Part shown: positions 1-64,000 of the stretch, piece after piece | Numbering within the stretch: position 1 is the first letter of the stretch | Layout: each line of letters opens with the position of its first letter | Assembly (NCBI GenBank): GCA_001805965.1 | Contig: MHHG01000027.1 | Coordinates: forward strand, 477 to 64,476 | DNA from: Omnitrophica WOR_2 bacterium RIFOXYA2_FULL_38_17 | GTDB lineage: Bacteria > Omnitrophota > Gorgyraeia > Zapsychrales > Zapsychraceae | Length of the DNA stretch: 64,000 bases | Direction of reading: 5' to 3' | Translations under genes and position numbers: made by a program | The notes under the pieces: model-generated | The model's database searches: none | Told to the model about the DNA's origin: nothing | The model's input: only the letters and a program-made list of their open reading frames with translations

Positions 1-648
1 ACCCCCGTTCTTTCCGGCTTGCACGCCAGAAACAGCATCTTCAAAAACAATTGCTTTTGATGGATCAGAGCCTACATTCTGTACTGCCTTAATAAAAATA
101 TCTCCTTGTGGCTTTCCCCTCAGGCCTAATTCAGCAGACACAACTCCATCCACTCTTGTCTCAAAAAGATCCTCTATACCTGCAGATTTTAGGACAAACT
201 GGCAATTCTTACTTGATGAAGCAACGCCGATCTTAACACCTTTGGCTTTTAATTCCTTGATAAGAGCAACGGCTGCTTTATAGCTGCTAACTCCCTCCTT
301 GCCAAGGACTTCTCTGAATTTTATATTTTTTTTGTTCCCTAAACCACAAACCGATTCTTCATCAACCGCAGCACCTTTGTCTCCAAAAGGTAAATTTATG
401 CCCCTGGATGCTAAGAAGCTTTTCACTCCTTGATATCGAGGTTTTCCATCAATGTAAGGCAAATAATCTCCCTTATAAGTAAACTCTTTGAACGGCTCTC
501 CATCTCTGTCTGCCCTAAGCTTTAGATATTCATTGAACATTTCTTTCCATGCTGCAGCATGCACCAGCGCAGTTTTGGTAACAACGCCATCCAAATCAAA
601 AATTGCAGCATCATAGCTAAGGCTTTTATGACCAGATTCCATTTGCAT
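1..648 (-). CDS. HAD-superfamily hydrolase, beta-phosphoglucomutase family (C-terminally partial at window edge)
   Basis: The minus-strand translation starts MQMESGHKSLSYDAAIFDLDGVVTKTA. It has HAD motif I (DxDGV) and motif II-like regions typical of beta-PGM/phosphatase. The frame is open to position 1. Confidence 0.6.
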   Translation of the reverse strand, partial: MQMESGHKSLSYDAAIFDLDGVVTKTALVHAAAWKEMFNEYLKLRADRDGEPFKEFTYKGDYLPYIDGKPRYQGVKSFLASRGINLPFGDKGAAVDEESVCGLGNKKNIKFREVLGKEGVSSYKAAVALIKELKAKGVKIGVASSSKNCQFVLKSAGIEDLFETRVDGVVSAELGLRGKPQGDIFIKAVQNVGSDPSKAIVFEDAVSGVQAGKNGG

Positions 649-849
649 CTGCTAGCTTTCCCTTGATTAAAACACCTAAAAATCCCTGAAGATCCTGCCA
701 TGTTTTTAACGCCAACAGGCTTAATTGATAAGGCGCTTATGGCTCTTCGCCAAAAACATTTAGAATATCGAATGAATAATGATAAAGTATTATATTCTCA
801 AGGCCTATACATTGCAAGGTTTTCCGACGAAACAACAGCCTTCTGTCGC

Positions 850-1395
850 TTAATCTTCAATTTCAACATACTCAGCTAATTTTGATATAGTTTTGTATCC
901 TATTTTTCCGTCTTGTTTTAAACCATGCATTTTTTGAAAATCAATTACCGCCTGCTTTGTTTTTCTTCCAAATGTGCCATCTATTTTTCCATCATACAGA
1001 TCAGCAACGCTTAAAATTTCTTGAATAAGAAGCATATTTAGCTTACCATCCTTAATTAAATTCTTGTCTTTAAACTCTACAAGCTTCGACCAAGTTTCAT
1101 TATCAACTTTTCTTGTTTCTTTAAGCCCAACATCCTTCTGAAATCTTTCTACGGCATCTCTTGTTCTGATCCCCCACTTTCCGTCAATTACTCCTGGATC
1201 ATAACCGTATATTTTCAATAGAACCTGAATGTCTTCGATGGTATGATTGGACTCATTGAGCTCAATCTCCCCGACCAGCTCTTTTTCATCTGCCCCCTCT
1301 TTGTCCAATGTTCGGTATAAAGCATCACAGCCACCAAGGGTAAGCAAGGAAAGCAATAAACTGTTAAATAAGAGCATCTTTGCGTTTTGATTCAT
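850..1395 (-). CDS. Putative peptidoglycan-binding lipoprotein (two PG_binding_1-like repeats)
   Basis: The N-terminus has a signal peptide with a lipobox (LGGC). There are two repeats, DGKWGIRTRDAVERFQ and DGTFGRKTKQAVIDFQ, typical of peptidoglycan-binding domains. Confidence 0.55.
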   Translation of the reverse strand: MNQNAKMLLFNSLLLSLLTLGGCDALYRTLDKEGADEKELVGEIELNESNHTIEDIQVLLKIYGYDPGVIDGKWGIRTRDAVERFQKDVGLKETRKVDNETWSKLVEFKDKNLIKDGKLNMLLIQEILSVADLYDGKIDGTFGRKTKQAVIDFQKMHGLKQDGKIGYKTISKLAEYVEIED

Positions 1396-1451
1396 AAAAA
1401 TTCCTTTGATGAATAAAAAACTATTTCTTTAATATTTTTTGTCCATATACT

Positions 1452-2084
1452 ATGATTATTAATATGTACCAGGAAATAACACATAGCTTTACAAGCAAAA
1501 AATCCTTACTGAGAACAATTCAAAACGACAATATTGTTTATTACTGGTTTTCTTTGCTGTTTTTAAATAAGAGCCTTAGGGCCACTCTTTCACAAAACAA
1601 AAACACAGCCCTTTCTTACAAAGAATTCATTGCATCTTTATATTTTCGTTTTATTCTGGTCTTTTTCTTAGCACTCTTTGCTTCAGCAATGTTGTTCCAC
1701 GTATTTTCAGACATCTATTGGGCCGTTCTCTTGCCTGTAATAGCGCTATACTTAAGCGCACAAAAAAAAGGCTTTAAAGCTTTCTGTAATATTTTTGAAG
1801 AATTTATCAATCAAAATTTTGATTCAGATTCTTTGCAAAAAAAAACCTTATATCAAATTGGCGAATTCTATGGCGACAGGTATGCGATCCATTCCCTCGT
1901 AGATACCTTACAGCGCAATATTAAAACTTATACTTATTTTTTTGGAATATCTTTTGTTTTTTTGGTTTTTATTTACCCGATCAATACCCTCGTCACTTGT
2001 CTTGGATTGCTCACAACAGTTCTCATAATAAGAATTTACTTCAACACCTTCTCTCTTCTAAGACATCTACAGAACAACAAATAA
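1452..2084 (+). CDS. Hypothetical membrane protein
   Basis: A 210-aa ORF with several hydrophobic segments and no recognisable motif. It overlaps the 3' end of the convergent rSAM gene by 18 nt. Confidence 0.3.
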   Translation: MIINMYQEITHSFTSKKSLLRTIQNDNIVYYWFSLLFLNKSLRATLSQNKNTALSYKEFIASLYFRFILVFFLALFASAMLFHVFSDIYWAVLLPVIALYLSAQKKGFKAFCNIFEEFINQNFDSDSLQKKTLYQIGEFYGDRYAIHSLVDTLQRNIKTYTYFFGISFVFLVFIYPINTLVTCLGLLTTVLIIRIYFNTFSLLRHLQNNK

Positions 2085-3959
2085 AGAAACCGCTATAGCG
2101 ACAAAACACTTGATACCAAAAGAAGACGTTGAAAAGAAATAAAACAGCGTGATCACATAAGCCATAAAAGAAGTGAGCTTTTCATTAAGATTCTTATGCT
2201 CAAAGACAATTTGGTCCAAAGAATAGCTGCTCCAGTTCAAATTAAGAAGCTTATCCTGCTCTAACATTCTTTGATAGAGCTTTGACCCTGGCAAAGGCGT
2301 TAGCAGCCCTACTGATGTGATCGTTGGCCTCAATTTAAAACAAAATTTCCACAAGTCCAACAAGCTTTTGTAATTGTCTTTCTCAAAACCAAAAATAAAT
2401 TGCGCATCTATTTGAATGCCTTTTTTCATGATCTTTTTACTCAGCTCCAAATATTGATCTGCCATAGAGAACTTGCCTTTTTTTTCTTTTTCTATCGAAA
2501 CAGCCGCGATCTCATATCCAATAAGCAGCTGAATACAGCCGCTTCTCTTGACTAGATCCAACACTTCATCATCTTTCGCAATATCTATGCTGGCTGAGCC
2601 GCTCCATGAAATGTTCATCTTTTCTAAGGCCTTGAACAATTCAATGGAATATTTTGGCTCAGCATAGATGTTATTGTCCAGAAAAAGAACCGTCGATTTG
2701 TTCATCTTAAAATTTTCTAAGATCTTAATAACATTCTCTATTGGCCTATGCCGTATCTTTTTAAAAGTCATGCTCGGAATTACACAAAAATCACAACTGA
2801 ATTTACATCCTCTTGTTGTCTCGATCTGTATGATCCTTTGCCTTTCTGCAACATCTATAATATATTCATCCACCTTTTCATAAAAATTATCCCTTGGCTC
2901 TCCATAATACTTTTGCTGCAAGCGATCATTTTCATAATCCTGTATAATTTTATCCCAAACACTTTCAGCCTCTCCAATCACAACACTATCACAAAAACAC
3001 AATGCCTCATCAGGTAAAAACCCTGCGTGGGCACCACCCATTATGACTTTAGATCCCCGTGCTCTAAACTTTTTTGCAATTGAATAAGCCTCGTACACAT
3101 TTGAGGAAAAGGATGTTATTGCTACTAGCTTTCCGGGCATATATTCTTCTGGCAGCAAATCAACATTAGAAAATGTTTTCACTGCATAATCTTTTGGAGT
3201 TAACGCTTTAAGAACAAAGAAAAGCCAAGGGTTTTTTGGATACAGAAAAGTATGAATGTAGCTTAAAAACCCTTTCGGTTTTGGATTTATCAAATAAAGC
3301 TCTTTAGCATTTGGATCTGCAATATATGTTTTTCTGTATGGATAAACTGCAAAGTATCCTAAATATAAAAATAAATATAGCTGGATATATTTCGAAAAAA
3401 GCAAAGTAACTCTAGCAATCTCGATCTCTTCAAGATCAATAAATTGTGGAATATAAAAAAGGCCTACGTCGATAAAATACAGGACGAGTATAAGCAGAAA
3501 CTCTTTTACTTCAATTGGTGGGCTCTTTGAACAACCTTCGTTGCCCTGCAGTTTTTTTGCTTTAACTATAAAAAACGCTATTAAAGGATACGTTAATATT
3601 TGAAAATGATTTTTAGCATATAGAAAATCCCAGCCATTAAAATAGTTCAAATTAAAGGAAAAGACCATATCGACAACAATGATTAATGCAAGATAAGCTA
3701 TATACGTCCAGAAGTATTTCTTGCAACTCAAAAGAAACCCTTTAATATCTAATTGATAGCGCTCATCTATAAGAAAATTAACACATGTTGCAAAGATTCC
3801 GCCATAAAAAAATGTTTTCGCAACTAGAAAGACAGGCGCAACATACAGACCAGCACCAAAAGCCACAAGCCTTGCAAATGCAACATCAAGCATATATGCA
3901 ATAAAGACAACAATAAAAGCTTTGTTGGCAAGACGCGATATTCTTTTATTTAAATTCAT
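2067..3959 (-). CDS. B12-binding radical SAM enzyme fused to an N-terminal polytopic membrane domain
   Basis: The first ~240 aa are very hydrophobic with multiple predicted TM helices. Then comes a Rossmann-like B12-binding region (KVIMGGAHAGF). The radical SAM core carries a CxxxCxxC motif (RGCKFSCDFCVIP). The C-terminus is hydrophobic. Confidence 0.75.
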   Translation of the reverse strand: MNLNKRISRLANKAFIVVFIAYMLDVAFARLVAFGAGLYVAPVFLVAKTFFYGGIFATCVNFLIDERYQLDIKGFLLSCKKYFWTYIAYLALIIVVDMVFSFNLNYFNGWDFLYAKNHFQILTYPLIAFFIVKAKKLQGNEGCSKSPPIEVKEFLLILVLYFIDVGLFYIPQFIDLEEIEIARVTLLFSKYIQLYLFLYLGYFAVYPYRKTYIADPNAKELYLINPKPKGFLSYIHTFLYPKNPWLFFVLKALTPKDYAVKTFSNVDLLPEEYMPGKLVAITSFSSNVYEAYSIAKKFRARGSKVIMGGAHAGFLPDEALCFCDSVVIGEAESVWDKIIQDYENDRLQQKYYGEPRDNFYEKVDEYIIDVAERQRIIQIETTRGCKFSCDFCVIPSMTFKKIRHRPIENVIKILENFKMNKSTVLFLDNNIYAEPKYSIELFKALEKMNISWSGSASIDIAKDDEVLDLVKRSGCIQLLIGYEIAAVSIEKEKKGKFSMADQYLELSKKIMKKGIQIDAQFIFGFEKDNYKSLLDLWKFCFKLRPTITSVGLLTPLPGSKLYQRMLEQDKLLNLNWSSYSLDQIVFEHKNLNEKLTSFMAYVITLFYFFSTSSFGIKCFVAIAVSLFVVL

Positions 3960-4095
3960 AATAAAAAATTATAAATATTAATACTAATCCTTCAGAACTA
4001 TAATACCAATAAAATCAATCTATGCAACATACATAAACGCCTTTTACTGACATCTTAATCAAGGAAAAAGTATTGCAAACGTATTGTCATAAATT

Positions 4096-4521
4096 TTGTT
4101 TTATGCTATCTTATCTGAAAGTAATGCTTTTAACAAAGGATATCAAATGAACAATAAAAACATCCTTATTGGCGCTTTTATAATAATTCTTCTGTTTATT
4201 AATTTTGTTTTTAGGCCTTTTCTTCACAAAAGAGAATCGTTTAGGATTGTTGACAAAGTCTTATCCCTTTGGGAAGAAGGTGATATTCCATCCTCATATT
4301 TCTATTGGGACAACCCAAAGAAAATGCCTCCGGTAACCAGACTTCTCTCTCATGAAATCATTAAGAAAGAATTCTACAAAAAAGACAGAAAAAACCGTTC
4401 AAAAGTAACCGTTATCGCGGATTTCGGAAAAAACGAAAATTTGCCCGCAGGCAAGTGGATATTTGAATTAAGCTATACCGATATTGGCTGGAAAATTGTA
4501 GAATTCTACACAGTCAGATAA
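4096..4521 (+). CDS. Hypothetical membrane-anchored protein
   Basis: An ORF with an N-terminal TM segment (ILIGAFIIILLFINFVF). The likely start is the internal Met at about 4147. No recognisable domain. Confidence 0.35.
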   Translation: MFYAILSESNAFNKGYQMNNKNILIGAFIIILLFINFVFRPFLHKRESFRIVDKVLSLWEEGDIPSSYFYWDNPKKMPPVTRLLSHEIIKKEFYKKDRKNRSKVTVIADFGKNENLPAGKWIFELSYTDIGWKIVEFYTVR

Positions 4522-4549
4522 AACTCATATTGTTTTGTCAATAAGGCTA

Positions 4550-6622
4550 TCAAACAATTATTCTTGCATCAACCGCAAAGCTTCCTTCATCATTTGAGAT
4601 CAATGGATTGATATCTATTTCCTTAACAAGCGGTGCTAATTTCTGCACCGAACATAAAGTTTGAATTATCGACTCTTTATGTGCTTTCATGCCTCTAAAA
4701 CCATTTAGCACTTTTTGGCCTTTAATTGACGCGATCAGTCGTTCTGCCTCGATCTTGCCAAATGGAACAACTCTAAACGAGACATCCTTCATTAGCTCAA
4801 CAAAGACCCCTCCCAAGCCGAACATAACCACCGGACCGAATTGGGGATCTATGCTCATGCCAATAATACATTCTATGCCCTTGGTCATCTGTATCATATT
4901 AACCCCCAGAAGCTGTGCATTCGGAGCTAACTTGGGAATATTTGTCATCATACTGTTAAATTTGACCCTGATCTCTTCCGCATCAGAAATATTTAATGCA
5001 ACGCCTCCGACATCCGTCTTGTGAATGATATCAGGTGACGCAATTTTCATTGCTAATGGATACATTCCTTCTGCCTTTTCGATTGCTTCTTCAACCGTTC
5101 TCGCAAATGCCCATTTGGGAGTAGGAACTCCGCATTTTTCCATAATCTCTCTTGCTTCATGCTCAAGAAGCAAAGACCTGCCTTCTTTTTTGATCTTATT
5201 GATCATGTCAACAACTTCTTGAGGAGCCTTTTCCTGCCCGGGAACATCTTTAGGCCTATTACAAATATCTTTCCAAGTATGCAGGATCTTTAAAGCAGAA
5301 ACTGCCTGATCCACTGAATCATAAGCCGGTATATTATTTTGACTTAAAAAATGAAGCGCACTTCTAGATCTTTCGCCTCCAACAAATGCTGCAACAATAG
5401 GCTTGTTTCTTTCAACCGTTCTATACTCTTCGGCAACTGCTTTAGCGATATCCAAAGGATCTGTTACTGCTGTTTCACAATACAGCACAATGACACAATG
5501 GATCTTATCTTCTTCAAGTGATATCCTTATTGCTTTTCTATAACCTTCAACGCCTGCCCCTCCTGTTATATCAATAGGATTTTTCGTGCTGCCAAAGTCA
5601 GGCATTGTTTTTCGAAACTTCTCTTCTGTCCAAGCTACGTCTTCCAGTAATTGAATACCTGCCTCTTCACACGCATCAGTTGTTGATACACCTATGCCTC
5701 CTCCATTTGTGATCACAATTGTTTCTTCTCCCTGAGGCAGAGGAAGCGCAAACGCCCTTGCCCAGCCAAAAGCATCCGTAAAAGAGCTCGCTCTTAATGC
5801 TCCCATTTGTTTAAATGCCGCATCAAAAATACCATCCGCGCCTGCCAAAGATCCTGTATGGGACGCTGCCGCTTTTGCGCCCCTTTGTGAACGTCCTACT
5901 TTTAAAACAATGACAGGCTTTTTAATTTCCGTGTTTAAAAATTTGCGCCCGTCTTTAAGGCCCTCCATGTAAATAAGAACAACGTCAATATTATCATCAT
6001 TGTTAAAATGCTCTATTAGGTCTTTTTCATCAACATCTGCTTTGTTTCCAAGGCTGACTAAAGAGCCTAAGCCAATGCTTTCCATAACTGTCCAGCCCAT
6101 CAAAGCAATGGCCAGTGCGCCGCTTTGGGAGACAAAAGCAATTTTTCCCGACAAAATATCCTGAGGGCCGAAACTTGCATTCAGCTTAAGGGGAGTATAT
6201 AGAAATCCTAAAATGTTAGGTCCTATAAAAGCCATCTTGTTTTCGTCGGCTATTTTTTTGATCTTTTCCTCGTCGGCATGATTTCCCACTTCAGCAAATC
6301 CTGATGTGATGATAGCAACATTTTTTACTTTCTTTTTGGCGCATTCTTCCATTGTTGCAACCACAAAAGGGGCTGGAATAGTAATAACCGCAAGGTCAAT
6401 ATCTCCTGGGACATCTGAAACGGACTTGTATGATTTTTTCCCCAAGATCTCATCATCTTTTGGATTAATAGGATATATCGCGCCTTCAAAACCACCGGCG
6501 ATAACATTGTTCAGTATCTGATATCCTATTTTTGAAGGATTTGCGGACGCGCCAATAACCGCGACGCTTTTAGTATTAAAAAACCCTTCTAGGTTCTTCG
6601 AGTAAACAGCTTGTTTTTTCAT
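4550..6622 (-). CDS. Acetate--CoA ligase (ADP-forming), fused alpha/beta subunits (ACD family)
   Basis: A 690-aa protein with a CoA-binding N-terminus, a succinyl-CoA-synthetase-like flavodoxin domain and a C-terminal ATP-grasp. This is the ADP-forming acyl-CoA synthetase architecture. Confidence 0.8.
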   Translation of the reverse strand: MKKQAVYSKNLEGFFNTKSVAVIGASANPSKIGYQILNNVIAGGFEGAIYPINPKDDEILGKKSYKSVSDVPGDIDLAVITIPAPFVVATMEECAKKKVKNVAIITSGFAEVGNHADEEKIKKIADENKMAFIGPNILGFLYTPLKLNASFGPQDILSGKIAFVSQSGALAIALMGWTVMESIGLGSLVSLGNKADVDEKDLIEHFNNDDNIDVVLIYMEGLKDGRKFLNTEIKKPVIVLKVGRSQRGAKAAASHTGSLAGADGIFDAAFKQMGALRASSFTDAFGWARAFALPLPQGEETIVITNGGGIGVSTTDACEEAGIQLLEDVAWTEEKFRKTMPDFGSTKNPIDITGGAGVEGYRKAIRISLEEDKIHCVIVLYCETAVTDPLDIAKAVAEEYRTVERNKPIVAAFVGGERSRSALHFLSQNNIPAYDSVDQAVSALKILHTWKDICNRPKDVPGQEKAPQEVVDMINKIKKEGRSLLLEHEAREIMEKCGVPTPKWAFARTVEEAIEKAEGMYPLAMKIASPDIIHKTDVGGVALNISDAEEIRVKFNSMMTNIPKLAPNAQLLGVNMIQMTKGIECIIGMSIDPQFGPVVMFGLGGVFVELMKDVSFRVVPFGKIEAERLIASIKGQKVLNGFRGMKAHKESIIQTLCSVQKLAPLVKEIDINPLISNDEGSFAVDARIIV

Positions 6623-6755
6623 TGTTTTTTCCTTTTGTAATGCTCTATTTATAATAATAAAAACTAGACTATTCTAACAAATAAGATTTTCATTGCCAAC
6701 AGTTAATAAAAAATAGTGTGCCTAAAACCCGCAATTTCTGTAAAAACAGGCTCTG

Positions 6756-7208
6756 TCATCCTTCTCTTACAGAATAACTGTTTTTTTTCAATATCTGGCT
6801 GCCTTCACCTGACAACAGAAACTTGAGAAATGCCCGGCCACCATCTTTTTTCTTTACGCTATAAACTAAAATAAACTTGCTAATAATTTGTTGAGAGTCT
6901 CTGTCAAAAAGCTCAAACTCTTTTTTCTCATACAATTCCCCTGCGCTAAGCTTGTCCGCATCCGGCAAACCTAACTGGTCCGCCAATATAACCCTATATT
7001 GTGGGTACATTTGTTCAAAAGAGCCCTTGATTGCTATAAAAGAGCTATCCATTCTTTTGTCAAACAGCACTGTAATTATATTCTGCTGTTGTTTTACGAT
7101 CTTGGACATCTTATAAACATCTCCCCGGGTATAAAGGCTAACAGATACTACTGCTACAACAAGTGAAGACGCAAACATTTTGAGTATTTGTAGTTTAGTT
7201 AACTTCAT
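6756..7208 (-). CDS. Short ModA-like (periplasmic-binding-protein-like) protein, last gene of the Moco cluster
   Basis: It has a signal/TM N-terminus. The C-terminal segment RAFLKFLLSGEGSQILKKNSY resembles the C-terminus of molybdate-binding ModA. At 150 aa it is too short for a full PBP. Confidence 0.4.
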   Translation of the reverse strand: MKLTKLQILKMFASSLVVAVVSVSLYTRGDVYKMSKIVKQQQNIITVLFDKRMDSSFIAIKGSFEQMYPQYRVILADQLGLPDADKLSAGELYEKKEFELFDRDSQQIISKFILVYSVKKKDGGRAFLKFLLSGEGSQILKKNSYSVREG

Positions 7209-7212
7209 TTTG

Positions 7213-7710
7213 CTAATGCCCCTCTCCTTTTATCATTGCGATTGCATGGGTAATGAGTCCAGAGATCGCACCAATGGATTCCTCTGCCCCTTTGAGGCTT
7301 CCAGGGAGATTAACAATAATTGTCTGACCCTTAATGCCCGCAACCCCTCTTGATAAATAAGCTGCCTTGGTTTTTTTGGCTCCTTCTGCTCTAATACATT
7401 CTGACAATCCCGGAATCACTCTTTCAACCACTTTTAACGTAGCCTCTGGCGTATTATCTCTGGGGCCAAAGCCTGTTCCTCCCACTGTTAAAATCAAATC
7501 TGTTTTTTTTTCTTTTAGTGCCGAGTTCAGCTTGTCAATAATTTGTGAAGATTCATCTGAGACAATTTCATAAAAAACAACTTCATACCCTTCATTTTTC
7601 AAAAATGCAGCAATACTTTTACCGCTAAAATCATTATCAAAAGTCCTTGAATCGCTGACTGTCAACACCCCGATTTTGATATCTTTGAAACTATCTAAAT
7701 CATGCCGCAT
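7213..7710 (-). CDS. moaB: Molybdenum cofactor biosynthesis protein MogA/MoaB
   Basis: The GGTGFGPRDNTPEA motif is present and the size fits the MogA/MoaB fold. The stop/start overlaps the upstream MOSC gene. Confidence 0.85.
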   Translation of the reverse strand: MRHDLDSFKDIKIGVLTVSDSRTFDNDFSGKSIAAFLKNEGYEVVFYEIVSDESSQIIDKLNSALKEKKTDLILTVGGTGFGPRDNTPEATLKVVERVIPGLSECIRAEGAKKTKAAYLSRGVAGIKGQTIIVNLPGSLKGAEESIGAISGLITHAIAMIKGEGH

Positions 7711-8290
7711 TCAACACCTTAAAGTCCTTTTCTGATTTATAGGATATGCCCTGACTTTGTCCAACACTTGCTCTTGTTATCTTGATAACTGAATTAGGAT
7801 AAACAGCCCCTCCTTTAAGAACCCTCGCAAAAAATCCTTCTCTAGGCATAATACAATCACCTGTTCGATAAAAAATACTGCAAGGAGCAGGACATTCTTT
7901 TCCTATGCGCGAAACCTGCAAAACCACGTCTTCCGCAATTTCGATTATATCATTGAGCATTAATTCCAAAGAATCTATCCCTTTTGTTGTAATATTTTCC
8001 GCGAAAGATCCTGGCATCAACACAATATCTTTTTGATGATCGCTCATCTTTTCTTTTAAAGCTCGCTTCTGTTTCTCGATGCTTTCTAATGCCAGGAAGC
8101 TGACCTGCCTCGTTTCATCATCAGGAGCAGAATGAGCATCGCTTTGTATTCCTATGCCCTTAATCAAAACTGCTTTCCTAACTGGGGTTTTGCCGATTCC
8201 CTTTTTTTCGCTTATATTAACAGTGCAAATCTCTCCAAATCCTACAACAATATTTTGATTTTCAACACGCTCACGCTCTCTTATAGGCAC
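7700..8290 (-). CDS. MOSC domain-containing protein
   Basis: The MOSC-like core is PGSFAENITTKGID...PAPCSIFYRTGD...RVLKGG. It sits inside the Moco operon and overlaps both neighbours. Confidence 0.65.
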   Translation of the reverse strand: MPIRERERVENQNIVVGFGEICTVNISEKKGIGKTPVRKAVLIKGIGIQSDAHSAPDDETRQVSFLALESIEKQKRALKEKMSDHQKDIVLMPGSFAENITTKGIDSLELMLNDIIEIAEDVVLQVSRIGKECPAPCSIFYRTGDCIMPREGFFARVLKGGAVYPNSVIKITRASVGQSQGISYKSEKDFKVLNAA

Positions 8291-8741
8291 CGTCTTTTCC
8301 CCCGCTTTTCTCTAGTAAGCATATTTCCTCAATACATATTTCCTTGTTAAACATTTTTAGCATATCATAAACGGTAAGCGCTGCTATAGCTACTGCTATC
8401 ATCGCTTCCATTTCGATGCCGGTCTTGGCTGTTGTCTTTGCTATAGATTCTATACGAATGCCGCCTTTTTCAAAACAAAAAGATAATCCTACTTTATCAA
8501 TTTCAATATTATGGCATAAGGGTATTAGTTCTTCAGTTTTTTTAGCAGCCATTATCCCTGCGATTCTAGCCGTTTCAATAATATTGCCTTTAGGGGCCTT
8601 GTTATTCTTGACCATCACAATAAGCTCATTATCCATTTTTACAAATGCCGTAGCTTTTGCGACCCTCAGCGTCTTATTTTTTTCACTTATATCGATCATC
8701 CCTAAAGATACTTCTTTTTTATCCATTTTATCCCCCGACAC
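8271..8741 (-). CDS. moaC: Cyclic pyranopterin monophosphate synthase MoaC
   Basis: Conserved MoaC sequence (MIDISEK...TLRVAKA...IAGIMAAKKT...LCH) and a length of about 156 aa. Confidence 0.85.
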   Translation of the reverse strand: MSGDKMDKKEVSLGMIDISEKNKTLRVAKATAFVKMDNELIVMVKNNKAPKGNIIETARIAGIMAAKKTEELIPLCHNIEIDKVGLSFCFEKGGIRIESIAKTTAKTGIEMEAMIAVAIAALTVYDMLKMFNKEICIEEICLLEKSGGKDGAYKRA

Positions 8742-9699
8742 TGCTCATTTCAACATGATGATCAATGACTGCGCTCTTTTTGTTATGTTTATGTTTGTCG
8801 GCAATAATATCTATTAACAGTTCTCTTATTGTTTCATCTGATGCGCCGTTTCTTACCAGTCCTTTAACATTATATAAATAGCCTGAGAACAGGCACGGGG
8901 CAATTCTTCCGGCACTGTCCATCCTCAAGCGGTTACATTCCCCGCAAAAGTGCTTGCTTAAATTACTAATAAATCCGACAGTGCCTTTTGCCTCTTTTAA
9001 CCTGAAATATTCAGCCGGACCATTACCGACGACATTCCCTTCAGGCAACAGCCCTCCATATTTACTAACGATCATTTCTTTTGCCTCTGAGCTGCTGAGC
9101 AATCCATTTTGCTGGACCTTTAAACGATTTGACGTCCTAAACAGTTCAATGAACCTGACATCTATTTTATGATTAATTGTTAATTTTGCAAAATCAAGTA
9201 TCTCATCCTCATTGATTCCTCTAAGTAAAATCATATTCAGCTTTAGTGGAAAAATGCCAACATCAATTGATTTTTCTATTCCTTGCCATACCTGCCCAAA
9301 GCAATCCCGGCCAGTGATCTGATAAAATCTTTCGCGCCTTAAAGTATCAAGGCTTATGTTGATCCTGTCCAAACCGCTTCTCTTGAGCTCTTCAACAATA
9401 TCATAAAGAAAAACACCGTTTGTAGTTAAAGAAACCTCCTCGATCCCGTCGATCTTTTTAAACAAGCTGACTGCCGTACAAATATCCTCTTTTATTAACG
9501 GCTCTCCTCCTGTGAGCCTTATCTTGCTTATACCAAGACCTGCTAAAATCCTGACAACCCTCACTATTTCTTCTAACCGTAAGATCTCACAACTATCAAG
9601 AAAATGTTTTTTTTCTAGAGGATTACAATAAAAGCAGTTCAAATTACAATTATCTGTCAGGGAAAGCCTTAAGTAATCTGTTTTGGTTTTTATTTCCAT
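8728..9699 (-). CDS. moaA: GTP 3',8-cyclase MoaA (radical SAM)
   Basis: The N-terminal CNLNCFYCNP radical SAM cluster motif is present. The C-terminal MoaA Fe-S cysteines (CGECNRLR) are present. Confidence 0.9.
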   Translation of the reverse strand: MEIKTKTDYLRLSLTDNCNLNCFYCNPLEKKHFLDSCEILRLEEIVRVVRILAGLGISKIRLTGGEPLIKEDICTAVSLFKKIDGIEEVSLTTNGVFLYDIVEELKRSGLDRINISLDTLRRERFYQITGRDCFGQVWQGIEKSIDVGIFPLKLNMILLRGINEDEILDFAKLTINHKIDVRFIELFRTSNRLKVQQNGLLSSSEAKEMIVSKYGGLLPEGNVVGNGPAEYFRLKEAKGTVGFISNLSKHFCGECNRLRMDSAGRIAPCLFSGYLYNVKGLVRNGASDETIRELLIDIIADKHKHNKKSAVIDHHVEMSSVGG

Positions 9700-10892
9700 G
9701 TAAAATATTTAACTCTCTGTCCTTCGACAATCCTTGCAACATTCTCTTCAACCTCCATAAAACCTTCAGAATCTGACAAAGTTTTTATATCAGCTGACTC
9801 ATAATTTGTTGAAGGACACAAAAGACAATCCGATCCGCTTTTTTCTATTGTTACAAGAACAAAATGCCTTCTTGATGAATCTTGTTGAACAAAAGTTTTT
9901 TGCAGAATTCCTTCTTTAAATGCCGGCAAATAATTTTTTATTCCAGACAATTTAAGCATAGCCGTTCTAACATAGATCATGTATGTTAAGAACACAGAAA
10001 TTGGATTTCCGGGTAACCCAAAGACAAGTGTCTTGTTCTTTTTGCCAAAATACAAAGGCCTGCCGGGCTTAATACTTACCCTATGAAATATTTCCTGTAC
10101 ACCAAGATTTTTTAACACTTCCGGAACCAGGTCAAACTCTCCTCTTGAAACACCCCCTGAGACCAATAGAACATCGCTATTTAGGCCAGAGCCAAAAGAG
10201 CTTTGCATTTCAGCCTCTATGTCTCGAACAACAGAATATGACTCAAGGTCAAAGCCATCCTCTTTAATCATCGCTTTTAACATGGGGCCATTAGTGTTAA
10301 ATATTTCGTTGGCACCTAAAGATCCCCCTATCTCAACGATCTCGCCGCCAGTGTTGACCAACGAGACCTTTGGCTTTTTGCACACAGAAACTCTTGCTTT
10401 TCCAACGGAGGCAATTGCAGCTATATTTGATATTGAGAGAACAGTCCCTTTTTTTACAACTAAATCCCCAGCTTTAATATCATGGGCCTTGTTACAAATA
10501 TTTTCACCTTGCTCTAGCCTTTTGAGCACTTCAACAAGCCCTGTCGCTTCCTCCTCTTTTGTATCCTCTACCATAATTACGCTATTAGCCCCTTTTGCCA
10601 AAGGCGCACCCGTCATAGTTTTAACACACTCTCCCTTTTGTATCGTCCCTAAAAATTCTTCACCGGCGGAAACAAACCCAATGTTCTTGATCTTATTCCC
10701 AATATTCTGAGTATCTTCTGCCAACAAAGCATATCCATCGCGAATAGATTTATCAAAGGGCGGCATATTGAGAAGAGAAACAACATCCTCCTGCAGCAAA
10801 AAACCAACAGCATCCTCAGTCCTTACCGAGCAACTATCTAAATTATTTGTGTTATGTAACAGCAATTCTATTGATTCTTTGAAACTTATCAT
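9690..10892 (-). CDS. moeA: Molybdopterin molybdenumtransferase MoeA
   Basis: MoeA N, MoCF-biosynthesis and C-terminal domains are present, including a GGVSxGxxD-like motif. It overlaps moaA by 10 nt. Confidence 0.85.
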   Translation of the reverse strand: MISFKESIELLLHNTNNLDSCSVRTEDAVGFLLQEDVVSLLNMPPFDKSIRDGYALLAEDTQNIGNKIKNIGFVSAGEEFLGTIQKGECVKTMTGAPLAKGANSVIMVEDTKEEEATGLVEVLKRLEQGENICNKAHDIKAGDLVVKKGTVLSISNIAAIASVGKARVSVCKKPKVSLVNTGGEIVEIGGSLGANEIFNTNGPMLKAMIKEDGFDLESYSVVRDIEAEMQSSFGSGLNSDVLLVSGGVSRGEFDLVPEVLKNLGVQEIFHRVSIKPGRPLYFGKKNKTLVFGLPGNPISVFLTYMIYVRTAMLKLSGIKNYLPAFKEGILQKTFVQQDSSRRHFVLVTIEKSGSDCLLCPSTNYESADIKTLSDSEGFMEVEENVARIVEGQRVKYFTWK

Positions 10893-11010
10893 ATTATATC
10901 TAACCCTACGCCTTTGATTTTATATATTACTTATACTATTCCTCTTTTTCTATTCTGCAATAAGAAATTACGCACATAAAATATCCGGTCAAAACCATAT
11001 AAACAAGCAA

Positions 11011-11032
11011 GGGACACAAATATATGTGTCCC
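11011..11032 (-). terminator. Putative intrinsic terminator downstream of glnS
   Basis: A perfect 7-bp stem (GGGACAC...GTGTCCC) with an 8-nt loop. On the minus strand it is followed by a U-rich tract (TTGCTTGTTTATATGGTTTT). It lies 57 nt after the glnS stop. Confidence 0.5.
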
Positions 11033-11088
11033 TAAAAATAATTCCAACTGATCTTTGCATCAGATAAATTTTTGTCCTTAGCCTTGCT

Positions 11089-12777
11089 CTATTTTTTTGC
11101 AATTTTTGCCCATGAATCCCGCAATGTAACCGTCCTGTTAAAAACAAGCTTCTCTTCATTGGATTTAGGATCAACACAAAAATAACCCAATCTTTCAAAT
11201 TGAAAATTACTGAACACTTTGGCTTCAGCTAAAAATGGTTCAACATAACAGTTATCCAAGACTTCCAATGATCCTGGATTTATGCTATCCAAAAGACTTA
11301 TGGTATCTTTAGCTTCTGCAGGATTCTCGTCAACAAAAAGCCTGTCATAAAGGTTGACCTGGGCCTTCTTTGCGTGTGCAACAGAAACCCAATGAATAGT
11401 TCCTTTGACTTTTCTTCCGTCAGGTGAATTCCCTCCTTTGGTTGCAGGGTCATAAGAACATCTTAATTCAACGATCTCGCCAGTATTCTCATCTTTTATG
11501 ACTTTTTCACACTTGATAAAATAAGCATATCTCAGCCTGACTTCTTTTCCAGGAGCCAGTCGGAAAAATTGTTTGTGTGGTTCTTCCTGAAAATCATCTC
11601 TCTCAATATAAAGTTCCCTTGAAAATACAACCTGCCTTGTCCCTGCCGCCATATCTTCCGGATTGTTTATTGCCTCCAGAGCCTCTGTGGATCCTTCAGG
11701 ATAATTCTCTATGACAACTTTAAGGGGCCTTAATACCCCCATGACTCTCAGCGCCCTCTTGTTTAAATCCTCTCTTAAACAATGCTCCAAAAGAGCAACG
11801 TCAACAGTGCCTTCAACTTTGGCAACACCTATTCGCTCACAAAAATCCCGTATAGATTCAGGAGTATACCCTCTTCTTCTTAGCCCTGTAATTGTCGGCA
11901 TACGAGGATCATCCCAGCCAGAAACTATTTTTTTCTCAACCATTTCAAGCAATTTTCTTTTGCTCATCACTGCGTAGCTCAGGTTCAATCTTGCAAACTC
12001 AATTTGCTGTGGATGGTAAACATTTAGTTGATCCAAAAACCAATCATAGAGCGGTCTGTGATTTTCAAACTCTAATGTACATATTGAATGAGTAATGCCC
12101 TCAATAGAATCCGACAAGCAGTGGGCAAAATCATACATAGGATAAATACACCATTCTGTACCTGTGCGATGATGCGGCTCCCTGAGGATACGATAAATAA
12201 CAGGATCTCTCATATTGATATTAGGCGAAGACATATCTATCTTTGCTCGCAGAACACATGATCCTTCTTCAAATTCTCCATTCTTCATCTTTTCAAAAAG
12301 CTCAAGGTTCTCTTGGGGCATGCGATTTCTGTAAGGGCTGTCTTTGCCTGGCGCCGTCAACGTCCCTCTATATTCTCTAATTTCATCCGCATTTAGGTGA
12401 TCAACATATGCCTTGTTTTTTTTGATTAGCTCAACAGCTGCTTCAAAAAGTTTTTGATAATAATCTGAAGCATAAAAAAGGTTTGCACCCCAATCAAAGC
12501 CCAGCCATCGCACATCTTCCTTGATCGATTCAACATATTCCTCTTCTTCTTTGGTAGGATTTGTGTCATCAAATCGCAAATGACAAACACCTTTAGGATG
12601 TTCAAGCGCAATGCCAAAATTAAGGCATATTGACTTGGCATGCCCAATATGAAGATACCCATTTGGCTCCGGAGGGAACCTCGTCACTATTCCATTTGTT
12701 ATTTTGCCTGCAACAATATCGTTAGATATTTTTTGCCTTATAAAATCAACCGATTGTTTTTTTTCTTGTTCTATCAT
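11089..12777 (-). CDS. glnS: Glutaminyl-tRNA synthetase
   Basis: Class I HIGH motif ([12 protein letters not shown]) and VMSKR (a KMSKS variant). The length and C-terminal beta-barrel region fit GlnRS rather than GluRS. Confidence 0.9.
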
Positions 12778-12800
12778 GCAATATTTTCATAGTTTATGGT

Positions 12801-12827
12801 CAGAAAGCCCTAAAAGGGCTTTCTGAC
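12801..12827. other. Perfect 11-bp hairpin (CAGAAAGCCC-TAAAA-GGGCTTTCTG) between tRNA-Gln and glnS, no U-tract
   Basis: An inverted repeat seen directly in the sequence. It lies immediately 3' of the tRNA-Gln gene on the minus strand. It is a possible processing or termination element. Confidence 0.4.
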
Positions 12828-12832
12828 AAGAT

Positions 12833-12903
12833 CTGCCCCGTCTGGACTCGAACCAGAATACCAAGATCCAGAGACTTGTGTCCTACCATTGGACGACAGG
12901 GCA
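12833..12903 (-). tRNA. tRNA-Gln (anticodon CUG)
   Basis: The reverse complement folds as a cloverleaf: acceptor TGCCCTG/CGGGGCA, D-arm GTCC..GGAC, anticodon loop CTCTGGA (CTG) and T-arm TCTGG-TTCGAGT-CCAGA. CCA is not encoded. Confidence 0.75.
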
Positions 12904-12976
12904 ATTTATAAAATTGCCCACACAAATTTAAGTGCGGGCAATGTGCACGTTCAAATAAGATCCTCAAAATGTATCG

Positions 12977-13147
12977 TTACCACAAATTTTCTTGAAGCCA
13001 TGCATCTGCTTTATAAAGCTCATTATCTTTTGACCTGAAACTTTCAATGTCTTTTTGCAGTCCATCCGTTGCGCCTCTAAAGGTTTCACATCCCTGCAGG
13101 GTTAACGTCATAATAAAAACAGAAAATATAATTAGTGGATATCTCAT
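12977..13147 (-). CDS. Small lipoprotein (56 aa), unknown function
   Basis: It starts MRYPLIIFSVFIMTLTLQGC, with a lipobox Cys, then a hydrophilic 35-aa tail. It was not in the supplied ORF track because it is under 60 aa. Confidence 0.4.
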   Translation of the reverse strand: MRYPLIIFSVFIMTLTLQGCETFRGATDGLQKDIESFRSKDNELYKADAWLQENLW

Positions 13148-13164
13148 AAACCCTCCTTGAATAT

Positions 13165-14496
13165 CTATTTAAAAGCCTCTTTTAGCCTTTTTACAGTCTT
13201 TGCTTTTCCTAAGACCACCATAGTTTCAAACAACCCCGGCCCAATATCGCTTCCTGTTAAGGCAACCCTAATTGGATGAACCAGATCGGCTGTATTTATT
13301 CCAAGATCCTCTGTAACAGCTCTAAAAACCTGTTCCGCATTATTAAGGTCAAAGACCTCGACAACACTAAGCCTTTCTGCCAGAAAACAAAACTCTTTTT
13401 TCCTGTCATCTGAAAAATACTTTTTATAAAGGCTTTCTTCTATCGTAATATCATCAACAAAAACAAAGCCTGCCCTATCAATAAAGTCCAGCAATGTGGG
13501 CAACCTTGCTTTGTATAATCTTACAACACTTTTTAGATTTTGACTATTGAAATCCCTATTAATAAAGTTCTTTTCTATCAAAAAAGGGACAAGCAGCTCA
13601 ACCAATTTTTCATCTTCCATCTGCTTAATATATTGTCCATTCAACCACCGAAGCTTATCCATTGAAAAAACAGCTGCAGCTTTATTGACTTTTTTTATAG
13701 AGAACGTCTTGATCGCATTTGAGATACTTATCTTTTCCTGATTATTGCCAGGAGACCATCCCAGCAGCAAAAGATAATTGACTAAGGCCTCTGCAATAAA
13801 TCCGTTTGCCTTATAGTCGCTAACCGCAACTGCCCCCGTTCTTTTCGAAAGCCGGCCCCCATCTTCGCCCATAATAAGCGGTAAATGCGCGAACTTAGGA
13901 GGAGTAAATCCCAAAGCCTCATACATAACTATCTGCTTTGGCGTATTCGAAATATGATCCTCCCCTCTGATCACATGTGATATTTCCATTAAAGCATCGT
14001 CAACAACACAACAAAAACTATATGAAGGTGACCCGTCTGCCTTTATCAACACTTCATCTTTTAAAACCGGATTTCCTTCTTCATCAAGTACTGTTAAGCC
14101 ATCCTCGCAGCGTACCATAAAATTCGCCGTATCAAAATTTATTTCTCCTCTGATCAAGTCATATATCTTGACCTCTTGCTTTGGCATTTTTAGGATTATG
14201 GCCCCTGAGCTATCATATGCCTTGCCTTCTTTCACTAGCTTTTGTGCGTATTCTTTATAAATTTCAAATCTTTCGCTTTGAAAGTAAAGCTCATCCCATT
14301 CTAAGCCAAGCCATTTCATGCTAGCTAGAATCTCGTCAACAAACTCCTTGGAAGACCTCTGGATATCTGTGTCCTCTATTCGTAAAACAAATTTGCCTTT
14401 TTGCGATTTAGCATACATCCAATTAAACAGTGCAGTGCGAGCACCGCCAATATGTAAATACCCTGTTGGGCTCGGGGCAAACCTCACTTTTATCAT
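13165..14496 (-). CDS. gltX: Glutamyl-tRNA synthetase
   Basis: HIGH motif (PSPTGYLHIGGARTA) and KLSKR. The size (443 aa) is compact for GluRS. Confidence 0.9.
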   Translation of the reverse strand: MIKVRFAPSPTGYLHIGGARTALFNWMYAKSQKGKFVLRIEDTDIQRSSKEFVDEILASMKWLGLEWDELYFQSERFEIYKEYAQKLVKEGKAYDSSGAIILKMPKQEVKIYDLIRGEINFDTANFMVRCEDGLTVLDEEGNPVLKDEVLIKADGSPSYSFCCVVDDALMEISHVIRGEDHISNTPKQIVMYEALGFTPPKFAHLPLIMGEDGGRLSKRTGAVAVSDYKANGFIAEALVNYLLLLGWSPGNNQEKISISNAIKTFSIKKVNKAAAVFSMDKLRWLNGQYIKQMEDEKLVELLVPFLIEKNFINRDFNSQNLKSVVRLYKARLPTLLDFIDRAGFVFVDDITIEESLYKKYFSDDRKKEFCFLAERLSVVEVFDLNNAEQVFRAVTEDLGINTADLVHPIRVALTGSDIGPGLFETMVVLGKAKTVKRLKEAFK

Positions 14497-14616
14497 TTTA
14501 CTTACCTTACACTTTTTATTGTATAAAAAAACACTACTGATAATTTAATCGACAAAACCTGACGACACTTTATATTTTTTTGATTAAATACGCAGACATT
14601 CTTTGGAAGAACTTAG

Positions 14617-15012
14617 TTAAAGAGGTGAGTTTTTCTCTTGATTTATTCTGACCAAACGCTCAACGATTTCTTCTAATCGCTTTTTTTCATCCTTATCAAT
14701 ATCTTCAAACTCTACTCCAATATCATAGAACAGAGGCTTTTTCTCTTCATCGCTTTTACGCTGCACATTCCAAACAATCTTACCTTTACACTTTATATGG
14801 TCTCCCAAATCCAACAAATCTAATTCAAGCTCTATTTCCGAAAACATCTTTATATCTTTTTTTAATATAAGACAAACACCGCCAACTCCCATGTTCTCAG
14901 TATGCGTCAAAAGAACATCTTCTGACTCTTCTGATCCCCTTATTACAACCAAACAAGGATAGTTAACACGAGGAAATTTACGCCTATTTAATCCATCCCA
15001 TCTTCCCATCAA
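14617..15012 (-). CDS. PilZ domain protein
   Basis: An RRKFPR motif is followed by a (D/N)xSxxG-like motif (TENMGVGGV) at PilZ spacing. The size is 131 aa. Confidence 0.55.
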   Translation of the reverse strand: MMGRWDGLNRRKFPRVNYPCLVVIRGSEESEDVLLTHTENMGVGGVCLILKKDIKMFSEIELELDLLDLGDHIKCKGKIVWNVQRKSDEEKKPLFYDIGVEFEDIDKDEKKRLEEIVERLVRINQEKNSPL

Positions 15013-15140
15013 ACAACTCCTTTAGTTATTAGCGCTGCTTTTTTAATTATTTTTACTATACCATAAAAAGCTTTTTAACATACAGGAAAATTTATAATTT
15101 AACAAGCATTGGCCTTTAACAAAAGATGTTCTCCTTTAAA

Positions 15141-15929
15141 CTACCCTACCAGCCTTCTTTGAATCCTAACAATATTCTTAGCTAAACCTGTTACCTCGTC
15201 AACTTCAATAACAACGCCACATAGCTTTACATCATTTTCTGCTACCTGAAACTTTATTGGCATGCATTTTATAAAGCGCTCAATAATTTTTTCTTTATCC
15301 TGTCCAATAACAGAATCATAAGGGCCAACCATGCCTAAATCTGTAATATATGCCGTCCCTTTTGAAAGAATTGTTTCGTCCGCTGTTTGTATATGCGTAT
15401 GTGTTCCTACAACAGCTGAAACATTACCGTTAACAAAATGACCCATAGCAACTTTTTCACTTGTTGCTTCTGCATGAAAATCCACAACAATAATATTTGT
15501 TTCTTTCTTTATCTCAGATAACAATGCTTCTACTGTACGAAAAGGACAATTCAAGCTGTATCTCATAAAAACCCTGCCAAGAACATTGACAATTCCAACC
15601 TTCTGGCCTGCAGCCGTCTTGACTATACACCACCCTTTACCCGGAACATCCTCGGGAAAATTAGCAGGACGGACAATATTATCAGAATCTTTTAAATATT
15701 CTTCTAATTCTTTTTGATCCCAAACATGATCGCCCAAAGATATAACATCACATCCCATCTTAAATAGCTGATTAGCTATCCTTGAAGTTAACCCTGATCC
15801 GCCTGCTGCATTTTCAGCATTAGCTATTACAAGATCTATGGAATATTCCTCTTTTAGAGAAGGCAATAATTCCTCAACTGCTTGCCTTCCTGGCTTACCA
15901 ACAATATCTCCAAGACATAATATCTTCAT
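15141..15929 (-). CDS. ymdB: YmdB-family metallophosphoesterase (2',3'-cNMP phosphodiesterase)
   Basis: It starts MKILCLGDIVGKPGR, which is the TIGR00282 signature. Metallophosphatase His/Asp motifs are present. It lies immediately downstream of rny, as in Firmicutes. Confidence 0.85.
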   Translation of the reverse strand: MKILCLGDIVGKPGRQAVEELLPSLKEEYSIDLVIANAENAAGGSGLTSRIANQLFKMGCDVISLGDHVWDQKELEEYLKDSDNIVRPANFPEDVPGKGWCIVKTAAGQKVGIVNVLGRVFMRYSLNCPFRTVEALLSEIKKETNIIVVDFHAEATSEKVAMGHFVNGNVSAVVGTHTHIQTADETILSKGTAYITDLGMVGPYDSVIGQDKEKIIERFIKCMPIKFQVAENDVKLCGVVIEVDEVTGLAKNIVRIQRRLVG

Positions 15930-15968
15930 AATATATTTTAATATTCTCTATAATATGACATTCACATA

Positions 15969-17546
15969 CTATTTAGCGTATTCTACGGCTCTTTTCTCCC
16001 GCAAAACAATAACTTTTATCTGTCCAGGATATTCCATTTCTTCTTCTATTTTTTTGCGTATGTCTCTGGCAAGAACCAAAGATTCATCATCATTGATCTT
16101 GTCCGGATCAACCATGATGCGAATCTCCCTTCCTGCCTGCAAAGCAAATGTTTTGCTGACTCCTTTAAAAGAGTTCGCAATCTTTTCCAGGTTCTCCAGC
16201 CTTTTAACGTATGTCTCAAGAGTCTCTGCTCTTGCTCCCGGGCGCGCAGCGCTGATAGCATCTGCAGCACAAACCAAAATTCCATAAACATTTTTAGTCT
16301 CAACTTCTTCGTGATGGGATTCAATTGCACTAGCCACATCTTCTTGCTCGCCAAACTTACGGGCTAAAGTTCCGCCAACTATAGCATGAGTTCCTTCCAT
16401 AACCTCTTGGTTTACAACTTTACCAATATCATGAAGCAAGCCGGCTCTTATTGCTATTTTTGTGTCTAACCCCATCTGAGACGCCATCGCTCCCATTAAG
16501 ATCGCGACTTCTCTTGTATGTTGCAATCCATTTTGTCCATAACTAGTTCTATATTTCAGCTTACCAACTAATTTTAACAATTCCGGGTGCATTCCATGTA
16601 CAGACAAATCGAAGGCTATCTTTTCACCCTCTTCCTTTACCGTACTATCCATTTCCTTTTTTGCCTTTTCTACAACTTCTTCAATTCTTCCCGGATGAAT
16701 CCTTCCATCTGTAATTAAACTTTCCAAAGCAATCCTGGCTATCTCTCTTCTATACATATCAAACCCTGAGATCGTTACAGCTTCAGGCGTATCATCAATA
16801 ATAACATCCACTCCAGCAGCTGCCTCTAAAGCCCTAATATTCCTTCCTTCGCGACCAATGATCCTGCCTTTCATTTCGTCGCTTGGCAACATAACAACTG
16901 TTACCGTAGATGCAGAAGTATGGTCTGAGGCGCATCTTTGTATCGCTGTTGAGACTATCTGTCTGGCTTTTTTATCACATGTCTCTTTTATCTCTTCCTC
17001 TGCTTTTCGTATCCTAGTTGCTTTTTCATGTACGATTTCTTCATCCAATCGCGATAAAAGTAACTTTTTAGCCTCTTCTTCAGACATTGAAGAAATTTTC
17101 TGCAATCTCTGTTTTTCTTCCTCTATCATCTTGCTAAGCTCTGTGTTCTTAGCCTGAACCTCTTTTTCATTCTTATGTAACTCTTCTACCCTCGCGGTAA
17201 TATCTTTTTCCTTCTTTTCAAGAAGATCCACCCTTTTGTCTAAATTTTCCTCTTTCTGAATAAGCCTTTTTTCTACAATTGCAATTTCTTCTCTTCTATC
17301 CTTTGTTTCCTTATCAAAATCTTGCCTTAGCTTGATAACCAAATCTTTGCTGTGCAGTTCAATTTCTTTTTTTTGGTTCTCAACTTCATTTTTTGCTGAT
17401 TCCAGCAATCTTCTTGCTTTTTCCTCAGTTTTTCTTTGCTTTTTACCTGCAAAGAACCATCTTAAGAAATATCCTGCCAAAAATAGGCCAACAGCAAAGA
17501 CAGAAAGAATTACTCCTTGCGGATATATATTTGTATCTCCTAACAT
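15969..17546 (-). CDS. rny: Ribonuclease Y
   Basis: It has an N-terminal TM helix, a long coiled-coil, a KH domain ([13 protein letters not shown]) and an HD domain (LLHDIGK). Confidence 0.9.
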
Positions 17547-17684
17547 TCTCTTTTCTCCTCTCTAAGAACTAAAACAATCATTGTTAATGATGTCTATGAC
17601 TCCATTACTGAACGCAACAGTGCGCATGGTTCTTTTGTTTTTAAATTTTAATAGAAGGATCGCTGCTAAAAAACGGTCTAGCTG

Positions 17685-18272
17685 TTAATTGGTTAGAACA
17701 TGACGAACCGGCACATCATGTTTATCTGTGGGTAAGTTATCAACTATTTGAAAATCAAAAGCAAGGCCAACCGTAGGAATGTTTGCAGGTATATCTTTCA
17801 AAAAACGGTCATAGTATCCCCCCCCTCTGCCCAGACGATTATTGTTTTTGTCAAAGGCAATCCCGGGAACTATGATCATATCTATATCCTTGAAAGATAG
17901 AACTTTAGATTCTTTTGTTTGTTTAATACCATAAGGACCATCTTCTAAATCTGCGTTTAAATCCTCTGCCAAAGTAGAATACATTATATTCTTTTCTTTG
18001 ATAATTTTTGGCAGACCAATTCTTTTTCCTAATTGTTGTGCTCTTTTAATCATTTCAATTGTTTCTACTTCCCCTAAAAATGCATAATAAAACAAAACCG
18101 TTACTGCATTTTGAAACTCTTGCATTTTTAAAAGCCTGTTAAGAATTACCAAGCTTTTAGCTGACCGCTTTTCCTCCTCCTGATTTCTTAAAAGCGTTAT
18201 TATCCTTTCCCTAATAATCTGTTTTTGTCTAAACACTGAACTTCTTTCAACCTCTAAAAACAACTTTAACAC
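17685..18272 (-). CDS. 5-formyltetrahydrofolate cyclo-ligase
   Basis: C-terminal motif NRLGRGGGYYDRFL and the length fit MTHFS. Confidence 0.8.
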   Translation of the reverse strand: MLKLFLEVERSSVFRQKQIIRERIITLLRNQEEEKRSAKSLVILNRLLKMQEFQNAVTVLFYYAFLGEVETIEMIKRAQQLGKRIGLPKIIKEKNIMYSTLAEDLNADLEDGPYGIKQTKESKVLSFKDIDMIIVPGIAFDKNNNRLGRGGGYYDRFLKDIPANIPTVGLAFDFQIVDNLPTDKHDVPVRHVLTN

Positions 18273-18440
18273 TATGAAATATTATATTTTACTTAAATTG
18301 TACTAATGTCCTCAAATACGACAAACCTTTACATTGTTTATTTGAGTTTTTATATTATCATCTTTTCATCAAAGATACAACCGCAATTTTAAAAGCTACT
18401 ACTACCTTATAAATCATTTATTTTCACTATCTTACGTTCC

Positions 18441-19823
18441 TTAAGAGTCTTTCAGCTTTTCCATTCTTTCTTTAATTTTTCTCTCATAACCAAGCTCTCC
18501 AGGATTATAATATTTTGCATTTAAAGGCATGTATTCTTGCTTAATATAATGATCTTTATAATCATGTGCATATTTATAATCTTTTTGACGCCCAAGACTT
18601 TTAGCTCCTGCATACGAGGCATCTTTCAAGTGAACGGGAACTTCCTGGATTTTTTTATTCTTTACATCCTCCAAAGCATTATTAATAGCCATATATGCGG
18701 CATTTGATTTTGGTGAACAAGCCACATAAATAGCCGCCTGAGCCAGAGGGATCCTAGCCTCCGGCATGCCAATGAATTCTGATACCTGCAATGCGGCATT
18801 GGCCAAAACCAATGCCTGCGGGTCCGCATTTCCAACATCCTCAGCCGCGCAAATACATATCCTTCTGGCAATAAATCTTGGATCTTCACCGGCATATATC
18901 ATTTTTGCCATCCAATAAATTGCGGCATCAGGATCAGACCCTCTCATTGATTTAATAAACGCAGATGCTGTGTCATAATGGGAATCTCCATCTTTATCAT
19001 AAACGACTTGCTTCCTTTGAATTGATTCTTGTGCAATATTTAAGTCAAAATGTATCTTGCCATCTTTAGATTTTGGTGTAGTTGAGCACCCTATCTCCAA
19101 AGCATTGAGGGCTCTTCTCGCATCTCCATCACAAACCTCCGCAAGAAAATCAAGCGCTGCCGGCTTTACTTTTATGGGCAGCTTTCCAAGCCCTCTTTCT
19201 TTATCCTTTAAGGCCCTTTTTAAAATTTGCAGAAGCTCTTCTTTTGACAAAGAATTAAGCTCAAAAACCATAGATCTTGATAACAGTGGACTTGTTAACG
19301 AAAAGAAGGGATTTAAAACTGTTGCTCCGATTAAGATTAAACAGCCGGTTTCAACATCCGGCATTAAAACATCTTGCTGGGCTTTATTAAATCTATGGAT
19401 CTCATCAATAAAAAGAATTGTTTTTTGCCCCGATGTATTTATCCTGTTCAGGCTTCCTTTGATTATTTTCCTAAGGTCTTCAACGTTGGAAGAAACAGCA
19501 TTGATCCTTTCAAAACATGCTTTTGTCTTATTGCTGATACACTGGGCTAATGTTGTTTTACCTGTTCCGGGAGGCCCGTATAATATAAGAGAATTTATTT
19601 TATCTGCTTCAATCGCTCGCAACAGCAGCTTACCTTCTCCAAGGATATGCTTTTGTCCGACATATTCATCCAAGGAACGCGGGCGCATTCGCACACTCAA
19701 AGGCGAATTCGCAAATACCCTTTCTATTGTTGGCCCATCAAAAAGCCCTATTGAATTATTATCTTCACTGTTCATTGGAAAAATACATTCGCATAAAAAA
19801 ATCCCCACCATGCCGTCGGACAA
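18441..19823 (-). CDS. rarA: Replication-associated recombination protein A (AAA+ ATPase RarA/MgsA)
   Basis: Walker A GPPGTGKTT, a Walker B / sensor region and the MgsA C-terminal domain are present. The true start is possibly the internal MNSED Met. Confidence 0.85.
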   Translation of the reverse strand: MSDGMVGIFLCECIFPMNSEDNNSIGLFDGPTIERVFANSPLSVRMRPRSLDEYVGQKHILGEGKLLLRAIEADKINSLILYGPPGTGKTTLAQCISNKTKACFERINAVSSNVEDLRKIIKGSLNRINTSGQKTILFIDEIHRFNKAQQDVLMPDVETGCLILIGATVLNPFFSLTSPLLSRSMVFELNSLSKEELLQILKRALKDKERGLGKLPIKVKPAALDFLAEVCDGDARRALNALEIGCSTTPKSKDGKIHFDLNIAQESIQRKQVVYDKDGDSHYDTASAFIKSMRGSDPDAAIYWMAKMIYAGEDPRFIARRICICAAEDVGNADPQALVLANAALQVSEFIGMPEARIPLAQAAIYVACSPKSNAAYMAINNALEDVKNKKIQEVPVHLKDASYAGAKSLGRQKDYKYAHDYKDHYIKQEYMPLNAKYYNPGELGYERKIKERMEKLKDS

Positions 19824-20007
19824 GAGAATAGGTGAACCTTTTCACCAAGTGGGAACCTCTCCGAAATGTCCTCAAACATACCGGAAGTTTAGCGTCCCTT
19901 TATAGAGTGTTGGTTCTCTATAAACGTCCTAACGTACACAGCAGGGATTTATGATTTATGATAACACCGTATCAAGAAACATTCTATCTTTAAAATGTTA
20001 CTGGCTT

Positions 20008-22044
20008 TTATCTTCGAATTGCACCTATTTTATCTATCAAAGACTGGCAGATCCTTTCATGCACTTTTGTCACTTCTTCTTCTTTAAGCGTTCCGGTCTT
20101 TGATTGGTATTTACAAGAGCAAACTAATCCCTTATATTCTTTGCCCGGAAGATTTTCGCCCAAATATTCTTCTATTAAATTAAAGTTGTGCATAATATCA
20201 TTGTTATCGTTAAAAACAATGTTCCTTATTTCATCAAAAAGTATATCTTTTTTAATCGCCAAGCTTATGTCCCTAGTCACGATCGGATACTCAATAACAG
20301 GAAAGTATTTCTTTTTGCTAAAAGAACCTGAATAAAAGCTTTCAAGATCAACTTCTGCAAAAACAACACTTGCCCCTTTAATATCCCAGGCATCAAGAAC
20401 CTCCTGGCATATTCGTCCGACAGCCCCGATCTTTTTTCCTCTCAAAAATATTTGAGCATTTTCTCCTGCAAAAAACGGCAACTCGCTTATCTTATAAGAA
20501 ACAGCGCTGTCTTGTATGCCTGTCCCGCTAAAAACTTTTCCGACTATGCCTTTTATATCAATAAAGTCTACATTGTTCTGTTTTAGCTTACGCCAATCTC
20601 TTAAAGCAACCCCTGTCATAATGACCGCTAGCGTCTCTTTCTCTCCTTTATTCGTATATATTTTGCCTGCCTCGAACAAGCTGATATCTTTCTGTCCCCT
20701 GTTTAAGTTAAACTGCACCCTAGATAACATGCTCGGCAGCAAAGAAGGTCTCATCATTTCTTGATCTTGTGACAACGGATTTACTATATTTAATTTTTCT
20801 ATATCGGATAGCTTTGAATCATTTAAATTTTTCTGGCTTATCATGGTATATGTAACTGTTTCACTGCAGCCTTGAGCCATCAGGATTTGTTTAATTTTCT
20901 TTCTTAACTGGATCTCTTTGCTTTCAGAAATGTTTGAAACCTTTATGCTCGGCATAGACAGAGGGAGATTATCATAGCCAATTATCCTTGCAACTTCTTC
21001 AATAATATCAACCTCTTGAACAATATCTCCTCTAAAAGATGGTGGCACAATAGTAAAGACCTTCTGTTTGTCGACTTTGACATCAAAGCCGAGCTTATCA
21101 AAAATATTCTTACATTGTGTAACAGACGTATCTGTTCCTAAGAAGCTGTCGATCTTTTCTTTTTCAATAACAATTTCTTTTGCTGCTTTATTCCTGCCCG
21201 TAACTTTAATATCCGAGCTTTTTACAATTTTTCCGCCGGCTTCTTTAAGAATCAAAGACAAGGCCCTGTTCGAGCAGTTCTCCACTGTAGGATAGTCGAC
21301 CCCTCTTTCAAAACGATAAGAAGAATCACTTGAAAGCCCTAATTTTCTTGAGGCTTTTCTAACAATAATCGGGTCGAAATATGCGCTTTCCAGAAGAATG
21401 TTCCTTGTTGAAGCCGTTACTTCTGTTTCCTTGCCCCCCATGATACCTGCAATAGCAACTGGCTTTTCTGCATCTGCTATAACAAGGATTGACGGGTCTA
21501 GGGCCCTTTCGATATCATCAATAGTAACTATCTTCTCGCCATCTTTAGCCCTTCGGACAATTATCCGTCCTCCGGCAAGCTTATCATAATCAAAAGCATG
21601 TAACGGCTGTCCTGTTTCTAGCAAACAAAAATTAGTTATATCAACAATATTGTTGATCGCTCTTAAGCCTAATGAATTTATTCTTTTTAATAATTCTTTT
21701 GGTGCTTGCTGTATTGAAATGTTTTCAACCACTGTACCAATATAACGAAGGCAGCCTTTTTTGTCTTCTATCTTAATGTCGCAAATGGCATCAGCCTTTG
21801 ATAGTTTTCCTGTTCTCGGCAGGGCCAGCTCTTTATTTAAAACTGCCGATATCTCTCTGGCTATGCCTATCATGTTTAAACAATCTGGCCTGTTAGGAGT
21901 AACCTCCACTTCAAATATAGTGTCGCCTCTGACTAAAGAAACATTTTCCACCTCCAGCCCTGCCATGGTTAATTTGTCAGCCAAGCTTCCCGGAGGGATT
22001 TTAACCTCCACATAATCTTTAATCCAGTTTAAGCTTATTTTCAT
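20008..22044 (-). CDS. pheT: Phenylalanyl-tRNA synthetase beta subunit
   Basis: B3/B4, B5 and FDX-ACB-like regions of PheT are present. It lies immediately downstream of pheS. At 678 aa it is shorter than the typical bacterial PheT. Confidence 0.85.
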   Translation of the reverse strand: MKISLNWIKDYVEVKIPPGSLADKLTMAGLEVENVSLVRGDTIFEVEVTPNRPDCLNMIGIAREISAVLNKELALPRTGKLSKADAICDIKIEDKKGCLRYIGTVVENISIQQAPKELLKRINSLGLRAINNIVDITNFCLLETGQPLHAFDYDKLAGGRIIVRRAKDGEKIVTIDDIERALDPSILVIADAEKPVAIAGIMGGKETEVTASTRNILLESAYFDPIIVRKASRKLGLSSDSSYRFERGVDYPTVENCSNRALSLILKEAGGKIVKSSDIKVTGRNKAAKEIVIEKEKIDSFLGTDTSVTQCKNIFDKLGFDVKVDKQKVFTIVPPSFRGDIVQEVDIIEEVARIIGYDNLPLSMPSIKVSNISESKEIQLRKKIKQILMAQGCSETVTYTMISQKNLNDSKLSDIEKLNIVNPLSQDQEMMRPSLLPSMLSRVQFNLNRGQKDISLFEAGKIYTNKGEKETLAVIMTGVALRDWRKLKQNNVDFIDIKGIVGKVFSGTGIQDSAVSYKISELPFFAGENAQIFLRGKKIGAVGRICQEVLDAWDIKGASVVFAEVDLESFYSGSFSKKKYFPVIEYPIVTRDISLAIKKDILFDEIRNIVFNDNNDIMHNFNLIEEYLGENLPGKEYKGLVCSCKYQSKTGTLKEEEVTKVHERICQSLIDKIGAIRR

Positions 22045-22046
22045 AA

Positions 22047-23072
22047 TTAGAACTGCTCCAAAAATCTTTTATCGTTTTCATAAAAAAGACGAATATCTCT
22101 GATTCCGTATCTTAGCATTGCAATTCGTTCGACGCCCAAGCCAAACGCCAAGCCCGTATACTTGCCTTTGGGGTATCCCACTGCTTTAAAAACCTGTGGG
22201 TGAACCATGCCACAACCCATTATCTCAAGCCAATCCTTCTTGCCCTTTTCCCAGGAAATATCGATTTCTGCTGACGGCTCAGTAAAAGGAAAAAAATGCG
22301 GACGAAAGCGCATTTTTATATTGTCGCCAAAGAACCTATTGCAAAAAGTTGTGAGCAATCCTTTTAAATGTGAGAATTTTATGTCTTGATCGACAAGCAG
22401 TCCCTCTATCTGGTGGAACATAAAAGAATGGCTGGCATCAACAGCATCTGGACGATACACCTTGCCAGGAACTACAACCGCCAAAGGCGGCTTGTTTGCT
22501 TTCATAACGCGGATCTGCACCGGAGATGTTTGGCTTCTAAGAAGAAGCTTTTTATCTTTATCGCCCGGATCAACCTGGTCGACATAAAATGTGTCAAAAC
22601 CATCTCTTGATGGATGATTGCTCGGTATATTTAGGGCATCAAAGTTATTGAACTCTGTTTCTATTTCAGGGCCTTCCTGTACAATAAAGCCAAGCTTTTC
22701 AAACAGACCACAGATCTCATCCATTGTCTGCGTCAGCAAATGGGAATGCCCCAAATCATTAGCAACCCCTGGAAGAGTAACATCAATATTGCTCTTCGAT
22801 GACTGATTTATGGTATCCTTCACGCTTAGCTTTTTTTCTTCAATAAGGCCTGAGATAAAATTCTTTAATTCGTTGGCATTCTTCCCTAAAAGAGGCTTGT
22901 CTTCTTTGGAAGCTGTTGACAAAGAAGCATAGACCTGGGGGATAAGTCCTTTTTTGCCTAAATATTTTATCCGGAAAGATTCTAAGGAAGTATTGTCGCA
23001 GATAGAATCTGCTTCCTTTTGTGCTTGATTTCTAATTGTTTGAAAGTCCCATGCCATGTATATTTTCACCAA
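22047..23072 (-). CDS. pheS: Phenylalanyl-tRNA synthetase alpha subunit
   Basis: Class II aaRS motifs are present (FRPHFFPFTEPSAEID, GLGVERIAMLRYGI). Confidence 0.9.
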   Translation of the reverse strand: MVKIYMAWDFQTIRNQAQKEADSICDNTSLESFRIKYLGKKGLIPQVYASLSTASKEDKPLLGKNANELKNFISGLIEEKKLSVKDTINQSSKSNIDVTLPGVANDLGHSHLLTQTMDEICGLFEKLGFIVQEGPEIETEFNNFDALNIPSNHPSRDGFDTFYVDQVDPGDKDKKLLLRSQTSPVQIRVMKANKPPLAVVVPGKVYRPDAVDASHSFMFHQIEGLLVDQDIKFSHLKGLLTTFCNRFFGDNIKMRFRPHFFPFTEPSAEIDISWEKGKKDWLEIMGCGMVHPQVFKAVGYPKGKYTGLAFGLGVERIAMLRYGIRDIRLFYENDKRFLEQF

Positions 23073-23167
23073 GATTGTTATTTACTGTTTTTTTCTAAAA
23101 ACGAGAGCTATTATAACATTGTTTATTGTTTTTGAAACCGATATTTTTTCTGAACGTTCAAACATTT

Positions 23168-24622
23168 TTACTTGTGCCATGTTGAAGGAATAAATAATAC
23201 TAAAATAGAATACAGCTCAAGCCTTCCTGCCAACATCAAAAAAGACAAAAACCACTTACCCGGGTTAGAAATCCACGCATAATTCCCAACAGCTCCCACT
23301 TTCCCTAGCCCCGGACCAATATTGCTAAGACATGCTATCGACGCTGAAAAAGCTGTCACCAGATCACATCTTTCTGTTATGGTCATGACAATTGTCCCTA
23401 AGAAAAACAATGCTATATAAATTACAAAAAACGATAAAACAGATGAAACGATCCTATCTGCCTGTGGGGCCTTGTTGAACCTGACAGGCAAAACCGCATT
23501 GGGGAACAATGCCTGCATAATAGATCTTAAGGCAATTTTCAAAGATAAGAAAAACCTTATTACCTTCATACCTCCGCCGGTAGACCCGCCGCAGCCACCT
23601 ATAAACATTAAAACAATCAAAATAAACCTTAATGCCTGAGGCCAAATATCAAAATCTGCCGTAACATATCCTGTCGTAGTCATAACCGAAAAGGTTTGAA
23701 ATGCTGCCGTGCGTAAAGGGCTACTGACAATGGAATTTAAATGCAGCACTACTGTAAAGATAAAAATACTAACAACAGCCAGGAACAAGTACCATTTAAA
23801 TTCTTCATTTCTAAAATATTGCCCTATCTTTCCTCTAAGTGCCTGATAATGTAGCATAAAATTAACGCCGGCTAAAAACATGAAGAATGTAATCACCCAC
23901 TGAATATATGGCCCATATGCGCCTATACTTGCGTTCTTTGTTGAAAATCCACCTGTTGCCATTGTTCCAAAAGTATGGCAAAGAGCATCAAAGAAAGGCA
24001 TCTTCCCGAGCATTAGCAAAATCGTCTCGACAACCGAAAGAAGAACATAAACAGTCCAAAGCATCTTTGCCGTTTCCTTTATCCTTGGCTCTACTCTTTC
24101 AACCGTTATACCAGGAGATTCCGCTTTAAAAAGCTGAAAATCATTTTTAGACACCACCGGCAGAAGCGTTAAATACAGCACAATAATTCCCATTCCGCCA
24201 AGCCAGTGAGTAAGGCTTCTCCAAAATAAAATCCCTCTTGGCAGGGCTTCAACATCGATAAAAATCGTAGCTCCAGTTGTCGTAAAGCCGCTAACTATTT
24301 CAAAAAAGGCATCCGTATAATTACTCACAACATGACTTAAATAAAGAGGAAGGGCTCCAAACGCCGACAAGCAAACCCACGACAGCCCGACTATAGCTAA
24401 ACCATCTTTTGCGTTTAACCTTTCGTAGTCCTCTGTGTCCATCCTGACATTCCAGAACACTATGCATGAAACAAAAAGCCCCAGCAATATAGTCACAATA
24501 AAAGATATTGTCTCCTTGCTATGAGGATCATCCGCAATTGCCCACAAAAGAGGAATCGTCATGATCATACATACAATCATTTGTACTCTGGAAACAATAT
24601 TCAGAACAAATTTCTTGTGCAT
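23168..24622 (-). CDS. trkH: Trk/Ktr-type potassium uptake membrane subunit
   Basis: Polytopic with repeated selectivity-filter-like motifs (TTTGATI, TMATGGF, TTTGYVT, GCGGSTGGG). Confidence 0.85.
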   Translation of the reverse strand: MHKKFVLNIVSRVQMIVCMIMTIPLLWAIADDPHSKETISFIVTILLGLFVSCIVFWNVRMDTEDYERLNAKDGLAIVGLSWVCLSAFGALPLYLSHVVSNYTDAFFEIVSGFTTTGATIFIDVEALPRGILFWRSLTHWLGGMGIIVLYLTLLPVVSKNDFQLFKAESPGITVERVEPRIKETAKMLWTVYVLLSVVETILLMLGKMPFFDALCHTFGTMATGGFSTKNASIGAYGPYIQWVITFFMFLAGVNFMLHYQALRGKIGQYFRNEEFKWYLFLAVVSIFIFTVVLHLNSIVSSPLRTAAFQTFSVMTTTGYVTADFDIWPQALRFILIVLMFIGGCGGSTGGGMKVIRFFLSLKIALRSIMQALFPNAVLPVRFNKAPQADRIVSSVLSFFVIYIALFFLGTIVMTITERCDLVTAFSASIACLSNIGPGLGKVGAVGNYAWISNPGKWFLSFLMLAGRLELYSILVLFIPSTWHK

Positions 24623-24631
24623 TAAAAACCT

Positions 24632-25990
24632 TTAGAAACTTTTTTTTTGAATAAAAAACGATTGGACTTTCTTAACTTCTGTTTCTTTACAAAAGACAAC
24701 GACCTTATCCCCTTCTTTGATCTGTGTGTCTCCTTTTGCAAGAAACGCTTTTGAATCCCTGAAGACAGCTCCAATAATAGAGTTCTTGGGAAAGGACGCA
24801 TCTTTGACAGGGACTTTTGTTATTGGGGAATTTTTCTCGACAATAAATTCCAGGGCTTCCGCTTTACAATCAAGCAATTTAGTAATTGAGCTAATCGTTT
24901 TCCCTCTGACATAACTTAAAATGTGCTCAACAGCTAAAAGATGCGGGTTAACAATAACATCAATATCTAGCGCATCGACGATTGACATGTAGTCAGGGTG
25001 CTGGGTCATAATAACCGTGGCTTTTGCCCCTCTTTTTTTCGCTAAAACCGCGCTAATCAAGTTTGAATTATCATTATCGGTAGCACCGACAAAAACATCT
25101 GTTGCTTCAATTCCACATTCTGTCAAAATATCTTTATCCGATGCTGAGCCATTAATAACTTTTGTAAGTTCCAGTTTCTCAGCAACGTTCTCTGCAATCT
25201 TAGTGTCTTCTTCCAAAAGAATTACGTCTCTTATTGTTTTTGATAGTTCTTGCGCAACATGCACACCAGTAACAGTTGCACCATATATAATAACTTTTTG
25301 AGGTTTTTTAGCTTTTGGGTCAACAAAAGATAAAAACTCCCCAAGAGATTCTTTCGGCAGTAGAACATATATTCTATCATTTGAATGGAGCACAGTTTCA
25401 CCAGTGGGAATAAAAGCTTCTTTTTCTCTGTTAATAGCTACAACAAGAAAAGGCCATGGAAAATCGTCATCGTTAAAGTCGCTTATTTTTGATCCTGCAA
25501 GAGGGGACTTTTCAGGAAGGTCAAAACCGCGAAGAAGTATGCTTCCTTCTGCAAAATCACCAACTTCTCTTGTTCCAGGAGAGCATATTGCTTTTACAAT
25601 AGCGTGTGCCGCAACCTCTTCAGGGTTTATAATTTCATCAATATTAAAATGCTCAAAGCCTGACGCCCCCAGCTCTCGACTTAACGCTGTATTCCTTACT
25701 CTTGCAACTTGCCTTTTGGCTCCAAAGAAATCAGCCAAAGAACACACTATCATGTTCGTTTCATCCGAATGAGTAACCGCAATAACTAGATCAGCGCTTT
25801 CAACTTGAACTTTTCTAAGCGTATCTGGATCTGCTCCGCTTCCAAACACCACTTTTGCATCAAGCTTTTCATCAACTTTTCTTGCTATTTCCTCACAAGC
25901 TTCTATGACATAGACTTCATGTTTCTCTTTAACAAGAGATTTTGCCAGGTTTAAACCAATCCTGCCTGCACCAATAATTATTATTCTCAT
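24632..25990 (-). CDS. trkA: Trk system NAD-binding regulatory subunit
   Basis: Two RCK_N Rossmann repeats are present (IIIGAGRIGLNLA and IIYGATVTGVHVA), each followed by RCK_C. Confidence 0.9.
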   Translation of the reverse strand: MRIIIIGAGRIGLNLAKSLVKEKHEVYVIEACEEIARKVDEKLDAKVVFGSGADPDTLRKVQVESADLVIAVTHSDETNMIVCSLADFFGAKRQVARVRNTALSRELGASGFEHFNIDEIINPEEVAAHAIVKAICSPGTREVGDFAEGSILLRGFDLPEKSPLAGSKISDFNDDDFPWPFLVVAINREKEAFIPTGETVLHSNDRIYVLLPKESLGEFLSFVDPKAKKPQKVIIYGATVTGVHVAQELSKTIRDVILLEEDTKIAENVAEKLELTKVINGSASDKDILTECGIEATDVFVGATDNDNSNLISAVLAKKRGAKATVIMTQHPDYMSIVDALDIDVIVNPHLLAVEHILSYVRGKTISSITKLLDCKAEALEFIVEKNSPITKVPVKDASFPKNSIIGAVFRDSKAFLAKGDTQIKEGDKVVVFCKETEVKKVQSFFIQKKSF

Positions 25991-26015
25991 AACACTTTGG
26001 ACCTTTTAAAATTTA

Positions 26016-26034
26016 GGCCCTGCTAATCAGGGCC
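26016..26034 (-). terminator. Intrinsic terminator after rplT
   Basis: GGCCCTG-ctaat-CAGGGCC hairpin, flanked by A/T runs on both sides. It lies between the rplT stop and the trkA start. Confidence 0.55.
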
Positions 26035-26070
26035 TAAAAATTTATTAATCGTTCAATAGCTTGTTATAGT

Positions 26071-26418
26071 TTAGCATTGTGCTAGATTGACAAGTTTTTT
26101 GAATGCTCCTGGAGAACTAACTGCTAATTCTGCCAATATTTTACGATTAATCTCGATATGTGCTTTTTTCAATCCATTCATAAAACGGCTATATGTCGTA
26201 TCGGCTTCCTTACAAGCAGCATTAATACGAATAATCCAAAGACTTTTAAAATCTCTTTGTCTTACTTTGCGGTCCCTGTATTCATACACCATTCCTTTAA
26301 TAACAGATCTTTTTGCTTGTTTGAACCTTTTGCTCCTGTGCCCAAACTGACCCTTGGCCTGTTTTAGAACTTTCTTTTTTCTCTTTTGTGCCGCAACGAC
26401 ACCTCTCACTCTAACCAT
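26071..26418 (-). CDS. rplT: 50S ribosomal protein L20
   Basis: [23 protein letters not shown]...[14 protein letters not shown] matches the L20 consensus. Confidence 0.95.
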
Positions 26419-26608
26419 ATGGCAACAACCTCCTTATTTTTTTTACATCTGCATCAGAGACATAGCTGCTTTTACGTAAATTACGTTTTCTTTTTCTGGA
26501 CATTTTGCCTAGAATATGACCTCTATTTGCACTACGCTTTTTTAACTTTCCAGATTTTGTAATCTTAAACCGTTTAGCAGCTGACCGGTTGGTTTTCAAC
26601 TTTGGCAT
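26411..26608 (-). CDS. rpmI: 50S ribosomal protein L35
   Basis: [25 protein letters not shown] is the L35 consensus. It overlaps the rplT start by 8 nt. Confidence 0.9.
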
Positions 26609-26702
26609 TTCTTTTCCTTTCTCAACTTCTCATTTATTCAAAAATAACAAGAACGCTCTGATCTTGTAATGGAATTTTTAGAACAACATTGCTTCAAATG
26701 AA

Positions 26703-27221
26703 CTATTTATCAGCATTCGGATTCAAAACAACATACATCGTTTTTCCTTCCATAGAAGGGGCTGATTCAGGAGTTCCATGCTCTTTCATGTCAACTACCA
26801 TTCTCTCAACAATATCTTTTCCTAAATCCCTGTGCATTAATTCTCGTCCACGAAACATCATGTTTATCTTTACCTTGTCCTTCTTTCCTAAGAACCCAAT
26901 CGCCTGCTTTAATTTTATCTGATAATCGCTTTCGCCTATATGCGGTTTTAATCTGATCTGTTTTAAATGCGTAACGTGCTGGTTCTTTTTGACCTTTCTT
27001 TCCTTTTTCTCCTGGTCATATTTGTACTTGCTATAATCCATTATTCTGCACACTGGAGGTTTTGCTGTTGGAGCAATTTCAACTAAATCCAATTCATGCT
27101 CTTTTGCTAGGTCTATAGCTCTTTTTATTACTACCACTCCCAACTGCTCTCCATCAGGGCCGATAACTCTAACTTCTGATGCCCTGATTCGTTCATTGAT
27201 TCGTATAAATTTTTGAATAAT
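26703..27221 (-). CDS. infC: Translation initiation factor IF-3 (non-canonical AUU start)
   Basis: The track ORF begins inside the IF3 N-domain. The same frame extends upstream to ATT ATT. These codons are the reverse complement of plus 27216-27221 and lie 4-7 nt after GGAGGTG. The deduced N-terminus is IQKFIRINERIRASEVRVIGPDGEQLGVV, matching the IF3 N-terminal consensus. Confidence 0.85.
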   Translation of the reverse strand: MIQKFIRINERIRASEVRVIGPDGEQLGVVVIKRAIDLAKEHELDLVEIAPTAKPPVCRIMDYSKYKYDQEKKERKVKKNQHVTHLKQIRLKPHIGESDYQIKLKQAIGFLGKKDKVKINMMFRGRELMHRDLGKDIVERMVVDMKEHGTPESAPSMEGKTMYVVLNPNADK

Positions 27222-27234
27222 TACACCTCCTATA

Positions 27235-28968
27235 TTAATTTTTTTCCTTAACCCTATATAATACCTGTTTAAGAAATTCTTCTTGTTTTACTGTTCCTGT
27301 TTCTCCTTGTCCATATTGCCTTACAGACAATGTGTTTTCAGCTACTTCCTTGTCTCCGACTATAAGCAAATAAGGAATCTTTTTTACAGTTCCTTCCCTT
27401 ATTTTCTTATTCAAACTCTCATTTCTTTCATCAATTATAACTCGCAAACCCGCATTCTGTAAGTATTCTTTTACTTTTATAGCAAAAGATTTGTGCTCTT
27501 CACTGATCGGAATAATAACAATTTGCTTTGGTGAAAGCCAAACAGGAAAGGCCCCCCCATAATGCTCTATCAGTGTACCAAAAAACCTCTCAACGCTGCC
27601 GAAAACGGCACGATGCAGCATAATAGGCCGTAGATACTGTCCTTCAGGGCTCATATAAGTCAGGTCAAACCTCTCGGGCAAAGAAAAATCACATTGTATC
27701 GTCGCACATTGCCATGAGCGCCCAATAGCATCCTTTAGCTTAATATCTATCTTTGGCCCGTAAAACGCTCCGTCACCCTCGTTAATTTGATAATCAATCC
27801 CTTTTTCCTTTAAAGACATTTCAAGTGCTTGCGTTGCATTATTCCAGTCTTCATCCTTGCCAATGTGTTTTTCCGGCTTTGTGCTGACCTCTATTGTCCA
27901 CGCAGAAAAACCAAAATCTTTCATTGTCTCAAAAACAAAATCAATCACTCCCTTTATCTCTTCTTTTAATTGGCCTGGCGTACAAAAGATGTGTGCGTCA
28001 TCTTGTGTAAATCCTCTGACACGTAAAAGGCCGTGCAAAACTCCCGCTTTTTCTTGACGATATACTGTGCCAAGCTCAAAATATCTAATTGGCAGCTCTC
28101 TGTAAGAACGAATCTTGGATTTATAAATCAACATATGTCCCGGACAATTCATCGGCTTAACAGCATATTCTTCTTCATCAACCTGAAAATAATACATGTT
28201 CTCTCTATAAAAAGCTGAATGGCCGCTTAAGTCCCAAAGTTTTCCTTTTAGGATATTTGGCGTTGTTATCAGCTCGTATCCACTTCTTAAATGCTTATCT
28301 TTAGAATAGTCTTCAATGATCTTTTTAAGCATCGCTCCATCAGGATGATAAAAAACTAACCCCGCACCTGCCTCATCATGATAAATATGGAAAAGATCAA
28401 GCTGTGTGCCTAATTTTCTATGGTCTCTTTTGTCTGCTTCTTCCAACATATGAACATGATCGTTTAATTCTTCGTCAGTAAAAAAACATGTTCCATAAAT
28501 ACGTTGAAGCATGGGACGAGATTCGTCTCCCCTCCAATACGCGCCAGCAATAGAAAGAAGCTTAAAAGAATGTATATCAGAAGTGTTGTCGACATGAGGC
28601 CCCTTACAAAGATCAACAAATTCCTCGCCTGTTTTATAAAGAGAAATCTCCTCCTCTTTAGAAAGGTCTCTTATGAGCTCTGCCTTATAAGTCTCATTTT
28701 GTTTTTCAAAGAGCGCTATCGCATCCTGCCTAGAAACTATCGATTTGACAAATGCTTGTTTTTTATTGGCTATCTTTCGCATTTGTTTTTCAATACTTTT
28801 GAGGTCCTTATTCGTGAACGGTTCAGGTTTATCAAAATCATAATAAAAACCGTTTTCAATCGGAGGACCAATAGCAACTTTTGTTTCAGGCCAAAGATCT
28901 TTTACAGCTTGAGCCATAACATGAGCACAGCTGTGCCTTAATTTGTCTAAATCTGTGTATTCTTTCAT
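27235..28968 (-). CDS. thrS: Threonyl-tRNA synthetase (lacks N-terminal TGS domain)
   Basis: An editing-domain HxxxH..C motif is near the N-terminus (HSCAHV). Class II catalytic motifs and an anticodon-binding domain are present. At 577 aa it is shorter than the ~640 aa typical for ThrRS, consistent with a missing TGS domain. Confidence 0.9.
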   Translation of the reverse strand: MKEYTDLDKLRHSCAHVMAQAVKDLWPETKVAIGPPIENGFYYDFDKPEPFTNKDLKSIEKQMRKIANKKQAFVKSIVSRQDAIALFEKQNETYKAELIRDLSKEEEISLYKTGEEFVDLCKGPHVDNTSDIHSFKLLSIAGAYWRGDESRPMLQRIYGTCFFTDEELNDHVHMLEEADKRDHRKLGTQLDLFHIYHDEAGAGLVFYHPDGAMLKKIIEDYSKDKHLRSGYELITTPNILKGKLWDLSGHSAFYRENMYYFQVDEEEYAVKPMNCPGHMLIYKSKIRSYRELPIRYFELGTVYRQEKAGVLHGLLRVRGFTQDDAHIFCTPGQLKEEIKGVIDFVFETMKDFGFSAWTIEVSTKPEKHIGKDEDWNNATQALEMSLKEKGIDYQINEGDGAFYGPKIDIKLKDAIGRSWQCATIQCDFSLPERFDLTYMSPEGQYLRPIMLHRAVFGSVERFFGTLIEHYGGAFPVWLSPKQIVIIPISEEHKSFAIKVKEYLQNAGLRVIIDERNESLNKKIREGTVKKIPYLLIVGDKEVAENTLSVRQYGQGETGTVKQEEFLKQVLYRVKEKN

Positions 28969-29014
28969 TTTATTCTACAATCTTTATCCAAAAAATAAAC
29001 GCCCATTGTTGATC

Positions 29015-29091
29015 TGGTGGGCCCAAGAGGGTTCGAACCCCTGACCTCTTCCACGTCAAGGAAGCGCTCTAACCAACTGAGCTATGGGCCC
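29015..29091 (-). tRNA. tRNA-Val (anticodon GAC), CCA encoded
   Basis: The reverse complement GGGCCCATAGCTCAGTTGGTTAGAGCGCTTCCTTGACGTGGAAG...TTCGAACC...GGGCCCACCA forms a canonical cloverleaf with anticodon loop TTGACGT. Confidence 0.85.
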
Positions 29092-29114
29092 AAAGCATTC
29101 CTTGCTAACATATA

Positions 29115-29197
29115 TGGGCAAGGTGGGAGTCGAACCCACACGACCTTGCGATCAAAGGATTTTAAGTCCTTCGTGTATGCCATTCCACCACTTGCCC
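29115..29197 (-). tRNA. tRNA-Leu (anticodon UAA), long variable arm
   Basis: In the reverse complement GGGCAAGTGGTGGAATGGCATACAC...AAGGACTTAAAATCCTT...GGGTTCGACTCCCACCTTGCCCA, the anticodon loop is CTTAAAA and there is a 16-nt variable arm. Confidence 0.85.
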
Positions 29198-29217
29198 TAA
29201 AATAATAATCACAAAAA

Positions 29218-29288
29218 AGGCGCGGACCGGATTTGAACCGGTGTACGTGGTTTTGCAGACCACTGCCTAACCCCTCGGCCACCACGCC
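29218..29288 (-). tRNA. tRNA-Cys (anticodon GCA)
   Basis: In the reverse complement GGCGTGGTGGCCGAGGGGTTAGGCAGTGGTCTGCAAAACCAC...CCGGTTCAAATCCGGTCCGCGCC+T, the anticodon loop is CTGCAAA and the discriminator is U. Confidence 0.85.
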
Positions 29289-29293
29289 AAAAA

Positions 29294-29839
29294 TTATTTA
29301 ACTATCTGAGCCACTTTCTTCACAATATCCTCAACATTCGCTAAATGTCCTTTGCCAATATCCCCACAAGCTAATTTTCCTGTTCCCGGCTCAAGAAAAG
29401 TTATCCCGTAATTCTTTAATTTTGTACAATTGTCCTGCAATATCTTGTTCTCATACATTTGAGTGTTCATTGCAGGTGCAATTAATATTGGCGCCTTTGT
29501 TGCCATTGAAACCGCCGTCAACAAATCGTCTGCTATGCCGTTTGCGATCTTACCGATTATATTGGCTGTTGCCGGAGCAATCAGCAGAATATCAGCTTGC
29601 TTTGCTAAATCAAGATGCTCTATCTCCCAGGAATCAACTCTTCCTGAGAACATATCGCTGTAAACTTTTTCTTCAGAGAGGCTTGATAGTGTTAAAGGAG
29701 TAATAAACTGCAGAGCTCCCTTTGTCATTACGGGAATTACTCTAAAGCCTTGATCCTTTAATCTTCTAATAATATCGCCAGCTTTATATGCCGCAATGCT
29801 TCCGGTAACGCCTAAAATTACAATCTTTTTGTTAGACAC
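29294..29839 (-). CDS. coaC: Phosphopantothenoylcysteine decarboxylase (flavoprotein, CoaC domain only)
   Basis: IVILGVTGSIAAYKAGDIIRRL...PAMNTQMYEN matches the PPCDC half of Dfp/CoaBC. No CoaB domain is attached (181 aa). Confidence 0.8.
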   Translation of the reverse strand: MSNKKIVILGVTGSIAAYKAGDIIRRLKDQGFRVIPVMTKGALQFITPLTLSSLSEEKVYSDMFSGRVDSWEIEHLDLAKQADILLIAPATANIIGKIANGIADDLLTAVSMATKAPILIAPAMNTQMYENKILQDNCTKLKNYGITFLEPGTGKLACGDIGKGHLANVEDIVKKVAQIVK

Positions 29840-30084
29840 TATTCTTCAGTTTCTTCTTTCGCTTCCACTATTCCTGCAGGAGCGTTTCCAACAGCTTCTT
29901 TTAATTCAATCTTGCCTTCAGCTATTTCCTGCAAAGCAATGGAAGTAAGTTTATCCGTCGTTAAATCGACTAATTTTCTTTTGCCATCTGCAAGTTCAAG
30001 CGCGCGCGTAGCCGCCATTCTTGAGAGCTTATAAATACTCCAATTGGACCTTGGTAATAATTTCTCAACTGTTGATCTTAGCAT
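29839..30084 (-). CDS. rpoZ: DNA-directed RNA polymerase subunit omega (probable)
   Basis: An 81-aa protein. The segment YKLSRMAATRALELADG resembles the RpoZ core. It sits in the conserved gmk-rpoZ-coaBC position. Confidence 0.6.
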   Translation of the reverse strand: MLRSTVEKLLPRSNWSIYKLSRMAATRALELADGKRKLVDLTTDKLTSIALQEIAEGKIELKEAVGNAPAGIVEAKEETEE

Positions 30085-30308
30085 ATTAAACTTCCACCTC
30101 TCTGTTTATAGTTCAAAAAATCTTTCTTTATATAAAATTCAACAAAAAAAACCCTTATTATTATATTAATACAGGGCTATTTATATATCATATGTTGCGA
30201 AATATGTCAAAAAAAACTTTTCTACCAATTTTTTCTTGTGATTAATAAAATTTTCTTTTAACTCAATTATTTTCTATAACTTACAATCCTTCTAATCATT
30301 AGTGGTAT

Positions 30309-30881
30309 TTAAACTATTATTTCATCAAGCATTATTTCTTCTAATTCTTTAATAGCTTTACTCAAGTTATCATTAATCACAATATATTTATATTTTTTTT
30401 CTTCTTTCATCTCGCTTTTTGCAGTTTTAAGCCTCAAATCCGTTGTTTTTTTGTTTTCAGAGCCCCTTCCTGCCAATCTGTTTTTCAAATCTGCAAAAGA
30501 AGGTGTTCTAACAAAGATAGTTATGGCTGCAGGGAAAATTTTTACGACATCTTTAGCCCCTTTTACATCAATACATAACAGGACATCCTTGCCTCTACTA
30601 AGCGTTTCTTTAACCACTCTCTTTGGCGTCCCATAATAATTATCAAAAACTTTTTTTGACTCTAAAAAATGTCCTCTTCTTTTTTTATATAAAAACATTT
30701 TTTTACTAACAAAGAAATAATCACGACCTAGCTTCTCGCCTGCTCTTTTTTGTCTTGTTGTTACAGAAACCATCTTGATAATTCTTTTCTTTATATTCGT
30801 TTCTTGTAAAACTTTTTCACATAGCGTAGTTTTTCCAGAGCCAGAAGGTCCAGAAATAATAAATATTTTTCCAGATTTCAT
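30309..30881 (-). CDS. gmk: Guanylate kinase
   Basis: P-loop IISGPSGSGKTTL and GMP-binding residues (RxxxR, Y..Y) are present. Confidence 0.9.
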   Translation of the reverse strand: MKSGKIFIISGPSGSGKTTLCEKVLQETNIKKRIIKMVSVTTRQKRAGEKLGRDYFFVSKKMFLYKKRRGHFLESKKVFDNYYGTPKRVVKETLSRGKDVLLCIDVKGAKDVVKIFPAAITIFVRTPSFADLKNRLAGRGSENKKTTDLRLKTAKSEMKEEKKYKYIVINDNLSKAIKELEEIMLDEIIV

Positions 30882-30888
30882 TCTTTGA

Positions 30889-31710
30889 TTACTCTATATT
30901 TTGAGATTGTTCTCTGATTTTTTCAATTTTGCTTTTCAGGGCAATAACAGCGTTTGACACTGCTGAATCCTGCAGCTTTGACCCAATAGTATTTGTTTCT
31001 CTTTGCATTTCTTGAGCAATAAAATCCATTTTTTTCCCGACCGGAACAGTTTTTGTGAGAAGGCTTTTCACTTCCTCGATATAATGTGTAAGCCTTGTCA
31101 TCTCTTCTTCAATGTCAATATTCTTTTGATAGGACTTGAATTCCTCAGGTGTTAAAGTTTTCTTTTTCTGCTTTAATATTGCCTCGGTTCTAGTCCTAAT
31201 TTTCTTAACCTGCACAAGCATTTTCTTTGCCTTATCCCCAACATCTGCCTCTAAACTTTTTCCTTCTTTTTTTCTCATAACCATCAAATTATTTAAGGCA
31301 ACCTCTATCCCTTTTTCCATTTCTGGCCAAATAGACTCTGCCTTAACAAGAACTTCATTGTTCTCTAAAACTCCAGGCATATTAATAAGATCTGAAAGCT
31401 TTAGATCATTTTCGAGCTTAAAAGTCTTTTGCAAGATTTGAGCAGCATTTAAATAATTTTTTGCAACTGCTTTGTTTAAAGTTATCACCGAATCCGGCTT
31501 TTTTGTAATTCTCACAGAAAGAGTTATTCGTCCACGCTTAATGCTTTTTTGCAATAACTGGTATATCTTGTTCTCTAAAGAAGCAAATCCAGTCGGCAAA
31601 TAATAGCTAGCATCAAAGTATCTGTGGTTAACACTTTTAATTTCAACTGTTGCCCTGTTTTTTCCCTTTACTAACTGCGCTGATCCAAAACCAGTCATTC
31701 CCTTTATCAT
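30889..31710 (-). CDS. yicC: YicC-family stress-induced protein
   Basis: It starts MIKGMTGFGSA (the TIGR00255 signature). It lies in the conserved yicC-gmk-rpoZ arrangement. Confidence 0.8.
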   Translation of the reverse strand: MIKGMTGFGSAQLVKGKNRATVEIKSVNHRYFDASYYLPTGFASLENKIYQLLQKSIKRGRITLSVRITKKPDSVITLNKAVAKNYLNAAQILQKTFKLENDLKLSDLINMPGVLENNEVLVKAESIWPEMEKGIEVALNNLMVMRKKEGKSLEADVGDKAKKMLVQVKKIRTRTEAILKQKKKTLTPEEFKSYQKNIDIEEEMTRLTHYIEEVKSLLTKTVPVGKKMDFIAQEMQRETNTIGSKLQDSAVSNAVIALKSKIEKIREQSQNIE

Positions 31711-31718
31711 CTTTTCTC

Positions 31719-32573
31719 CTATTGCTTTAAAACGTTTATCAGTCTATCAAGATCGTCTAGAGAGTAATATTCTATGATGATTTTTCCGCGTTTTTTTTGT
31801 GCCATAACCCGCACTTTTGTACCCAAGGCTCTCTGAAGCTCCTCTTCCAAAGAAACGATTTCATGGTTCCTTTCTGTTGGCCTCTTATCTCTATGGGACG
31901 CTTCTTTATTTCCTTTTTTGATCAAGTTCTCTAGCTCTCTGACGGATAATCCTTTTGCCAAAACCAAATCAAACAATCTTTTTCTTTCCGTTTCTGAGAT
32001 CTCCCCAAGTAGAGTTCTTGCATGTCCGGCGGATAAATCACCATTGAAAACACTTTTTTGCATTTCTTGAGGTAACCTTAACAATCGTAATATGTTACCT
32101 ACCGTAGAACGGTCTTTGCCAACTGCTCTCGCAACAGCATCTTGAGTAAAATTAAATTGCTCTATCATTTTCTGATAAGCAAGAGCCTCTTCTATTGGGT
32201 TCAGCTCTTCTCTTTGAATGTTCTCGACGAGGGCTATTATAAAAGCTTCCTTGTCGTCAACATTTTTTATTAGAACAGGAACTTCTTGAAGGTTTAAAGC
32301 TCTTGCCGCCTTAAGGCGCCTCTCTCCTGCAACCACCTCATACCTAGCATCCTTTTTTCTAACAAGGATTGGCTGTAGAACGCCGTTCTCTTCTATCGAG
32401 GCCTTTAGCTCATCTAGCTCTTCTTTTCCATAATTTTTTCTTGGCTGTTGGGTGCTGTTAATTATTAAATCTGTTTTTATATATGCAACCGACGAGGAAT
32501 CTGACGTATTCTCAGATTCAGCTTTACCAGGAATTAAAGCAGACAATCCTTTTCCTAATGCCCTATTTTGCAT
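31719..32573 (-). CDS. parB: Chromosome partitioning protein ParB
   Basis: ParB box GERRLKAARAL and a C-terminal HTH and dimerisation region are present. Confidence 0.9.
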   Translation of the reverse strand: MQNRALGKGLSALIPGKAESENTSDSSSVAYIKTDLIINSTQQPRKNYGKEELDELKASIEENGVLQPILVRKKDARYEVVAGERRLKAARALNLQEVPVLIKNVDDKEAFIIALVENIQREELNPIEEALAYQKMIEQFNFTQDAVARAVGKDRSTVGNILRLLRLPQEMQKSVFNGDLSAGHARTLLGEISETERKRLFDLVLAKGLSVRELENLIKKGNKEASHRDKRPTERNHEIVSLEEELQRALGTKVRVMAQKKRGKIIIEYYSLDDLDRLINVLKQ

Positions 32574-32618
32574 TTCTTCTCCTTATATCGTTCATTATTA
32601 AAACAGTCCCAAACTCTA

Positions 32619-33455
32619 TTATTGCCCTTCTTCCATTGTCCCAACAGAAGCATCTCTTTTTCTTAAGTCGTTTATTTCCAATAGTTTAGACCCATATTCT
32701 TCCGGCAACAACTCCTTAGCCAAGTCCATATACTTTATAGCCCCGACAGACGTCTTCTCATAATAATTGATTGGTTTACCATGACTAGGCGCCTCGCTCA
32801 ATCTGATATTTCTAGGGATGACTGTCTTGTAAACCTTCTCTTTAAAATATTCTTTAATTTCACCAATAACTTCTGCTGTAAGATTTGTCCTATAATCAGC
32901 CATTGTCAGGAGAACGCCTTCAACCATTAGCCTAGGATTTAAACTTTCCTTAATGAGCCTTATAGTTTTTACAAGCTGCGAAACCCCTTCAAGCGCATAA
33001 AACTCACATTGAATAGGAATCATTATAGAATCACTTGCAACCAACGAATTGAGTGTTAGCAATCCCAATGATGGAGGCGAGTCAATAAAAACAAAATCAT
33101 ACTCATCTTTAATCTCATCTAGAGCCCTCTTTAATCGTGTCTCCCTTGAAAAAGCGCCAACAAGCTCTATTTCTGCTCCAGTTAAATTAATGTTGCAGGG
33201 AATAATGTCCAAATTGGGAAAAACTGTATGAATTATAACATCTTTAGTAGTAACTTTACTTAACAAAAGATCGTAAACAGATATTTCTAGCTCATTTTTA
33301 TTAATACCTACCCCGCTAGTTGCATTACCTTGTGGATCGGAATCAACAATCAGTATTTTCTTTCCAAGCTCTGCTAATGACGAGGACAGGTTTACCGTTG
33401 TTGTTGTCTTGCCTGTCCCACCTTTTTGATTACAAATTGAAATGATTTTTGACAT
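32619..33455 (-). CDS. parA: Chromosome partitioning ATPase ParA/Soj
   Basis: Deviant Walker A KGGTGKTTT. The ParA fold is present with a ~25 aa C-terminal extension. Confidence 0.9.
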   Translation of the reverse strand: MSKIISICNQKGGTGKTTTTVNLSSSLAELGKKILIVDSDPQGNATSGVGINKNELEISVYDLLLSKVTTKDVIIHTVFPNLDIIPCNINLTGAEIELVGAFSRETRLKRALDEIKDEYDFVFIDSPPSLGLLTLNSLVASDSIMIPIQCEFYALEGVSQLVKTIRLIKESLNPRLMVEGVLLTMADYRTNLTAEVIGEIKEYFKEKVYKTVIPRNIRLSEAPSHGKPINYYEKTSVGAIKYMDLAKELLPEEYGSKLLEINDLRKRDASVGTMEEGQ

Positions 33456-33499
33456 TGGATTTTATGATATGAGCTTAATTTAGTGCTTGCCCTATGAAA

Positions 33500-33515
33500 T
33501 GTTTCACGTGGAACA
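33500..33515. promoter_or_regulatory. parS-like site (TGTTTCACGTGGAACA, 1 mismatch to consensus)
   Basis: 15/16 match to the canonical parS palindrome TGTTTCACGTGAAACA, 45 nt upstream of the parA start. Confidence 0.75.
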
Positions 33516-33535
33516 CTAAAAAAACATTTTAATAC

Positions 33536-33551
33536 TGTTTCACGTGAAACA
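33536..33551. promoter_or_regulatory. Perfect parS site (TGTTTCACGTGAAACA)
   Basis: Exact 16-bp palindromic parS consensus, seen directly. Confidence 0.85.
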
Positions 33552-33641
33552 ATATTTCTTTTTACGGAAAGAACTCTTTATAGTTTGGCAAGCATTGCTA
33601 GTTATACGACTATTCTTATTTTCTAATAAAAAATAAAAATT

Positions 33642-33848
33642 TCAAGTATTTTTATCTTTTTCTTTGATAGACACTATTATCTTTGCGGGTTTCTCTCCCT
33701 CCATGCCAAACAAACCCTTCTTCTCTTCACAAACAATTTTAATCAAAACCTCGTCTCTGGTTGCCTTAAGAAGCTTTAGTGCCTTGTTTATAGCATCTTC
33801 TACCGTGCTTCCCTCTATTTCAATACTCTTTGGTAAGTTTTCATCCAT
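33642..33848 (-). CDS. Jag/KhpB N-terminal domain protein (Jag_N only, no KH/R3H)
   Basis: A 68-aa protein (EIEGSTVEDAINKALKLLKATRDEVLIKIVCEEKKGLFG) matching the Jag_N domain. It sits in the jag position immediately after yidC. Confidence 0.55.
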   Translation of the reverse strand: MDENLPKSIEIEGSTVEDAINKALKLLKATRDEVLIKIVCEEKKGLFGMEGEKPAKIIVSIKEKDKNT

Positions 33849-35504
33849 TTACACCACCTTTGGCTCTTTGGACATTTTCCACTGAGTAAACGTTGAAAAA
33901 AGATAAAACATTGTAAAATACAAAGTCAGTCCGCTTGCAAATTTATAAAAGATAAAGCCTAAAAACAAAGGAAAAATCCTGCTCATCATTTTTTGCTGAG
34001 CAAGTTGAGCAGGATCGGCAGCTGTCATATTTTGTGTTGATAATTTTTGTTGAAAATACATAACTATCATCATGATTAGAGGCAAAATATTGATTTCATT
34101 ACCAATAATAGGAATGTTTTGTGGCCATGTGGGAGGAAAAACAAACAATCTATCTGGCGCAGATAAATCCTTTATCCATAAAAATCCTGCCCCTTTTAAA
34201 GAAACAGAGCGCCATAAAACTTGATATAGCCCAATAAAAACCGGCATTTGCAGTAGCATCGGCAAGCATCCGCCCAATGGATTAATCTTGTTTTCTTTAT
34301 ATATTTTCATCATTTCCTCATTCATTTTCTGAGGATTGTTTTTATATTTTTCCTTTAAAGCGTTGACCATTGGTTGCATAGATTGCATTCTCTTCATTGA
34401 CACCATTGACCTTTTTGTTAAAGGATACATCGAAAAATAAATCACAACGCTTATTAAAAGAATACATACTCCCCAGTTTGGAACAATATTATACATTAAA
34501 TCCATAATTGAATGTATAAACTTTGCAATTGTGTCAAATAGGCCAAAACGATAATATTTCCTAATTTTTTCAAAAGAATAATCAAACTTTTTCAATATAC
34601 TTAACTTTTCAGGCCCAAAATAGCAAATAAACGATAGAGATTCTTCCTGATCCTTACTTCCATTTACAAACAGTGGCTCTATTTCTACCTTAAGCCTTTC
34701 CTTATCAATAGGATTCAGAGAAAAACCTTTTGTTTCAAATAAAGGCTTAAATATGGCGCAGTAATATCTGTTCCTAAAACCAACCCAATTAATGCTATCC
34801 TGCTTTACCATCCTATCTTTAGGTGAAAACTTAAAAGCATTGTTTTTTCTAATCATTTCTTTTGTAGAAAAAACAACATATTCATTTAACGATTTATCTG
34901 TTGATCTAGAAGAATCTCCTCCATGCTTACTCACACCATTGTCCAGACTGGACATATCAGCTGTGTATATTCCAATTGCCAGTTCTGACAGATTGGACAT
35001 TTTAGTCTTTCCTACAATCGAAATATCTACCTGAACGGAATAATCCTCTTTTCCCAAAACAAAGTTTTTAGTAACCAAATAATTTTCATCTTCATATGTA
35101 TAAGAAACTGATCTGTCAGTTTTTTCAGTAAGAACAAATTCTACATTTTCAAGACCAAAAACACTACCTATTTTATTCAAAGGTAGCATCTCTTCATATT
35201 TTTTAATAAAAACACTATCTAGAGTTCCTCCAATATTTGAAGTTCCTAAATCAAGCGTGTCTCCCTCAATCAATGATATTTTTTTGTTTTTAAAATCCAC
35301 CTGCAGAGGAAGAGAATCCGATTCATTGTCCATGGATGTCTCTTGTTCGTCAGAAGGGAGGGGCTTTAATATATCCTGTTGCCCTGAAATAGTTTGCGTT
35401 TTCTCAATATTGGAAGTATTCTTAACTGGTTTTGGCGTGACAGCTTGCCATAGATATAATGTTAAAAATGACAAAATCACAGCTAATAAAAATCTTTTTT
35501 CCAT
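33849..35504 (-). CDS. yidC: Membrane protein insertase YidC
   Basis: It has an N-terminal TM helix, a large periplasmic domain and a C-terminal 5-TM 60-kDa_inner_membrane core (PLGGCLPMLLQMPVFIGLY). Confidence 0.9.
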   Translation of the reverse strand: MEKRFLLAVILSFLTLYLWQAVTPKPVKNTSNIEKTQTISGQQDILKPLPSDEQETSMDNESDSLPLQVDFKNKKISLIEGDTLDLGTSNIGGTLDSVFIKKYEEMLPLNKIGSVFGLENVEFVLTEKTDRSVSYTYEDENYLVTKNFVLGKEDYSVQVDISIVGKTKMSNLSELAIGIYTADMSSLDNGVSKHGGDSSRSTDKSLNEYVVFSTKEMIRKNNAFKFSPKDRMVKQDSINWVGFRNRYYCAIFKPLFETKGFSLNPIDKERLKVEIEPLFVNGSKDQEESLSFICYFGPEKLSILKKFDYSFEKIRKYYRFGLFDTIAKFIHSIMDLMYNIVPNWGVCILLISVVIYFSMYPLTKRSMVSMKRMQSMQPMVNALKEKYKNNPQKMNEEMMKIYKENKINPLGGCLPMLLQMPVFIGLYQVLWRSVSLKGAGFLWIKDLSAPDRLFVFPPTWPQNIPIIGNEINILPLIMMIVMYFQQKLSTQNMTAADPAQLAQQKMMSRIFPLFLGFIFYKFASGLTLYFTMFYLFSTFTQWKMSKEPKVV

Positions 35505-35698
35505 AATGTATTATAATCCTTGCTTGGGTCTAACAGTGTTTAGACAGAACGAGTCGTATTACCTGTTTTCCAAAAATTGTATTTGATAATCAGGGGATCT
35601 GTTTGAATTTGTATGTTTAAATTGGCAAATAATGCTTTTTAACATAATCTCGGTCTACACAGTGCTTTTCAAAAACAGATTTATTGGCCTGTTTGGAA

Positions 35699-35836
35699 TT
35701 ATTTGGTTAACTGTTTTCGACCTTTAGCGCGGCGCCGATTAAGAACTTCTTGACCATCGCTAGTTTGCATTCTTTTTCGAAAGCCGTGCGCTCTTTTGCC
35801 TTTTATATTTGTAGGTGTCTTTAAATGCTTTTTCAT
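35699..35836 (-). CDS. rpmH: 50S ribosomal protein L34
   Basis: The minus-strand 45-aa [48 protein letters not shown] matches L34. It is under 60 aa, so absent from the ORF track. Confidence 0.85.
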
Positions 35837-36434
35837 AATTTGTAGATTATATCACACGACTTTTTATAGTCAAGCGATTTCAATATGCTTTAAAAACAAA
35901 ACTTGTTAAATTACAATATCTAGCGAAAAATCAATATTAACTTTTTTATCGACGATAATAATTCGAACTATAATCAATTTTACCCTGCTCAAACAATTAA
36001 AACATAAAAATACTTCTTGTTTCTATTGTTAAACGGTTCATAAGCCTAATATTTGCTAGTGTTTTAGTGTCAGCAAAATATTTAATTTGAAATAAAAATT
36101 TTCTCTGTTATAATATGGCACTTTAGTTATATTTTATTGCGCTTCCAATAAGTCTGTTGTTACCATGACTTTTTTGTTGCAATTTAGCATTAACTCTTGT
36201 AATCTTTGGTACAAGGGGCCGAAATATAACACAATCGGTTTTATTCTTTAACAAGTCGCTTTGCCAATACTTGCCGTAAAGTAATCCATTATATCGGGGC
36301 TAAAGAATCCACACCTGTGGAAAACTTGTTAATACTGTTATTGTTTCTGTAATTCATTTATTTTCAACATATTACGTCTTTGCAAATTAATCTTTTAAAC
36401 TTTAACTCCTCGTAAGAATCAGGAACTTGCTTAA
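35837..36434. other. Candidate chromosomal replication origin (oriC) in the rpmH/dnaA intergenic region
   Basis: A ~600-bp AT-rich non-coding region between divergent rpmH and dnaA. Gene strand bias switches exactly here. Two facing DnaA-box-like 9-mers are present: GAATCCACA at 36305-36313 and TGTGGAAAA at 36316-36324. Confidence 0.55.
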
Positions 36435-37769
36435 ATGTCTCTAAAAGCTGTTTGGGAAAATTCACAAAAAACTATAAAAGAAAAAATCGGTACAGCTTCT
36501 TATGATACCTGGTTTACTTCAATACAAATCAAAGAAACTTCTCCTCAAACGCTTTCTTTGGAAGCTCCTGATGATTTTTTTAAAAACTGGATAGTCGAAC
36601 ATTATAAAGTGCTGCTCGAGGAAATCCTTTCATCAGCAGCTTCTTTTGCTGTAAATCTGGAGTTTAAAGTAAATCCTGCTGTTTTAGAGGAGGCTCCCCG
36701 AGAGCAAGCTTCCATCTTTCAAAAAGAGTACAACAGTTTCACTAATGACACAACCAATCTAAATTCAAGGTTTACTTTTGATAATTTTGTCATCGGGCCA
36801 TCAAATCGATTTGCTTGTGCCGCTAGTCTGGCCGTCGCTGAATCTCCGGCTAAAGCATATAATCCGCTATTCATTTATGGCCAGGTCGGCTTGGGAAAAA
36901 CTCATTTGATACAAGCTATCTCTCAAAAAATATTGGAACTGAATTCAAACTTAAAAATCTGCTACAAGTCTTCCGAACAATTTACAAACGAATTGATAGA
37001 CGCTATACGACATAGATCAACGCCGGAGTTTAGAAAAAAATACCGCGAAATTGATGTTTTGCTTATTGATGATATACAATTTATCGCCGGCAAGGACTCT
37101 ACGCAAGAAGAGTTTTTCCATACATTTAATAATTTACATAACAATAGAAAACAGCTAATCATTACTTCTGACAGGCCTCCAAAGGAAATAGCAAAACTTG
37201 AAGAGCGCCTAAGTTCCAGATTTGCCTGGGGATTAATTGCAGATATTCAGCCTCCGGACTATGAAACAAGAGTGGCGATCTTAAAGAAAAAAATAGAACA
37301 TGAACCCCTTGCTGTGCCAGATGAAGTGATTCATTACATCGCGGATAAAATTAAAACCAATATAAGGGAACTTGAAGGAGCATTAATAAGAGTAACCGCT
37401 TATTCATTGTTGGAAGAAAAACCATTAACGTTTGAAATGGCAAGAAGTATCTTAAAAGATATGATAAAGGAAACAGCGAAAATTATTAGCATTGAGATGG
37501 TACAAAAAATGGTAGCTGAACGCTTTAATGTCACTTTGAATGAACTGAAATCAAATAAAAGAAACAAAAATATAGTTATGCCTAGACAAATTGCCATGTA
37601 TTTAGCCAGACAATTAACTCAGCTATCTTTGCCGGAAATAGGGGGGGCTTTTGGAGGTAAAGACCATACAACAGTTTTACACTCTTGTAAAAAGATTGTA
37701 AAAGATTTAGAATTAAACGCTGAACTAAAAAATTCTATCAACGGGTTATTGTTTGATTTAAAGCAATGA
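36435..37769 (+). CDS. dnaA: Chromosomal replication initiator protein DnaA
   Basis: AAA+ Walker A GQVGLGKTHL. The C-terminal DnaA signature (IAMYLARQLT...GGKDHTTVLHSCKKI) is present. Confidence 0.95.
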   Translation: MSLKAVWENSQKTIKEKIGTASYDTWFTSIQIKETSPQTLSLEAPDDFFKNWIVEHYKVLLEEILSSAASFAVNLEFKVNPAVLEEAPREQASIFQKEYNSFTNDTTNLNSRFTFDNFVIGPSNRFACAASLAVAESPAKAYNPLFIYGQVGLGKTHLIQAISQKILELNSNLKICYKSSEQFTNELIDAIRHRSTPEFRKKYREIDVLLIDDIQFIAGKDSTQEEFFHTFNNLHNNRKQLIITSDRPPKEIAKLEERLSSRFAWGLIADIQPPDYETRVAILKKKIEHEPLAVPDEVIHYIADKIKTNIRELEGALIRVTAYSLLEEKPLTFEMARSILKDMIKETAKIISIEMVQKMVAERFNVTLNELKSNKRNKNIVMPRQIAMYLARQLTQLSLPEIGGAFGGKDHTTVLHSCKKIVKDLELNAELKNSINGLLFDLKQ

Positions 37770-37911
37770 TTAAGTGTTTGTATGCAAGATTTTAACAGCC
37801 AAATTGTTCTTAAATAATTGAAATATAATCACTTTACACCTTGTTCGAATTATTAACAGGTACTACGTATACGATTACTATTTAGATCTTTAACTTAGTT
37901 ATAGGAAGGAA

Positions 37912-39009
37912 ATGAATAAGATGAAACTAAAAATGAAAAGAGATGATCTCCTAATAGGTATTCAAACTGTACAGAATGTTGTATCGAGTAAAGCAACACT
38001 ACCTATTCTATCTAATGTATTATTAGAGATTAGCAATAATATTCTGAAATTAAATGCAACAGATTTGGATATTGGGATTTCCTGTGCAATACCTGTGGAA
38101 TCTATTGAAGAAGGAGCAATAACTATTCCTGCAAAAAGATTTAGCGATATAATTAAAGAATTGCCTGTTGGGGATGTCAATATTTATGCAAAGAAAAACA
38201 ATCAAATTGATATTGAAGGAAAAAATTGTAGATTTAAGTTGAATGGTCTTCCAAAAGAGGAATTTCCAAAATTTCCAGAATTTAAAGACAATGAGATGAT
38301 CAGAATTCAACAGGCAGATCTAAAAGAAATGTTTAAATTAACCTCTTTTGCCGCGTCTCATGAGGAATCAAGGTATGTTTTAAATGGAGTTTTAATTGAA
38401 TTATCAGATGACCTTATAAGAATAGTTGCAACTGATGGTAGAAGATTGGCGAAAATTGAAAAAAAATTAAATTCTTCTATTAAAAAAGAGGTTAGTGTTA
38501 TTATTCCAATAAAAGCAGTGCAGGAAATCAACAGAAATCTCAAGGAAGAAGGGGAAGTCTCCTTTATTATAGGTACAAATCAAATTTTGTTCGATATTGA
38601 TGGAGTTTTGATTGCAACCAGGGTAATTGAGGGGGAATTTCCTAATTATAACCAAGTTATTCCAAAACCAATCAAAACAAAGGTCAATGTTAACACAAAA
38701 GATTTTCTTTATACTATTAAAAGGGCAAATTTATTAGCAACACCTGATTTTCAAGCGGTTAAATTCGAGATTTTTAATGATAAAATGGTTGTTTCTAAAC
38801 ATACTCCTGATGTTGGAGAATCGAGAGAAGAAATTCCTATTGAATATACTGGTCCGGAATTTATAGTTGGTTTTAATCCTGTTTTTCTAATTGATTTTTT
38901 AAAAAATATTAATAAAGAAACAATTGGTATTGAATTTTTAGGTCCTGATAAACCCGCAGTTATAAGGATAGATGATTATTTGTATTTAGCCTTACCAATG
39001 AGAATATAG
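37912..39009 (+). CDS. dnaN: DNA polymerase III beta sliding clamp
   Basis: 365 aa with a three-domain beta-clamp pattern. It lies immediately downstream of dnaA. Confidence 0.9.
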   Translation: MNKMKLKMKRDDLLIGIQTVQNVVSSKATLPILSNVLLEISNNILKLNATDLDIGISCAIPVESIEEGAITIPAKRFSDIIKELPVGDVNIYAKKNNQIDIEGKNCRFKLNGLPKEEFPKFPEFKDNEMIRIQQADLKEMFKLTSFAASHEESRYVLNGVLIELSDDLIRIVATDGRRLAKIEKKLNSSIKKEVSVIIPIKAVQEINRNLKEEGEVSFIIGTNQILFDIDGVLIATRVIEGEFPNYNQVIPKPIKTKVNVNTKDFLYTIKRANLLATPDFQAVKFEIFNDKMVVSKHTPDVGESREEIPIEYTGPEFIVGFNPVFLIDFLKNINKETIGIEFLGPDKPAVIRIDDYLYLALPMRI

Positions 39010-39096
39010 TGATTTTTAGCATAATTTGTGCATAAACAACAGGGTAGCCTAGGTGTCAATAGGATTGCAAAATAAAAAAAATAATAAATTGATAGA

Positions 39097-41897
<2,801 letters not shown>

Positions 41898-41944
41898 AAA
41901 AGAGAGTTAAAGATTCAAGAATATAGAGAGAAAGGTGTTTTTTA

Positions 41945-44398
41945 ATGAGAGACTTATCAAATAGAGAAAAGATAGTGCCCGTTTATATAGAAGAAGAGAT
42001 GAAGCAATCATATCTTGCTTATTCTATGAGCGTTATTGTTGGGCGCGCGCTTCCGGATGTGCGGGATGGGTTAAAGCCGGTCCATAGACGAGTTTTATAT
42101 GCAATGAAAGAGCTTAGCCTTGAACACAGCAAGCCGTATAAGAAATGTGCGCGTATTGTCGGTGAGGTATTAGGTAAGTATCATCCTCATGGAGATACTG
42201 CGGTTTATGATACCCTGGTTAGAATGGTGCAGGATTTTTCTTTAAGATATCCTCTTATAGATGGCCAAGGCAACTTTGGATCTATAGACGGAGATTCTGC
42301 TGCTGCTATGCGCTATACGGAGGCCAGGATGGCTTCTATTTCAGGCGAAATGCTGAAAGACATTGATAAAGAAACGGTCAGTTATGCTCCTAACTTTGAT
42401 GCTACATTACAAGAGCCGGTTGTTTTACCGGCAACTTTGCCAAATCTTTTGATAAATGGATCAAGTGGTATAGCTGTAGGAATGGCAACAAATATGCCTC
42501 CACACAACATCTCGGAAGCAGTTGACGCTGCTATTTTTCTTATTGATAACCCTGATGCACTTGTAAAACAATTAAACAAGATAGTTACCGGTCCTGATTT
42601 TCCGACGGGCGGTATTATTTGTGGGCGCCAGGGCATAGTAGATGCTTATAATACAGGCCGCGGCAAAATAATAGTTCGCGCAAAAGCGAACATTGAAAGA
42701 CAAAAAGGCAATAAAGACAGGATCATTATTTCGGAGATACCTTATCAGGTTAACAAGGCAAGATTGATAGAGTCGATCGCAGAGCTAGTGTCAACCAAAA
42801 AAATAGATGGCATTACCGATCTAAGAGATGAGTCCGACAAAGAAGGCATTCGTATAGTTATAGAGTTGCGCAGGGATGTAGAACCGCAAATAATTTTGAA
42901 CTATTTGTTTAAACATACGCAAATGGAAACAACTTTTGGCATTATCAACCTTGCATTGGTTAACAATAGCCCAAAGGTTTTGAATTTAAAACAGATTTTA
43001 GTCCATTTTTTGAACCACAGAAGGATAGTTGTTAGAAAGAGAACAGAGTTTGACCTTGATAAGGCCTTGCGCAGGGCTCATGTTTTGGAAGGATTAAAGA
43101 TAGCACTAGACAATATTAACCAGGTCATTAAAACCATCAGGGAATCGAAAAGTACGCCTCTTGCAAAAGTTGCCTTGATGAAAGGCTTTGGGCTTTCAGA
43201 GATCCAGTCCCAGGCAATCTTAGAAATGCAGTTGCAAAGGTTGACCGCGCTTGAAAGAAACAAGATAGACGAAGAATACAAAGCGCTGCTTAAAGACATA
43301 GAGAATTACCGGGCTATTTTAGAATCTGAAAAAATGATAGATGATATTATTAAAGGAGAGCTTGTTGATATAAAGAAAAAATATGGCGATGAGAGAAGAA
43401 CAGAAATTGCCGGCAAGGCTGAAGAGATTGAAATAGAAGACCTTATCGCCGAGGAAGAAATGGCGATAACCATAAGCAATACCGGCTATATTAAAAGATT
43501 AGCAGTGTCTTCATATCGTAACCAGAAAAGAGGCGGCAAAGGGGTATCTGCAATGACAACAAGAGAAGAGGACTTTGTTAAACATCTATTTATTGCCTCT
43601 TCTAAAGATTATCTTTTGATATTTTCTAATAAAGGGATTGTAAGATGGCTCAAGGTTTATGAAATCCCTGTAGCCTCGCGAAATGCAAAAGGCAAGAATA
43701 TTATCAACCTGTTGTCTCTTGAACAAGATGAAGAAATAAGTTCGATTGTTGCTGTTAAAGAATTTTTTGATGACCAGTTCTTGGTTATGTCGACAGCAAA
43801 GGGTAATATAAAAAAGACAAAATTATCAGCTTTCAGCAATCCTAGAAAAAGCGGAATAGTTGCGATCAGCCTAGATAAAGGGGATCGGCTGATAGGCATT
43901 TCTTTAAGTAATGGAAGGCATGAAATTTTGTTGGCTACAAGAGAAGGAAAGGCGTTGCGGTTTAATGAAAAGCACATTCGCGATATGGGCCGTGCTGCAA
44001 GAGGAGTAAAGGGAATTAATCTGGCTAAGGATGATGAGGTCGTAAGCCTTCAGGTTTTTTCATCAGATATTGGTAAAACTGGAAGCACTTTGTTAACAGT
44101 TTCATCAGGAGGCTTTGCGAAGAGGTCAGATTTTAATGATTATCGGGTACAGGCTAGAGGAGGCAAAGGTATTATTAACTTGAAGGTAACTCCCAAGAAT
44201 GGGAATGTTGTTGGTGTTCTGGCTGTAATGACTGAAGATGAAATCATGACAGTTACAAAGACTGGGATGATAGTTCGCTGCTCTACAAAGGATATTCGTA
44301 AATCAGGCAGAAGCACGCAGGGGGTTAAGCTTATTGTGTTGAAAAGCGGAGATAGGGTCAGCTCTGTTGCGAATGTTGTGGCAAAAGAAGCTGAATAA
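41945..44398 (+). CDS. gyrA: DNA gyrase subunit A
   Basis: The active-site region [10 protein letters not shown] with its catalytic Tyr is present. There is a GyrA-box-containing C-terminal beta-pinwheel. Confidence 0.95.
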
Positions 44399-44565
44399 GC
44401 AAGAAGCGTTAAAGCCTACAAAATTGTGCTGTGCGCGATTTTTTGTTGAATGCAACAATATAGATGTTTTTATTCTTCAGTTAAAAGCTGCGCCGCGAAG
44501 CGAGTTTTTTTGCTTGACGTATTAAGGTTTTTGAATATAATTAATGGCCTGACAGAGAATACTAA

Positions 44566-44639
44566 GACCCCATCGTCCAGCCTGGTCAGGACACAAGCTT
44601 TTCAAGCTTGCGACGCGGGTTCAAATCCCGCTGGGGTCG
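44566..44639 (+). tRNA. tRNA-Glu (anticodon UUC)
   Basis: In GACCCCATCGTCCAGCCTGGTCAGGACACAAGCTTTTCAAGCTTG...GCGGGTTCAAATCCCGCTGGGGTCG, the anticodon loop is TTTTCAA. Confidence 0.8.
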
Positions 44640-44648
44640 TTAAATAAA

Positions 44649-44684
44649 AAAAGCCTGCTCTAAAGAGCAGGCTTTTTTATTTTA
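44649..44684 (+). terminator. Intrinsic terminator after tRNA-Glu / gyrA
   Basis: AAGCCTGCTC-taaa-GAGCAGGCTT followed by TTTTTTATTTT. Confidence 0.8.
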
Positions 44685-44843
44685 TAACGCACCCTACTAT
44701 AGGCCCAAGGCAATAAATATTAGTATTTAACAGGAGACAAAGGTATCTTTTTGAAAAAAGTATTTGCCAAAAAACAACATATGTTTTAAAAATAAAAAAG
44801 CAGGATAGAACAAGCCAAGAGTTGTGTTCGGAGAAAACAATCA

Positions 44844-46034
44844 ATGGCTGGAATTAAAAAAAAGAATAAGTTTGGATTTGCCGCTTTCTTAATTGGAGTG
44901 ATTGTTTTAGAAATCTTCTCGTTTGGAGGGCTTTGTTTTGTTAAGTATTTCAAGAGAATGGAATATATAACAAAAAATTTCAAACTCTCGAGGCGACAAG
45001 AACAGTATATTAAAGATATGCTTTTAGATAAAATAAAATATTTAAATTATGATAAAGATTTAGGCTGGAATTTGAAGGCGCACGGAAAAAGCGGTAAATT
45101 CAAAGCAAATGGACAGAGCATAAGGGCTTATAAAGAATACAGCCAACTGCCGAAAGAAGGCATTTTAAGGATTGCTGCCTTTGGGGATTCTTTTGCTCAT
45201 TGTGACGAGGTTGCTAATAATGAGACCTGGCAGCATTTTATGGAGAAGAAATCTCCGGATATGGAAGTGCTGAATTTTGGAGTAAGCGGCTATGGCCTTG
45301 ATCAGGCTTATTTGAGATATTTAAAAGAAGGGCGCAAATTTCATCCGCATATTGTTTTTATATGTTTTATGCAAAATGATTATTTCCGGCATGTAAATGT
45401 CTTTAGGCCCTTTTATAACAACAATACAGGCGTTCCCTTGACGAAGCCACGTTTTACAATTGTTAATAAAAAACTCATTTTGATCAAAAATCCAATAGGG
45501 ACAAAAGAAGGCTTAGCAAGAATTATATCTCGAGAAAAACAATATTTTGCTTTGTTGGGGCAATATGATTATTATTGGCAGGTATTGCCTGAAAAATCAT
45601 TATTCGATATTTTTGCTTCAGTTAGGCTAGTTAAGATATTAATGAAAATGTATTTAGCAAATGAAAATTTTCTTTATCAAGACAATATTTATAATCCTGA
45701 TTCAGAGGCTTTTAAATTGACCGAGAAAATAGTTGATGATTTTTATGCAGAGGTTGAGCGTAATGGGTCTATCCCGGTCATAGTTGTTTTTCCTGATAAA
45801 GTTGCATTAAAGCTTTATGGCCTATTGCATAAAAGACTTTATGACCGCCTTGTAGAGAAATGGAAAGATAATGGATATAATTATATAGACCTAATGGGCA
45901 ATTTTTTGCTGGAAACAGCGCCAGATAACATTAACAGCCTTTTTGCTACAAAAGGGCATTATAATAGACAAGGGAACAGCTATGTTGCAGGGCAACTCAT
46001 CAACTATCTGCAGAGAAAAAAGCTTCTTGAGTAA
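44844..46034 (+). CDS. Membrane-anchored SGNH/GDSL-family hydrolase
   Basis: An N-terminal TM helix is present. There is a GDS block (IAAFGDSFAHCD) and a C-terminal DxxH-like region. Function unknown. Confidence 0.5.
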   Translation: MAGIKKKNKFGFAAFLIGVIVLEIFSFGGLCFVKYFKRMEYITKNFKLSRRQEQYIKDMLLDKIKYLNYDKDLGWNLKAHGKSGKFKANGQSIRAYKEYSQLPKEGILRIAAFGDSFAHCDEVANNETWQHFMEKKSPDMEVLNFGVSGYGLDQAYLRYLKEGRKFHPHIVFICFMQNDYFRHVNVFRPFYNNNTGVPLTKPRFTIVNKKLILIKNPIGTKEGLARIISREKQYFALLGQYDYYWQVLPEKSLFDIFASVRLVKILMKMYLANENFLYQDNIYNPDSEAFKLTEKIVDDFYAEVERNGSIPVIVVFPDKVALKLYGLLHKRLYDRLVEKWKDNGYNYIDLMGNFLLETAPDNINSLFATKGHYNRQGNSYVAGQLINYLQRKKLLE

Positions 46035-46145
46035 ACTAGGGAGATTTTGATCGCCATCGTTTTTTTAACTATTTAATTACAAAAATCAAGATATTGTTGT
46101 AAAGTATTAATAAGATTCTTCATATTAAATATTCCTTATTAAAAA

Positions 46146-47771
46146 ATGTATAAGACCATTATTTGTCATATCCTGGGATGGCTTCTATTATCGACCTCAA
46201 TGGCTTTTGCCAATAATATTGAAATAGAGAATGTTTCTTTAGCTGATAAGGATGCCGTAGGTAACACCTATGATATCGAATTCGACATCAGCTGGGATAA
46301 TTCCTGGTATTATGGTTCATCCTCCCCTGACAATTATGACGCTGCCTGGGTTTTCGCCAAGTTCTCAAAGTATTCCGGAGGGGCCTGGTCAGAATGGGCA
46401 CACTGTACTCTTAGCTCAAACGATACGGATCATGTTGCTCCGGCAGGATCGACAATTGATGTTGGTTTAACAACTACAGGAAAAGGTGTTTTTATTCATC
46501 GTGATTCCCCGGGCAACGGTTCAAACAATTGGGACAATGCACAGATACGATGGGCATATGGCGCTGATGGTGTTGGTGATTTTGAAAACGTAAGAATAAA
46601 AGTCTTTGGCATTGAAATGGTTTATGTCCCACAAGGGCCTTTTTATATTGGCGATACGGATAATGATCAGAACGGCAATTTTTTTACAGCAGATGGTTCT
46701 TTTGTCGAAGATGAGGTAGGCTTGCCCCAGTATACAATCACTTCGGAGGGAGCAATTACTGTAGGAACGACAGCGGGCAATTTATATTATGATGCGGAGA
46801 CCGGCAATACAGGCGATCAAGCAGGGCCCATTCCTGCTCTTTTTCCTAAGGGATATAATGATTTTTATATAATGAAATATGAGCTGACCCAAGGGCAGTA
46901 TGTGGATTTTTTAAATACTTTAAACGGAACACAGCAGGCTAACCGTATTTCAGCAGTAACTGCAGGGACCTTTATGGACGATGTTGCGCCTGGCGCAGGA
47001 GCACCTCAGGACCGCAATGGCGTTGTATGTAAGGTTGCGCCGGTTAGCGCAAAGCCAGGAGTTTATGCTAACGACCTTGATAATGATGGTGTTTACAATG
47101 AATCAACTGATGGAAAATGGATCGCAGCGAATTATCTTTCTTGGATGGATGGGGCGGCTTATGCGGATTGGGCGGCTTTACGTCCATTTACAGAGTTGGA
47201 ATTTGAAAAGGCGGCAAGAGGCCCACAGTTGATGGTTGATGATGAATATGCTTGGGGGTCAACGGAGATAACACAGGCAGAAGGAAATCCGCCTACAAAT
47301 TTTGGAGAGGCCTCAGAAGTGCCAACAACAACGGGTAATGGGCTTTGTAATTATGATGGTGCGGGAACAGACACAATAGGGCCACTACGCGTAGGATTTG
47401 CGGCTACAGGTGCAACAAATAGGATACAATCCGGTGGCGGATATTATGGGGCAATGGAGCTTTCGGGGAACGTATGGGAACAGCCCGTTACTGTGGGCAA
47501 TGACACACTAGGGCCTCAGGTCGGTGGCAGGGCCTTTGATGGCGCTCAGGGAAATGGAGCGTTGTCAGCAGGCGGATTTGCGGATGTGGAAACTTGGCCG
47601 GGATATAATACAGGCACGACAATAGTCGATGGGGCGCGTGGTAGTGGTCTTCGTGGCGGTGGATGGGCGAATTCAACCTATAATCTCGTTTCAGATCGAC
47701 AATTCTCGGCGCTCGGGTCTTCGGACAGGCAACTCCATATTGGATTCCGGTGTGCAAGGACAGCGCCATAA
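46146..47771 (+). CDS. Secreted protein with C-terminal FGE-sulfatase (SUMF1-like) domain
   Basis: It has a signal peptide and a ~160-aa N-terminal region of unknown type. The FGE hallmark segments are FYIMKYELTQGQYVDFLNTL and the C-terminal RGGGWANS...HIGFRCARTAP. Confidence 0.65.
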   Translation: MYKTIICHILGWLLLSTSMAFANNIEIENVSLADKDAVGNTYDIEFDISWDNSWYYGSSSPDNYDAAWVFAKFSKYSGGAWSEWAHCTLSSNDTDHVAPAGSTIDVGLTTTGKGVFIHRDSPGNGSNNWDNAQIRWAYGADGVGDFENVRIKVFGIEMVYVPQGPFYIGDTDNDQNGNFFTADGSFVEDEVGLPQYTITSEGAITVGTTAGNLYYDAETGNTGDQAGPIPALFPKGYNDFYIMKYELTQGQYVDFLNTLNGTQQANRISAVTAGTFMDDVAPGAGAPQDRNGVVCKVAPVSAKPGVYANDLDNDGVYNESTDGKWIAANYLSWMDGAAYADWAALRPFTELEFEKAARGPQLMVDDEYAWGSTEITQAEGNPPTNFGEASEVPTTTGNGLCNYDGAGTDTIGPLRVGFAATGATNRIQSGGGYYGAMELSGNVWEQPVTVGNDTLGPQVGGRAFDGAQGNGALSAGGFADVETWPGYNTGTTIVDGARGSGLRGGGWANSTYNLVSDRQFSALGSSDRQLHIGFRCARTAP

Positions 47772-47785
47772 AAGGTTATTAAAAT

Positions 47786-48736
47786 ATGTTAGATCTGTAT
47801 TTTTATGAGGCTTTTAGAGAAGAGGAAGCGGCAATAAAAAGATATTTGCCCAACGGGATCAGTGCAGGATTTACATGGAAAACTATTCAGGAGAACGGAG
47901 ACAGGGAGCTGCCCTCAAAGCTAATAAGTATTAGAACACAGTCTAGAATACCTCTGGAATGGGCAAAAGATCTTGACGGCATTTTAACTAGAAGCCAGGG
48001 GTACGATCATTTATTGCAATATGTGAAGGATTCAGGTGTAGATGTAAATTTTAAATATCTCGAGGGATATTGTTCCAGGGCAGTTGCAGAGCATGCGGTT
48101 TTTGTAATGATGTGTCTTTTTAGGAAGCTAAAGGCGCAGATAAAGAACTTTGATGTATTTCATCGTGAAGGATTAACTGGTATGGAGTGCAAGGGACATA
48201 AGGCCCTGGTTGTAGGTGTTGGAAGAATAGGAAGAGAGATAGTAGACTGTTTGTTGGGGCTTAAAATGGAGGTAAAAGGCGTAGATATTGACCCAAAGGA
48301 CCACAGGGTGGAGTATGTTTCTCTGGAAGAAGGCGTGGTTGAGGCAGATGTGGTCTTTTGCGCTTTGCCGCTGACCAAAGAGACTGATAAATTGTTTAAT
48401 GTTGCCGCCTTTGAAAAAGCCAAAAAAGGAATTGTTTTAGTCAACGTTTCGAGGGGAGAGATTTCGCCAATTGGAGATATCAAAATAATGCTCGAAAATG
48501 GGGTTCTTGGAGGAGCAGGTTTGGATGTTTATTGCTGTGAAAAAGGGTTGGCAGATTATCTTCGTGGTCATAGTGATACGGCTTCGGATGAGGTGAAGCT
48601 AGTGTGTGAATTAAAAAACAGGGAAAATGTTGTTTTTACGCCGCATAACGCCTTTAACACCTTTGAGGCTGTCGAAGAAAAAGCAAGACAAAGCGTAGAG
48701 GCTGTTGTTCATTTTATCAGGAAAGGGAAATGGTAA
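47786..48736 (+). CDS. D-isomer-specific 2-hydroxyacid dehydrogenase family protein
   Basis: NAD-binding GVGRIGREIV is present, along with a catalytic R/E/H region typical of D-LDH/PGDH-like enzymes. Confidence 0.8.
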   Translation: MLDLYFYEAFREEEAAIKRYLPNGISAGFTWKTIQENGDRELPSKLISIRTQSRIPLEWAKDLDGILTRSQGYDHLLQYVKDSGVDVNFKYLEGYCSRAVAEHAVFVMMCLFRKLKAQIKNFDVFHREGLTGMECKGHKALVVGVGRIGREIVDCLLGLKMEVKGVDIDPKDHRVEYVSLEEGVVEADVVFCALPLTKETDKLFNVAAFEKAKKGIVLVNVSRGEISPIGDIKIMLENGVLGGAGLDVYCCEKGLADYLRGHSDTASDEVKLVCELKNRENVVFTPHNAFNTFEAVEEKARQSVEAVVHFIRKGKW

Positions 48737-48740
48737 TAAA

Positions 48741-49394
48741 ATGTTAAAGATATATGGGGCAGACCTCTCGTCGCCAAGCAATAAAGTTAGAATGGCTGCT
48801 AATAAATTAGGGCTAAAATATGAATACATTTTAGTTGAGCTTCGTAATAAGCAACATAAAGAACAGTGGTTTTTGGATATTAATCCGGTAGGGAAAATAC
48901 CTGTTATTGATGATAATGGTTTTATTCTTTTTGAAAGTGATGCGATCATTAAATATCTTGCAAAAAAACAGAATTCGGAGATTTATCCTTCTGATCTGCG
49001 GCAGCAGGCATTAATAGACCAATGGATGGATTTTACTGCTATTCATATAGGCGGCGCTATGAGCAGGGTATTGTTTAACAGGGTTTTTGCTAAATTTGCC
49101 AAAGAAGAGGTTGATGAAATGTCCCTTAAGGCTGGTTTGAACTTTTTGCACAGGTTTTTACCAGTTGTGGATAAACAGCTTAAAGATAACCCCTATATAG
49201 CGGGAGAACTCTTTTCTTTGGCGGATATAGCCCTTCTAGCGACTCTTGATCCTGCAGAGGTAGGTGGTGTCAGCATTGAAAAGCATGAAAATATTGTAAA
49301 ATGGAGACAAGTTTTAAAAAAGCAGGCTTTTTATTTGCAATGCCATAAGGATTATGGGGAAAAAATGAAAGAAATTTTTAAGGGCAAGATATAG
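48741..49394 (+). CDS. Glutathione S-transferase family protein
   Basis: A GST N-terminal thioredoxin-like region (KIYGADLSSPSNKVRMAA...INPVGKIPVID...ESDAIIKYL) and a helical C-terminal domain are present. The start is taken at ATG 48741 rather than the longer track ORF. Confidence 0.7.
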   Translation: MLKIYGADLSSPSNKVRMAANKLGLKYEYILVELRNKQHKEQWFLDINPVGKIPVIDDNGFILFESDAIIKYLAKKQNSEIYPSDLRQQALIDQWMDFTAIHIGGAMSRVLFNRVFAKFAKEEVDEMSLKAGLNFLHRFLPVVDKQLKDNPYIAGELFSLADIALLATLDPAEVGGVSIEKHENIVKWRQVLKKQAFYLQCHKDYGEKMKEIFKGKI

Positions 49395-49426
49395 TTAACA
49401 GCACGACGCATCTAACTGAGGATAAA

Positions 49427-50218
49427 ATGAAAATAGCGGTAATTCAATTCAATGCAGGAGCAAATAAAGAAAACAATATTGAAAGAGCTTGTTTTTTTGT
49501 GGAAAAAGCCATTTCAAAACAAGCTAAATTCATTTTGCTTCCCGAAGTTTTTGTTTTTAGGGGGAACTTAGCCGCAAAGAGAGTTTTGTCTAAAGTTGCT
49601 GAAAGCATCGAGGGTAACACGATCAAAAAACTTTCTTTAATTGCAAAGAAAAACAAGGTTGCAGTTTTGGCAGGCTCGATATATGAAAAAATTTACAGAT
49701 CGAAAAAGGTTTATAATTTATCCGTTCTTATCGGGCCAGACGGCAAGATTGCTGCAAAATATAGAAAAATAAATCTTTTTGATGCAAATGTTGACGGGCA
49801 AAGAATAAGAGAGGCAAATATTTTTAAGCCAGGAGACAACAAGGCGATCGCAAAAGTTGGAGGAATGAAAGCAGGATTATCCATTTGCTTTGACCTAAGG
49901 TATCCTGAGCTGTACAGATATTATTGTTTAAAAGGCGCAGAAATTTTATGCGTTCCGTCGGCATTTACACACACAACAGGAAAAGATCATTGGGAAACGC
50001 TGTTAAGGGCCAGGGCAATAGAAAACAAATGTTTTGTTTTGGCGCCAAACCAAATTGGCAAGAACGGACAAGGCGTTTTGTGTTACGGCAACAGTATGAT
50101 AGTTGACCCTTGGGGAAAGATTTTAGCAAGGGCATCTAATAATAAGGAAGAAATTATTTATGCGGATATAAACAAAGAAGCAATAATCAAAGTAAGGACA
50201 GTCTTAGGAAGGAAGTAG
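49427..50218 (+). CDS. Carbon-nitrogen hydrolase (nitrilase superfamily)
   Basis: The catalytic triad pattern is E (LPEVF), K (YRKINLF) and C ([12 protein letters not shown]). Confidence 0.85.
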
Positions 50219-50220
50219 TT

Positions 50221-51204
50221 ATGGTAAAACAAAGGGTTAATGTTGCGGTTACTGGTGCTGCCGGGGCAATAGGATATGCATTGTTGTTTCGCATCGCCTC
50301 CGGGGAGATGTTTGGAAAAAGTGCGGAGATAAATTTAAGAATGTTAGAGGTCGAAGCGGCGATAGACAGGTTAGAGGGTGTTAAAATGGAAATACAGGAT
50401 TGCGCGTTTCCTCTTTTAAAATCTTTAGTTGCATCAAGCGATCCGGATGTTGTTTTTAAAGATGCTGATTGGGCTTTGCTAATTGGAAGCATGCCAAGAA
50501 AGGCCGGCATGGAAAGAAGCGAATTGTTAAAGATCAACGGATCAATTTTTACAGCGCAGGGAAAGAGCTTGTCTGAAAACGCAAAAGCAAGCTGTAAGGT
50601 TCTGGTTGTCGGAAATCCGTGTAATACAAATGCGTATATTGCAAAAGCTGCTGCAGCGAACCTTGATGGGAAAAATTTCTTTGCAATGACAATGCTAGAT
50701 CAGAACAGGGCTGCCGCGCAGCTTGCCTTGAAAGCGGGGGTTGATGTTTGTGCTGTAAAAAATATTGCTATCTGGGGGAATCATTCTTCTACACAGTATC
50801 CTGATTTTTTTAATGCCAAGATAGGGGATAAAAAAGTTGAGGAAGTTATTAAAGATGAAAATTGGCTAAAAGGAGAATTTATTGAAAAAGTGCAAACAAG
50901 AGGGGCGGCTATAATTAAAGCGAGAGGATTGTCGTCGGCGGCTTCTGCGGCAAACGCAGTAATAGATACTGTCAAACAACTAACAATCCCAACCAAAAAA
51001 GGCGAGTTTTTTTCAACAGCTGTTTGTTCAGACGGGAGCTATGGCATAGATAAGAATATAATGTTCAGCTATCCCATCAGATCTGATGGAACAGATTGGA
51101 AAATAGTTCAGGGGCTAGATATTACAGCATTTGCAGAAGAAAAAATTGAGATTACAAGAAAAGAGCTTCTGTCTGAGATACAATTGTGTAAAGAGCTGCT
51201 CTAG
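50221..51204 (+). CDS. mdh: Malate dehydrogenase (NAD-dependent)
   Basis: N-terminal [25 protein letters not shown] is present. The LDH/MDH fold has the substrate Arg and catalytic His region. Confidence 0.85.
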
Positions 51205-51327
51205 ATGTAATGCATTTTCCATTTAAAGGAATTAGTTATATTTTGCTGTTAAATTTTGGGAAATTGCCTTGAGTTTTGTTTTTAGGAAATGTATACTGTT
51301 AAATATATTATTAAAAATGTTCTATAA

Positions 51328-52287
51328 TTGTTTAAAGGGAGGAATTATAACGTGGAAAAAATACGTAAAAGATTTAATTTACTTGCTATATGTCTTGTCT
51401 GTGTCTTTTTCTTTGTAGGGTGTGAACAAATTGCAGCAATTAAAGCATATTTTACCGGCGAAGATGAAGCTGTTGACAAGGCACCGGTTGTAGAGCCTGT
51501 AAAAACTACGGTCGAACAGCCGGCAATGACGCCTGACACGATTGCAAGAGTCGGCAATTGGACAATTACAAGAGATGAATTTAAAGAAAGAGTAAAAGCC
51601 TTAAAGGAAGTTGTTCCTGACTTTGATGTGGATAGCGCAGAAGCAAGAAAGATGGTAATTGATGAGTTAGTTCGTCAGCAGCTTTTAGTTATTGATGCTG
51701 AAAAGACGGGGATAGCAAACAGTAAGGACATCAAAGATGCTGTTGCTGAATTTAGAAGAACTCTTATAGTTAGGGAAGCAGCACAAAAATTGGTAGAAGG
51801 CATTACGGTCACTGACGAAGAGGCTCAAGCTTTTTATGATGAGAATAAAGAGCAGTTGATTCAGCCGCCACAGTTTCATGTAAAAGAGATAGTTGTTCAA
51901 GACAGCACTTTGGCGGAAAAGATAGTCGCTGATTTAGCAAGTGGCGCAGATTTTTCAGAAAAGGCAAAAGAGCATTCAATTAGCACAACAGCAAAAGCCG
52001 GGGGGGATGTTGGCTTTATAGATTCTGTTCCTTTTGAAGCCATGGCTCCGATACTTATGGCTATGACAAAAGGTGAAGTAAGTAAAGTGGTTGCGGCGCC
52101 TACAGGTGAATTGTATATTGTTAAGCTTGAGGATAAGACAGAAGGAAGGCAATTAGAGTTTGCAGAAATAAAGGCCGATATTATTCAGAATCAAACTCTA
52201 TTAAAGCAGCAGCAAAAGTTATTAGAAAAACTTGAAACCTTGCAGAAAGAGATCAAGGTTGAAGTAAATTACGATCTTTTAAAATAA
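51328..52287 (+). CDS. PpiC-type peptidyl-prolyl cis-trans isomerase (parvulin) lipoprotein
   Basis: A lipoprotein signal (LVCVFFFVGC) is present. The C-terminal parvulin domain is FHVKEIVV...GGDVGFI. The start is possibly the GTG at about 51352. Confidence 0.7.
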   Translation: MFKGRNYNVEKIRKRFNLLAICLVCVFFFVGCEQIAAIKAYFTGEDEAVDKAPVVEPVKTTVEQPAMTPDTIARVGNWTITRDEFKERVKALKEVVPDFDVDSAEARKMVIDELVRQQLLVIDAEKTGIANSKDIKDAVAEFRRTLIVREAAQKLVEGITVTDEEAQAFYDENKEQLIQPPQFHVKEIVVQDSTLAEKIVADLASGADFSEKAKEHSISTTAKAGGDVGFIDSVPFEAMAPILMAMTKGEVSKVVAAPTGELYIVKLEDKTEGRQLEFAEIKADIIQNQTLLKQQQKLLEKLETLQKEIKVEVNYDLLK

Positions 52288-52340
52288 ATTTTTTGACCAA
52301 TTGATAATAGGTTTCTGTTTTTTTCCAAAAATAAGCTTTC

Positions 52341-53249
52341 TTGATGTTTAAGAATGCAGGTTTTTTTACACTGTTTTTGGATGGCAGAACGGAGGACACA
52401 ATGAATCTTGAAAACAAAAAACAGTTTGTTGTTATTCTTATAGCCATTGGGCTTGGTTTAGTTGCTGCGTTTTTAACTAGCCAATATGTCCAAAACAATA
52501 TTAAGGCTCAGACAAAGGCCTTGGCGCGAGATTATGGCAAACAAAATGCTGGTTTTGCAAAAGAGATTGAGACCTTAAGAAGCGAGGTCAAAAGACAGCG
52601 TGATGAGATCAAGCAGCTCGAAACAAAGCAAAGCCAATATAAACCAGGAGTTGCAGCGCAGGCTACAACTGAAAAGGTTCAGCCAGTTGTTCAGATGGAT
52701 TCTTTTTCAGTGAGAACGCCTCCTGGAAAACGAGCAGTTACTATTTTAGTTGATTCTCTATCGGCTGTTGGAGGGCTTATTAATCCAGGAGACTTCGTTG
52801 ATATTATCGGTGAGATAAAGATACCGGAAGAATCCGGTGATGCTAAGTCTGTAAAGGACGTGACCACTGTTTTATTCCAGAATATTCAAGTGCTGGCAGT
52901 TGGAACTAATTTTAAGCCTCTTGGAAGCGCTCCTGCTTATGAAGCACAGCAAAAGGCCAGATCCCTTAACATAACAGTTGCGATAAGTCCAGAAGAGTCA
53001 GGATTGATTGCCTTTGCTCAGGCAAATGGAAAATTACAGCTGACTTTAAGGCCGCCAACGGATGGTGGTTTGCAGCTGCTTCAGGTTGCCTCTTGGGATA
53101 CTTTAGCTGAATATGTTATGGACCACCAGGGAACAGAACTCATGGTTCCTCAAAAGCAAGCAAATATTTTTGAAGCAGATGACCAAGAAAAAGATGAAGT
53201 TCGTCCTTATATCCAGATTTTTAAATCAGGAGCAGAGTCTAATTTTTAG
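52341..53249 (+). CDS. cpaB: Flp pilus assembly protein CpaB/RcpC
   Basis: An N-terminal TM anchor, a SAF-like domain and an RcpC C-terminal domain are present. The probable start is the Met at about 52401 (MNLENKK). Confidence 0.75.
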   Translation: MMFKNAGFFTLFLDGRTEDTMNLENKKQFVVILIAIGLGLVAAFLTSQYVQNNIKAQTKALARDYGKQNAGFAKEIETLRSEVKRQRDEIKQLETKQSQYKPGVAAQATTEKVQPVVQMDSFSVRTPPGKRAVTILVDSLSAVGGLINPGDFVDIIGEIKIPEESGDAKSVKDVTTVLFQNIQVLAVGTNFKPLGSAPAYEAQQKARSLNITVAISPEESGLIAFAQANGKLQLTLRPPTDGGLQLLQVASWDTLAEYVMDHQGTELMVPQKQANIFEADDQEKDEVRPYIQIFKSGAESNF

Positions 53250-53598
53250 AAGGTTTGTGCCTGTATCGTAGAATTGCGTTTTGTTTGATTGTTTCGTGCA
53301 TTGTGGCGCTTATTAATTTATGCAGACAACCTCACTCGGTCATCCTAGGCAAATTAAGCAATTTCCACCGGGAAGCAGTGAGGCGCTGAGAGCGTATAGC
53401 CAGGAAATCTTCTAAAAAAATACAGCCCTTGAGAATATGAACACTTTTTTAAAGGGGATTTTTTTCAATTATAACTTGAGATTTGCGTATAAGTTGTGTT
53501 GTGTTTTATGCGACCGCTTAGAGCCAAGGGGATGATTTTTAATTACAAATCAATCCAAACAAGAAAACTTGTTTTAAAGAAAGTAAGAGATCTAAATT

Positions 53599-55251
53599 AT
53601 GGATATTAAAAGTATTTTTGAAAAAATAAAGTTTGTCGCGCTAGGGGTCGTTTGTGTATCCGTAGCAATTATTTTTGCCTCATCGTTGGCGCAGGCCAAT
53701 GCCCTGGATGATATTTATAAAAATCTTGATACAACGAATGATAATGAGATTTTTATGGTTGTGGGAGAGTTGACGATAGCTAAGGTTACAAATATGACAA
53801 GGCTTTCAATTACAAATCCAGATATTGCTGATATTGTTGAAGCTGACGATAAAGAGATTCTTCTTATAGCAAAACAGCCTGGGCAAACAATACTTTTTGT
53901 CTGGGATGATGCGGGAAAAAGAATGGTTTTTGTTAATGTTCAAGCCGCAGATATGGGAATGCTTGATATGGCCATCCAAAGAATAGATACTCTTTTAAAA
54001 AAGGGAAGAATTGAAGGGATAAAGTTAGAGCCTAATAAAAGAGAAGGCAAGATATTTGTGACAGGTGATCTTGCAGAAGAAAATGAAGAGATGCTTGATA
54101 AGATCTTGGATGGATATGCGGATATTATTGTGAATCTTATAAGGAAAGAAGAGATTCAAGACCTTATTCAAGTAGACATGCAAATGACAGAATTAAACAC
54201 CACTCTTACAAAGAGCTTGGGCATAGATTGGTCTGCTGGAACGAGTGGCGTATCCTTGACATATCCTGAAGAGTTGCCGGAAATGGATGGTACGATAGGT
54301 GACTTTTTTAAGATTGGAGATTTTAGCAGAACATCAATGTTAACAGCAACAGTTAAAGCTTTGTTAGAAAAAGGAGAAGCCAGGGTTCTTTCTCGACCAA
54401 AAGTAGTAGTTATAAGCGGGGAAGAGGCAAGTTTCTTGGTTGGGGGGGAAATCCCTATTAAGACAACAACTTCTTCTGCTGAAGGGACCCAAGAAAATGT
54501 TTCCTTTAAAGAATATGGTATTGGATTAACGATAACGCCGACAATAAAAAAAGAAAAAATAGATATTCAGCTAAATGTTGAGATCAGTGATGTTGCTTCT
54601 GGAACAGGAAACGAAACGTCTTTTTTTACAGAGACAACAACAACGCGAGTTCTTTTAAACAATAAACAAACGATGGTTCTTGCTGGTCTAATCAAAGAGA
54701 ACAGAGGTTCTAGCGTGCGAATGGTTCCTTTTTTTGGGCAAATACCCGTAGTTGGGATGCTTTTTAGGTCTAAAGGAACTAATCCATCAGAGACTGATAA
54801 AGAGCTGGTTATTTCAATGACTCCTACTATTTTAGAGAGAAATCGCAACAATATAGAAGAGGTAAAAGAGGAAAAGGTTGAAGAATATAGAACGACGGCC
54901 ATATATAAACAAAAAGTTTCTTCATCCTCTTCAGTTCCCTACTATTTGGGAATACCAAAAAACATGACTGAGTATGTAAGAAATGTTCAGAAGCAAATTT
55001 CAAAAGCGATTCTTTATCCTCCCGAGGCAAAAAGATATGGGTGGGAAGGAACAGTTAGGATGAATTTGCTGATACTAAAAGATGGAACTCTTGCATATGC
55101 TTTAATTCAAGAATCATCAGGGCATGAGATTATGGATGAAAGTGCTCTAAGGGCGGCAAAAAGACTTGCGCCGTACTCAGGGTTTCCTTCAGATGTAGAC
55201 CTGCAGGAATTGAATATTACTGTTCCAATTGTTTACAGCTTTAAGAAATAA
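53599..55251 (+). CDS. cpaC: Tad/Flp secretin CpaC/RcpA fused to a C-terminal TonB_C domain
   Basis: A signal peptide, BON/N-domain-like region and secretin core (VLSRPKVVVISGEEASFLVGGEIPI...) are present. The last ~100 aa match TonB_C (YPPEAKRYGWEGTVRMNLLILKDGTL...ESSGHEIMDESALRAAKRLAPYSGFP). Confidence 0.8.
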   Translation: MDIKSIFEKIKFVALGVVCVSVAIIFASSLAQANALDDIYKNLDTTNDNEIFMVVGELTIAKVTNMTRLSITNPDIADIVEADDKEILLIAKQPGQTILFVWDDAGKRMVFVNVQAADMGMLDMAIQRIDTLLKKGRIEGIKLEPNKREGKIFVTGDLAEENEEMLDKILDGYADIIVNLIRKEEIQDLIQVDMQMTELNTTLTKSLGIDWSAGTSGVSLTYPEELPEMDGTIGDFFKIGDFSRTSMLTATVKALLEKGEARVLSRPKVVVISGEEASFLVGGEIPIKTTTSSAEGTQENVSFKEYGIGLTITPTIKKEKIDIQLNVEISDVASGTGNETSFFTETTTTRVLLNNKQTMVLAGLIKENRGSSVRMVPFFGQIPVVGMLFRSKGTNPSETDKELVISMTPTILERNRNNIEEVKEEKVEEYRTTAIYKQKVSSSSSVPYYLGIPKNMTEYVRNVQKQISKAILYPPEAKRYGWEGTVRMNLLILKDGTLAYALIQESSGHEIMDESALRAAKRLAPYSGFPSDVDLQELNITVPIVYSFKK

Positions 55252-55307
55252 ATGACACGCCTGTTTAATGTTTGTAACAAAAGAAAAATTGTTGCAGCGG
55301 AGTAATA

Positions 55308-57632
55308 ATGAGTGCAAAAATAATAACTATTTTTAGTAACAAAGGTGGCGTTGGCAAAACGTTTGTTTCTGTTAATATGGCTACGGCCTTGGCCCTTGCA
55401 AAGTATAAAGTTCTTTTGATCGATATGGATTTTCAGGCTGGTCAGGATATGGCAAGAACCATGAACCTGTCTCCAAAGAACTCGATTGTTGATGTTCTGC
55501 AGCAAATAGAAGCAGTTACAGACCATGTCGTTATTAGAAGGTTTTCTGCGCGACATACTTGTGGATTGGACTTTATGGCGGCAGTTAAGAATACCCGTCA
55601 AATAAGTTTAATTACGCCAGACAATATAAAACCATATCTTAGAAAAATCTCAGAAGTATATGACTTTATTCTTATCGACGCAGGAAAAGCTTTCCATGAA
55701 CCACTTATTACAGTGTTCGATTATTCCAACCTTATTTTATTAGTGGCAACTCCGGATATTTTGGCTGTTTATCAAATAAAGTGGTGCCTTGATGTTCTTC
55801 AGAGCCTGCAGTTTCCAATGAAAATGATCAAGCTGCTTTTGAACAGGTCTGAGAGCCGTGGAAGCGTTGCCTGGCAGGAAGTTAAATCTGCACTTACTTG
55901 TGAGATTTTTGGACATGTGCCTTCCGATGGCAAGGCAGTGGGCATTGCTCTTAACAGGGGAATCCCCTGTGTTATAGATAATCCAAAGAGTCATGTTGGA
56001 GAAGCTTTTATCAAGCTAGTTGATGCTTTCCGAAAGGAAAGCAATTTTGTTCCTGCAATGGATGTTGAAAAGATAAGGAGCAAAGAAGAGCTGCCTAAGC
56101 CAGGAGAATTTTGGGCTAAATATGGCATTGCTCAGCAAATGGGTACGGCGCCTTCAGGAAAAGCTTACGCTTCGCAGGAAGATGAAATAAGTATTTTAAA
56201 AAGAAAAATTCATCTAAAGTTGGTTGACAGGCTTAACAAAGAAGGCATTTCTCTAGAGGCTTTAAGCGATCCTGAATCTATACATAAGGTTAAAAAAATG
56301 GCTGAAGGAGTAGTTGGTACTTTGCTTACAGAAGAAGCTGGTGGCAAGATATCTTCACATGAAGAGAGGGTCCGTTTAGTCAGAGATATTGTCAACGAAG
56401 CTTTAGGCTTAGGACCATTAGAAGATCTTTTAGCTGATCCGGATATAACGGATATTATGGTCAATTGTAGAGACGAGATTTATGTTGAAAAGAGCGGAAA
56501 ACTTGTTCTTACTGATTATAGTTTTGTTTCGGAGGACAAGATGAGGGCTATTATTGACAGGATTATTGCTCCTTTAGGTAGAAGAATAGATGAATCCACG
56601 CCGATGGTTGATGCGCGTTTGCCTGATGGCTCAAGAATTAATGCTATCATTCCGCCGCTTTCTCTGCGTGGGCCAATGATAACTATCAGAAAGTTTGGGG
56701 CTGAAAGACTTAATACTTTTGATTTGCTAAATAAATATCATAGCGTGACCAAAGAGATGGTTTTGTTTTTGAATTGTGCTGTTATTGGCCGCAAAAATAT
56801 TATTGTTTCAGGGGGAACAGGTGCGGGTAAAACAACATTGTTAAACGTTGTCTCTGAGTTTATTCCTGATAATGAAAGAATTATAACTATTGAGGACGCG
56901 GCTGAGTTGCGATTAAAAAAAAGCCATTGCGGAAGACTGGAGTCTAGGCCCAGAAACATTGAAGGTAAGGGCGAGGTTACCATTAGAGATTTATTTATTA
57001 ATTGCCTGAGAATGAGGCCTGACCGTATAGTTATCGGTGAGTGCCGTGGCCCTGAAGTTTTAGACATGTTGCAGGCTATGAACACGGGCCATGATGGATC
57101 TTTGACCACATTGCACGCAAATACAACTAGAGACGTTGTTACTCGTATGCACTCAATGATCCTTTTAAGCGGCATTGAATTGCCTGTCAGGGCTATTAAT
57201 GAAATGATCGCTTCAGCTATCGATATTATTGTTCAGATCAATCGTTTTTCAGATGGAACTCGAAAGGTCACACAAATTTCTGAAACTTGTGGCATGGACG
57301 AAGATCACCAGCTGATATTGAAAGATGTTTTTATTTATAATCAAAAAGGGATTGATTTGGATGGGCGTGTCGTTGGAGACTATGAAGCAACAGGCTATGT
57401 TCCGGAAAGCTTCAATGACTTTGTAACGCGAGGGCTGAAAATTGAAAAGAGCCTTTTTGATAAACGTACTATTTATGTTAATACTGATGAAAAAATAGAG
57501 GTTCCTGAAGTCGAGATATTAGCCCCTGAGGAAGTAAAAAAACTAGTTGTTGGACAATCTAAAACAGTGCAACCTAATGCTCAGCCTAAACAGGCTCAGC
57601 CGCCTACTCTGCCGCCAAAGCCGGCGGAGTAG
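55308..57632 (+). CDS. Fused Tad ATPases: CpaE/TadZ-like ParA-family ATPase + CpaF/TadA secretion ATPase
   Basis: The N-terminus starts with a deviant Walker A (FSNKGGVGKTFVS, ParA/MinD type). The middle region carries the CpaF N-domain (GLGPLEDLLADPDITDIMVNCRDEIYVE). The C-terminal half is a VirB11/TadA-type ATPase with Walker A GGTGAGKTTLLN, Asp/His boxes, and a Pro/Gln-rich tail. Confidence 0.85.
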   Translation: MSAKIITIFSNKGGVGKTFVSVNMATALALAKYKVLLIDMDFQAGQDMARTMNLSPKNSIVDVLQQIEAVTDHVVIRRFSARHTCGLDFMAAVKNTRQISLITPDNIKPYLRKISEVYDFILIDAGKAFHEPLITVFDYSNLILLVATPDILAVYQIKWCLDVLQSLQFPMKMIKLLLNRSESRGSVAWQEVKSALTCEIFGHVPSDGKAVGIALNRGIPCVIDNPKSHVGEAFIKLVDAFRKESNFVPAMDVEKIRSKEELPKPGEFWAKYGIAQQMGTAPSGKAYASQEDEISILKRKIHLKLVDRLNKEGISLEALSDPESIHKVKKMAEGVVGTLLTEEAGGKISSHEERVRLVRDIVNEALGLGPLEDLLADPDITDIMVNCRDEIYVEKSGKLVLTDYSFVSEDKMRAIIDRIIAPLGRRIDESTPMVDARLPDGSRINAIIPPLSLRGPMITIRKFGAERLNTFDLLNKYHSVTKEMVLFLNCAVIGRKNIIVSGGTGAGKTTLLNVVSEFIPDNERIITIEDAAELRLKKSHCGRLESRPRNIEGKGEVTIRDLFINCLRMRPDRIVIGECRGPEVLDMLQAMNTGHDGSLTTLHANTTRDVVTRMHSMILLSGIELPVRAINEMIASAIDIIVQINRFSDGTRKVTQISETCGMDEDHQLILKDVFIYNQKGIDLDGRVVGDYEATGYVPESFNDFVTRGLKIEKSLFDKRTIYVNTDEKIEVPEVEILAPEEVKKLVVGQSKTVQPNAQPKQAQPPTLPPKPAE

Positions 57633-57650
57633 CTATAATCCTTTCAAGTA

Positions 57651-57995
57651 TTGAGAATACTCAATAAAACAAAACAGAACACAATAGCAGATAAGGCCCT
57701 TCTTGCAGATAATTTTTTAACTAGAATGGTTGGGCTCCTTGATCGAAAGTCTTTGAAAGAAGGAGAAGCTCTGGTTATTACCAGGTGTAATTCTATTCAT
57801 ATGTTTTTTATGAAATTTGCCATTGATGCTGTTTTTGTTAGCAAAGAGAACATAGTTGTTGGTCTAGTTCAAGATATCAAGCCATTTCAGCTCAGCCGCA
57901 TTTATTTTAAGTCTAGCTATGTTGTAGAGCTGCCATCCAGCACAATATTTAGATTAGGAATTGCTATTGGCGATCAATTAGCAATCTTAAGCTAA
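57651..57995 (+). CDS. DUF192-family protein
   Basis: 114 aa. The DUF192/COG1430 pattern matches ...RMVGLLDRKSL.EGEALVI..CNSIHMFFMKFAIDAVFV...VVELPSSTIFRLGIAIGD. Confidence 0.55.
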   Translation: MRILNKTKQNTIADKALLADNFLTRMVGLLDRKSLKEGEALVITRCNSIHMFFMKFAIDAVFVSKENIVVGLVQDIKPFQLSRIYFKSSYVVELPSSTIFRLGIAIGDQLAILS

Positions 57996-58025
57996 TCAAT
58001 GTCCAAAAAAAACACAATCTTTTAA

Positions 58026-58051
58026 CTAAAGCTTTTTTATTGTGATATACT
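58026..58051 (+). promoter_or_regulatory. Promoter element of the 674-aa gene, shared with the flp array (CTAAAGCTT...TATTGTGATATACT, extended -10 TGnTATACT)
   Basis: Near-identical to 60295-60318 upstream of the flp array. Both end in TGATATACT, an extended -10. Confidence 0.5.
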
Positions 58052-58143
58052 GAAAATGCATTAATGTCCAATGTGCGTAAAACAATAGATTTCTATTAGA
58101 TTGGACATTGTTGAGTTGTTTAACTATTGCAAAGGGATAAAGT

Positions 58144-60168
58144 ATGGGAGTAGTCCACAAATTGAGAAAGGAAGTTTTTGACTTTATTATCAACCAGAAG
58201 AAGGAAGATCCCTCTCTTAGTTGTCGACAAATATCAGATCTTATAAGCAGTAAGTTTGAAATTAAAGTATCAAAGTCTTCAGTTAACTCTGTTTTAAAAA
58301 GCACTCAGTTAAGCAGTTCAGTGGGAAGACGGGTCCTAAAAAAAGCGATGTCTAAAAAATTCCAAATTCCTCAACAAAAGAAACAACAATTACTAGAGAG
58401 CATTTCAACCCTTGGTTTTACCTTTGACCATAAGGCTACGGCTGAAGAGGATCCGCTGGGAGCGATCAAGGACAATGTCTTTGCAGAAAAGCAGCAGGAA
58501 GAAGGCTTTTCTCTAGAAAAACTTTCTCTGGAGCTTCAGGAGCATGATAGAAAAAAACGCAAGAGCAGGATTTTTTATGATGCAACAAACCAAGAAGTTG
58601 AAGATATAGCAGCGGCTCAAATGACACAAGGAGTACAGGGAGAAAATAAAGAAGCAAGCGCCAATAAAGAGAAGAAGGCATATATTGTTCCCGCTGGTCC
58701 GATATTCTTTGATGAGGAACAATTCCTTTATGATTTAAAAATTGCCAGAGAAGATAAAGAAAAAGAAAAAAATAATAGGCATTTGTATGATAATGCGGGA
58801 GTGGTTTTTTTAAAAGCTGCGCAGATTGATACAGATGGAGAAAATCTTTTGGGAGATCTGTTTAGAAAAAATTCAAAAGGTGTTGTTGTCGATAATTTTA
58901 ATAATATTTGTTCGGGCTTGCTGTTTCTTAAAGCATTTAATATTCAATCTGTAGAGAATATTGAAAAATCAAAGAATGATGCTTTATGGAGATTAAATGG
59001 CTTTAGAAAAGGGTATCCAGGAAGAGAAAATCTTTTTGGGTGGACGCAGAAGATTGATTTTTCAAATCAATTACAATTGGAATATCTTAATGAAAAAGAG
59101 CAGTCTTTAAGCAGTATAAAGGCTTTCAGGATCATCTTTGAGGATGCCACAAGCATTATCCTTGATGCCCAAATGAGGTCTATTTGGAGAGAGCCAGTAC
59201 AGCAAGATTTGTTTTCTTCTTTAAGTAGTGCAATGACGCTTCTTTCCAAAAAACTTATAAGCAATAATGAGTGTTTGGTGATGGATGTTTTAAGAGAAAA
59301 AGGCATCAATAGAACGGATTTTGCAAGAATTCTTGCTTCTTTTTTTGATATTATTGGCAGAAAAATGCGCAAAATTGAAGTATTAAGCGAAAAACAAGAA
59401 ATACTTGCTGAATTTACTCTTATTCCTTCAATTAAGCGCTTTTTTATTGTGGGATTTAGGCCTTATCAGGAGATTTTTAAAGAATATATTTGTAGTATTA
59501 CAGATACTGTTGAATTTCCCTATTATGACAGGCCAAGAGACAGAGTCTTATACTATTCGGAAGTAAATGTTCCATTGGTGGCTTTATTGAAGGATTTTGT
59601 AAGTATTCCTCAAATTCTTCAAGAAGAAAGGCCTTTAAAATGGGTGCTTTTAGGACAACAAAAGAAAAAAGCATCTCAAATAGCTCTTTTGACAAACATG
59701 ACTACAGAGAAAGCAGAAAGTATTATTTCAAAATACTTAACCCGTTGGCCAAGTGCATTTAATAAACAATATATAGAGGAAGGAGACAGAACAGACATTA
59801 ATAGAGAAGAGCTTAATAAAAATCAGAAAGAATATCAATGTTACGCTGGTGACTTTGTTGAAAAGGTGTTTGACAATTTTGGAGATATTTTTAACGATTA
59901 CATTTTAACCCTGCATAAGTATTGTTTAGATAAATATTTTCCAAAACAAAAAAGTGAAATTGACATAAAAACTATGGTGTCAATATTTTATGGATTGCAG
60001 GGTTTTGTAAGGGAAAGTTATGATCAATTAATTGTTACAATTTTGATACCTCAAGGGTACAATTTCCTTGATATCTTGGAATTTGCCATTAGTAGAGTAA
60101 ATGACAGACACTTAGTAACAAAGGATGGCAGAGGTATTTATGTAAGTGCTGAAAAAGTAAAAGCTTAG
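58144..60168 (+). CDS. Hypothetical 674-aa cytoplasmic protein (possible N-terminal HTH), embedded in the Tad locus
   Basis: A long ORF with a good SD (AAAGGGATAAAGTATG) and no TM or signal peptide. The first ~60 aa look HTH-like (SLSCRQISDLISSKFEIKVSKSSVNSVLKS). No recognisable catalytic motif. Confidence 0.6.
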   Translation: MGVVHKLRKEVFDFIINQKKEDPSLSCRQISDLISSKFEIKVSKSSVNSVLKSTQLSSSVGRRVLKKAMSKKFQIPQQKKQQLLESISTLGFTFDHKATAEEDPLGAIKDNVFAEKQQEEGFSLEKLSLELQEHDRKKRKSRIFYDATNQEVEDIAAAQMTQGVQGENKEASANKEKKAYIVPAGPIFFDEEQFLYDLKIAREDKEKEKNNRHLYDNAGVVFLKAAQIDTDGENLLGDLFRKNSKGVVVDNFNNICSGLLFLKAFNIQSVENIEKSKNDALWRLNGFRKGYPGRENLFGWTQKIDFSNQLQLEYLNEKEQSLSSIKAFRIIFEDATSIILDAQMRSIWREPVQQDLFSSLSSAMTLLSKKLISNNECLVMDVLREKGINRTDFARILASFFDIIGRKMRKIEVLSEKQEILAEFTLIPSIKRFFIVGFRPYQEIFKEYICSITDTVEFPYYDRPRDRVLYYSEVNVPLVALLKDFVSIPQILQEERPLKWVLLGQQKKKASQIALLTNMTTEKAESIISKYLTRWPSAFNKQYIEEGDRTDINREELNKNQKEYQCYAGDFVEKVFDNFGDIFNDYILTLHKYCLDKYFPKQKSEIDIKTMVSIFYGLQGFVRESYDQLIVTILIPQGYNFLDILEFAISRVNDRHLVTKDGRGIYVSAEKVKA

Positions 60169-60288
60169 GTTGTTTGACGGGAAAATAATAAAAAAGCTGT
60201 TGTCACTAGCTGTTTTTCGGTTTATATTTATTGTTAGTGAATTGGTTTTTTTACATTTATTAGTGTCTAAAAAAATAAACAGGTTCTA

Positions 60289-60318
60289 TTGACACTAAAG
60301 CTTGTATTATGATATACT
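60289..60318 (+). promoter_or_regulatory. Predicted sigma70-type promoter of the flp pilin array (TTGACA-n18-TGaTATACT)
   Basis: A -35 TTGACA at 60289-60294 and an extended -10 TG-a-TATACT at 60310-60318. It is followed by a ~270-nt leader before the first pilin ATG. Confidence 0.55.
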
Positions 60319-60590
60319 TTTGTTACATATTGGATAAACAGAATATTGTTTTGTAGTCTGTTCAATATTGATATAACGCTTTTTGACAGAATAGTTTCGA
60401 GTTAATACACCGTTTAGGTGTTTTATTCTTCTGCTTTTGGGATAGACCGGAGACACGGTGGTCAAAAGTAGAGGAGCCGAAAAGTTCGGCAATAGAGTCC
60501 CGGGAATTCGATTCAGTGTTTAGCAAGAATGGGGCAAAGTTTATCTGTTGCACATGTTAGGTAGTTGCGGTATGGCGAGGAACAAAAAAA

Positions 60591-60746
60591 ATGAAAAAAT
60601 GGAATCATAAAGGTCAAAATCTAATTGAATATGCCATGGTCGCAGCTTTAATTTCCGTAGCAGTTGTTGCTATGAGTACCTACGTGTATAGGTCAGTTCA
60701 GGCCACCCAGCAGGTAATACAAGAAGAATTCAAAGCATCACAATAA
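60591..60746 (+). CDS. flp: Flp-family type IVb prepilin (short, canonical; likely major pilin)
   Basis: 51 aa: MKKWNHKG|QNLIEYAMVAALISVAVVAMSTYVYRSVQ... It has the Flp G/XXXXEY processing motif and a single hydrophobic helix. It is under 60 aa, so not in the ORF track. Confidence 0.75.
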   Translation: MKKWNHKGQNLIEYAMVAALISVAVVAMSTYVYRSVQATQQVIQEEFKASQ

Positions 60747-60889
60747 TATTTACGCGAGAAAAGACGAACAGATAATAATTTCTGTGTCATTGCTTGCGTA
60801 AGGCTTAAAAATTAGTGTATTTTTAGGCTTAATTAAGCAAAAACCCTTGTTTAGTAACAGGGATTGTTATTATCGAAGGAGGATAAATA

Positions 60890-61120
60890 ATGCTTAAAAG
60901 GATGATTCATAAAACATCTGGCAAAATGAAAAGAGGCCAGAGCACAGTAGAGTACATTATTTTGATAGCTGCTGTTTTAGCCGCTCTCATTATTTTCTTA
61001 GGACCAGGAGGGCCATTCCAGACTGCATTTAACACAACAATCAACTCTGGTACAGATGGTATGGAAGACATGGCAGACAGATTAGCTGGTTCAAGACCTG
61101 CTGCTAACAGTACCCCTTAA
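60890..61120 (+). CDS. Flp-family prepilin paralog 2 (76 aa)
   Basis: MLKRMIHKTSGKMKRG|QSTVEYIILIAAVLAALIIF. A strong SD GAAGGAGG precedes it. Confidence 0.75.
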   Translation: MLKRMIHKTSGKMKRGQSTVEYIILIAAVLAALIIFLGPGGPFQTAFNTTINSGTDGMEDMADRLAGSRPAANSTP

Positions 61121-61179
61121 TCAGGAGAATAAGAAGGAATCCAGTTATTTGGAGAAGTTAAAATTAGGAGGTAAAATCA

Positions 61180-61542
61180 ATGCTTAGAAAATTGATTAAA
61201 AATAAAAAAGCGCAAAACACAGCCGAGTATGCAATTTTGATATCTCTGGTTGTTGCTGGTATTATTGCCATGCAGACTTATGCTCAAAGAGCATTGCAGG
61301 CAAGAGTTCGTGATGCCGCACAGCATCTTGCTACACAAACCAATGGTTTAGGCAACACAGTACAATATGAACCTTATTATTTATCAACTGATTATAACAT
61401 TATTCGGGATGAAACTATGACCGAAAGTTATGACTCAGATGCTATTTTGAAAGGTGAAAATTCTACTAGAACAAGGCAAGAGGGTGGTCGTCAGACAACT
61501 TCTTACGATACATCAGTTGCTGGTATTCAAAACGGTCTCTAA
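61180..61542 (+). CDS. Flp-like prepilin paralog 3 with extended C-terminal tail (120 aa)
   Basis: ...KKA|QNTAEYAILISLVVAGIIAMQTYAQRALQARVRDAAQ, with Ala at -1. The Ser/Thr/Tyr/Asp-rich tail contains YEPYY. SD is AGGAGG. Confidence 0.7.
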   Translation: MLRKLIKNKKAQNTAEYAILISLVVAGIIAMQTYAQRALQARVRDAAQHLATQTNGLGNTVQYEPYYLSTDYNIIRDETMTESYDSDAILKGENSTRTRQEGGRQTTSYDTSVAGIQNGL

Positions 61543-61612
61543 TAGTAGACCTGATTGGTTAGTAACATAAGAAGTGCTCTTTAGAAGAGGTAAAATTAAG
61601 GAGGCTAAAACA

Positions 61613-61942
61613 ATGTTTGAATATTTAAATAAAAGAAGAAAGAAAGGCCAGAGCACGCTAGAATATGCAATTTTGATTATCATTATCATAGGCGCTCTAG
61701 TCTCAATTCAGGTCTACATAAAGAGAGGTATTCAAGGTCGCTTAAAAGGTGCGGCTGATGATATCGGAGAACAATTTTCCCCTGGAAACACAAATGTGCA
61801 AAAAACAGTAAGAACTATAAGTTATACATCAGATACCAATATTGGTGGTGTTGTAACTTCAGCGTTACTTAACGACGAAGAAACAGTTACCCAAGGAACT
61901 TCAAGAATTGCTAATGTTGAGCAAGAATATTGGGGAAGTTAA
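61613..61942 (+). CDS. Flp-like prepilin paralog 4 with extended C-terminal tail (109 aa)
   Basis: The start is taken at ATG 61613 after SD AAGGAGG. MFEYLNKRRKKG|QSTLEYAILIIIIIGALVSIQVYIKRGIQGRLKGAADDIGEQF. Confidence 0.7.
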   Translation: MFEYLNKRRKKGQSTLEYAILIIIIIGALVSIQVYIKRGIQGRLKGAADDIGEQFSPGNTNVQKTVRTISYTSDTNIGGVVTSALLNDEETVTQGTSRIANVEQEYWGS

Positions 61943-61988
61943 TAAAAGCTGTTTTGTAAAACGTAAGTTCTTAGTGTGACAATCAGAT

Positions 61989-62031
61989 CCGGTTTGCCGA
62001 GAAATATTTTTTCGGCAAACCGGTTTTTTTT
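61989..62031 (+). terminator. Strong intrinsic terminator after pilin paralog 4
   Basis: CCGGTTTGCCGA-gaaatatttttt-TCGGCAAACCGG followed by TTTTTTTT. Confidence 0.85.
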
Positions 62032-62237
62032 GCACAAAGAAAAGATTTATCGATGTTTGTTTGTGATTAAATTTTTTGGTAAAATAACGCAAAAAAGACA
62101 AAAAGGGTTTCCGTAAGTTTATGGTAGTGTTAGTTTTGTACGTTTGAAAAATCAATCCCAGCTCTATTCATTTACATAAAAATAATGTATACTTATTGTA
62201 TGAGTCTTAAAATTATTTAAAAAGGGGCGAGTTTGTT

Positions 62238-62621
62238 ATGCTAAGGATTGTTAAGAATAATAGAGCTCAGGCGGTAGTCGGCGAATATGTTATAGTGTTT
62301 TTTATTGCCATCGGAGTTATTACAGCAATGAGCACTTATTTTCAAAGAGTTGTTCAGGGCAGAATTTATGATGCCAGAGATGCAATGGTCAGTCTTACAA
62401 GAAATCAATCAGCAGGATATTTTAACGGCAACATTTTTTTTCATTATGAGCCCTATTATCAAAATACTGATTCAGAAACCTATCGCAGTCTTATTTCGAG
62501 AACTAGTCTTGTCGAGGGGGGGACCAGTGGCATTTACAGGGTCGAATATGATGATCTTTCAAGGATAACTAGCACAAGTGTGACTAAGCCGCCAAGGGAT
62601 GCAGATAAGGAATATGAATAG
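62238..62621 (+). CDS. Flp-like prepilin paralog 5 with extended C-terminal tail (127 aa)
   Basis: MLRIVKNNRA|QAVVGEYVIVFFIAIGVITAMSTYFQRVVQGRIYDARD. The tail contains HYEPYY and resembles paralog 3. Confidence 0.7.
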   Translation: MLRIVKNNRAQAVVGEYVIVFFIAIGVITAMSTYFQRVVQGRIYDARDAMVSLTRNQSAGYFNGNIFFHYEPYYQNTDSETYRSLISRTSLVEGGTSGIYRVEYDDLSRITSTSVTKPPRDADKEYE

Positions 62622-62642
62622 CAAATTAGTCTAGAGGGAAGA

Positions 62643-62996
62643 ATGTTTAAAGGGAATTTACAATTTTGGAAAAATAATAAAGCTCAAAGCATTCTAGAGT
62701 ATTCATTGATCATAGGAATAGTGACGGTGATTTTTTTTAATATGGGGACATTTCTTAAAAGAGGCACGCAGGGGATGATTAAGACGATTGCTGATCAAAT
62801 CGGAGATCAAAGGAATGGTGACCAGATTTTTGATGTTGAAGAAGGCTTTATGGTAAATGCTTTTATTGACACTGATGCCACGACAGAAAAAACAAGAGGG
62901 GAAGATGCCGGTGTCGTAACGCATTATTATAATGATAGGATGCACTCTGAGTCAACGACTGAAACACTCTTAGGCTTTCAGGAAGAAGAAGATTAA
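62643..62996 (+). CDS. Flp-like prepilin paralog 6 with extended C-terminal tail (117 aa)
   Basis: MFKGNLQFWKNNKA|QSILEYSLIIGIVTVIFFNMGTFLKRGTQGMIKTIADQIGDQ. It ends with an acidic C-terminus. Confidence 0.7.
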   Translation: MFKGNLQFWKNNKAQSILEYSLIIGIVTVIFFNMGTFLKRGTQGMIKTIADQIGDQRNGDQIFDVEEGFMVNAFIDTDATTEKTRGEDAGVVTHYYNDRMHSESTTETLLGFQEEED

Positions 62997-63030
62997 AAAA
63001 ATAAAGTTGTTATTGAAACAGGAGAGATTT

Positions 63031-63345
63031 ATGTTTAAAAGAATAAGAAAAGGTCAAACATCAATGGAGTTCCTGATCTTGATGACAGTTATTCTTGCGG
63101 CTTTTTTATCGATAGGGAATTATTTCAAAAGAGGAGTACAGGGAAGATGGAAAACCGCTGTTGATGAATTAGGAGAACAATATGATCCTAGGACGGGAAA
63201 CACTATGCTGGTACATAGGATAATCTCAAATACGGATACGCAGATCATTTCTTTAAACACCACAGGAGGCTGGTGGACGTCGAGAAGAGATATGACGAAT
63301 GTCGTTGAAACTAAATCCGGACATGTTTCCGCTGGGTCATATTAA
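63031..63345 (+). CDS. Flp-like prepilin paralog 7 with extended C-terminal tail (104 aa)
   Basis: The start is taken at ATG 63031 after SD AGGAGAG. MFKRIRKG|QTSMEFLILMTVILAAFLSIGNYFKRGVQGRWKTAVDELGEQYD. Confidence 0.7.
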   Translation: MFKRIRKGQTSMEFLILMTVILAAFLSIGNYFKRGVQGRWKTAVDELGEQYDPRTGNTMLVHRIISNTDTQIISLNTTGGWWTSRRDMTNVVETKSGHVSAGSY

Positions 63346-63388
63346 GTTTATTCTTAATTGTTAAGAATCTGGTGGTTTGAGGGGCGAT

Positions 63389-64000
63389 ATGAAAAAAATT
63401 CATAATAAAGACGATGTTAAAATAAACAAAGAATCTGGCCAGACTGCAATGGAATTGGCGGTTTTTGGTTCAATATTTATTTTTACAATGGGTCTTATTG
63501 TAAGAACTGCTCTTGGTTATGGGTATCAGCAGGGCCAGACTTTGAAGGCGATGAGAATGGCGATGAGAATGTCCTATATGTATTCATCGGGACAGATGGG
63601 CAGCCATGGGGATAACAATGCATCAAGAAATTCAGCAACTGTTGTTTTGATAGAGGACAGGCTGACTTCTTCAAGCGCGAAATATGGTACGGTTGACAGG
63701 GTTCCTTACATGTTGTCGGGGGCAGCCACTCACAGCAGAAATCTTTTTCTTAATATTGATTCCAATGAGGATTTCAGTTTATCAGTTGTTGATTATTGGA
63801 TAAACGGTCAGCGTTTTCCTTTCTCAAATGCGAGGTTTATAAATGTCCCGTTAAACAATGGCAATCCTAACTGGGATCCCATGTGTGCAAGGACAGCTGC
63901 CGGTGCGATCATTGGATGTGTTGCTGTTTACGAAAAAATCCCAAATCACGACGGCATTGATGATTGGGATGCTGGCTGTGACGTATGTTTTGATCTTAAC
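63389..64000 (+). CDS. TadE/TadG-like pseudopilin (N-terminal part; continues beyond window)
   Basis: MKKIHNKDDVKINKESG|QTAMELAVFGSIFIFTMGLIV is a TadE-like N-terminal domain with a Flp-type cleavage motif. The frame is open to the window end (204 codons). Confidence 0.7.
   Translation, partial: MKKIHNKDDVKINKESGQTAMELAVFGSIFIFTMGLIVRTALGYGYQQGQTLKAMRMAMRMSYMYSSGQMGSHGDNNASRNSATVVLIEDRLTSSSAKYGTVDRVPYMLSGAATHSRNLFLNIDSNEDFSLSVVDYWINGQRFPFSNARFINVPLNNGNPNWDPMCARTAAGAIIGCVAVYEKIPNHDGIDDWDAGCDVCFDLN

Follow-up and report, generated by a model that had tools for sequence, protein, structure and literature searches.

A putative two-component, membrane-integrated radical SAM enzyme in Omnitrophota

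Near the start of the 64,000 nucleotides of Omnitrophica WOR_2 DNA that we analysed (contig MHHG01000027.1; hereafter the window), two convergent genes for membrane proteins meet and overlap at their 3' ends (Table 1). The longer gene encodes a 630-aa protein, OGX21992.1, annotated as 'hypothetical protein A2Y03_06270' (Omnitrophica WOR_2 bacterium GWF2_38_59), whose AlphaFold2 model (pLDDT 90.2, pTM 0.83) comprises four parts: six N-terminal transmembrane (TM) helices, then a Rossmann-like domain and a radical SAM barrel, and finally a hydrophobic helical hairpin at the C-terminus. The shorter encodes OGX21991.1 ('hypothetical protein A2Y03_06265'), which we refer to as the partner. Since 1876 homologues of the enzyme were found, of which the top 120 have E <= 1e-113 and, with few exceptions, lengths of 620-660 aa, its gene is, judged by conservation, real and under selection. 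A tblastn search of the window for paralogues matched the gene itself and nothing else, and a promoter and terminator scan around the pair gave the same counts as shuffled sequence.

Table 1. Features of the enzyme-partner locus (window positions; AF2, AlphaFold2)
Feature	Position	Strand	Basis
Partner gene, 210-aa membrane protein (206 aa as annotated)	1452..2084	+	Alignments, HMM, fusions, topology
Overlap of convergent 3' ends, enzyme and partner genes	2067..2084		18 nt
Membrane-integrated radical SAM protein gene, 630 aa	2067..3959	-	ATG-started ORF, homologues, AF2 model
C-terminal hydrophobic helical hairpin, residues 593-630	2070..2183	-	Hydropathy, AF2
Radical SAM barrel, residues 373-592	2184..2843	-	Pfam PF04055; Foldseek and HMM matches to solved radical SAM enzymes
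CxxxCxxC cluster-binding motif CKFSCDFC, residues 385-392	2784..2807	-	Translation, alignment
Rossmann-like 'B12-binding-type' domain, residues 219-372	2844..3305	-	Pfam, model strands, fold match, invariant residues
N-terminal 6-TM domain, residues 1-208, N-in	3336..3959	-	Hydropathy, AF2 helices, positive-inside counts

The AlphaFold2 model places the TM helices at residues 3-33, 37-64, 83-103, 112-134, 151-173 and 181-208, with which Kyte-Doolittle hydropathy agrees, and a short cytoplasmic helix (residues 72-81) within the same domain. Across 107 homologues, the N-terminus, the linker and loops 2 and 4 have lysine plus arginine counts of 2.4-4.4, versus 0.2-0.6 in loops 1, 3 and 5, a distribution that puts both the N-terminus and the catalytic domain on the cytoplasmic side of six TM helices. 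An earlier note on this DNA had described a polytopic N-terminal membrane part, a Rossmann domain, a CxxxCxxC radical SAM core and a hydrophobic C-terminus, and this architecture proved correct; the roughly six helices it had placed in the first 240 residues are present by hydropathy, AlphaFold2 and the positive-inside counts, although they end at about residue 208 in the model. The C-terminal hydrophobic segment is real as well, being modelled as two helices (593-611 and 613-629) that are joined at S612, with a T-T-S turn and a near-invariant G615. In the model, the catalytic domain is anchored to the membrane at both ends, by the 6-TM domain on one side and by the hairpin on the other. In the family consensus, conservation within the 6-TM domain (G54, E61, S64, E66, N78, W83, K135, Y136, Y208 and P209) is confined to cytoplasmic loops and cytoplasmic helix ends, on the same side as the catalytic domain. 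The window protein itself differs from the consensus at conserved membrane positions (A57, N61, I64, S78, F83, K136 and R209), and these departures count against the interpretation that we favour below.

Searches of Pfam and NCBIfam gave no match to the 6-TM domain, and the PDB yielded neither a fold match (best E 0.35) nor a sequence match. Searched against 1.84 billion cluster representatives, its profile recovered 95, each of them either a fragment or a protein with the same architecture, and by this measure the domain is not found apart from this catalytic domain. We rejected the idea that the partner is homologous to it (hhalign probability 0.4%). The enzyme family comprises about 95 clusters at 50% identity, commonly with several paralogues per genome; its named members are all labelled Omnitrophota, except for a few MAGs labelled Planctomycetales or Elusimicrobia, and are annotated as 'hypothetical' or generically as 'radical SAM protein', with nothing more. 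From these comparisons, the enzyme represents a real, uncharacterised and unnamed family of Omnitrophota bacteria. Its relatives are graded: distant ones in other phyla have no TM segment, Omnitrophota relatives of 412-470 aa lack the N-terminal 6-TM domain and keep the same C-terminal hairpin, and the polytopic form follows. That a membrane-embedded radical SAM enzyme of this class is unusual, as had been suggested, is borne out by the TM-less relatives and by the literature, in which a search for membrane-bound or transmembrane radical SAM enzymes found none of this kind and nothing on the family; in a 2026 review of B12-radical SAM enzymes, the word 'membrane' is absent (PMC12931638).

The predicted topology of the partner is that of two tight TM hairpins (four TM helices) and two cytoplasmic segments of ~55 aa, which carry the invariant residues D26 and W32 and the conserved pattern T132-L-Y-Q..E138..Y144..S148-L-V-D151. 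It has no match in Pfam, NCBIfam, PADLOC or the PDB. At about 34 of the 37 evaluable loci (~27/30 genome and 7/7 metagenome loci), the partner gene is convergent with, and abuts, the 3' end of the enzyme gene or array, the stop-to-stop distance at other loci being -38 to +51 nt. A convergent pair is an unusual arrangement for the genes of two subunits, and we have counted it against a two-component reading. Arrays of two or three enzyme paralogues share one partner (loci L010, L020 and L085). Furthermore, one lineage has two diverged paralogues, 845 and 865 aa long, in which the partner is fused to the N-terminus of the enzyme; they share 31.5% identity along their entire length and come from independent assemblies, and these proteins (MCD4780287.1 and MCD4780291.1) are natural single-chain versions of enzyme and partner. 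On this comparative evidence, the partner is conserved, family-specific and genetically coupled to the enzyme. The earlier view that the flanking genes give no pathway hint must therefore be revised as regards linkage, in the light of the conserved abutting partner and the fusions, while it stands in that the partner names no pathway.

What could such an elaborate membrane assembly be for? Membrane-tethered radical SAM enzymes are known, CDKAL1 having a tail anchor and viperin an amphipathic helix; both rely on a single-helix anchor, act on soluble substrates (tRNA and CTP, respectively), and have neither a polytopic domain nor a dedicated membrane subunit. By analogy with these otherwise ordinary enzymes, the membrane parts might merely localise or regulate an enzyme with a soluble cytoplasmic substrate, for example near a transporter or secretion apparatus or in response to the state of the membrane, and the much lower conservation of the 6-TM domain (mean column identity 0.39, versus 0.65-0.67 for the catalytic domain) would agree with such a role. 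However, six helices, a hairpin and a four-helix partner far exceed the needs of an anchor, the conservation that does exist is concentrated on the cytoplasmic face beside the catalytic domain, and the 6-TM domain is found with no other enzyme, which makes this explanation quite improbable. The total of twelve helices (6 + 2 + 4) is also transporter-like, so that the pair could be imagined as a machine that exports a small hydrophobic product or peptide after its radical modification; both proteins are lineage-specific, and the multiple paralogues per genome could then mean multiple exported products. Yet no transporter similarity was found in Pfam, NCBIfam or the PDB, the conserved unit includes no ATPase or other energising component, and the outer loops, of 1-8 residues, hold no outward-facing conserved residues. 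We regard export as very improbable.

The enzyme belongs to the radical SAM superfamily by motif, profile and fold alike. The CxxxCxxC core that had been noticed in the sequence is confirmed, with C385, C389 and C392 invariant in the 107 homologues; PF04055 (Radical_SAM) exceeds its gathering score of 29.5 with 48.1 bits (E 1.9e-12); and Foldseek matches the fold, a partial TIM barrel, to many solved radical SAM enzymes with probability 1.00. The motif provides the barrel with a single [4Fe-4S] site. Beyond it, C323 and C475 are the only conserved cysteines, and the 107 homologues show no second conserved cysteine cluster of the SPASM/twitch or auxiliary type. The Rossmann-like domain opens with the strand LYLINP and contains the invariant G308-G309-x-H311; its modelled strands span residues 220-225, 259-264, 278-282, 304-308 and 325-328. 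Pfam B12-binding (PF02310), listed for most homologues, reaches 24.0 bits in the window protein, below its gathering score of 32.1, and a Radical_SAM_N2 match falls in the same domain. We accept the domain despite the sub-threshold score because Foldseek matches its fold to B12-type radical SAM structures, namely AprD4, MgmA, TsrM, OxsB, TokK and CysS. Where a cobalamin-binding Rossmann domain had been proposed, the Rossmann-like fold holds, but cobalamin binding is not established: apart from the low Pfam score, the closest solved relative, AprD4, binds no cobalamin (PMC12931638), and B12 use by the family is therefore unproven. Cobalamin sites have no universal sequence motif; the protein makes no direct contact with the lower face of the cofactor, and the residue beneath it varies (PMC12931638).

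AprD4 (PDB 6fd2) ranks first by fold (Foldseek E 9e-17 over 436 aligned columns) and, among solved structures, also by sequence (E 2.5e-10). In both proteins an N-terminal Rossmann-like domain precedes a radical SAM barrel that carries a single CxxxCxxC. Unlike the enzyme, AprD4, the radical SAM 1,2-diol dehydratase of apramycin biosynthesis that acts on an aminoglycoside, is a soluble protein of 457 aa without membrane domains or partner; membership of its family was rejected (NCBIfam model, 48.9 bits versus an equivalog cut-off of 500) in spite of the fold match. The same two-domain catalytic architecture is seen in MgmA/QCMT (9ccb), TsrM (6wte), OxsB (5ul4), TokK (7kdx) and CysS (9n1b), at Foldseek E-values of 1e-13 to 1e-9; these are cobalamin-dependent class B enzymes with 12-17% identity to the enzyme, all of them soluble and none with a polytopic membrane domain or membrane partner.

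Pfam, NCBIfam and PADLOC returned just generic radical SAM or B12-type matches to the enzyme, far below the cut-offs of named families, and there is thus no clear assignment to a characterised soluble radical SAM family, the outcome that would have spoken against the architecture proposed earlier. Among the best NCBIfam matches are HpnJ, HpnR, the ladderane-lipid model TIGR04072 and the anaerobic cyclase BchE, which belong to the same broad branch of the superfamily and whose substrates are known or proposed to be hydrophobic and membrane-associated. Membership was rejected for each, the scores being 5- to 15-fold under the equivalog cut-offs (HpnJ 82.8 versus 577.6 bits, HpnR 41.2 versus 650, TIGR04072 73.0 versus 360, BchE 72.7 versus 481). 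Because TM-less relatives from other phyla score at the same baseline, this similarity is generic rather than specific. Nor did the pair fit a known anti-phage defence system in PADLOC, where the enzyme gave a weak generic radical SAM match (PDC-M51A, 31 bits) and the partner no match at all. Tes/GDGT-MAS, Mss, GrsA/B and Gms apply radical SAM chemistry to unactivated carbons in the tails of membrane lipids, GrsA/B being of the B12 type (PMC11214058). Tes and Gms have auxiliary clusters; the enzyme family has no conserved set of cysteines for these. Compared by model name, none of the 25 NCBIfam matches at E <= 1 was Tes, Mss, Grs or HpnP, and no entry described as a tetraether synthase occurs among the 50 best PDB fold matches. 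Omnitrophota MAGs do carry homologues of other radical SAM enzymes for lipid tails and of enzymes for ether lipids, with Mss in 15/267 and ElbD in 93/267 (PMC11868695), and Gms/Hbs homologues are also present in MAGs of this phylum.

No lipid-biosynthesis genes recur near the enzyme family. Apart from the partner, the recurrent neighbours were response regulators, TPR proteins, CpaE-F ATPases, a GAF-PtsP-like enzyme, a HAD hydrolase and an RlmI-like methyltransferase. None of these is lipid-related or present at more than 7/32 loci, and their positions vary; we rejected them as conserved context. Genes for CpaE-F-type ATPases lie within 6 kb of the 6-TM family at 4 of ~37 loci, and members of the sister group, which has the hairpin and lacks the 6-TM domain, directly adjoin a Tad/Flp pilus cluster (PPIase, CpaB, secretin and CpaE-F genes) at L033/L038, L035, L039, L040 and L100. 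The context of two further relatives without the 6-TM domain (L031 and L041; IscS/NifU, a nucleotidyltransferase and large unknown proteins) is uninformative. The window has its own Tad cluster (51328-57632), 47 kb from the enzyme gene and with no radical SAM gene beside it. For the 6-TM family, we take the Tad-pilus adjacency of part of the sister group as a lead and not as an explanation.

These neighbours nevertheless bring up the question of whether the substrate is a membrane protein, be it the partner itself, at its conserved cytoplasmic loop (T-L-Y-Q..E..S-L-V-D), or another small one such as a Flp/Tad pilin, with the enzyme as a membrane-tethered protein modifier, e.g. a C-methylase or epimerase. 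Besides the Tad/Flp and CpaE-F associations, protein and peptide modifiers are found among the closest solved or modelled relatives, MgmA being second by both fold and sequence, and ApyD and a CUAEP-tail enzyme are among the NCBIfam matches. Moreover, one partner for two to three enzyme paralogues resembles pathways in which several enzymes act on one precursor. Nonetheless, the stable fusion of enzyme and partner, kept through a duplication down to 31% identity, fits a subunit better than a substrate, a six-helix domain is needless for reaching a cytoplasmic loop, no pilin gene was identified adjoining the family, and the window's own Tad cluster is distant and has no radical SAM gene next to it. 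On balance, a protein substrate seems unlikely.

The best explanation, which we put forward tentatively, is that the 630-aa protein is the catalytic subunit of an Omnitrophota-specific two-component, membrane-integrated radical SAM enzyme with a membrane-embedded substrate. A membrane-resident target is suggested because the enzyme itself is built into the membrane and has a small dedicated membrane partner; we infer that a lipid is the most likely one, with a membrane protein as its rival. We count as support the topology, the double anchoring, the cytoplasmic-face conservation, the partner linkage and fusion, the exclusivity of the 6-TM domain, the graded relatives, the B12-type fold and the Mss and ElbD homologues of Omnitrophota. 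Against a lipid speak the lack of recurrent lipid genes nearby and of a specific affinity to lipid-modifying radical SAM families.

How might such a two-component enzyme work? In the model, the 6-TM domain and the hairpin clamp the cytoplasmic Rossmann-like and barrel unit to the inner face of the membrane from both ends. The two membrane modules, with ten helices between them, and the two-helix hairpin could provide the entry site of a membrane-resident substrate; we assume here both that the hairpin packs against the 6-TM domain and any tunnel for the substrate. The conserved cytoplasm-facing residues of both proteins may dock onto or gate the active site. Reductive cleavage of SAM at the cluster would then generate a 5'-deoxyadenosyl radical that takes a hydrogen from an unactivated carbon of the embedded substrate, for which the hydrocarbon portion of a lipid, or of a molecule linked to a lipid, is the likeliest candidate. 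With cobalamin in the Rossmann-like domain, methylation could follow; if it is absent, as in AprD4, the outcome could be a cobalamin-independent rearrangement, cross-link, cyclisation or dehydration. The paralogue arrays, with up to three genes per partner, may carry out different or successive modifications.

In its furthest form, which we consider doubtful, the proposal would make this the first polytopic integral-membrane radical SAM complex, in which the six-helix domain, the four-helix partner and the hairpin pull a lipid from the cytoplasmic leaflet and feed its tail to the active site, while the arrays install different tail modifications (methyl branches, rings or cross-links). Known radical SAM enzymes that modify lipids (hopanoid methylases, tetraether synthase and ring synthases) are soluble or peripheral, and their extraction of a buried hydrocarbon chain poses a mechanistic question. 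An enzyme family with its own conserved membrane domain and a dedicated membrane subunit would offer a natural system for studying chain extraction, and the partner and fusion evidence defines a two-gene unit, plus a natural single-chain version, for expression. Omnitrophota are an uncultivated, widespread phylum of very small, possibly host-dependent bacteria, and this multi-copy enzyme family marks an unexplored trait of theirs. If the reading as a lipid-modifying complex is true, Omnitrophota would be in-situ tailors of unusual membrane lipids, and orphan lipid biomarkers of bacterial type in anoxic sediments and groundwater might come from them.

Kyte-Doolittle hydropathy and an AlphaFold2 model built from 107 homologues (pLDDT 90.2, pTM 0.83) agree on the anatomy of the membrane radical SAM protein, deposited as OGX21992.1 ('hypothetical protein A2Y03_06270', Omnitrophica WOR_2 bacterium GWF2_38_59). 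Six N-terminal helices on one side and a C-terminal hairpin on the other tether its catalytic domain to the membrane. Together with the invariant cysteines of the CxxxCxxC motif, this bears out the architecture proposed in the earlier note, although the N-terminal membrane domain ends at residue ~208 and not at 240. Over 107 sequences, K+R per segment is 2.4-4.4 in the N-terminus, loops 2 and 4 and the linker, and only 0.2-0.6 in loops 1, 3 and 5, which gives an N-in topology with six TM helices and a cytoplasmic catalytic domain. Radical SAM chemistry requires such a cytoplasmic location. While Pfam Radical_SAM is above threshold, B12-binding is not (24.0 vs 32.1 bits), so that of the cobalamin-binding Rossmann domain first proposed, the Rossmann-like fold stands and the cobalamin signature is sub-threshold.

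Coordinates of the features discussed (nucleotides unless residues are stated)
Feature	Location	Strand	Remarks
181-aa flanking protein	850-1395	(-)	two PG_binding_1 repeats
Partner, 210 aa	1452-2084	(+)
Enzyme, 630 aa	2067-3959	(-)	ATG start
Enzyme, six long helices	residues 3-33, 37-64, 83-103, 112-134, 151-173, 181-208		AlphaFold2 model and hydropathy
Enzyme, short helix	residues 72-81		AlphaFold2 model
Enzyme, Rossmann-like domain	residues 219-372		five-stranded
Enzyme, radical SAM barrel	residues 373-592
Enzyme, CKFSCDFC	residues 385-392		cluster-binding CxxxCxxC
Enzyme, C-terminal hydrophobic helices	residues 593-611, 613-629
141-aa flanking protein	4096-4521	(+)	one N-terminal hydrophobic helix, no family match
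ADP-forming acetyl-CoA synthetase (690 aa), then molybdenum-cofactor cluster	4550-10892		MoaB-like, MOSC, MoaC, MoaA, MoeA
Chromosomal replication origin region	33849-44398		yidC (-), gap, then dnaA, dnaN, gyrB, gyrA (+)
Origin gap, 930 bp	35505-36434
Tad/Flp-type pilus cluster	51328-57632		SurA-like PPIase, RcpC/CpaB, secretin with TonB_C domain, fused CpaE-CpaF ATPase
Unknown 674-aa ORF near Tad/Flp cluster	58144-60168
ORFs upstream of enzyme gene, 206-221 aa	L005 5331-5951; L006 5307-5972; L010 3250-3915		co-directional
Fusion P0184 (MCD4780291.1), 865 aa	residues 9-198, 232-446, 452-863		partner, 6-TM domain, catalytic domain
Fusion P0175 (MCD4780287.1), 845 aa			domain order as in P0184

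The best solved fold match is AprD4 (6fd2, E 9e-17), followed by MgmA (9ccb) and then TsrM, OxsB, MiaB, CysS and TokK; a sequence profile detects only AprD4, MgmA and TokK among solved structures, and no tetraether synthase entry occurs among the 50 best PDB fold matches. AprD4 binds no cobalamin, yet groups with the B12-radical SAM enzymes (PMC12931638), and cobalamin dependence is therefore not to be assumed here. The only other conserved cysteines are C323 and C475, giving no sign of an auxiliary cluster. Subfamily classification, as the earlier note had advised, reached no NCBIfam family: TIGR04013 (85.7 bits), HpnJ (82.8), ladderane TIGR04072 (73.0), BchE (72.7), AprD4 (48.9) and HpnR (41.2) have cut-offs of 251-650, and since TM-less relatives show the same baseline, the similarity is generic and singles out no characterised family. 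The isolated 6-TM domain (model pLDDT 89.3) has neither a significant fold match nor a sequence match in the PDB. In the literature searched, we found no paper on a polytopic radical SAM enzyme or on this family; the terms 'transmembrane' and 'integral membrane' are absent from a 2026 review of lipid-modifying radical SAM enzymes, as is the word 'membrane' from one of B12-radical SAM enzymes (PMC12931638). The catalytic core is of a familiar type, and the novelty lies in the two membrane modules and in how they are coupled.

A search of 5.8 billion proteins returned 1876 homologues, the best 120 of which (E <= 1e-113, coverage >90%) are nearly all 620-660 aa and, where named, labelled Candidatus Omnitrophota. 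A profile of the 6-TM domain alone matched only 95 proteins among 1.84 billion cluster representatives, each of them a protein of this architecture or a piece of one, together with two longer proteins, so the domain exists only joined to this catalytic domain. Full-length matches in representative genomes fall in Omnitrophota MAGs and a small number of MAGs with Planctomycetales or Elusimicrobia labels, and matches confined to residues ~219-612 span many phyla. Several genomes carry more than one copy of the 6-TM enzyme gene, with tandem arrays of two or three in L010, L020, L022 and L085. Catalytic-domain HMM scores form three tiers: the 6-TM family (468-708), 412-470-aa proteins, mostly Omnitrophota (340-457), and proteins from many phyla (220-310). 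Of the tiers without a 6-TM domain, the middle one retains the hairpin and the outer one is free of hydrophobic segments, and membrane attachment is therefore older than the gain of the 6-TM domain and partner. The TM-less proteins, ~450-aa paralogues often in tandem arrays of two to five (L056, L057, L060, L064, L066, L067, L073, L074, L077, L079, L083), reach no NCBIfam cut-off; their arrays adjoin GH3-like adenylating enzymes (L077, L066), with a membrane fatty-acid desaturase too in L077, and look like an uncharacterised conserved cluster.

The earlier view that gene context offers no pathway hint overlooked a conserved partner, a 210-aa membrane protein without a match in Pfam, NCBIfam, PADLOC or PDB, whose gene is convergent with that of the enzyme, with 18 nt common to the two 3' ends. 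In distant family loci the same place is taken by homologues of 14-49% identity, in which D26 and W32 are invariant and a T-L-Y-Q..E..Y..S-L-V-D block is conserved. By partner HMM, the gene is immediately convergent at ~27 of 30 evaluable arrays in genome loci and at 7/7 metagenome loci, with stop codons -38 to +51 nt apart; it lies on the enzyme's strand in L026, is a fragment 2.3 kb off in L019, and is absent from L015 and L049. Furthermore, one Omnitrophota lineage encodes the partner as an N-terminal extension of the enzyme. The two fusions, P0184 and P0175, lie 2.9 kb apart on one contig, share 31.5% identity over their full length and were recovered from independent assemblies, which makes the fusion old and stable, and not an assembly error. 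On this Rosetta-stone evidence, enzyme and partner are predicted to work as one unit. The flanking 181-aa and 141-aa proteins have conserved counterparts in the close relative L001 alone and so do not belong to this unit. A further ORF, immediately upstream of the enzyme gene in three loci (table), has no Pfam match and is absent from the window.

The partner forms two tight TM hairpins with outer turns of three residues. Richness in K/R places its N-terminal (~56 aa) and central (~55 aa) segments in the cytoplasm, and these hold all its conserved residues, none of them Cys or His. Homology to the 6-TM domain was rejected by direct comparison. In the enzyme, mean column identity is 0.39 for the 6-TM domain and hairpin vs 0.65-0.67 for the catalytic domains, and the conserved 6-TM positions (consensus G54, E61, S64, E66, N78, W83, K135, Y136, Y208, P209) all lie at cytoplasmic helix ends or in cytoplasmic loops. 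Along with the membrane-tied ends, this suggests that the functional surface may be the cytoplasmic membrane interface. The window protein itself departs from consensus at several of these few positions (57, 61, 64, 78, 83, 136, 209: A for G, N for E, I for S, S for N (93% N), F for W, K for Y (91% Y), R for P), some of the changes being common to its 70%-identical relatives; all catalytic-domain invariants are retained.

Our leading, if tentative, reading is a two-component integral-membrane radical SAM enzyme acting on a membrane-embedded substrate. It would abstract hydrogen at the cytoplasmic leaflet, most likely from the hydrocarbon portion of a lipid or of a molecule linked to one; with bound cobalamin it would methylate its substrate, and otherwise the transformation would be cobalamin-independent. 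Architecture, topology, genetic coupling with fusion, and the confinement of the membrane modules to this family are established by the analysis, whereas the class of substrate and the chemistry are predictions. Published surveys report homologues of Mss, ElbD and Gms/Hbs, which are different families, in Omnitrophota MAGs, making lipid-tail radical chemistry plausible in this phylum. The main rival, modification of a membrane protein, we consider unlikely. In its favour, MgmA, the second-closest structure, is a protein methylase, and up to three enzyme paralogues occur per partner. Also in its favour, in other Omnitrophota the radical SAM gene of the hairpin-only sister group directly adjoins the same four-gene Tad/Flp cluster as in the window (L033/L038, L035, L039, L040, L100; co-directional in three loci, convergent in two), so that this clade may be functionally linked to pilus biogenesis. 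Against it stand the stability of the enzyme-partner fusion, the conserved six-helix domain that the enzyme itself carries, and the position of the window's Tad cluster, 47 kb off with no adjoining radical SAM gene. Less likely than protein modification are simple anchoring or regulation by the membrane parts and, quite improbably, a machine that modifies and exports its substrate.

Elsewhere in the window, GC skew reverses its sign and the genes change strand at ~36 kb, in the origin region. The acetyl-CoA synthetase/molybdenum-cofactor order is syntenic in L001 (69%-identical relative); other loci of the radical SAM family show no linkage to the molybdenum-cofactor cluster.

To a radical SAM specialist, this enzyme architecture with its dedicated partner should come as a surprise, and the two-gene unit with its natural fusion makes the question of function directly testable.

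Follow-up and report, generated by a model that had tools for sequence, protein, structure and literature searches.

Canonical Tad/Cpa loci, such as Aggregatibacter tad, Caulobacter cpa and Pseudomonas rcp-tad, combine CpaF/TadA with TadB and TadC, CpaB/RcpC, an RcpA-type secretin and pilins with a G/xxxxEY motif. In Bdellovibrio bacteriovorus, a TadZ–TadA fusion ('TadZA') without the receiver-like ARD has already been described, TadV is absent from the tad loci, and Tad is required for prey attachment. The Kil system of Myxococcus xanthus, which acts on contact with other cells, contains 15 pilins, including a major Flp, short adapter Flps and TadE/F/G-like minor pilins with a large variable tip former, and its locus-encoded peptidase does not cut all of them. 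For Omnitrophota, the searchable text of the West-Roberts et al. 2023 preprint describes a phylum-conserved locus with gspD, gspE, gspF, rcpC, a Rotamase_2 PPIase and class III signal peptide genes, read as a T2SS-like secretion system generally upstream of giant genes. The searchable text of Seymour et al. 2023 reports the Omnitrophota locus as a Tad complex, expressed by V. archaeovorus in co-culture with prey; its TadB/C group with Bdellovibrionales, and RcpA of Velamenicoccia is placed with RcpA of the predatory Stigmatella, Vulgatibacter and Lysobacter. Judged by the composition given in these texts, that locus is of the same kind as the present one.

A collinear Tad-type locus

The locus lies at the end of the window (the whole stretch of 64,000 nucleotides analyzed here) and continues beyond it. 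All elements listed in the original prediction were found at its coordinates, with Pfam scores far beyond chance, and the cluster was found to start one gene earlier, with a SurA-like PPIase gene. The features in the window are as follows.

51328–52287, + strand: SurA-like periplasmic PPIase (Pfam Rotamase_2 and SurA_N)
52401–53249, + strand: CpaB/RcpC periplasmic alignment protein (RcpC 5.1e-24; TIGR03177 pilus_cpaB 96.6 bits, cut-off 71)
53599–55251, + strand: RcpA-type secretin with C-terminal TonB_C (Pfam)
55308–57632, + strand: TadZA-type motor, a ParA–CpaF fusion (Pfam, structure matches, AF2 model)
57651–57995, + strand: DUF192 (COG1430) protein, conserved accessory gene (PF02643 1.8e-16)
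58144–60168, + strand: HTH protein, 674 aa (family and domain analysis)
60289–60318, + strand: promoter-like site TTGACA-18-TATACT with extended TG (consensus scan, 11/12 matches)
60591–60746, + strand: pil51, Flp-sized prepilin (KG/QNLIEY), mature form about 43 aa (Flp_Fap 29.5 bits, below the cut-off of 32.2)
60890–61120, + strand: pil76, second Flp-sized prepilin (RG/QSTVEY), conserved second position (Class_IIIsignal 31.4 bits, cut-off 23.7)
61180–61542, + strand: pil120, mid-size pilin-like (KA/QNTAEY; N-terminal motif, paralogy, conserved third position)
61613–61942, + strand: pil109, mid-size pilin-like (KG/QSTLEY; listed ORF start GTG 61574)
61989–62023, + strand: strong intrinsic-terminator-like hairpin, 16 pairs followed by T8
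62238–62621, + strand: pil127, mid-size pilin-like (RA/QAVVGEY, one-residue register shift)
62643–62996, + strand: pil117, mid-size pilin-like (KA/QSILEY)
63031–63345, + strand: pil104, mid-size pilin-like (KG/QTSMEF; Class_IIIsignal 24.3 bits, cut-off 23.7; listed ORF start TTG 63007)
63389–64000, + strand: large pilin-like protein (SG/QTAMEL), N-terminal 204 of 445 aa, cut by the window end

The genes form a conserved cluster for a Tad-type (type IVc) pilus, present in nearly all Omnitrophota sampled. At least 124 related loci were found in Omnitrophota species genomes, and 80 of them, from 80 other species, were fetched. The gene order was collinear across dozens of species and runs through SurA-like PPIase, CpaB, secretin–TonB_C, ParA–CpaF, DUF192 and HTH protein, followed by seven pilins, the large pilin-like protein, a 79-aa pilin, a 1,598-aa Cys-rich protein, a further pilin, TadB and TadC, in one block of about 19 genes. 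Every related locus with sufficient flanking sequence (48/48) had a PPIase homolog immediately upstream of cpaB; the script counted 45, and in the remaining three the gene overlaps cpaB by 4 nt. The cpaB ORF is listed as 52341–53249, with TTG at 52341, and its likely start is the ATG at 52401; the protein has an N-terminal TM helix and then a coiled-coil-like stretch at the position of the SAF domain of canonical CpaB, for which Pfam gave no match.

Pfam/NCBIfam matches upheld the prediction of a Tad-type machine that differs from canonical loci. In contrast to those, TadZ is fused and ARD-less, the secretin carries TonB_C, and CpaB has no SAF match; TadD, RcpB and TadV were not found in the Omnitrophota locus, DUF192, HTH and PPIase genes are extra, and ten or eleven pilin-like genes take the place of Flp, TadE and TadF (plus TadG). 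The locus thus differs from textbook Tad loci, yet it is normal for the phylum Omnitrophota. Given this collinearity among dozens of species, the rival expectation that this architecture is ordinary in the lineage largely holds. Of the proposed divergent, possibly undescribed variant, the divergence from canonical loci therefore stands, but not the novelty, as the locus is coarsely published and both TadZA and the lack of TadV are known from Bdellovibrio.

Fused secretin and ATPase genes

The single secretin ORF matched T2SS-T3SS_pil_N (7.6e-12), Secretin (1.4e-37) and TonB_C (2.6e-15) in Pfam, the last also by tonB_Cterm TIGR01352 (50.6 bits, cut-off 27.1). Its layout comprises a signal peptide, an N-domain, the secretin core and TonB_C at residues ~455–550 with a YP...EG.V motif, and its best solved relatives are 8jvb and RcpA 8odn. 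The ATPase likewise contains both parts in one ORF, with AAA_31/CbiA/ParA at residues 4–240 (7.6e-19) and T2SSE at 366–646 (4.8e-58). In the AF2 model, a MinD/ParA-like domain (1–245, Walker A KGGVGKT) is followed by a low-confidence linker of ~40 aa, a three-helix bundle (290–366), the CpaF/TadA NTD and CTD (380–700) and a low-complexity tail. MinD 4v03 matched residues 3–234, and the CpaF structures 8rkd/9e24, which are those of Caulobacter CpaF, matched residues 350–705 with 376 bits (next family, 134 bits). KGGVGKT was present in 115/120 homologs, and K12, G13, G14, G16, K17, T18, D39, D41 and D124 of the ParA domain were invariant.

Such fusions could also be assembly or frameshift artefacts, the true locus being a canonical tad operon. 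The source is a metagenome-assembled genome, and in one assembly (L001) the ATPase is broken into pieces of 519 and 229 aa while another (L005) shows other gene-call differences; however, four or more independent assemblies of this species have the 774-aa ATPase and 550-aa secretin ORFs uninterrupted. Across the 80 other species, 62/63 complete ATPase ORFs and 58/59 complete secretin ORFs were fused. The ATPase is identical to A2Y03_04570 of Omnitrophica WOR_2 bacterium GWF2_38_59 and 64–74% identical to other fused homologs with Omnitrophota names, with the ParA Walker A invariant. The intact ORFs and conserved fusions refute the artefact reading, to which we give practically no weight: both fusions, as originally predicted, are genuine genes.

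Among the closest known systems is that of a Bacteriovoracia locus, whose ATPase has the same fusion and is 42% identical along its full length; RcpC, a secretin, TadB and five G/Q...E[YF] pilins are encoded there too. As in B. bacteriovorus and related Bacteriovoracia, an ARD-less ParA/MinD-like TadZ domain is joined to TadA by a flexible linker in one protein, RcpC, secretin and TadB are adjacent to the ATPase, and there are several G/Q...E[YF] pilin-like genes; B. bacteriovorus and Omnitrophota also share the lack of TadV in tad loci and, as proposed for Omnitrophota, a role in attachment to another cell. Unlike the Omnitrophota secretin, that of Bacteriovoracia has no TonB_C, and its locus carries FHA proteins, an RHS protein and an A24 peptidase but neither DUF192 nor the HTH gene. 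The tad genes of B. bacteriovorus are scattered over several loci rather than forming one block, and its TadZ Walker A consensus is K/RGGXGXS/T, in contrast to the full KGGVGKT of the Omnitrophota ParA domain.

Accessory genes and the pilin series

The predicted DUF192 gene between ATPase and pilins was confirmed; its product has no signal peptide. Of the 80 related loci, 71 have the gene, invariably placed between those for the ATPase and the HTH protein. The 674-aa protein, previously taken for an orphan, belongs to a family found at no fewer than those 124 loci and has a highly conserved Tc3/paired-type (transposase-type) HTH at residues 1–90, a disordered spacer and a ~480-aa alpha/beta domain without a confident structural match. 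If this gene were a transposase, the locus could be a mobile element or an island gained by horizontal transfer, with a pilus for DNA uptake or transfer; going by the title of PMC4322843, Flp pili can mediate transformation in Micrococcus. However, GC content and GC skew match those of the surrounding chromosome, the locus lies ~15 kb from dnaA with the same housekeeping neighbours (MDH, PPIase) in many species, and the HTH gene is fixed in position in 80 loci, its homologs showing no conserved DDE triad and D341 as the only near-invariant acidic residue. We consider a mobile origin very improbable.

Seven tandem flp paralogs in a greatly expanded set had been predicted. Seven prepilin-like ORFs are indeed present, but only two are Flp-sized (51 and 76 aa), the other five having 104–127 aa; Pfam Flp_Fap was matched by the 51-aa pilin only, below its cut-off, and Class_IIIsignal was passed by two others. 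Each position represents an old orthologous group kept across species in fixed collinear order, and a recent or lineage-specific expansion was therefore rejected; only the pil76–pil120–pil109 triplet was duplicated, in a few species. Orthologs of pil51 occupied the first pilin position in ~45 loci and kept Glu5 in 49/57, and its size and position make it a candidate major pilin, with pil76 a candidate adapter or minor Flp. The promoter-like site, a consensus match, would imply a leader of ~270 nt before pil51, where a long spacer is common across species, and the terminator-like hairpin may divide the pilin genes into two transcription units. Weak Rfam miRNA matches at the hairpin were dismissed as chance matches.

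Downstream genes and proposed function

Genes beyond the window were read from another assembly (L003; 99.9% identical to the window tail). There the 445-aa gene is followed, in order, by:

p79, pilin-like (G/QVLIEF)
1,598-aa Cys-rich protein (KG/QVAIIL, no Glu5)
p121, pilin-like (A/QAVFEY)
TadB (285 aa) and TadC (295 aa), TadC ending at ~72456 window-equivalent

The 445-aa protein, called TadE-like, has a prepilin-like G/QTAMEL N-terminus but no Pfam TadE match. Glu5 was retained in all pilin-like families except the giant protein, where position +5 is I or V; this protein contains 72 Cys, with a conserved N-terminal ~250 aa and a variable remainder. The platform and peptidase, missing between ATPase and pilins, had been suggested to lie possibly downstream: tadB and tadC were found ~5.7 kb beyond the window end, as two separate single-domain T2SSF proteins. 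The search for a prepilin peptidase, which covered the window and 10 kb around the locus in the relatives, gave none, and prepilin processing is consequently assumed.

These genes may alternatively encode mainly a secretion or effector-delivery device, with a short Tad-derived, T2SS-like pseudopilus piston or a Kil-like killing apparatus instead of a long adhesive fibre, that exports or presents large proteins, Omnitrophota giant proteins among them. The many minor-pilin-like genes are reminiscent of GspH–K, a large Cys-rich protein is encoded within the operon, and the Kil Tad-like system is proposed to act with effector delivery. The T2SS-like reading of West-Roberts et al. 2023 points the same way, as does the accessible text of a 2026 Omnitrophota preprint in which secretion/pilus genes flank 13/14 giant genes. 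Whereas the giant genes in the former lie downstream of the locus, here only the 1,598-aa protein, inside the locus, was present in the sequence covered. Against this reading, the ATPase is of CpaF type and not GspE type (TIGR02533 gives 41.6 bits where its cut-off is 630), TadB and TadC make up a split platform, the locus includes CpaB and a 51-aa Flp-like pilin, and Pfam/NCBIfam profile searches of the window and downstream genes detected no GspC/L/M. We regard it as rather unlikely, and it is compatible with an adhesive pilus, the two not being mutually exclusive.

For an adhesive pilus, the SurA-like chaperone would aid passage of the RcpA-type secretin to the outer membrane, where the secretin would form the channel. 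Its TonB_C may anchor it to peptidoglycan or to a partner beta-strand, standing in for the missing TadD/RcpB pilotin by analogy with the AMIN domains of PilQ. CpaB would bridge the secretin and the TadB/TadC inner-membrane platform, and the filament-assembly motor, CpaF/TadA, would share one polypeptide with a positioning ATPase of MinD/ParA type that has an intact KGGVGKT but lacks a receiver-like domain. Processing of about ten prepilins, which share a [GA]/Q-x-x-x-E-[YF] N-terminus, would fall to a prepilin peptidase whose gene lies elsewhere in the genome. The fibre would be built from the 51-aa Flp-like protein, and the others could serve in priming, adapter and tip complexes. For the HTH protein, the most likely role is that of a DNA-binding regulator specific to this locus, perhaps descended from a transposase, and the DUF192 protein may be a cytoplasmic accessory. 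Tip pilins such as GspK keep the cleavage motif without Glu5, and by its missing Glu5, size and variability the giant protein could likewise, with the 445-aa protein, form the exposed tip, which would bind host or prey cells at their surface.

The pilin number is comparable to the 15 of Myxococcus Kil, but Kil has several clusters with four interchangeable tip trios, in contrast to the single fixed ordered series here. The searchable text of West-Roberts et al. and Seymour et al. makes no mention of TonB_C, the ParA fusion, DUF192, the HTH protein or pilin-position orthology; the secretin TonB_C tail, the DUF192 and HTH proteins and the Glu5-less giant pilin-like protein are apparently still undescribed in the literature. 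The locus probably encodes the Tad-like (type IVc) pilus machine typical of the phylum Omnitrophota, known from its genes alone, which would resemble Myxococcus Kil and belong, with Bdellovibrio-like Tad systems, to a 'predator-type' branch.

Gene content of the locus and its fused motor

The ORFs that the original prediction had listed for the Tad-like (type IVc) pilus cluster at the right end of the window were all present, and domain searches agreed with them at high significance. The features, including genes read from a same-species assembly that covers the sequence past the window end (L003), are as follows.

Features of the pilus locus, in window coordinates
51328-52287: SurA-like PPIase, immediately 5' of cpaB
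52401-53249: RcpC (CpaB); Pfam 5.1e-24, TIGR03177 above cut-off
53599-55251: secretin, single 550-aa ORF; T2SS-T3SS_pil_N 7.6e-12, Secretin 1.4e-37, TonB_C 2.6e-15
55308-57632: fused ATPase, single 774-aa ORF; AAA_31/CbiA/ParA at residues 4-240 (7.6e-19), T2SSE at 366-646 (4.8e-58)
57651-57995: DUF192 gene; 1.8e-16
58144-60168: 674-aa ORF (HTH protein); sole domain match a weak transposase-type HTH at the N-terminus
within 60591-63345: seven small pilin-like ORFs; basic leader, [GA]/Q-x-x-x-E-[YF] and hydrophobic helix in all
from 63389: large pilin-like ORF; N-terminus SG/QTAMEL, of pilin kind, without Pfam match
past window end (L003): p79, 79 aa; G/QVLIEF; Pfam TadE 17.3 bits, cut-off 22.9
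past window end (L003): p121, 121 aa; A/QAVFEY
just past window end (L003): TadB, 285 aa, and TadC, 295 aa; one PF00482 (T2SSF) match each

Several features of a Tad system were found. The locus encodes both an RcpA secretin, with RcpA 8odn among its best solved matches, and RcpC/CpaB; the platform is split into TadB and TadC with a single T2SSF domain each; and the ATPase falls in the TadA/CpaF clade, matching the CpaF structures 8rkd/9e24 with 376 bits over residues 350-705 (next family, 134 bits) and, as its best NCBIfam match, the TadA family TIGR03819 with 323.9 bits, under the cut-off of 373. The 8-9 extra pilin-like proteins are possible TadE/TadF-type components, with the sole Pfam TadE score, that of p79, below threshold, and no locus gene matched the TadD, RcpB or TadG families. 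The cluster did not match a type II secretion system: TIGR02533 (gspE) gave 41.6 bits where the cut-off is 630 and gspD 122.7 where it is 351, the platform is split, and no GspC/L/M match was obtained in the locus. For CpaB, the match to the family models was confined to their RcpC half, and residues ~40-100, at the canonical SAF site, form a charged, coiled-coil-like stretch; Bacteriovoracia CpaB retains the SAF domain, in contrast to the window CpaB, which has no SAF match.

Analysis of the ATPase revealed a TadZA-type (Bdellovibrio-like) motor, in which TadZ and TadA form one polypeptide, as indicated by domain matches, predicted boundaries and kinship with Bacteriovoracia. TadZ with an N-terminal receiver-like domain (ARD) was not found; the ParA/MinD-like domain opens with the P-loop at residue 4 and is fused to TadA. 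The AF2 model, of moderate confidence (pLDDT 61.5) and taken for domain boundaries only, placed the ParA domain at residues 1-245, followed by a low-confidence linker (251-290), three helices (290-366), the N- and C-domains of CpaF to ~700 and a disordered tail. These boundaries agree with the extent of the CpaF match and with TadZA as published: for B. bacteriovorus, a 2026 preprint reported an 'atypical TadZA fusion', with a ParA/MinD-like TadZ that lacks the ARD and is joined to TadA by a flexible linker. Over its full length the ATPase was 42% identical to a cluster representative (P0164), one member of which, P0300 from Bacteriovoracia, has its gene in a tad locus, and the search of representatives yielded dozens of divergent clusters, 38-45% identical, that align with the fusion end to end. 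Some top-scoring representatives (P0046 and P0147-P0150) were proteins of 950-1,600 aa in which the CpaF part was matched two to four times; these appear to be tandem CpaF-CpaF fusions.

Within the phylum, the ATPase is 64-74% identical across species, and that of the window has an identical counterpart in Omnitrophica WOR_2 bacterium GWF2_38_59 (Candidatus Omnitrophota). The ParA Walker A motif was the complete deviant KGGVGKT in 115 of 120 homologs; this motif and positions D39, D41 and D124 are invariant, whereas other fused clusters vary at these sites. A frameshift or assembly artefact as the source of the two fusions was ruled out by fused ORFs across assemblies and species. Among the 80 related loci of other species, 62 of 63 complete ATPase ORFs were fused and 58 of 59 complete secretins carried TonB_C, so that both fusions called in the original prediction are genuine; the two exceptions, one ATPase and one secretin, are split genes adjoining their other halves.

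Locus order, surroundings and relation to known systems

The locus was found in at least six assemblies, and L003 was 99.9% identical to the window tail. In this assembly pil104, the last small pilin-like ORF, is followed by the 445-aa pilin-like gene, p79, a 1,598-aa Cys-rich protein (the giant), p121, TadB, TadC and then an unrelated nuclease gene, which bore out the guess that tadB and tadC lie past the window end. The other place considered for tadB/C/V, upstream of cpaB, holds seven genes: the PPIase and otherwise housekeeping genes. When one genome per species was scanned, 124 related loci came to light, of which 80, labeled almost all as Omnitrophota or generic MAG, were kept; searching their ORFs with the window proteins revealed a shared order of CpaB, secretin with TonB_C, ParA+T2SSE, DUF192, HTH protein, pilin series, large pilin, p79, giant, p121, TadB and TadC. 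In each of the 48 loci whose flank was long enough, the PPIase preceded cpaB. A shorter sub-type without the large pilin and the giant was seen in twelve loci (L061, L062, L067-L072, L077, L079, L081 and L086), with a different pilin-like gene set and sometimes extra pilins after TadC, and is probably a class-level variant within Omnitrophota. When the N-terminal 204 aa of the large pilin served as query, the search for homologs returned two fragments only.

dnaA, dnaN, gyrB and gyrA lie at 36.4-44.4 kb of the window, where the sign of the GC skew flips, and housekeeping genes fill the interval from gyrA to the locus. A mobile island, like an artefact, is rejected or very unlikely as an explanation of the cluster. 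The origin region (33849-44398) consists of yidC (-), then dnaA (36435-37769), dnaN, gyrB and gyrA (+), with the skew switch at ~36 kb; long ORFs (≥150 aa) are nearly all on the - strand to its left and all on the + strand to its right, a strong co-orientation with replication of the kind that West-Roberts et al. (2023) report for complete Omnitrophota genomes. A 6S RNA was also detected at 19798-19950 (-) (Rfam RF00013, 55.2 bits; gathering score, 46.4).

No TadV/CpaA gene was found in the locus. PF01478 (Peptidase_A24) was absent from the called genes of the six assemblies L001-L006, no multi-TM ORF with GxGDxK (A24 motif plus TM filter) occurred in the window or the 86 loci, and Pfam assigned the window's membrane ORFs to other families, none of them an A24 peptidase. 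In B. bacteriovorus, according to the same 2026 preprint, TadV is absent from the tad loci, and Tad is required for prey attachment and invasion. The Myxococcus Kil system uses 15 pilins: besides the major Flp and two Flps that act as adapters, TadE/F/G-like proteins, including a large variable one, build four tips. Thus the fusion, the missing peptidase and the large pilin set all have precedents. In the Bacteriovoracia MAG locus of one fused-cluster member, the fused ATPase is accompanied by RcpC, TadB, a secretin of the plain type and an A24 peptidase, together with one Flp-like gene and four further pilin-like genes of the G/Q...E[YF] kind.

Seymour et al. (2023) describe Tad complexes across Omnitrophota, group their TadB/TadC with Bdellovibrionales homologs, and place the V. 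archaeovorus locus at genome positions 12382-29832, likewise close to the start, with expression in co-culture with prey. West-Roberts et al. (2023) report a phylum-wide conserved secretion-system locus with gspD, gspE, gspF, rcpC, a Rotamase_2 PPIase and many class III signal peptide genes, a content that matches the window cluster. The locus is accordingly a real divergent Tad variant, as proposed originally, but the suggestion that it might be undescribed did not hold: the arrangement is standard throughout the phylum and coarsely noted in the literature, and the TadZ-TadA fusion is described in Bdellovibrio. What remains is a set of apparently undescribed details.

Pilin series and transcription signals

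The smallest pilin-like protein, pil51, a candidate for the short Flp-type major pilin, has the N-terminus KG/QNLIEY, a motif kept in its orthologs, and scored 29.5 bits with Flp_Fap, just under the cut-off of 32.2; two of the seven small pilin ORFs passed Class_IIIsignal. Analysis by best match revealed that the series pil51, pil76, pil120, pil109, pil127, pil117 and pil104 is collinear in ~35 species, even though the HTH protein retains only ~25% identity there. These fixed positions indicate that the seven are old, distinct subunits rather than the greatly expanded set of tandem paralogs first proposed. The pil76-pil120-pil109 triplet is duplicated in a few species (L040, L041 and L058), and four loci (L008, L009, L010 and L012) have one more pilin gene of Flp size (pil76-like, G/QSTIEY), located upstream of cpaB and missing in the window.

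A promoter-like site (60289-60318) precedes pil51, and a strong terminator-like hairpin (61989-62023) comes right after the pil76-pil120-pil109 triplet; together, these sequence signals suggest two pilin transcription units. Rfam searches of the pilin intergenic regions gave only miRNA-type matches, which fell on the terminator hairpin and were attributed to chance. The non-coding spacer that separates the HTH gene from the first pilin (60169-60590) matched no Rfam family and in most species is of considerable length, usually 300-550 nt; near the pilin start it contains short conserved motifs, ACA..AGG.. and a GCGATGAGGC-like one, the latter probably a ribosome-binding site. This spacer could hold a regulatory leader or binding sites of the HTH protein. 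In one species (L073) the HTH gene has the opposite orientation at its usual site, with the rest collinear, suggesting that it is transcribed on its own, which would fit an independent regulatory gene.

Apparently phylum-specific parts and a model of the machine

Five features seem specific to Omnitrophota: the TonB_C of the secretin, DUF192, the HTH protein, the complete ParA Walker A and the 1,598-aa giant. The secretin TonB_C has the canonical YP...EG.V motif, unlike the Bacteriovoracia secretin, which is plain and without TonB_C; no paper describing a secretin-TonB_C fusion was found in the literature. The DUF192 gene lies between motor and HTH gene in 71 of the 80 loci, its product had no informative solved relative, and no connection of DUF192 with pili was found in the literature. 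Source names on homologs of the HTH protein were all Omnitrophota/Omnitrophica. A DDE transposase (IS4/Tn5-like or IS630-like), whose RNase H-like catalytic domain carries a conserved D, D, E triad, was considered as a possible identity of the 674-aa protein: one of 15 members of this family gave a weak DDE_Tnp_1_4 match, the protein has no conserved D, D, E triad, and neither Foldseek against PDB nor a profile search of PDB sequences returned anything for its C-terminal domain.

The giant begins with KG/QVAIILI, a motif that its orthologs keep with I or V at +5; Glu5 is retained in all other pilin-like families but missing in the orthologs of the giant examined. Its first ~250 residues are conserved, the remainder is patchy, and it contains 72 cysteines. 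Tip subunits of T2SS/T4P such as GspK lack Glu5. The giant is thus the best candidate for the distal tip, since it keeps the prepilin cleavage motif, lacks Glu5 and has an N-terminal module that is conserved while its exterior varies. A wider joint reading, which we consider speculative and on the whole doubtful, would have the giant as distal tip, Omnitrophota using the machine to display surface proteins of very large size to host or prey cells, the HTH protein as a domesticated transposase controlling the pilin operons, and the TonB_C tail as a pilotin-free secretin anchor; if true, it would tie the giant genes of the phylum mechanistically to the adjacent pilus loci.

From these parts, which are present and conserved, we infer an envelope-spanning Tad-type machine. 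The secretin would be self-anchored through TonB_C, and the motor would bring its own positioning ATPase; a fibre of the 51-aa Flp-like pilin would be primed and capped by the fixed minor pilins and the two large pilin-like proteins, with prepilins cut by a peptidase encoded elsewhere in the genome. Its role would most likely be attachment to host or prey cells, given published lifestyle data and its relationship to the Tad systems of predators; the main rival, a secretion or effector-delivery device, is compatible with this role.

For type IV filament specialists, the cluster is an informative variant rather than a new kind of machine. The complete parts list now adds the fused motor shared with Bdellovibrio-like predators, the TonB_C secretin, about ten fixed pilin-like subunits including a likely giant tip, and the conserved DUF192 and HTH genes. 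These parts offer defined targets to cryo-ET, proteomics and structure prediction in V. archaeovorus, the only co-culture available. The Omnitrophota, which are widespread, uncultured and ultra-small, are believed to live on other cells. With its ATPase 64-74% identical across the phylum, the cluster is among their most conserved non-housekeeping loci; it adjoins the replication origin and so probably plays a central part in how these bacteria attach to hosts or prey.

Follow-up and report, generated by a model that had tools for sequence, protein, structure and literature searches.

The Tad secretin of Omnitrophota carries a C-terminal TonB_C domain, a candidate tether of the pore to the cell envelope

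The product of the open reading frame at positions 53599..55251 (+ strand) is a CpaC/RcpA-type Tad secretin that carries a TonB_C domain at its C-terminus, and this fusion is the rule in the phylum Omnitrophota. The domain most likely anchors the pore in the cell envelope and does not serve energy transduction; with moderate confidence, we read it as a passive docking module that fastens the Tad secretin to a periplasmic layer. Secretins need accessory factors for targeting, assembly and holding in the envelope, and the known solutions vary by lineage (pilotins, LysM/AMIN/OmpA-like anchors and GspA/B). A TonB-type domain tethered to the pore in cis would be a further solution, fixed across a whole phylum. 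Omnitrophota are largely uncultured, ultra-small and probably predatory or parasitic, and attachment to the host is the presumed task of their Tad pilus (PMC10066038). The Tad system is expressed in the 'Ca. Velamenicoccus archaeovorus' LiM enrichment. The main Omnitrophota paper treats Tad and RcpA without any mention of TonB. No earlier description of a secretin::TonB_C fusion was found in the literature searched, the coverage of which is incomplete, and the fusion is apparently undescribed so far.

Architecture of the fusion protein

CpaC/RcpA secretins of Tad systems (type IVc pili) form gated channels of 13–14 subunits in the outer membrane. In the window, which denotes the whole 64-kb stretch of DNA that was analysed, cpaC/rcpA::tonB_C is one uninterrupted gene of 550 codons plus stop, identified as a single ORF with Pfam and NCBIfam matches. 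The N-terminus of the protein consists of a cleavable Sec signal peptide followed by secretin domains, without an inner-membrane anchor. Inspection of the sequence places the signal peptide at residues 1–34 (53599..53700, +), with a K-rich n-region, a hydrophobic core and an end at SSLAQA, where cleavage is predicted between AQA and the N of the following NA; it forms a lone N-terminal helix in the AF2 model. Within the N-domain of the secretin (residues 35–188), the T2SS-T3SS_pil_N domain, an N-terminal periplasmic β-sandwich, spans residues 53–114 (53755..53940, +; Pfam 7.6e-12; pLDDT ~90). The secretin core (PF00263; residues 255–412; 54361..54834, +) is matched at E = 1.4e-37, and the β-rich secretin region of the AF2 model covers residues 189–413. 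Its structural matches in Foldseek are the T2SS, T3SS and T4P secretins and RcpA (8odn). These domain matches, together with the surrounding tad locus, bear out the CpaC/RcpA-type assignment made in the preliminary description.

The core is followed by a disordered linker of 33 residues (414–446; 54838..54936, +; pLDDT <50 at residues 418–448), which is rich in E, K and S and contains no proline. A conserved pre-helix and the TonB_C domain occupy residues 447–550 (54937..55248, +), as defined by Pfam, AF2, Foldseek and conservation. The window protein has no tail downstream of TonB_C and ends in PIVYSFKK.

The C-terminal domain adopts the TonB fold

Pfam assigns residues 471–547 (55009–55239) to TonB_C (PF03544) with E = 2.6e-15 and a score of 57.1 bits, well above the gathering score (24.6). 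TonB_2 also matches residues 458–541 (E = 6.9e-5), and the NCBIfam model tonB_Cterm (TIGR01352) matches the domain at 1.8e-13. AF2 models the canonical TonB C-terminal fold with a pLDDT of 85–96 across residues 450–550, and the secondary structure of residues 447–550 runs α-α-β-β-α-β, with β3 at residues 537–546. The modelled domain superimposes on HpTonB-CTD with a Foldseek TM of 0.75–0.77 and an rmsd of 2.0–2.5 Å (1.5–2.5 Å over the TonB C-terminal domains compared), and phmmer recovers the C-terminal domain of Helicobacter pylori TonB from the PDB sequences at E about 1e-5. The Foldseek neighbours are exclusively C-terminal domains of TonB, TolA, HasB and FusB. The profile, model and structure searches thus agree with the earlier identification of a TonB_C domain at 54931–55251, which corresponds to residues 445–550 plus the stop codon; the peptides on which it was based (YPPEAKRYGWEGTVRMNLLILKDGTL, IQESSGHEIMDESALRAAKRLAPYSGFP and VPIVYSF) are all present in the protein.

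The family matches of the C-terminal domain in Pfam and NCBIfam are confined to TonB_C, TonB_2 and TolA, and no match to LysM, AMIN, OmpA_C, SPOR or PG_binding_1 was obtained with Pfam, NCBIfam or Foldseek. Peptidoglycan binding is not an established property of the TonB_C fold; in the solved complexes of the Foldseek neighbours the partner is a protein, and edge-to-edge strand pairing is the binding mode in every solved TonB/TolA-domain complex. Since the family matches are only of TonB/TolA type, a reading of the domain as a known peptidoglycan-binding module loses weight, whereas the proposal that it anchors the channel does not.

The fusion is conserved across Omnitrophota

Homology searches return 538 homologues of the fusion protein, the best 120 of which all have the same architecture (PF13629, PF00263 and PF03544). 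Among the 50%-identity cluster representatives searched, the fusion is found in most of the 312 matches at E ≤ 1e-10. All 80 GTDB loci align through to secretin residues 546–550, and no stop or frameshift separates the secretin from TonB_C in the window gene or in 79 of these 80 species-level genomes, where the two are in one frame. Almost all of the 80 genomes are labelled Omnitrophota. The loci labelled 'uncultured Planctomycetales' or 'Elusimicrobia' have Omnitrophota synteny, and their labels are therefore not evidence of wider spread. With at least 80 species representatives carrying it, the fusion, which had been called unusual, is so with respect to model organisms but not within this phylum.

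TonB_C has the highest column identity in the protein (0.70), above the secretin core (0.62); the linker is the least conserved part (0.12), followed by the signal peptide. The dN/dS of TonB_C relative to the closest relative is 0.052, and the domain is, as judged from these comparisons, under strong purifying selection. An assembly or sequencing error that joined a secretin gene to a TonB-like gene, or a decaying remnant domain, would be suggested by the frame change between the two domains at one locus (L069) and otherwise by prior possibility alone. Such an origin has virtually no probability, since 79 of 80 independent genomes, as well as metagenome proteins by the hundred, have the fusion in frame, and since TonB_C is the best-conserved part of the protein and under strong purifying selection. 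The in-frame genomes, the architecture of the homologues, the conservation and the dN/dS together rule out an assembly artefact.

Linker length differs widely among the relatives, from 13 to about 240 aa; in the family as a whole the linker is disordered, rich in A, S, E, P and K, and contains 8% proline. Each secretin has one TonB_C copy, or two in some lineages. The AF2 model of one tandem protein (P0114) contains two confident domains and a disordered spacer, with a pTM of 0.48 from an alignment of 10 sequences only, and the pair would thus resemble beads on a string. A PxYxGIP motif ahead of TonB_C, considered as an internal TonB-box-like strand, is conserved in a subset of the family only.

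Related TonB_C domains occur on TolC-like proteins

Related TonB_C domains, of a subfamily placed among the top 150 of 1.84 billion representatives, also occur at the N-terminus of TolC-like OEP proteins, in fusions that contain 2–6 copies; some of these proteins are named Omnitrophota. Like the secretin, these proteins (P0261 in locus L081, P0279, P0280 and P0272) are outer-membrane channels with linker-attached TonB_C of the same subfamily; they differ from it in channel family, in the N-terminal position and number of the domains, and in the RND efflux operon that encodes one of them. In a homologue of these proteins (P0284), TPR repeats replace the TonB_C domains. The occurrence of the same subfamily on TolC-like proteins argues for a TonB_C ligand that is not Tad-specific. 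Taken with the variation from one to six copies and the variable disordered tether, it argues for a general envelope tether over a Tad-specific contact.

The tad locus and alternative roles of TonB_C

The syntenic order across the 80 loci is a SurA-like PPIase lipoprotein gene, cpaB, cpaC::tonB_C, cpaE::cpaF, a DUF192 gene, an ORF of 674 aa and the flp genes. cpaE::cpaF (55308..57632, +), found in 77 of the 80 loci, encodes a fusion of a ParA/MinD-like protein and a TadA-type secretion ATPase (Pfam AAA_31/CbiA and T2SSE; TIGR03819 1.2e-96). Seven tandem Flp-type pilin/pseudopilin genes (60591..63345, +) are recognised by Flp-like processing motifs and by matches to Flp_Fap and Class_IIIsignal; synteny of the individual flp ORFs extends to between 37 and 54 of the 80 loci. 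The 350-bp spacer between cpaB and cpaC has no Rfam family, and its numbers of promoters and terminators match those of shuffled sequence. No TonB-dependent transporter is present in the 64-kb window or in the 10-kb flanks of the relatives, and the tad locus revealed no partner with a TonB box.

The gene upstream of the secretin, cpaB/rcpC (52341..53249, +; Pfam RcpC 6.1e-24; TIGR03177 1.5e-27), which is found in all 80 loci, encodes an inner-membrane-anchored periplasmic alignment protein. Its C-terminus carries a conserved P[FY]IQIF[RK]GG motif, and its conserved terminal strand is preceded by an acidic linker that varies. Such a strand would suit a Tad-specific docking, in which TonB_C pairs by β-augmentation with a strand from some other Tad component and locks the outer- and inner-membrane subcomplexes to each other. 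This docking would equal the job of CpaI in Caulobacter. It is in line with the solved complexes, which are all formed with a protein strand (TonB with BtuB, FhuA, FoxA or TbpA; TolA with a TolB peptide or g3p). It is also in line with the C-terminal hairpin of Caulobacter CpaB, which docks onto CpaI as a bridge to CpaC (PMC13170226), and with ExeB, a protein described as TonB-like whose binding partner is the periplasmic domain of the secretin ExeD (PMC4098917). However, the 2–6 TonB_C copies of the same subfamily on TolC-like proteins have no Tad partners. Moreover, Caulobacter CpaB also has the C-terminal β-hairpin while its secretin is described without TonB_C (PMC13170226); the co-occurrence of the CpaB tail and TonB_C is therefore not specific. 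We consider a Tad-specific docking unlikely.

Neither a TadD-like (TPR lipoprotein) gene nor a CpaD-like one was seen in the 64-kb window or in the 10-kb flanks of the relatives. The missing TadD-like gene and the syntenic SurA-like PPIase lipoprotein upstream are compatible with a built-in pilotin substitute, that is, a TonB_C that targets or oligomerises the secretin during biogenesis in place of the TadD-binding tail and is not a permanent anchor. The contacts could be, for example, between TonB_C domains or with the BAM/Lol machinery. TonB_C lies at the exact position of the S-domain that binds the pilotin in RcpA, the assembly of which needs that tail (PMC10499894). On the other side, the natural tandem pair shows no confident domain packing in AF2, a weak argument in view of its 10-sequence alignment, and a role in assembly only would leave up to six TonB_C copies on TolC-like proteins unexplained. 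To our knowledge, TolC-like proteins need no pilotin. Such a role in biogenesis seems distinctly improbable.

Genes of the exbB/exbD/tolQ/tolR type are likewise absent from the window and from the conserved locus, as seen in the 10-kb flanks of the relatives. This absence speaks against an energy-coupled gating, in which TonB_C would bind a strand on an ExbBD/TolQR-driven inner-membrane protein and the proton-motive force would open the secretin or aid pilus dynamics. The fusion protein has neither a membrane anchor nor an ExbD-contact region, and neither the tandem arrays nor the variable tethers point to a link that bears force. Gating could find precedents in the genetic links of TonB paralogues to type IV pili, since pilus assembly or pilus-dependent transformation requires TonB3 in P. 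aeruginosa and TonB2 in A. baumannii (PMC8811193), and in the TonB_C-like motifs of Myxococcus GltG/GltJ in a motor-coupled machine (PMC9389320). We regard it as very unlikely. The reading of the protein as an NCBI-style 'TonB family protein' is rejected because of the missing membrane anchor.

A model for TonB_C as a passive periplasmic tether

In the favoured reading, TonB_C acts as a passive tether. After Sec export, the secretin would be inserted as the multimeric pore of the Tad/Flp (type IVc) machine, with the C-terminus of each subunit staying periplasmic, as the topology of solved secretins suggests. The variable disordered tether and TonB_C would occupy the place of the pilotin-binding tail of RcpA, and the subunits, each with a single tethered TonB_C domain, would together form a crown that fastens the pore to a periplasmic layer. 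This layer may be peptidoglycan, or a wall-associated or other envelope protein with an exposed β-strand available for edge-to-edge pairing; a cell-wall or a protein-strand ligand, both already suggested in the preliminary description, are the two leading candidates. The crown would stabilise the channel, or keep it in position, when pilus extension and retraction pull on it, and TonB_C would provide in cis what TadD, CpaD, TsaP or GspA/B provide in trans elsewhere. Without an inner-membrane anchor, the fusion protein would have no ExbB/ExbD coupling and therefore no energy transduction. We infer the periplasmic location, the anchoring role and the ligand of TonB_C.

A broader version, which we put forward as a tentative and rather doubtful extension, holds that TonB_C is a general Omnitrophota device that couples outer-membrane channels (the Tad secretin and TolC-like ducts) to the envelope and takes the place of pilotins and of the classical tethers between outer membrane and wall. 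Taken as a Rosetta-stone fusion, the protein would further imply direct contacts of secretins with the C-terminal domains of TonB-family proteins in other bacteria. If so, the fusion would offer a physical explanation for the need, long without one, for TonB3 (P. aeruginosa) and TonB2 (A. baumannii) in type IV pilus assembly and transformation, and for that of the 'TonB-like' ExeB/GspB in secretin assembly. The fusion is a testable lead on the effects of TonB paralogues on proteobacterial type IV pili, and the presence of TonB_C on TolC-like ducts points to an unrecognised, non-energetic role of the fold in connecting parts of the envelope. The name 'TonB family protein', which automated NCBI annotation gives to homologues, is a domain-level label and not a function; it hides the Omnitrophota Tad secretin and can distort inventories of pili and TonB in metagenomic surveys.

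Comparison with known systems

The fusion protein shares the signal peptide, the pil_N β-sandwich, the secretin core and the cpaB, cpaE/F and flp neighbours with RcpA/CpaC secretins. P. aeruginosa RcpA (PDB code: 8odn) has a short unstructured tail, and TadD, a TPR lipoprotein, binds to the last four residues of this tail (PMC10499894). In C. crescentus, CpaC is linked to the peptidoglycan layer and is surrounded by a belt of CpaD, an OmpA-like lipoprotein that acts in trans (PMC13170226). A TadD-recruiting tail is not universal among the studied Tad systems (PMC13170226). In contrast to these secretins, the Omnitrophota fusion has no RcpA-style short tail; its C-terminus is a disordered tether with a folded TonB_C, and its locus lacks a TadD/CpaD gene.

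TonB transducers (H. pylori 5lw8 and 6sly; E. coli TonB-BtuB 2gsk; TonB-TbpA 9dc4) have a C-terminal domain that is alike in sequence and fold, including the motifs YP...EG.V...SSG and the preceding helix. Unlike them, the fusion lacks the N-terminal inner-membrane anchor, the ExbB/ExbD coupling region and the proline-rich spacer, and the domain hangs from an outer-membrane protein, which inverts the topology. The Myxococcus gliding motor proteins GltG/GltJ, as summarised in PMC9389320, likewise use a TonB_C-type connector in a trans-envelope machine and not in nutrient uptake. They are inner-membrane anchored and motor-coupled, whereas the TonB_C of the fusion would be outer-membrane tethered with no evident motor.

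In function, the nearest counterparts may be the periplasmic modules that ring or tether secretins and connect them to the wall or to assembly factors, namely TsaP (LysM, around PilQ), the AMIN domains of PilQ, GspA/GspB (ExeA/ExeB) and CpaD (PMC4098917, PMC8811193, PMC13170226). These anchors use LysM, AMIN, PG_binding_1 and OmpA-like folds and, save for AMIN, are separate polypeptides acting in trans; none of them is a C-terminal TonB_C fusion, the form that the Omnitrophota secretin takes.

Domain architecture of the secretin-TonB_C protein

The cpaC::tonB_C gene is an uninterrupted ORF encoding 550 aa (53599..55251, + strand). Three Pfam domains are detected above their curated cut-offs: T2SS-T3SS_pil_N (residues 53–114, E = 7.6e-12), Secretin (residues 255–412, E = 1.4e-37) and TonB_C (residues 471–547, E = 2.6e-15, 57.1 bits versus a cut-off of 24.6), with TonB_2 as a weaker additional match. 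Among the NCBIfam models, tonB_Cterm is matched at 1.8e-13, while GspD, PilQ and other secretin models are matched partially. The preliminary description placed a TonB_C domain at the C-terminus of the secretin (54931–55251, which corresponds to residues 445–550 and the stop codon); the Pfam and NCBIfam matches within the same ORF confirm this assignment, and every peptide it quoted is present in the protein. The N-terminus bears a typical Sec signal peptide (...SSLAQA|NA). The 350-bp non-coding cpaB–cpaC spacer (53250–53598), which measures roughly 10–130 bp in most relatives, contains no Rfam family, and its promoter and terminator counts are not above those of shuffled sequence.

The protein clearly belongs to the CpaC/RcpA secretins and bears a new C-terminal module. 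We rejected its assignment as a TonB protein, as it has neither an N-terminal membrane anchor nor an ExbB/ExbD-coupling region; the linker in this genome is also devoid of proline. Because the TonB_C domain hangs from an outer-membrane protein, its topology is the reverse of that of TonB.

The fusion is conserved among Omnitrophota

A search over 5.8 billion proteins returned 538 relatives, and the best 120 all combine pil_N, Secretin and TonB_C; the source-named proteins among these 120 belong to Candidatus Omnitrophota/Omnitrophica and are annotated as 'TonB family protein' or 'CpaC'. When one genome per GTDB species was scanned, 103 relatives were obtained, the best 80 of which were kept (36% to 89% identity). 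The closest is an 'Omnitrophota bacterium' MAG (L001, 89%). Homologous fusions are found elsewhere, with matches running through the domain to query residues 546–550 in all 80 loci. The secretin core and TonB_C share one frame with no intervening stop in 79 of the 80 (the exception is L069), which excludes an assembly or sequencing error as the origin of the fusion and leaves this explanation a negligible probability. The labels 'uncultured Planctomycetales', 'Elusimicrobia' or 'bacterium' are attached to a few loci; since these loci share the gene order of the rest, we dismissed the labels as a sign of wider distribution.

TonB_C shows the highest conservation of any part of the protein across the family, with a mean pairwise column identity of 0.70, followed by the secretin core (0.62), pil_N (0.55) and the linker (0.12). 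In the comparison with the closest relative, dN/dS is lowest for TonB_C (0.052), followed by the N-domains (0.066) and the secretin core (0.089). The family linker is of low complexity (A/S/E/P/K), and its length ranges between 13 and about 240 residues. Two sequence subtypes of TonB_C occur alone or combined: type A, 'YP[YF]EA...PIVYSQ', and type B, 'YPxEA...PIVYSL', the latter being that of the window protein. Among the 80 loci, type A alone is found in 29 species, type B alone in 47, both types in tandem in three and two B copies in one, so that some lineages carry two TonB_C domains on the secretin (further examples of the subtypes among the database homologues are P0030, P0031, P0061, P0062, P0087, P0099 and P0114). 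In one clade (L032, L034, L039, L046, L048, L053 and L075), TonB_C is followed by a 15–17-residue tail ending ...[EQ]TVV[AS][AS]Y, which is similar to a TonB box and could serve as ligand of TonB_C in cis or in trans. Secretins of other clades end in ...DAFLKNVAKRK or ...EKAILGTPxxxKK, and the window protein has no tail after TonB_C.

Predicted structure of the TonB_C domain

The AlphaFold2 model of the window protein, built from a 103-sequence alignment, has a mean pLDDT of 79. The model is confident in the N-domains and the secretin barrel, residues 418–448 are modelled as disordered (pLDDT below 50), and residues 450–550 (pLDDT 85–96) fold in the order helix, helix, strand, strand, helix, strand. 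In a Foldseek search against the PDB, the body of the protein matched secretins, including RcpA-TadD (8odn) and PilQ-TsaP (6ve2), and the tail matched TonB C-terminal domains: H. pylori TonB (5lw8 and 6sly; TM 0.75–0.77, rmsd 2.0–2.5 Å), the TonB-TbpA complex (9dc4; TM 0.76, rmsd 1.5 Å), and further FusB and TolA domain III. HpTonB-CTD is the closest solved structure by sequence as well, and the aligned region takes in the helix preceding the core. In the model of a natural tandem pair, both domains are confident and the spacer is disordered (pTM 0.48), and its structural neighbours are only TonB, TolA, HasB and FusB domains; tandem copies are thus predicted to be arranged as beads on a string.

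The same TonB_C subfamily occurs on a second outer-membrane channel

Residues 443–550 were searched against 1.84 billion cluster representatives, which gave 9321 matches at E ≤ 1e-3 and only 312 at E ≤ 1e-10. The top matches are mostly secretin fusions or 5'-truncated fragments thereof; the other top-ranked proteins checked include more secretin fusions, M56 peptidases with 3–4 TonB_C domains, and TolC-like OEP proteins. P0194, P0227 and P0261 are OEP proteins of this kind with two or three N-terminal TonB_C domains. P0261 (L081, 8001–10076) lies in an RND efflux operon and adjoins a giant ORF (4373 aa or more); Candidatus Omnitrophica is the source name of the P0261 homologues P0279 and P0280. 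P0122, an apparent 'array' protein from Omnitrophota, is a truncated form of the 1183-aa P0272, in which six TonB_C domains precede the OEP domain. The OEP homologue P0284 has TPR repeats where the others have TonB_C. At least some Omnitrophota thus graft the subfamily onto two unrelated outer-membrane channels in one to six copies.

Organization of the tad locus and its surroundings

The 80 loci share a conserved gene order: nitrilase, malate/lactate dehydrogenase, SurA-like PPIase lipoprotein, cpaB, cpaC::tonB_C, cpaE::cpaF fusion, DUF192, a 674-aa protein and seven Flp-like pilin genes. The SurA/PpiD-like PPIase (51328–52287, + strand), which bears a lipoprotein signal (..FFVGC), lies directly upstream of cpaB, is syntenic in 70/80 loci and is a candidate dedicated secretin chaperone. 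A 774-aa protein (55308–57632, + strand) fuses a CpaE/TadZ-like ParA/MinD ATPase domain to a CpaF/TadA secretion ATPase and is matched in 77/80 related loci; CpaE and CpaF are described as two separate proteins in Caulobacter. The DUF192 protein (57651–57995, + strand) has matches within the tad locus in 67/80 genomes, and the adjoining 674-aa conserved protein (58144–60168, + strand), whose sole domain match is a weak N-terminal HTH, in 59/80. Seven tandem Flp-type pilin/pseudopilin genes follow (60591–63345, + strand); in relatives these are succeeded by a TadG-like pilin-like protein of 463–548 aa and more small pilins (L057, 9295–11666; L067, 9702–12668). This pilin set is unusually rich for a Tad locus.

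Elsewhere in the window, a small protein (850–1395, − strand) contains two PG_binding_1 domains, the wall-binding module of ExeA/GspA; classical peptidoglycan-binding modules are therefore encoded elsewhere in the organism. A 6S RNA (Rfam RF00013, 55 bits; 19798–19950, − strand) overlaps the annotated TTG start of an MgsA-like ORF (18441..19823), which indicates that this start is probably over-extended. The window also spans the region of the chromosomal replication origin (~33849–44398), where the GC skew switches sign near 36–37 kb; the minus strand carries yidC and parA/parB on one side, and the plus strand carries dnaA, dnaN, gyrB and gyrA on the other. The position of the Tad locus agrees with what is reported for 'Ca. 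Velamenicoccus archaeovorus', whose expressed Tad locus lies close to the beginning of the genome (PMC10066038).

Proposed role of TonB_C and comparison with known secretins

We infer that TonB_C is, somewhat more probably than not, an anchor or tether of the secretin, whose ligand is either a protein strand or the wall. Each subunit would contribute one TonB_C domain to a flexible crown, which would fasten the pore to a periplasmic layer. Every structural neighbour with a solved complex binds a protein, which points to a protein strand. The occurrence of the module on TolC-like ducts, in arrays of up to six and on tethers of very different lengths points to the wall or a general wall-associated ligand; several carriers, arrays and variable tethers are traits typical of wall-binding modules, and to our knowledge TonB_C is not an established one. 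A Tad-specific contact, for example with the conserved C-terminal strand of CpaB (P[FY]IQIF[RK]GG), is unlikely. Motor-coupled gating is very improbable; no exbB/exbD-type gene is present in the 64-kb window or the conserved locus.

The literature searched, whose coverage is incomplete, holds no description or interpretation of a secretin-TonB_C fusion, and a discussion of Omnitrophota Tad/RcpA never mentions TonB (PMC10066038); the domain itself is already recognised by automated annotation. An anchoring TonB_C would be a new accessory solution for secretins, of interest to specialists in secretins and type IV pili, and the fusion hints at a non-energetic role of the TonB_C fold. Type IV pili depend on TonB paralogues for unexplained reasons (PMC8811193), and a Rosetta-stone reading of the fusion provides a testable link to this requirement.

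The secretins of the T4aP and T2SS rely on TsaP (LysM), AMIN domains or GspA/B; ExeB, described as TonB-like, attaches to the secretin on its periplasmic part (PMC4098917, PMC8811193). Caulobacter CpaC is ringed by the OmpA-like lipoprotein CpaD and is connected to the peptidoglycan layer and, via CpaI, to CpaB (PMC13170226). In P. aeruginosa, assembly requires the last four residues of the unstructured RcpA tail, to which the pilotin TadD binds (PMC10499894). TonB_C might accordingly substitute for a pilotin and act in biogenesis only, which we consider quite unlikely. The tad locus contains no TadD- or CpaD-like gene and TonB_C occupies the accessory position, so we read the domain as a cis-encoded passive tether: where RcpA has an unstructured TadD-binding tail, the Omnitrophota secretin has a tethered, folded TonB_C domain.

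Follow-up and report, generated by a model that had tools for sequence, protein, structure and literature searches.

A probable TadZA-type fusion ATPase in the Tad pilus locus of an Omnitrophota bacterium

The motor ATPase of the Tad pilus machine and the ATPase that positions it have usually been studied as two proteins, and the place of the positioning factor, TadZ/CpaE, in the machine is unsettled. An open reading frame in Omnitrophica WOR_2 bacterium RIFOXYA2_FULL_38_17 raises the question of whether both activities can reside in a single chain and, if they do, what such a chain would be for. The window, which is the whole stretch of 64,000 nucleotides analyzed here, contains this ORF at 55308..57632; all coordinates given below are on the + strand. 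A cryo-ET preprint on Caulobacter offers an outer cytoplasmic ring for CpaE only as a guess (PMC12637624), and a natural receiver-less TadZ-TadA fusion, 'TadZA', has been described in B. bacteriovorus (bioRxiv 10.64898/2026.07.08.737194, a preprint of July 2026).

We asked whether the gene, here called tadZA, is intact. It starts with the ATG at 55308 and stops at 57630-57632, and ORF analysis together with Pfam and NCBIfam domain matches describes its product as a 774-aa fusion of a TadZ/CpaE-like and a TadA/CpaF module. The remaining two + frames contain 57 and 80 stops across the gene. The first-pass annotation had read this interval as one fused polypeptide and had proposed examining the domains, the junction and the homologs, and the results agree with that reading at each structural point. 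The ORF is unbroken and carries both ATPase modules, and profile searches with Pfam and NCBIfam detected a ParA-type domain in its N-terminal half. No indel that splits the ORF was found here or in homologs, and the identical 774-aa protein is present on 24 contigs from independent sources (NCBI and ENA assemblies), its database label being 'hypothetical protein A2Y03_04570, Omnitrophica WOR_2 bacterium GWF2_38_59'. Both Pfam sets were found in 119 of the 120 best homologs, which are 63-74% identical to tadZA and of which the named ones are all from Omnitrophota.

Beyond these close relatives, both halves occurred in the same order in 70 of the 150 top-ranking 50%-cluster representatives. Single-ORF fusions were also found in Bdellovibrionota, Elusimicrobiales and WOR-3, and named proteins came from Spirochaetota and Atribacterota. 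The coverage column of a genome scan had pointed to about 60 fusion loci across many phyla, but this count was refuted by a check of the reading frames, in which most of the loci proved to be two adjacent ORFs. True single-ORF fusions made up 10 of the 80 loci and adjacent separate ORFs about 55 (Chloroflexota, Acidobacteriota, Actinomycetota, Bacillota, Planctomycetota and others). In a neighbour-joining tree built from 183 motor domains, the backbone was star-like, its internal branches measuring 0.00-0.02, and fused and unfused proteins were interleaved, the fused ones falling into many small clades (best clade F1 = 0.60). The homolog survey shows that the fusion, as judged from sequence, is the norm in a large Omnitrophota clade and not an oddity of Bdellovibrio. 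In every case a receiver domain is missing from the fused proteins and their catalytic residues are kept.

It is next to impossible that an error of sequencing or assembly in the linker turned two neighbouring genes, tadZ and tadA, into one. Adjacent separate ORFs do occur in most phyla, and one indel could join them, but the same protein recurs on the 24 independent contigs, and 119 of the 120 closest homologs are single chains of ~720 aa that contain both sets of domains. Verification of reading frames gave single ORFs in Omnitrophota (L007, L009) and in other phyla as well. Moreover, the N-terminal module here lacks the receiver domain of separate CpaE-like genes, which an indel would not delete. 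Thus tadZA is a real, conserved single gene and not an assembly artefact.

The two modules are joined by a linker of residues 246-292 (56043..56183), which alignment and an AF2 model showed to be poorly conserved except for the motif FWxKYG at residues 268-273. The mean frequency of the top residue was 0.53 in the linker versus 0.76-0.86 in the domains. In a scan of 72 ORFs, fused and unfused, FWxKYG was found upstream of the motor domain only in L009, which is also from Omnitrophota. The full-length AF2 model, made with 51 Omnitrophota sequences, had a mean pLDDT of 65 and a pTM of 0.44, with the ATPase core (residues 523-604) below 50. Its poor confidence led us to discard it for the packing of the two modules, and we used it for fold look-up and to show low model confidence in the linker and the tail. 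Within the linker, pLDDT fell below 50 at residues 252-256, 260-266 and 276-291.

A linker of this kind could in principle hide an internal start, so that free TadA is made as well and the fusion accounts for just part of the motor supply. There are Met codons in the linker (M251 and M278), and a database protein of 445 aa, P0130, begins at the FW motif. However, the linker consensus of 51 sequences has no conserved Met, and P0130, whose C-terminus is cut, is a fragmentary record. Moreover, full-length TadZA-msfGFP was detected in the Bdellovibrio work (bioRxiv 10.64898/2026.07.08.737194). We therefore consider a second product very unlikely.

At the other end of the chain, the motor is followed by the Pro/Gln-rich tail that had been claimed there, at residues 721-774 (57468..57629). 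It is a Pro/Gln/Lys-rich stretch of low complexity, recognized by its composition, by the ends of the homologs and by pLDDT below 50, and it ends ...VVGQSKTVQPNAQPKQAQPPTLPPKPAE. Its conservation was 0.04. Homologs mostly stop near residue 720 (93% query coverage), and the tails of four longer ones have a similar composition.

We next consider the C-terminal half. The complete CpaF/TadA ATPase expected at about residues 330-720 is present and somewhat longer, with an N-terminal helical region, an NTD and a CTD ATPase at residues 293-720 (56184..57467), as delimited by T2SSE, TIGR03819 and the CpaF structures. The helical region corresponds to a precomputed PF27713 (UCP018868) match on the product, and T2SSE (PF00437) covers residues 366-646 with an E-value of 5e-58. 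All four catalytic motifs were located, within 56811..57119: Walker A, GGTGAGKT (residues 502-509, 56811-56834), the Asp box, ERIITIEDAAE (residues 523-533, 56874-56906), Walker B, RPDRIVIGECR (residues 570-580, 57015-57047), and the His box, TGHDGSLTTLHA (residues 593-604, 57084-57119). The catalytic residues of these motifs were invariant in the homolog alignments. Solved structures of Caulobacter CpaF (8RKD, 8RJF and 9E24) matched the C-terminal half over about 355 residues with E-values of 5e-112 to 8e-112, and the next solved relatives were much weaker (archaeal GspE 1e-38, FlaI 6e-34, VirB11 2e-32). Foldseek gave the same ranking of relatives, with 8RJF at an E-value of 2e-27. The cutoff of TIGR03819, 'TadA family conjugal transfer-associated ATPase', was missed (324 versus 373 bits), a result that says little about CpaF-type membership, as the name implies a conjugal-transfer-associated TadA subgroup. 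By its motifs and its solved relatives, the C-terminal half is an orthodox CpaF/TadA motor.

The N-terminal half, residues 1-245 (55308..56042), is a MinD/ParA-type ATPase module in which the domain proper spans residues 3-245. Pfam matches were AAA_31 at residues 4-167 (E 8e-19), CbiA (E 1e-15) and ParA at residues 4-239 (E 5e-12). A motif search located the deviant Walker A, KGGVGKT, at residues 12-18 (55341..55361), with the signature lysine K12 and K17. In the alignment of 51 Omnitrophota sequences, K12, G13, G14, G16, K17, D41 and D124 were invariant. The N-terminal receiver (ARD) typical of TadZ/CpaE is not present, just as the first-pass annotation had it for residues 1 to about 250; because the ParA-like domain begins at residue 3 and the secretin gene lies only 56 nt upstream, there is no space for one. 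Separate CpaE-like proteins have 130-180 extra N-terminal amino acids, which in a Chloroflexia example (L006) form a true receiver domain.

Is this module TadZ/CpaE-like, as had been claimed? Profile libraries proved uninformative on TadZ versus MinD: NCBIfam holds no general TadZ model, and the MinD models that the N-terminal half matches give similar scores with separate CpaE-like proteins. The identity rests on synteny-anchored similarity. Compared with the ParA-like domain encoded just upstream of cpaF at about 55 unfused loci, the N-terminal half scored 52-140 bits, whereas the best solved MinD reached 58 bits and the window's own Soj 38 bits. This synteny-anchored homology supports the claim that the N-terminal half is TadZ/CpaE-like.

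Nevertheless, the N-terminal half might be a MinD/FlhG/ParA-type ATPase that was recruited separately for another job, such as nucleotide-state regulation, and is no orthologue of TadZ/CpaE. Its top profile matches are MinD models, which scored 85-89 bits, under their cutoffs; it fell short of the MinD equivalog cutoff of TIGR01968 (89 versus 213 bits) and of the cutoff of PRK10818 (42 versus 508 bits). Among solved structures it comes closest to MinD, FleN, FlhG and a Chlorobium ParA that is uncharacterised. By sequence search, solved MinD/ParA structures matched it at an E-value of 5e-15 and weaker, and Foldseek with the AF2 model gave a TMt of 0.88 to 3EA0 and of 0.75-0.85 to MinD, FlhG and FleN. 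The solved TadZ structure was absent from the sequence matches at E <= 0.001 and from the Foldseek top 50. In addition, the module has the full MinD-type KGGVGKT; in many separate CpaE-like proteins the second lysine is missing and the motif reads KGGxG[TCRV][ST]. On the other hand, the N-terminal half reaches higher scores with proteins in the cpaE position (up to 140 bits) than with any solved MinD or the Soj of the window, separate CpaE-like proteins behave similarly on the same MinD models, KGGVGK[ST] is present in several of them too, and the simplest origin of the chain is a fusion of neighbouring genes. A separate recruitment is thus an unlikely origin for the module, and we proceed with a TadZ/CpaE-like one.

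The genes around tadZA belong to a Tad locus. Upstream are rcpC/cpaB (52341..53249; RcpC, E 6e-24), which has the same position in L081-L084, and the rcpA/cpaC secretin gene (53599..55251; T2SS-T3SS_pil_N, Secretin and TonB_C), whose arrangement with a C-terminal TonB_C is conserved in other Omnitrophota. Immediately 3' of tadZA is a DUF192 gene (57651..57995; E 2e-16), a position kept in three Omnitrophota genomes. It is followed by a gene of conserved position for a 674-aa protein (58144..60168) with a weak HTH match only, whose positional counterparts have 552 and 566 aa. Seven genes for Flp/TadE-like pilins with class III signal peptides then occupy 60591..63345 (60591-60746, 60890-61120, 61180-61542, 61574-61942, 62238-62621, 62643-62996 and 63007-63345), as recognized by the N-terminal motif and by Flp_Fap and Class_IIIsignal matches. 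Each pilin N-terminus has G/A-Q-x-x-x-E-[YF] and then a hydrophobic stretch. The order common to three Omnitrophota genomes is rcpC, secretin with TonB_C, tadZA, DUF192, the gene for 552-674 aa and the Flp pilins. No platform gene of the tadB/tadC type (T2SSF) was found, either among the Pfam-scanned ORFs of the window or, in three Omnitrophota genomes (L081-L084), up to 10 kb from tadZA. The 674-aa neighbour was considered as a divergent platform protein and rejected, as it has no TM segments. Past the pilin genes are proteins of 445 aa and about 80 aa with TadE-like N-termini, and a giant protein (>1598 aa) with a TadG-like N-terminus.

We conclude that this Omnitrophota ORF very probably encodes a TadZA-type fusion ATPase of a Tad (Flp) pilus machine. 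If it is built as solved CpaF is, the motor would be a ring of six copies beneath the inner-membrane platform, where ATP would power the insertion of Flp pilin into the fibre and probably its withdrawal too. Each motor subunit carries its receiver-less TadZ/CpaE module in cis on a flexible tether of about 47 residues. Because the Walker A lysines (K12, K17) and the switch aspartates (D41, D124) are invariant, the N-terminal module should bind ATP and form ATP-sandwich dimers. Up to three such dimers might surround each hexamer, where the module may bind a cellular landmark or an envelope component. Its likeliest role would be to couple the place and timing of machine assembly to the motor itself, with motor and positioning factor arriving together in a fixed 1:1 ratio. 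We infer the hexamer, the dimerisation of the N-terminal module, its role in localisation and its partner. A coupling of positioning to the motor by the fusion would be plausible, and the same hypothesis was put forward for B. bacteriovorus, in which the TadZ region plus linker of TadZA binds the polar hub RomR (bioRxiv 10.64898/2026.07.08.737194).

The same architecture could also serve in a device for predation or host attack, a Kil-like or Bdellovibrio-like Tad machine with a giant tip protein, and not in an adhesive pilus for colonising surfaces. A predatory or parasitic life has been proposed for Omnitrophota, whose TadB/C reportedly cluster with the Bdellovibrionales proteins (PMC10066038). 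Prey invasion by B. bacteriovorus depends on its Tad machine (bioRxiv 10.64898/2026.07.08.737194). In the present locus, the TadE-like 445-aa and ~80-aa proteins and the giant TadG-like protein adjoin the pilin genes, and pilus genes have been reported to flank giant Omnitrophota ORFs. However, the motor-domain tree resolved no special link to Bdellovibrionota, and the fusion is also present in Spirochaetota, Atribacterota and Elusimicrobiales, which are not known for predation. We regard an attack device as possible, perhaps, but somewhat unlikely.

A bolder reading is that the fusion marks a distinct Tad subtype, with an rcpC-rcpA-tadZA core, unlinked platform genes, many Flp/TadE-like pilins and a giant TadG-like neighbour, by which small host-dependent or predatory bacteria (Omnitrophota, Bdellovibrionota and others) would seize other cells. 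The MinD-like module, its catalytic residues intact, would then be a cis-acting, ATP-dependent clutch or assembly switch on the motor, not a mere address label, and in Omnitrophota it might act independently of a RomR-type pole hub, perhaps through FWxKYG or the conserved neighbour of 550-674 aa. We offer this as speculation and think it rather improbable.

For the TadZA-type fusion ATPase of a Tad machine, the reading that we prefer, the consequences are practical as well. Since the stoichiometry is fixed at 1:1 and the modules lie within about 47 residues of each other, natural fusions are useful constructs for structural work. The single experimental example, Bdellovibrio, is extended to uncultivated and probably host-dependent bacteria. 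The fusion is also a simple sequence marker for re-annotating proteins that are at present labelled 'MinD', 'CpaF', 'TadA' or 'hypothetical'.

Finally, we compared tadZA with known systems. With MinD, FlhG and FleN, which are the best profile and structure matches of the N-terminal half, it shares the fold and the deviant Walker A, but its scores are far under the family cutoffs, as seen above for bacterial MinD, a linker to TadA stands in place of any free C-terminal membrane-targeting helix, and the neighbouring genes are those of a Tad locus, not min or flagellar genes. Archaeal FlaI and FlaH offer an analogy only: there too a VirB11-like motor has a second nucleotide-binding partner, proposed to encircle it, a comparison made for CpaE in the cryo-ET preprint on Caulobacter (PMC12637624). 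FlaI and the C-terminal half are clearly but distantly homologous, at the E-value given above; FlaH is a separate protein.

The two-gene systems of Aggregatibacter and Caulobacter are closer. The C-terminal half is a close CpaF homologue, and the N-terminal half shares homology with the ATPase domain encoded just upstream of cpaF at about 55 loci. Unlike in those systems, the modules here are covalently joined, the N-terminal receiver/ARD of 130-180 aa is missing, and tadB and tadC are absent from the locus. It had been claimed that TadZ and TadA are separate in described Tad systems; the two-gene form is indeed canonical, but the fusion was already on record as TadZA of B. bacteriovorus. That 2026 preprint was the only earlier description that we found, and the fusion is not mentioned in the Omnitrophota and Kil papers.

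Bdellovibrio TadZA is the nearest match. In a colinear alignment, tadZA is 38% identical over 698 aa (E 3e-164) to the fused ORF of Bdellovibrio sp. HCB288, which is not the studied HD100 protein and whose locus reads flp-rcpC-rcpA-tadZA-tadB. In both organisms an ARD-less TadZ, a linker and TadA form one chain with a KGGVGK[ST] Walker A, the gene lies 3' of rcpC and the secretin gene, and the tad genes are dispersed. They differ in their linkers, which are not alignable, FWxKYG of Omnitrophota being absent in Bdellovibrio; in the next gene, which is tadB there and the DUF192 gene with the 674-aa gene here; and in the secretin, which carries BON there and TonB_C here. The tadZA architecture is thus already known from Bdellovibrio and common in public data, and it is a wider occurrence of that system, not a new kind.

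The tadZA gene (window 55308-57632, plus strand) runs for 774 codons from an ATG to a stop with no break; over the same stretch, the two remaining forward frames contain 57 and 80 stops. Pfam profiles placed AAA_31, CbiA and ParA at residues 4-240 of the N-terminal half (E 8e-19 to 5e-12) and T2SSE at residues 366-646 of the C-terminal half (E 5e-58). NCBIfam assigned a TadA-family model to residues 328-658 (324 bits, below the curated cutoff) and MinD models to residues 3-246 (85 bits, also below the curated cutoffs). The motifs of the two ATPases were found at residues 12-18 (KGGVGKT), 502-509 (GGTGAGKT), 523-533 (Asp box), 570-580 (Walker B) and 593-604 (His box). Among solved structures the C-half matched Caulobacter CpaF (E 5e-112), with archaeal GspE, FlaI and VirB11 much weaker, and the N-half matched MinD, ParA and FleN at E 5e-15 or weaker. 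A Foldseek search with the AF2 model agreed with these matches (CpaF-like C-half, MinD/ParA-like N-half); the quality of the model was too low to read module packing. A Pro/Gln/Lys-rich tail lies past about residue 720 (57468-57629, plus strand). The ORF, the motifs, both ATPase halves and the tail described in the first-pass annotation were thus all borne out by the ORF scan, Pfam, NCBIfam and the motif positions, and the ParA-type domain that it placed in the N-half was detected by profile search. As judged from its sequence, TadZA is one chain carrying two intact ATPase modules in a Tad gene context.

The tail was missing in most TadZA homologs; four Omnitrophota proteins of 751-766 aa (P0098, P0105, P0112 and P0113) had a tail of like composition without sequence conservation. 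The linker between the modules, about 47 residues, was modeled with low confidence and showed a conservation of 0.53, against 0.76-0.86 in the domains. An FWxKYG motif in it was seen only in the main Omnitrophota clade.

Upstream of tadZA lie rcpC/cpaB (52341-53249) and an RcpA/CpaC-type secretin (53599-55251, plus strand) with T2SS-T3SS_pil_N and Secretin domains and a C-terminal TonB_C domain. The latter domain is kept in three Omnitrophota genomes (also at 8259-9944 of locus L083 and 7772-9808 of L084), and it may be an envelope-anchoring adaptation. A DUF192 (COG1430) gene (57651-57995, plus strand) directly follows tadZA in all Omnitrophota loci examined. Between it and the pilins is a gene for a 674-aa protein (58144-60168, plus strand), conserved in position (the counterparts measure 552 and 566 aa). 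The protein belongs to no Pfam family, with just a weak HTH_Tnp_Tc3_2 match at residues 15-64; it lacks TM segments and is a candidate Tad-system regulator or partner. Next come seven tandem Flp/TadE-like pilin genes (60591-63345, plus strand) and then a gene, starting at about 63390 and extending beyond the window end, whose 445-aa product has a TadE-like N-terminus. The contig runs on past position 64000 (L082, 18083-22325), where it encodes a protein of about 80 aa with a TadE-like N-terminus and then a giant protein of more than 1598 aa whose N-terminus is TadG-like and which has four TM-like segments; an Omnitrophota 'giant ORF' is linked to the Tad pilin cluster.

The whole Tad arrangement, a few genes past gyrB-gyrA, is the same in two further genomes from Omnitrophota, and their TadZA proteins are 67-68% identical to that of the window. 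Window 31719-44398 resembles a chromosomal origin region, with yidC, parA (soj) and parB on the minus strand (31719-35504), and dnaA, dnaN, gyrB and gyrA on the plus strand (36435-44398); the coding strand changes at about 35.5-36.4 kb. From dnaA to the Tad locus is about 16 kb, and the gyrBA-to-Tad layout is seen again in other Omnitrophota genomes. Neither the Pfam-scanned ORFs of the window nor the 10 kb on either side of tadZA in three Omnitrophota genomes (L081-L084) included a tadB or tadC (T2SSF) gene, and the vicinity of the Tad locus showed no prepilin peptidase. The platform must be encoded elsewhere or have diverged past recognition.

A role for this Tad machine in attacking hosts or prey, in place of adhering to surfaces, is plausible given the lineage and the giant neighbor gene, and would be compatible with the architecture; fused proteins are also present in lineages that are not known to be predatory.

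We then asked what the N-half is. Profile libraries did not separate TadZ/CpaE from MinD, and true CpaE-position proteins matched the same MinD models with similar scores. In a synteny test, one genome per species was scanned, yielding 80 loci whose reading frames were then checked. At about 55 of the 80, the TadZA match was divided between two adjoining ORFs, the first encoding about 400-430 aa and the second being cpaF; these loci belong to Chloroflexota, Acidobacteriota, Actinomycetota, Bacillota, Planctomycetota, Nitrospirales and others. Against the genes upstream of cpaF, the N-half reached 52-140 bits over their ParA-like domain; the best solved MinD gave 58 bits, and the chromosomal Soj encoded in the window gave 38 bits. 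The separate upstream proteins have 130-180 additional N-terminal residues, a true receiver domain in a Chloroflexia example (L006), whereas in fused proteins the ATPase domain stands right at the N-terminus. Because of these scores and this start, the N-half is best read, on sequence grounds, as the ATPase module of a TadZ/CpaE whose receiver domain was lost and which was joined to its downstream neighbor, and the earlier description of it as a receiver-less, TadZ/CpaE-like ParA-type ATPase holds through this similarity. Since the N-half resembles the cpaE-position genes, it is unlikely to be a MinD-like domain that was recruited independently.

TadZA is a real, conserved domain fusion, correctly read. 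An identical public protein exists (hypothetical protein A2Y03_04570, Omnitrophica WOR_2 bacterium GWF2_38_59), and the identical TadZA was read on 24 contigs in separate NCBI and ENA assemblies. Among the top 120 database homologs, at 63-74% identity, 119 have both Pfam sets on one chain of about 720 aa, the lone exception being a tandem-CpaF protein; those named by organism were all Omnitrophota. In an alignment of 51 homologs, K12, G13, G14, G16, K17, D41 and D124 of the N-module were invariant, as were all motor motifs. An internal start giving free TadA had no conserved support. With an identical protein on 24 contigs and single-chain homologs, there is no linker indel that splits tadZA into two ORFs, and an assembly artefact merging two genes is excluded.

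Single-ORF fusions were verified at five Bdellovibrionota/Oligoflexia-type loci (L001-L005), two Omnitrophota loci and one each from Elusimicrobiales, WOR-3 and an unclassified bacterium. Of the 150 best-matching cluster representatives (50% identity), 70 had both modules in the same order, with named members in Bacteriovoracia, Pseudobdellovibrionaceae, Spirochaetota, Atribacterota and, more weakly, Riflebacteria. Existing annotations of fused proteins vary (TadA, CpaF or MinD), and the motor-domain tree gave no resolved grouping bearing on one versus many origins. The top matches also included tandem CpaF chains of 2-4 motor modules each: P0020 (1158 aa), P0121 (1156 aa; three modules at 53-445, 453-799 and 806-1150), P0122 (1605 aa), P0123, P0124, P0126 and P0128. 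These are covalently concatenated motor subunits, a CpaF fusion of another kind than TadZA.

From family knowledge, the CpaF module would form a hexameric motor beneath the TadB/C platform, and the MinD-type module, with signature lysine and switch aspartates intact, would bind ATP and form sandwich dimers. Since the motor would be hexameric and the N-module dimer-forming, each hexamer would carry six tethered N-modules, which could pair into as many as three dimers or connect to a landmark protein. Positioning function and motor would be delivered together in a fixed 1:1 ratio. TadZA is of modest interest, chiefly as a comparative and structural handle on the relation of TadZ to the Tad motor.

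The statement in the first-pass annotation that described systems keep the two proteins separate is out of date, because an 'atypical TadZA fusion ATPase' was reported in B. bacteriovorus HD100 in a July 2026 preprint; in it a flexible linker joins TadA to a ParA/MinD-like TadZ that lacks the atypical receiver domain (10.64898/2026.07.08.737194). There, the TadZ region and linker bind the polar hub RomR, TadZA shuttles from pole to pole but favors the invasive one, and prey invasion requires the Tad machine (10.64898/2026.07.08.737194). Omnitrophota are reported to have Tad complexes whose TadB/C group with those of Bdellovibrionales (PMC10066038); neither that paper nor a 2026 Omnitrophota genome preprint mentions a TadZ-TadA fusion. 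The window protein is an Omnitrophota member of this recently described kind; the phylum and the breadth of the fusion are new, and the design was already described. The fused ORF of Bdellovibrio sp. HCB288 aligned end to end with the window TadZA (38% identity over 698 aa, E 3e-164). The linker is not conserved between the two phyla. In Bdellovibrio tadB directly follows tadZA, where Omnitrophota have the DUF192 gene, and tadC is located elsewhere (10.64898/2026.07.08.737194); its secretin counterpart has a BON domain in contrast to the TonB_C domain of Omnitrophota. The arrangement proposed here fits both the RomR-TadZA link of Bdellovibrio (10.64898/2026.07.08.737194) and the speculation that CpaE is part of an outer cytoplasmic ring in Caulobacter (PMC12637624).
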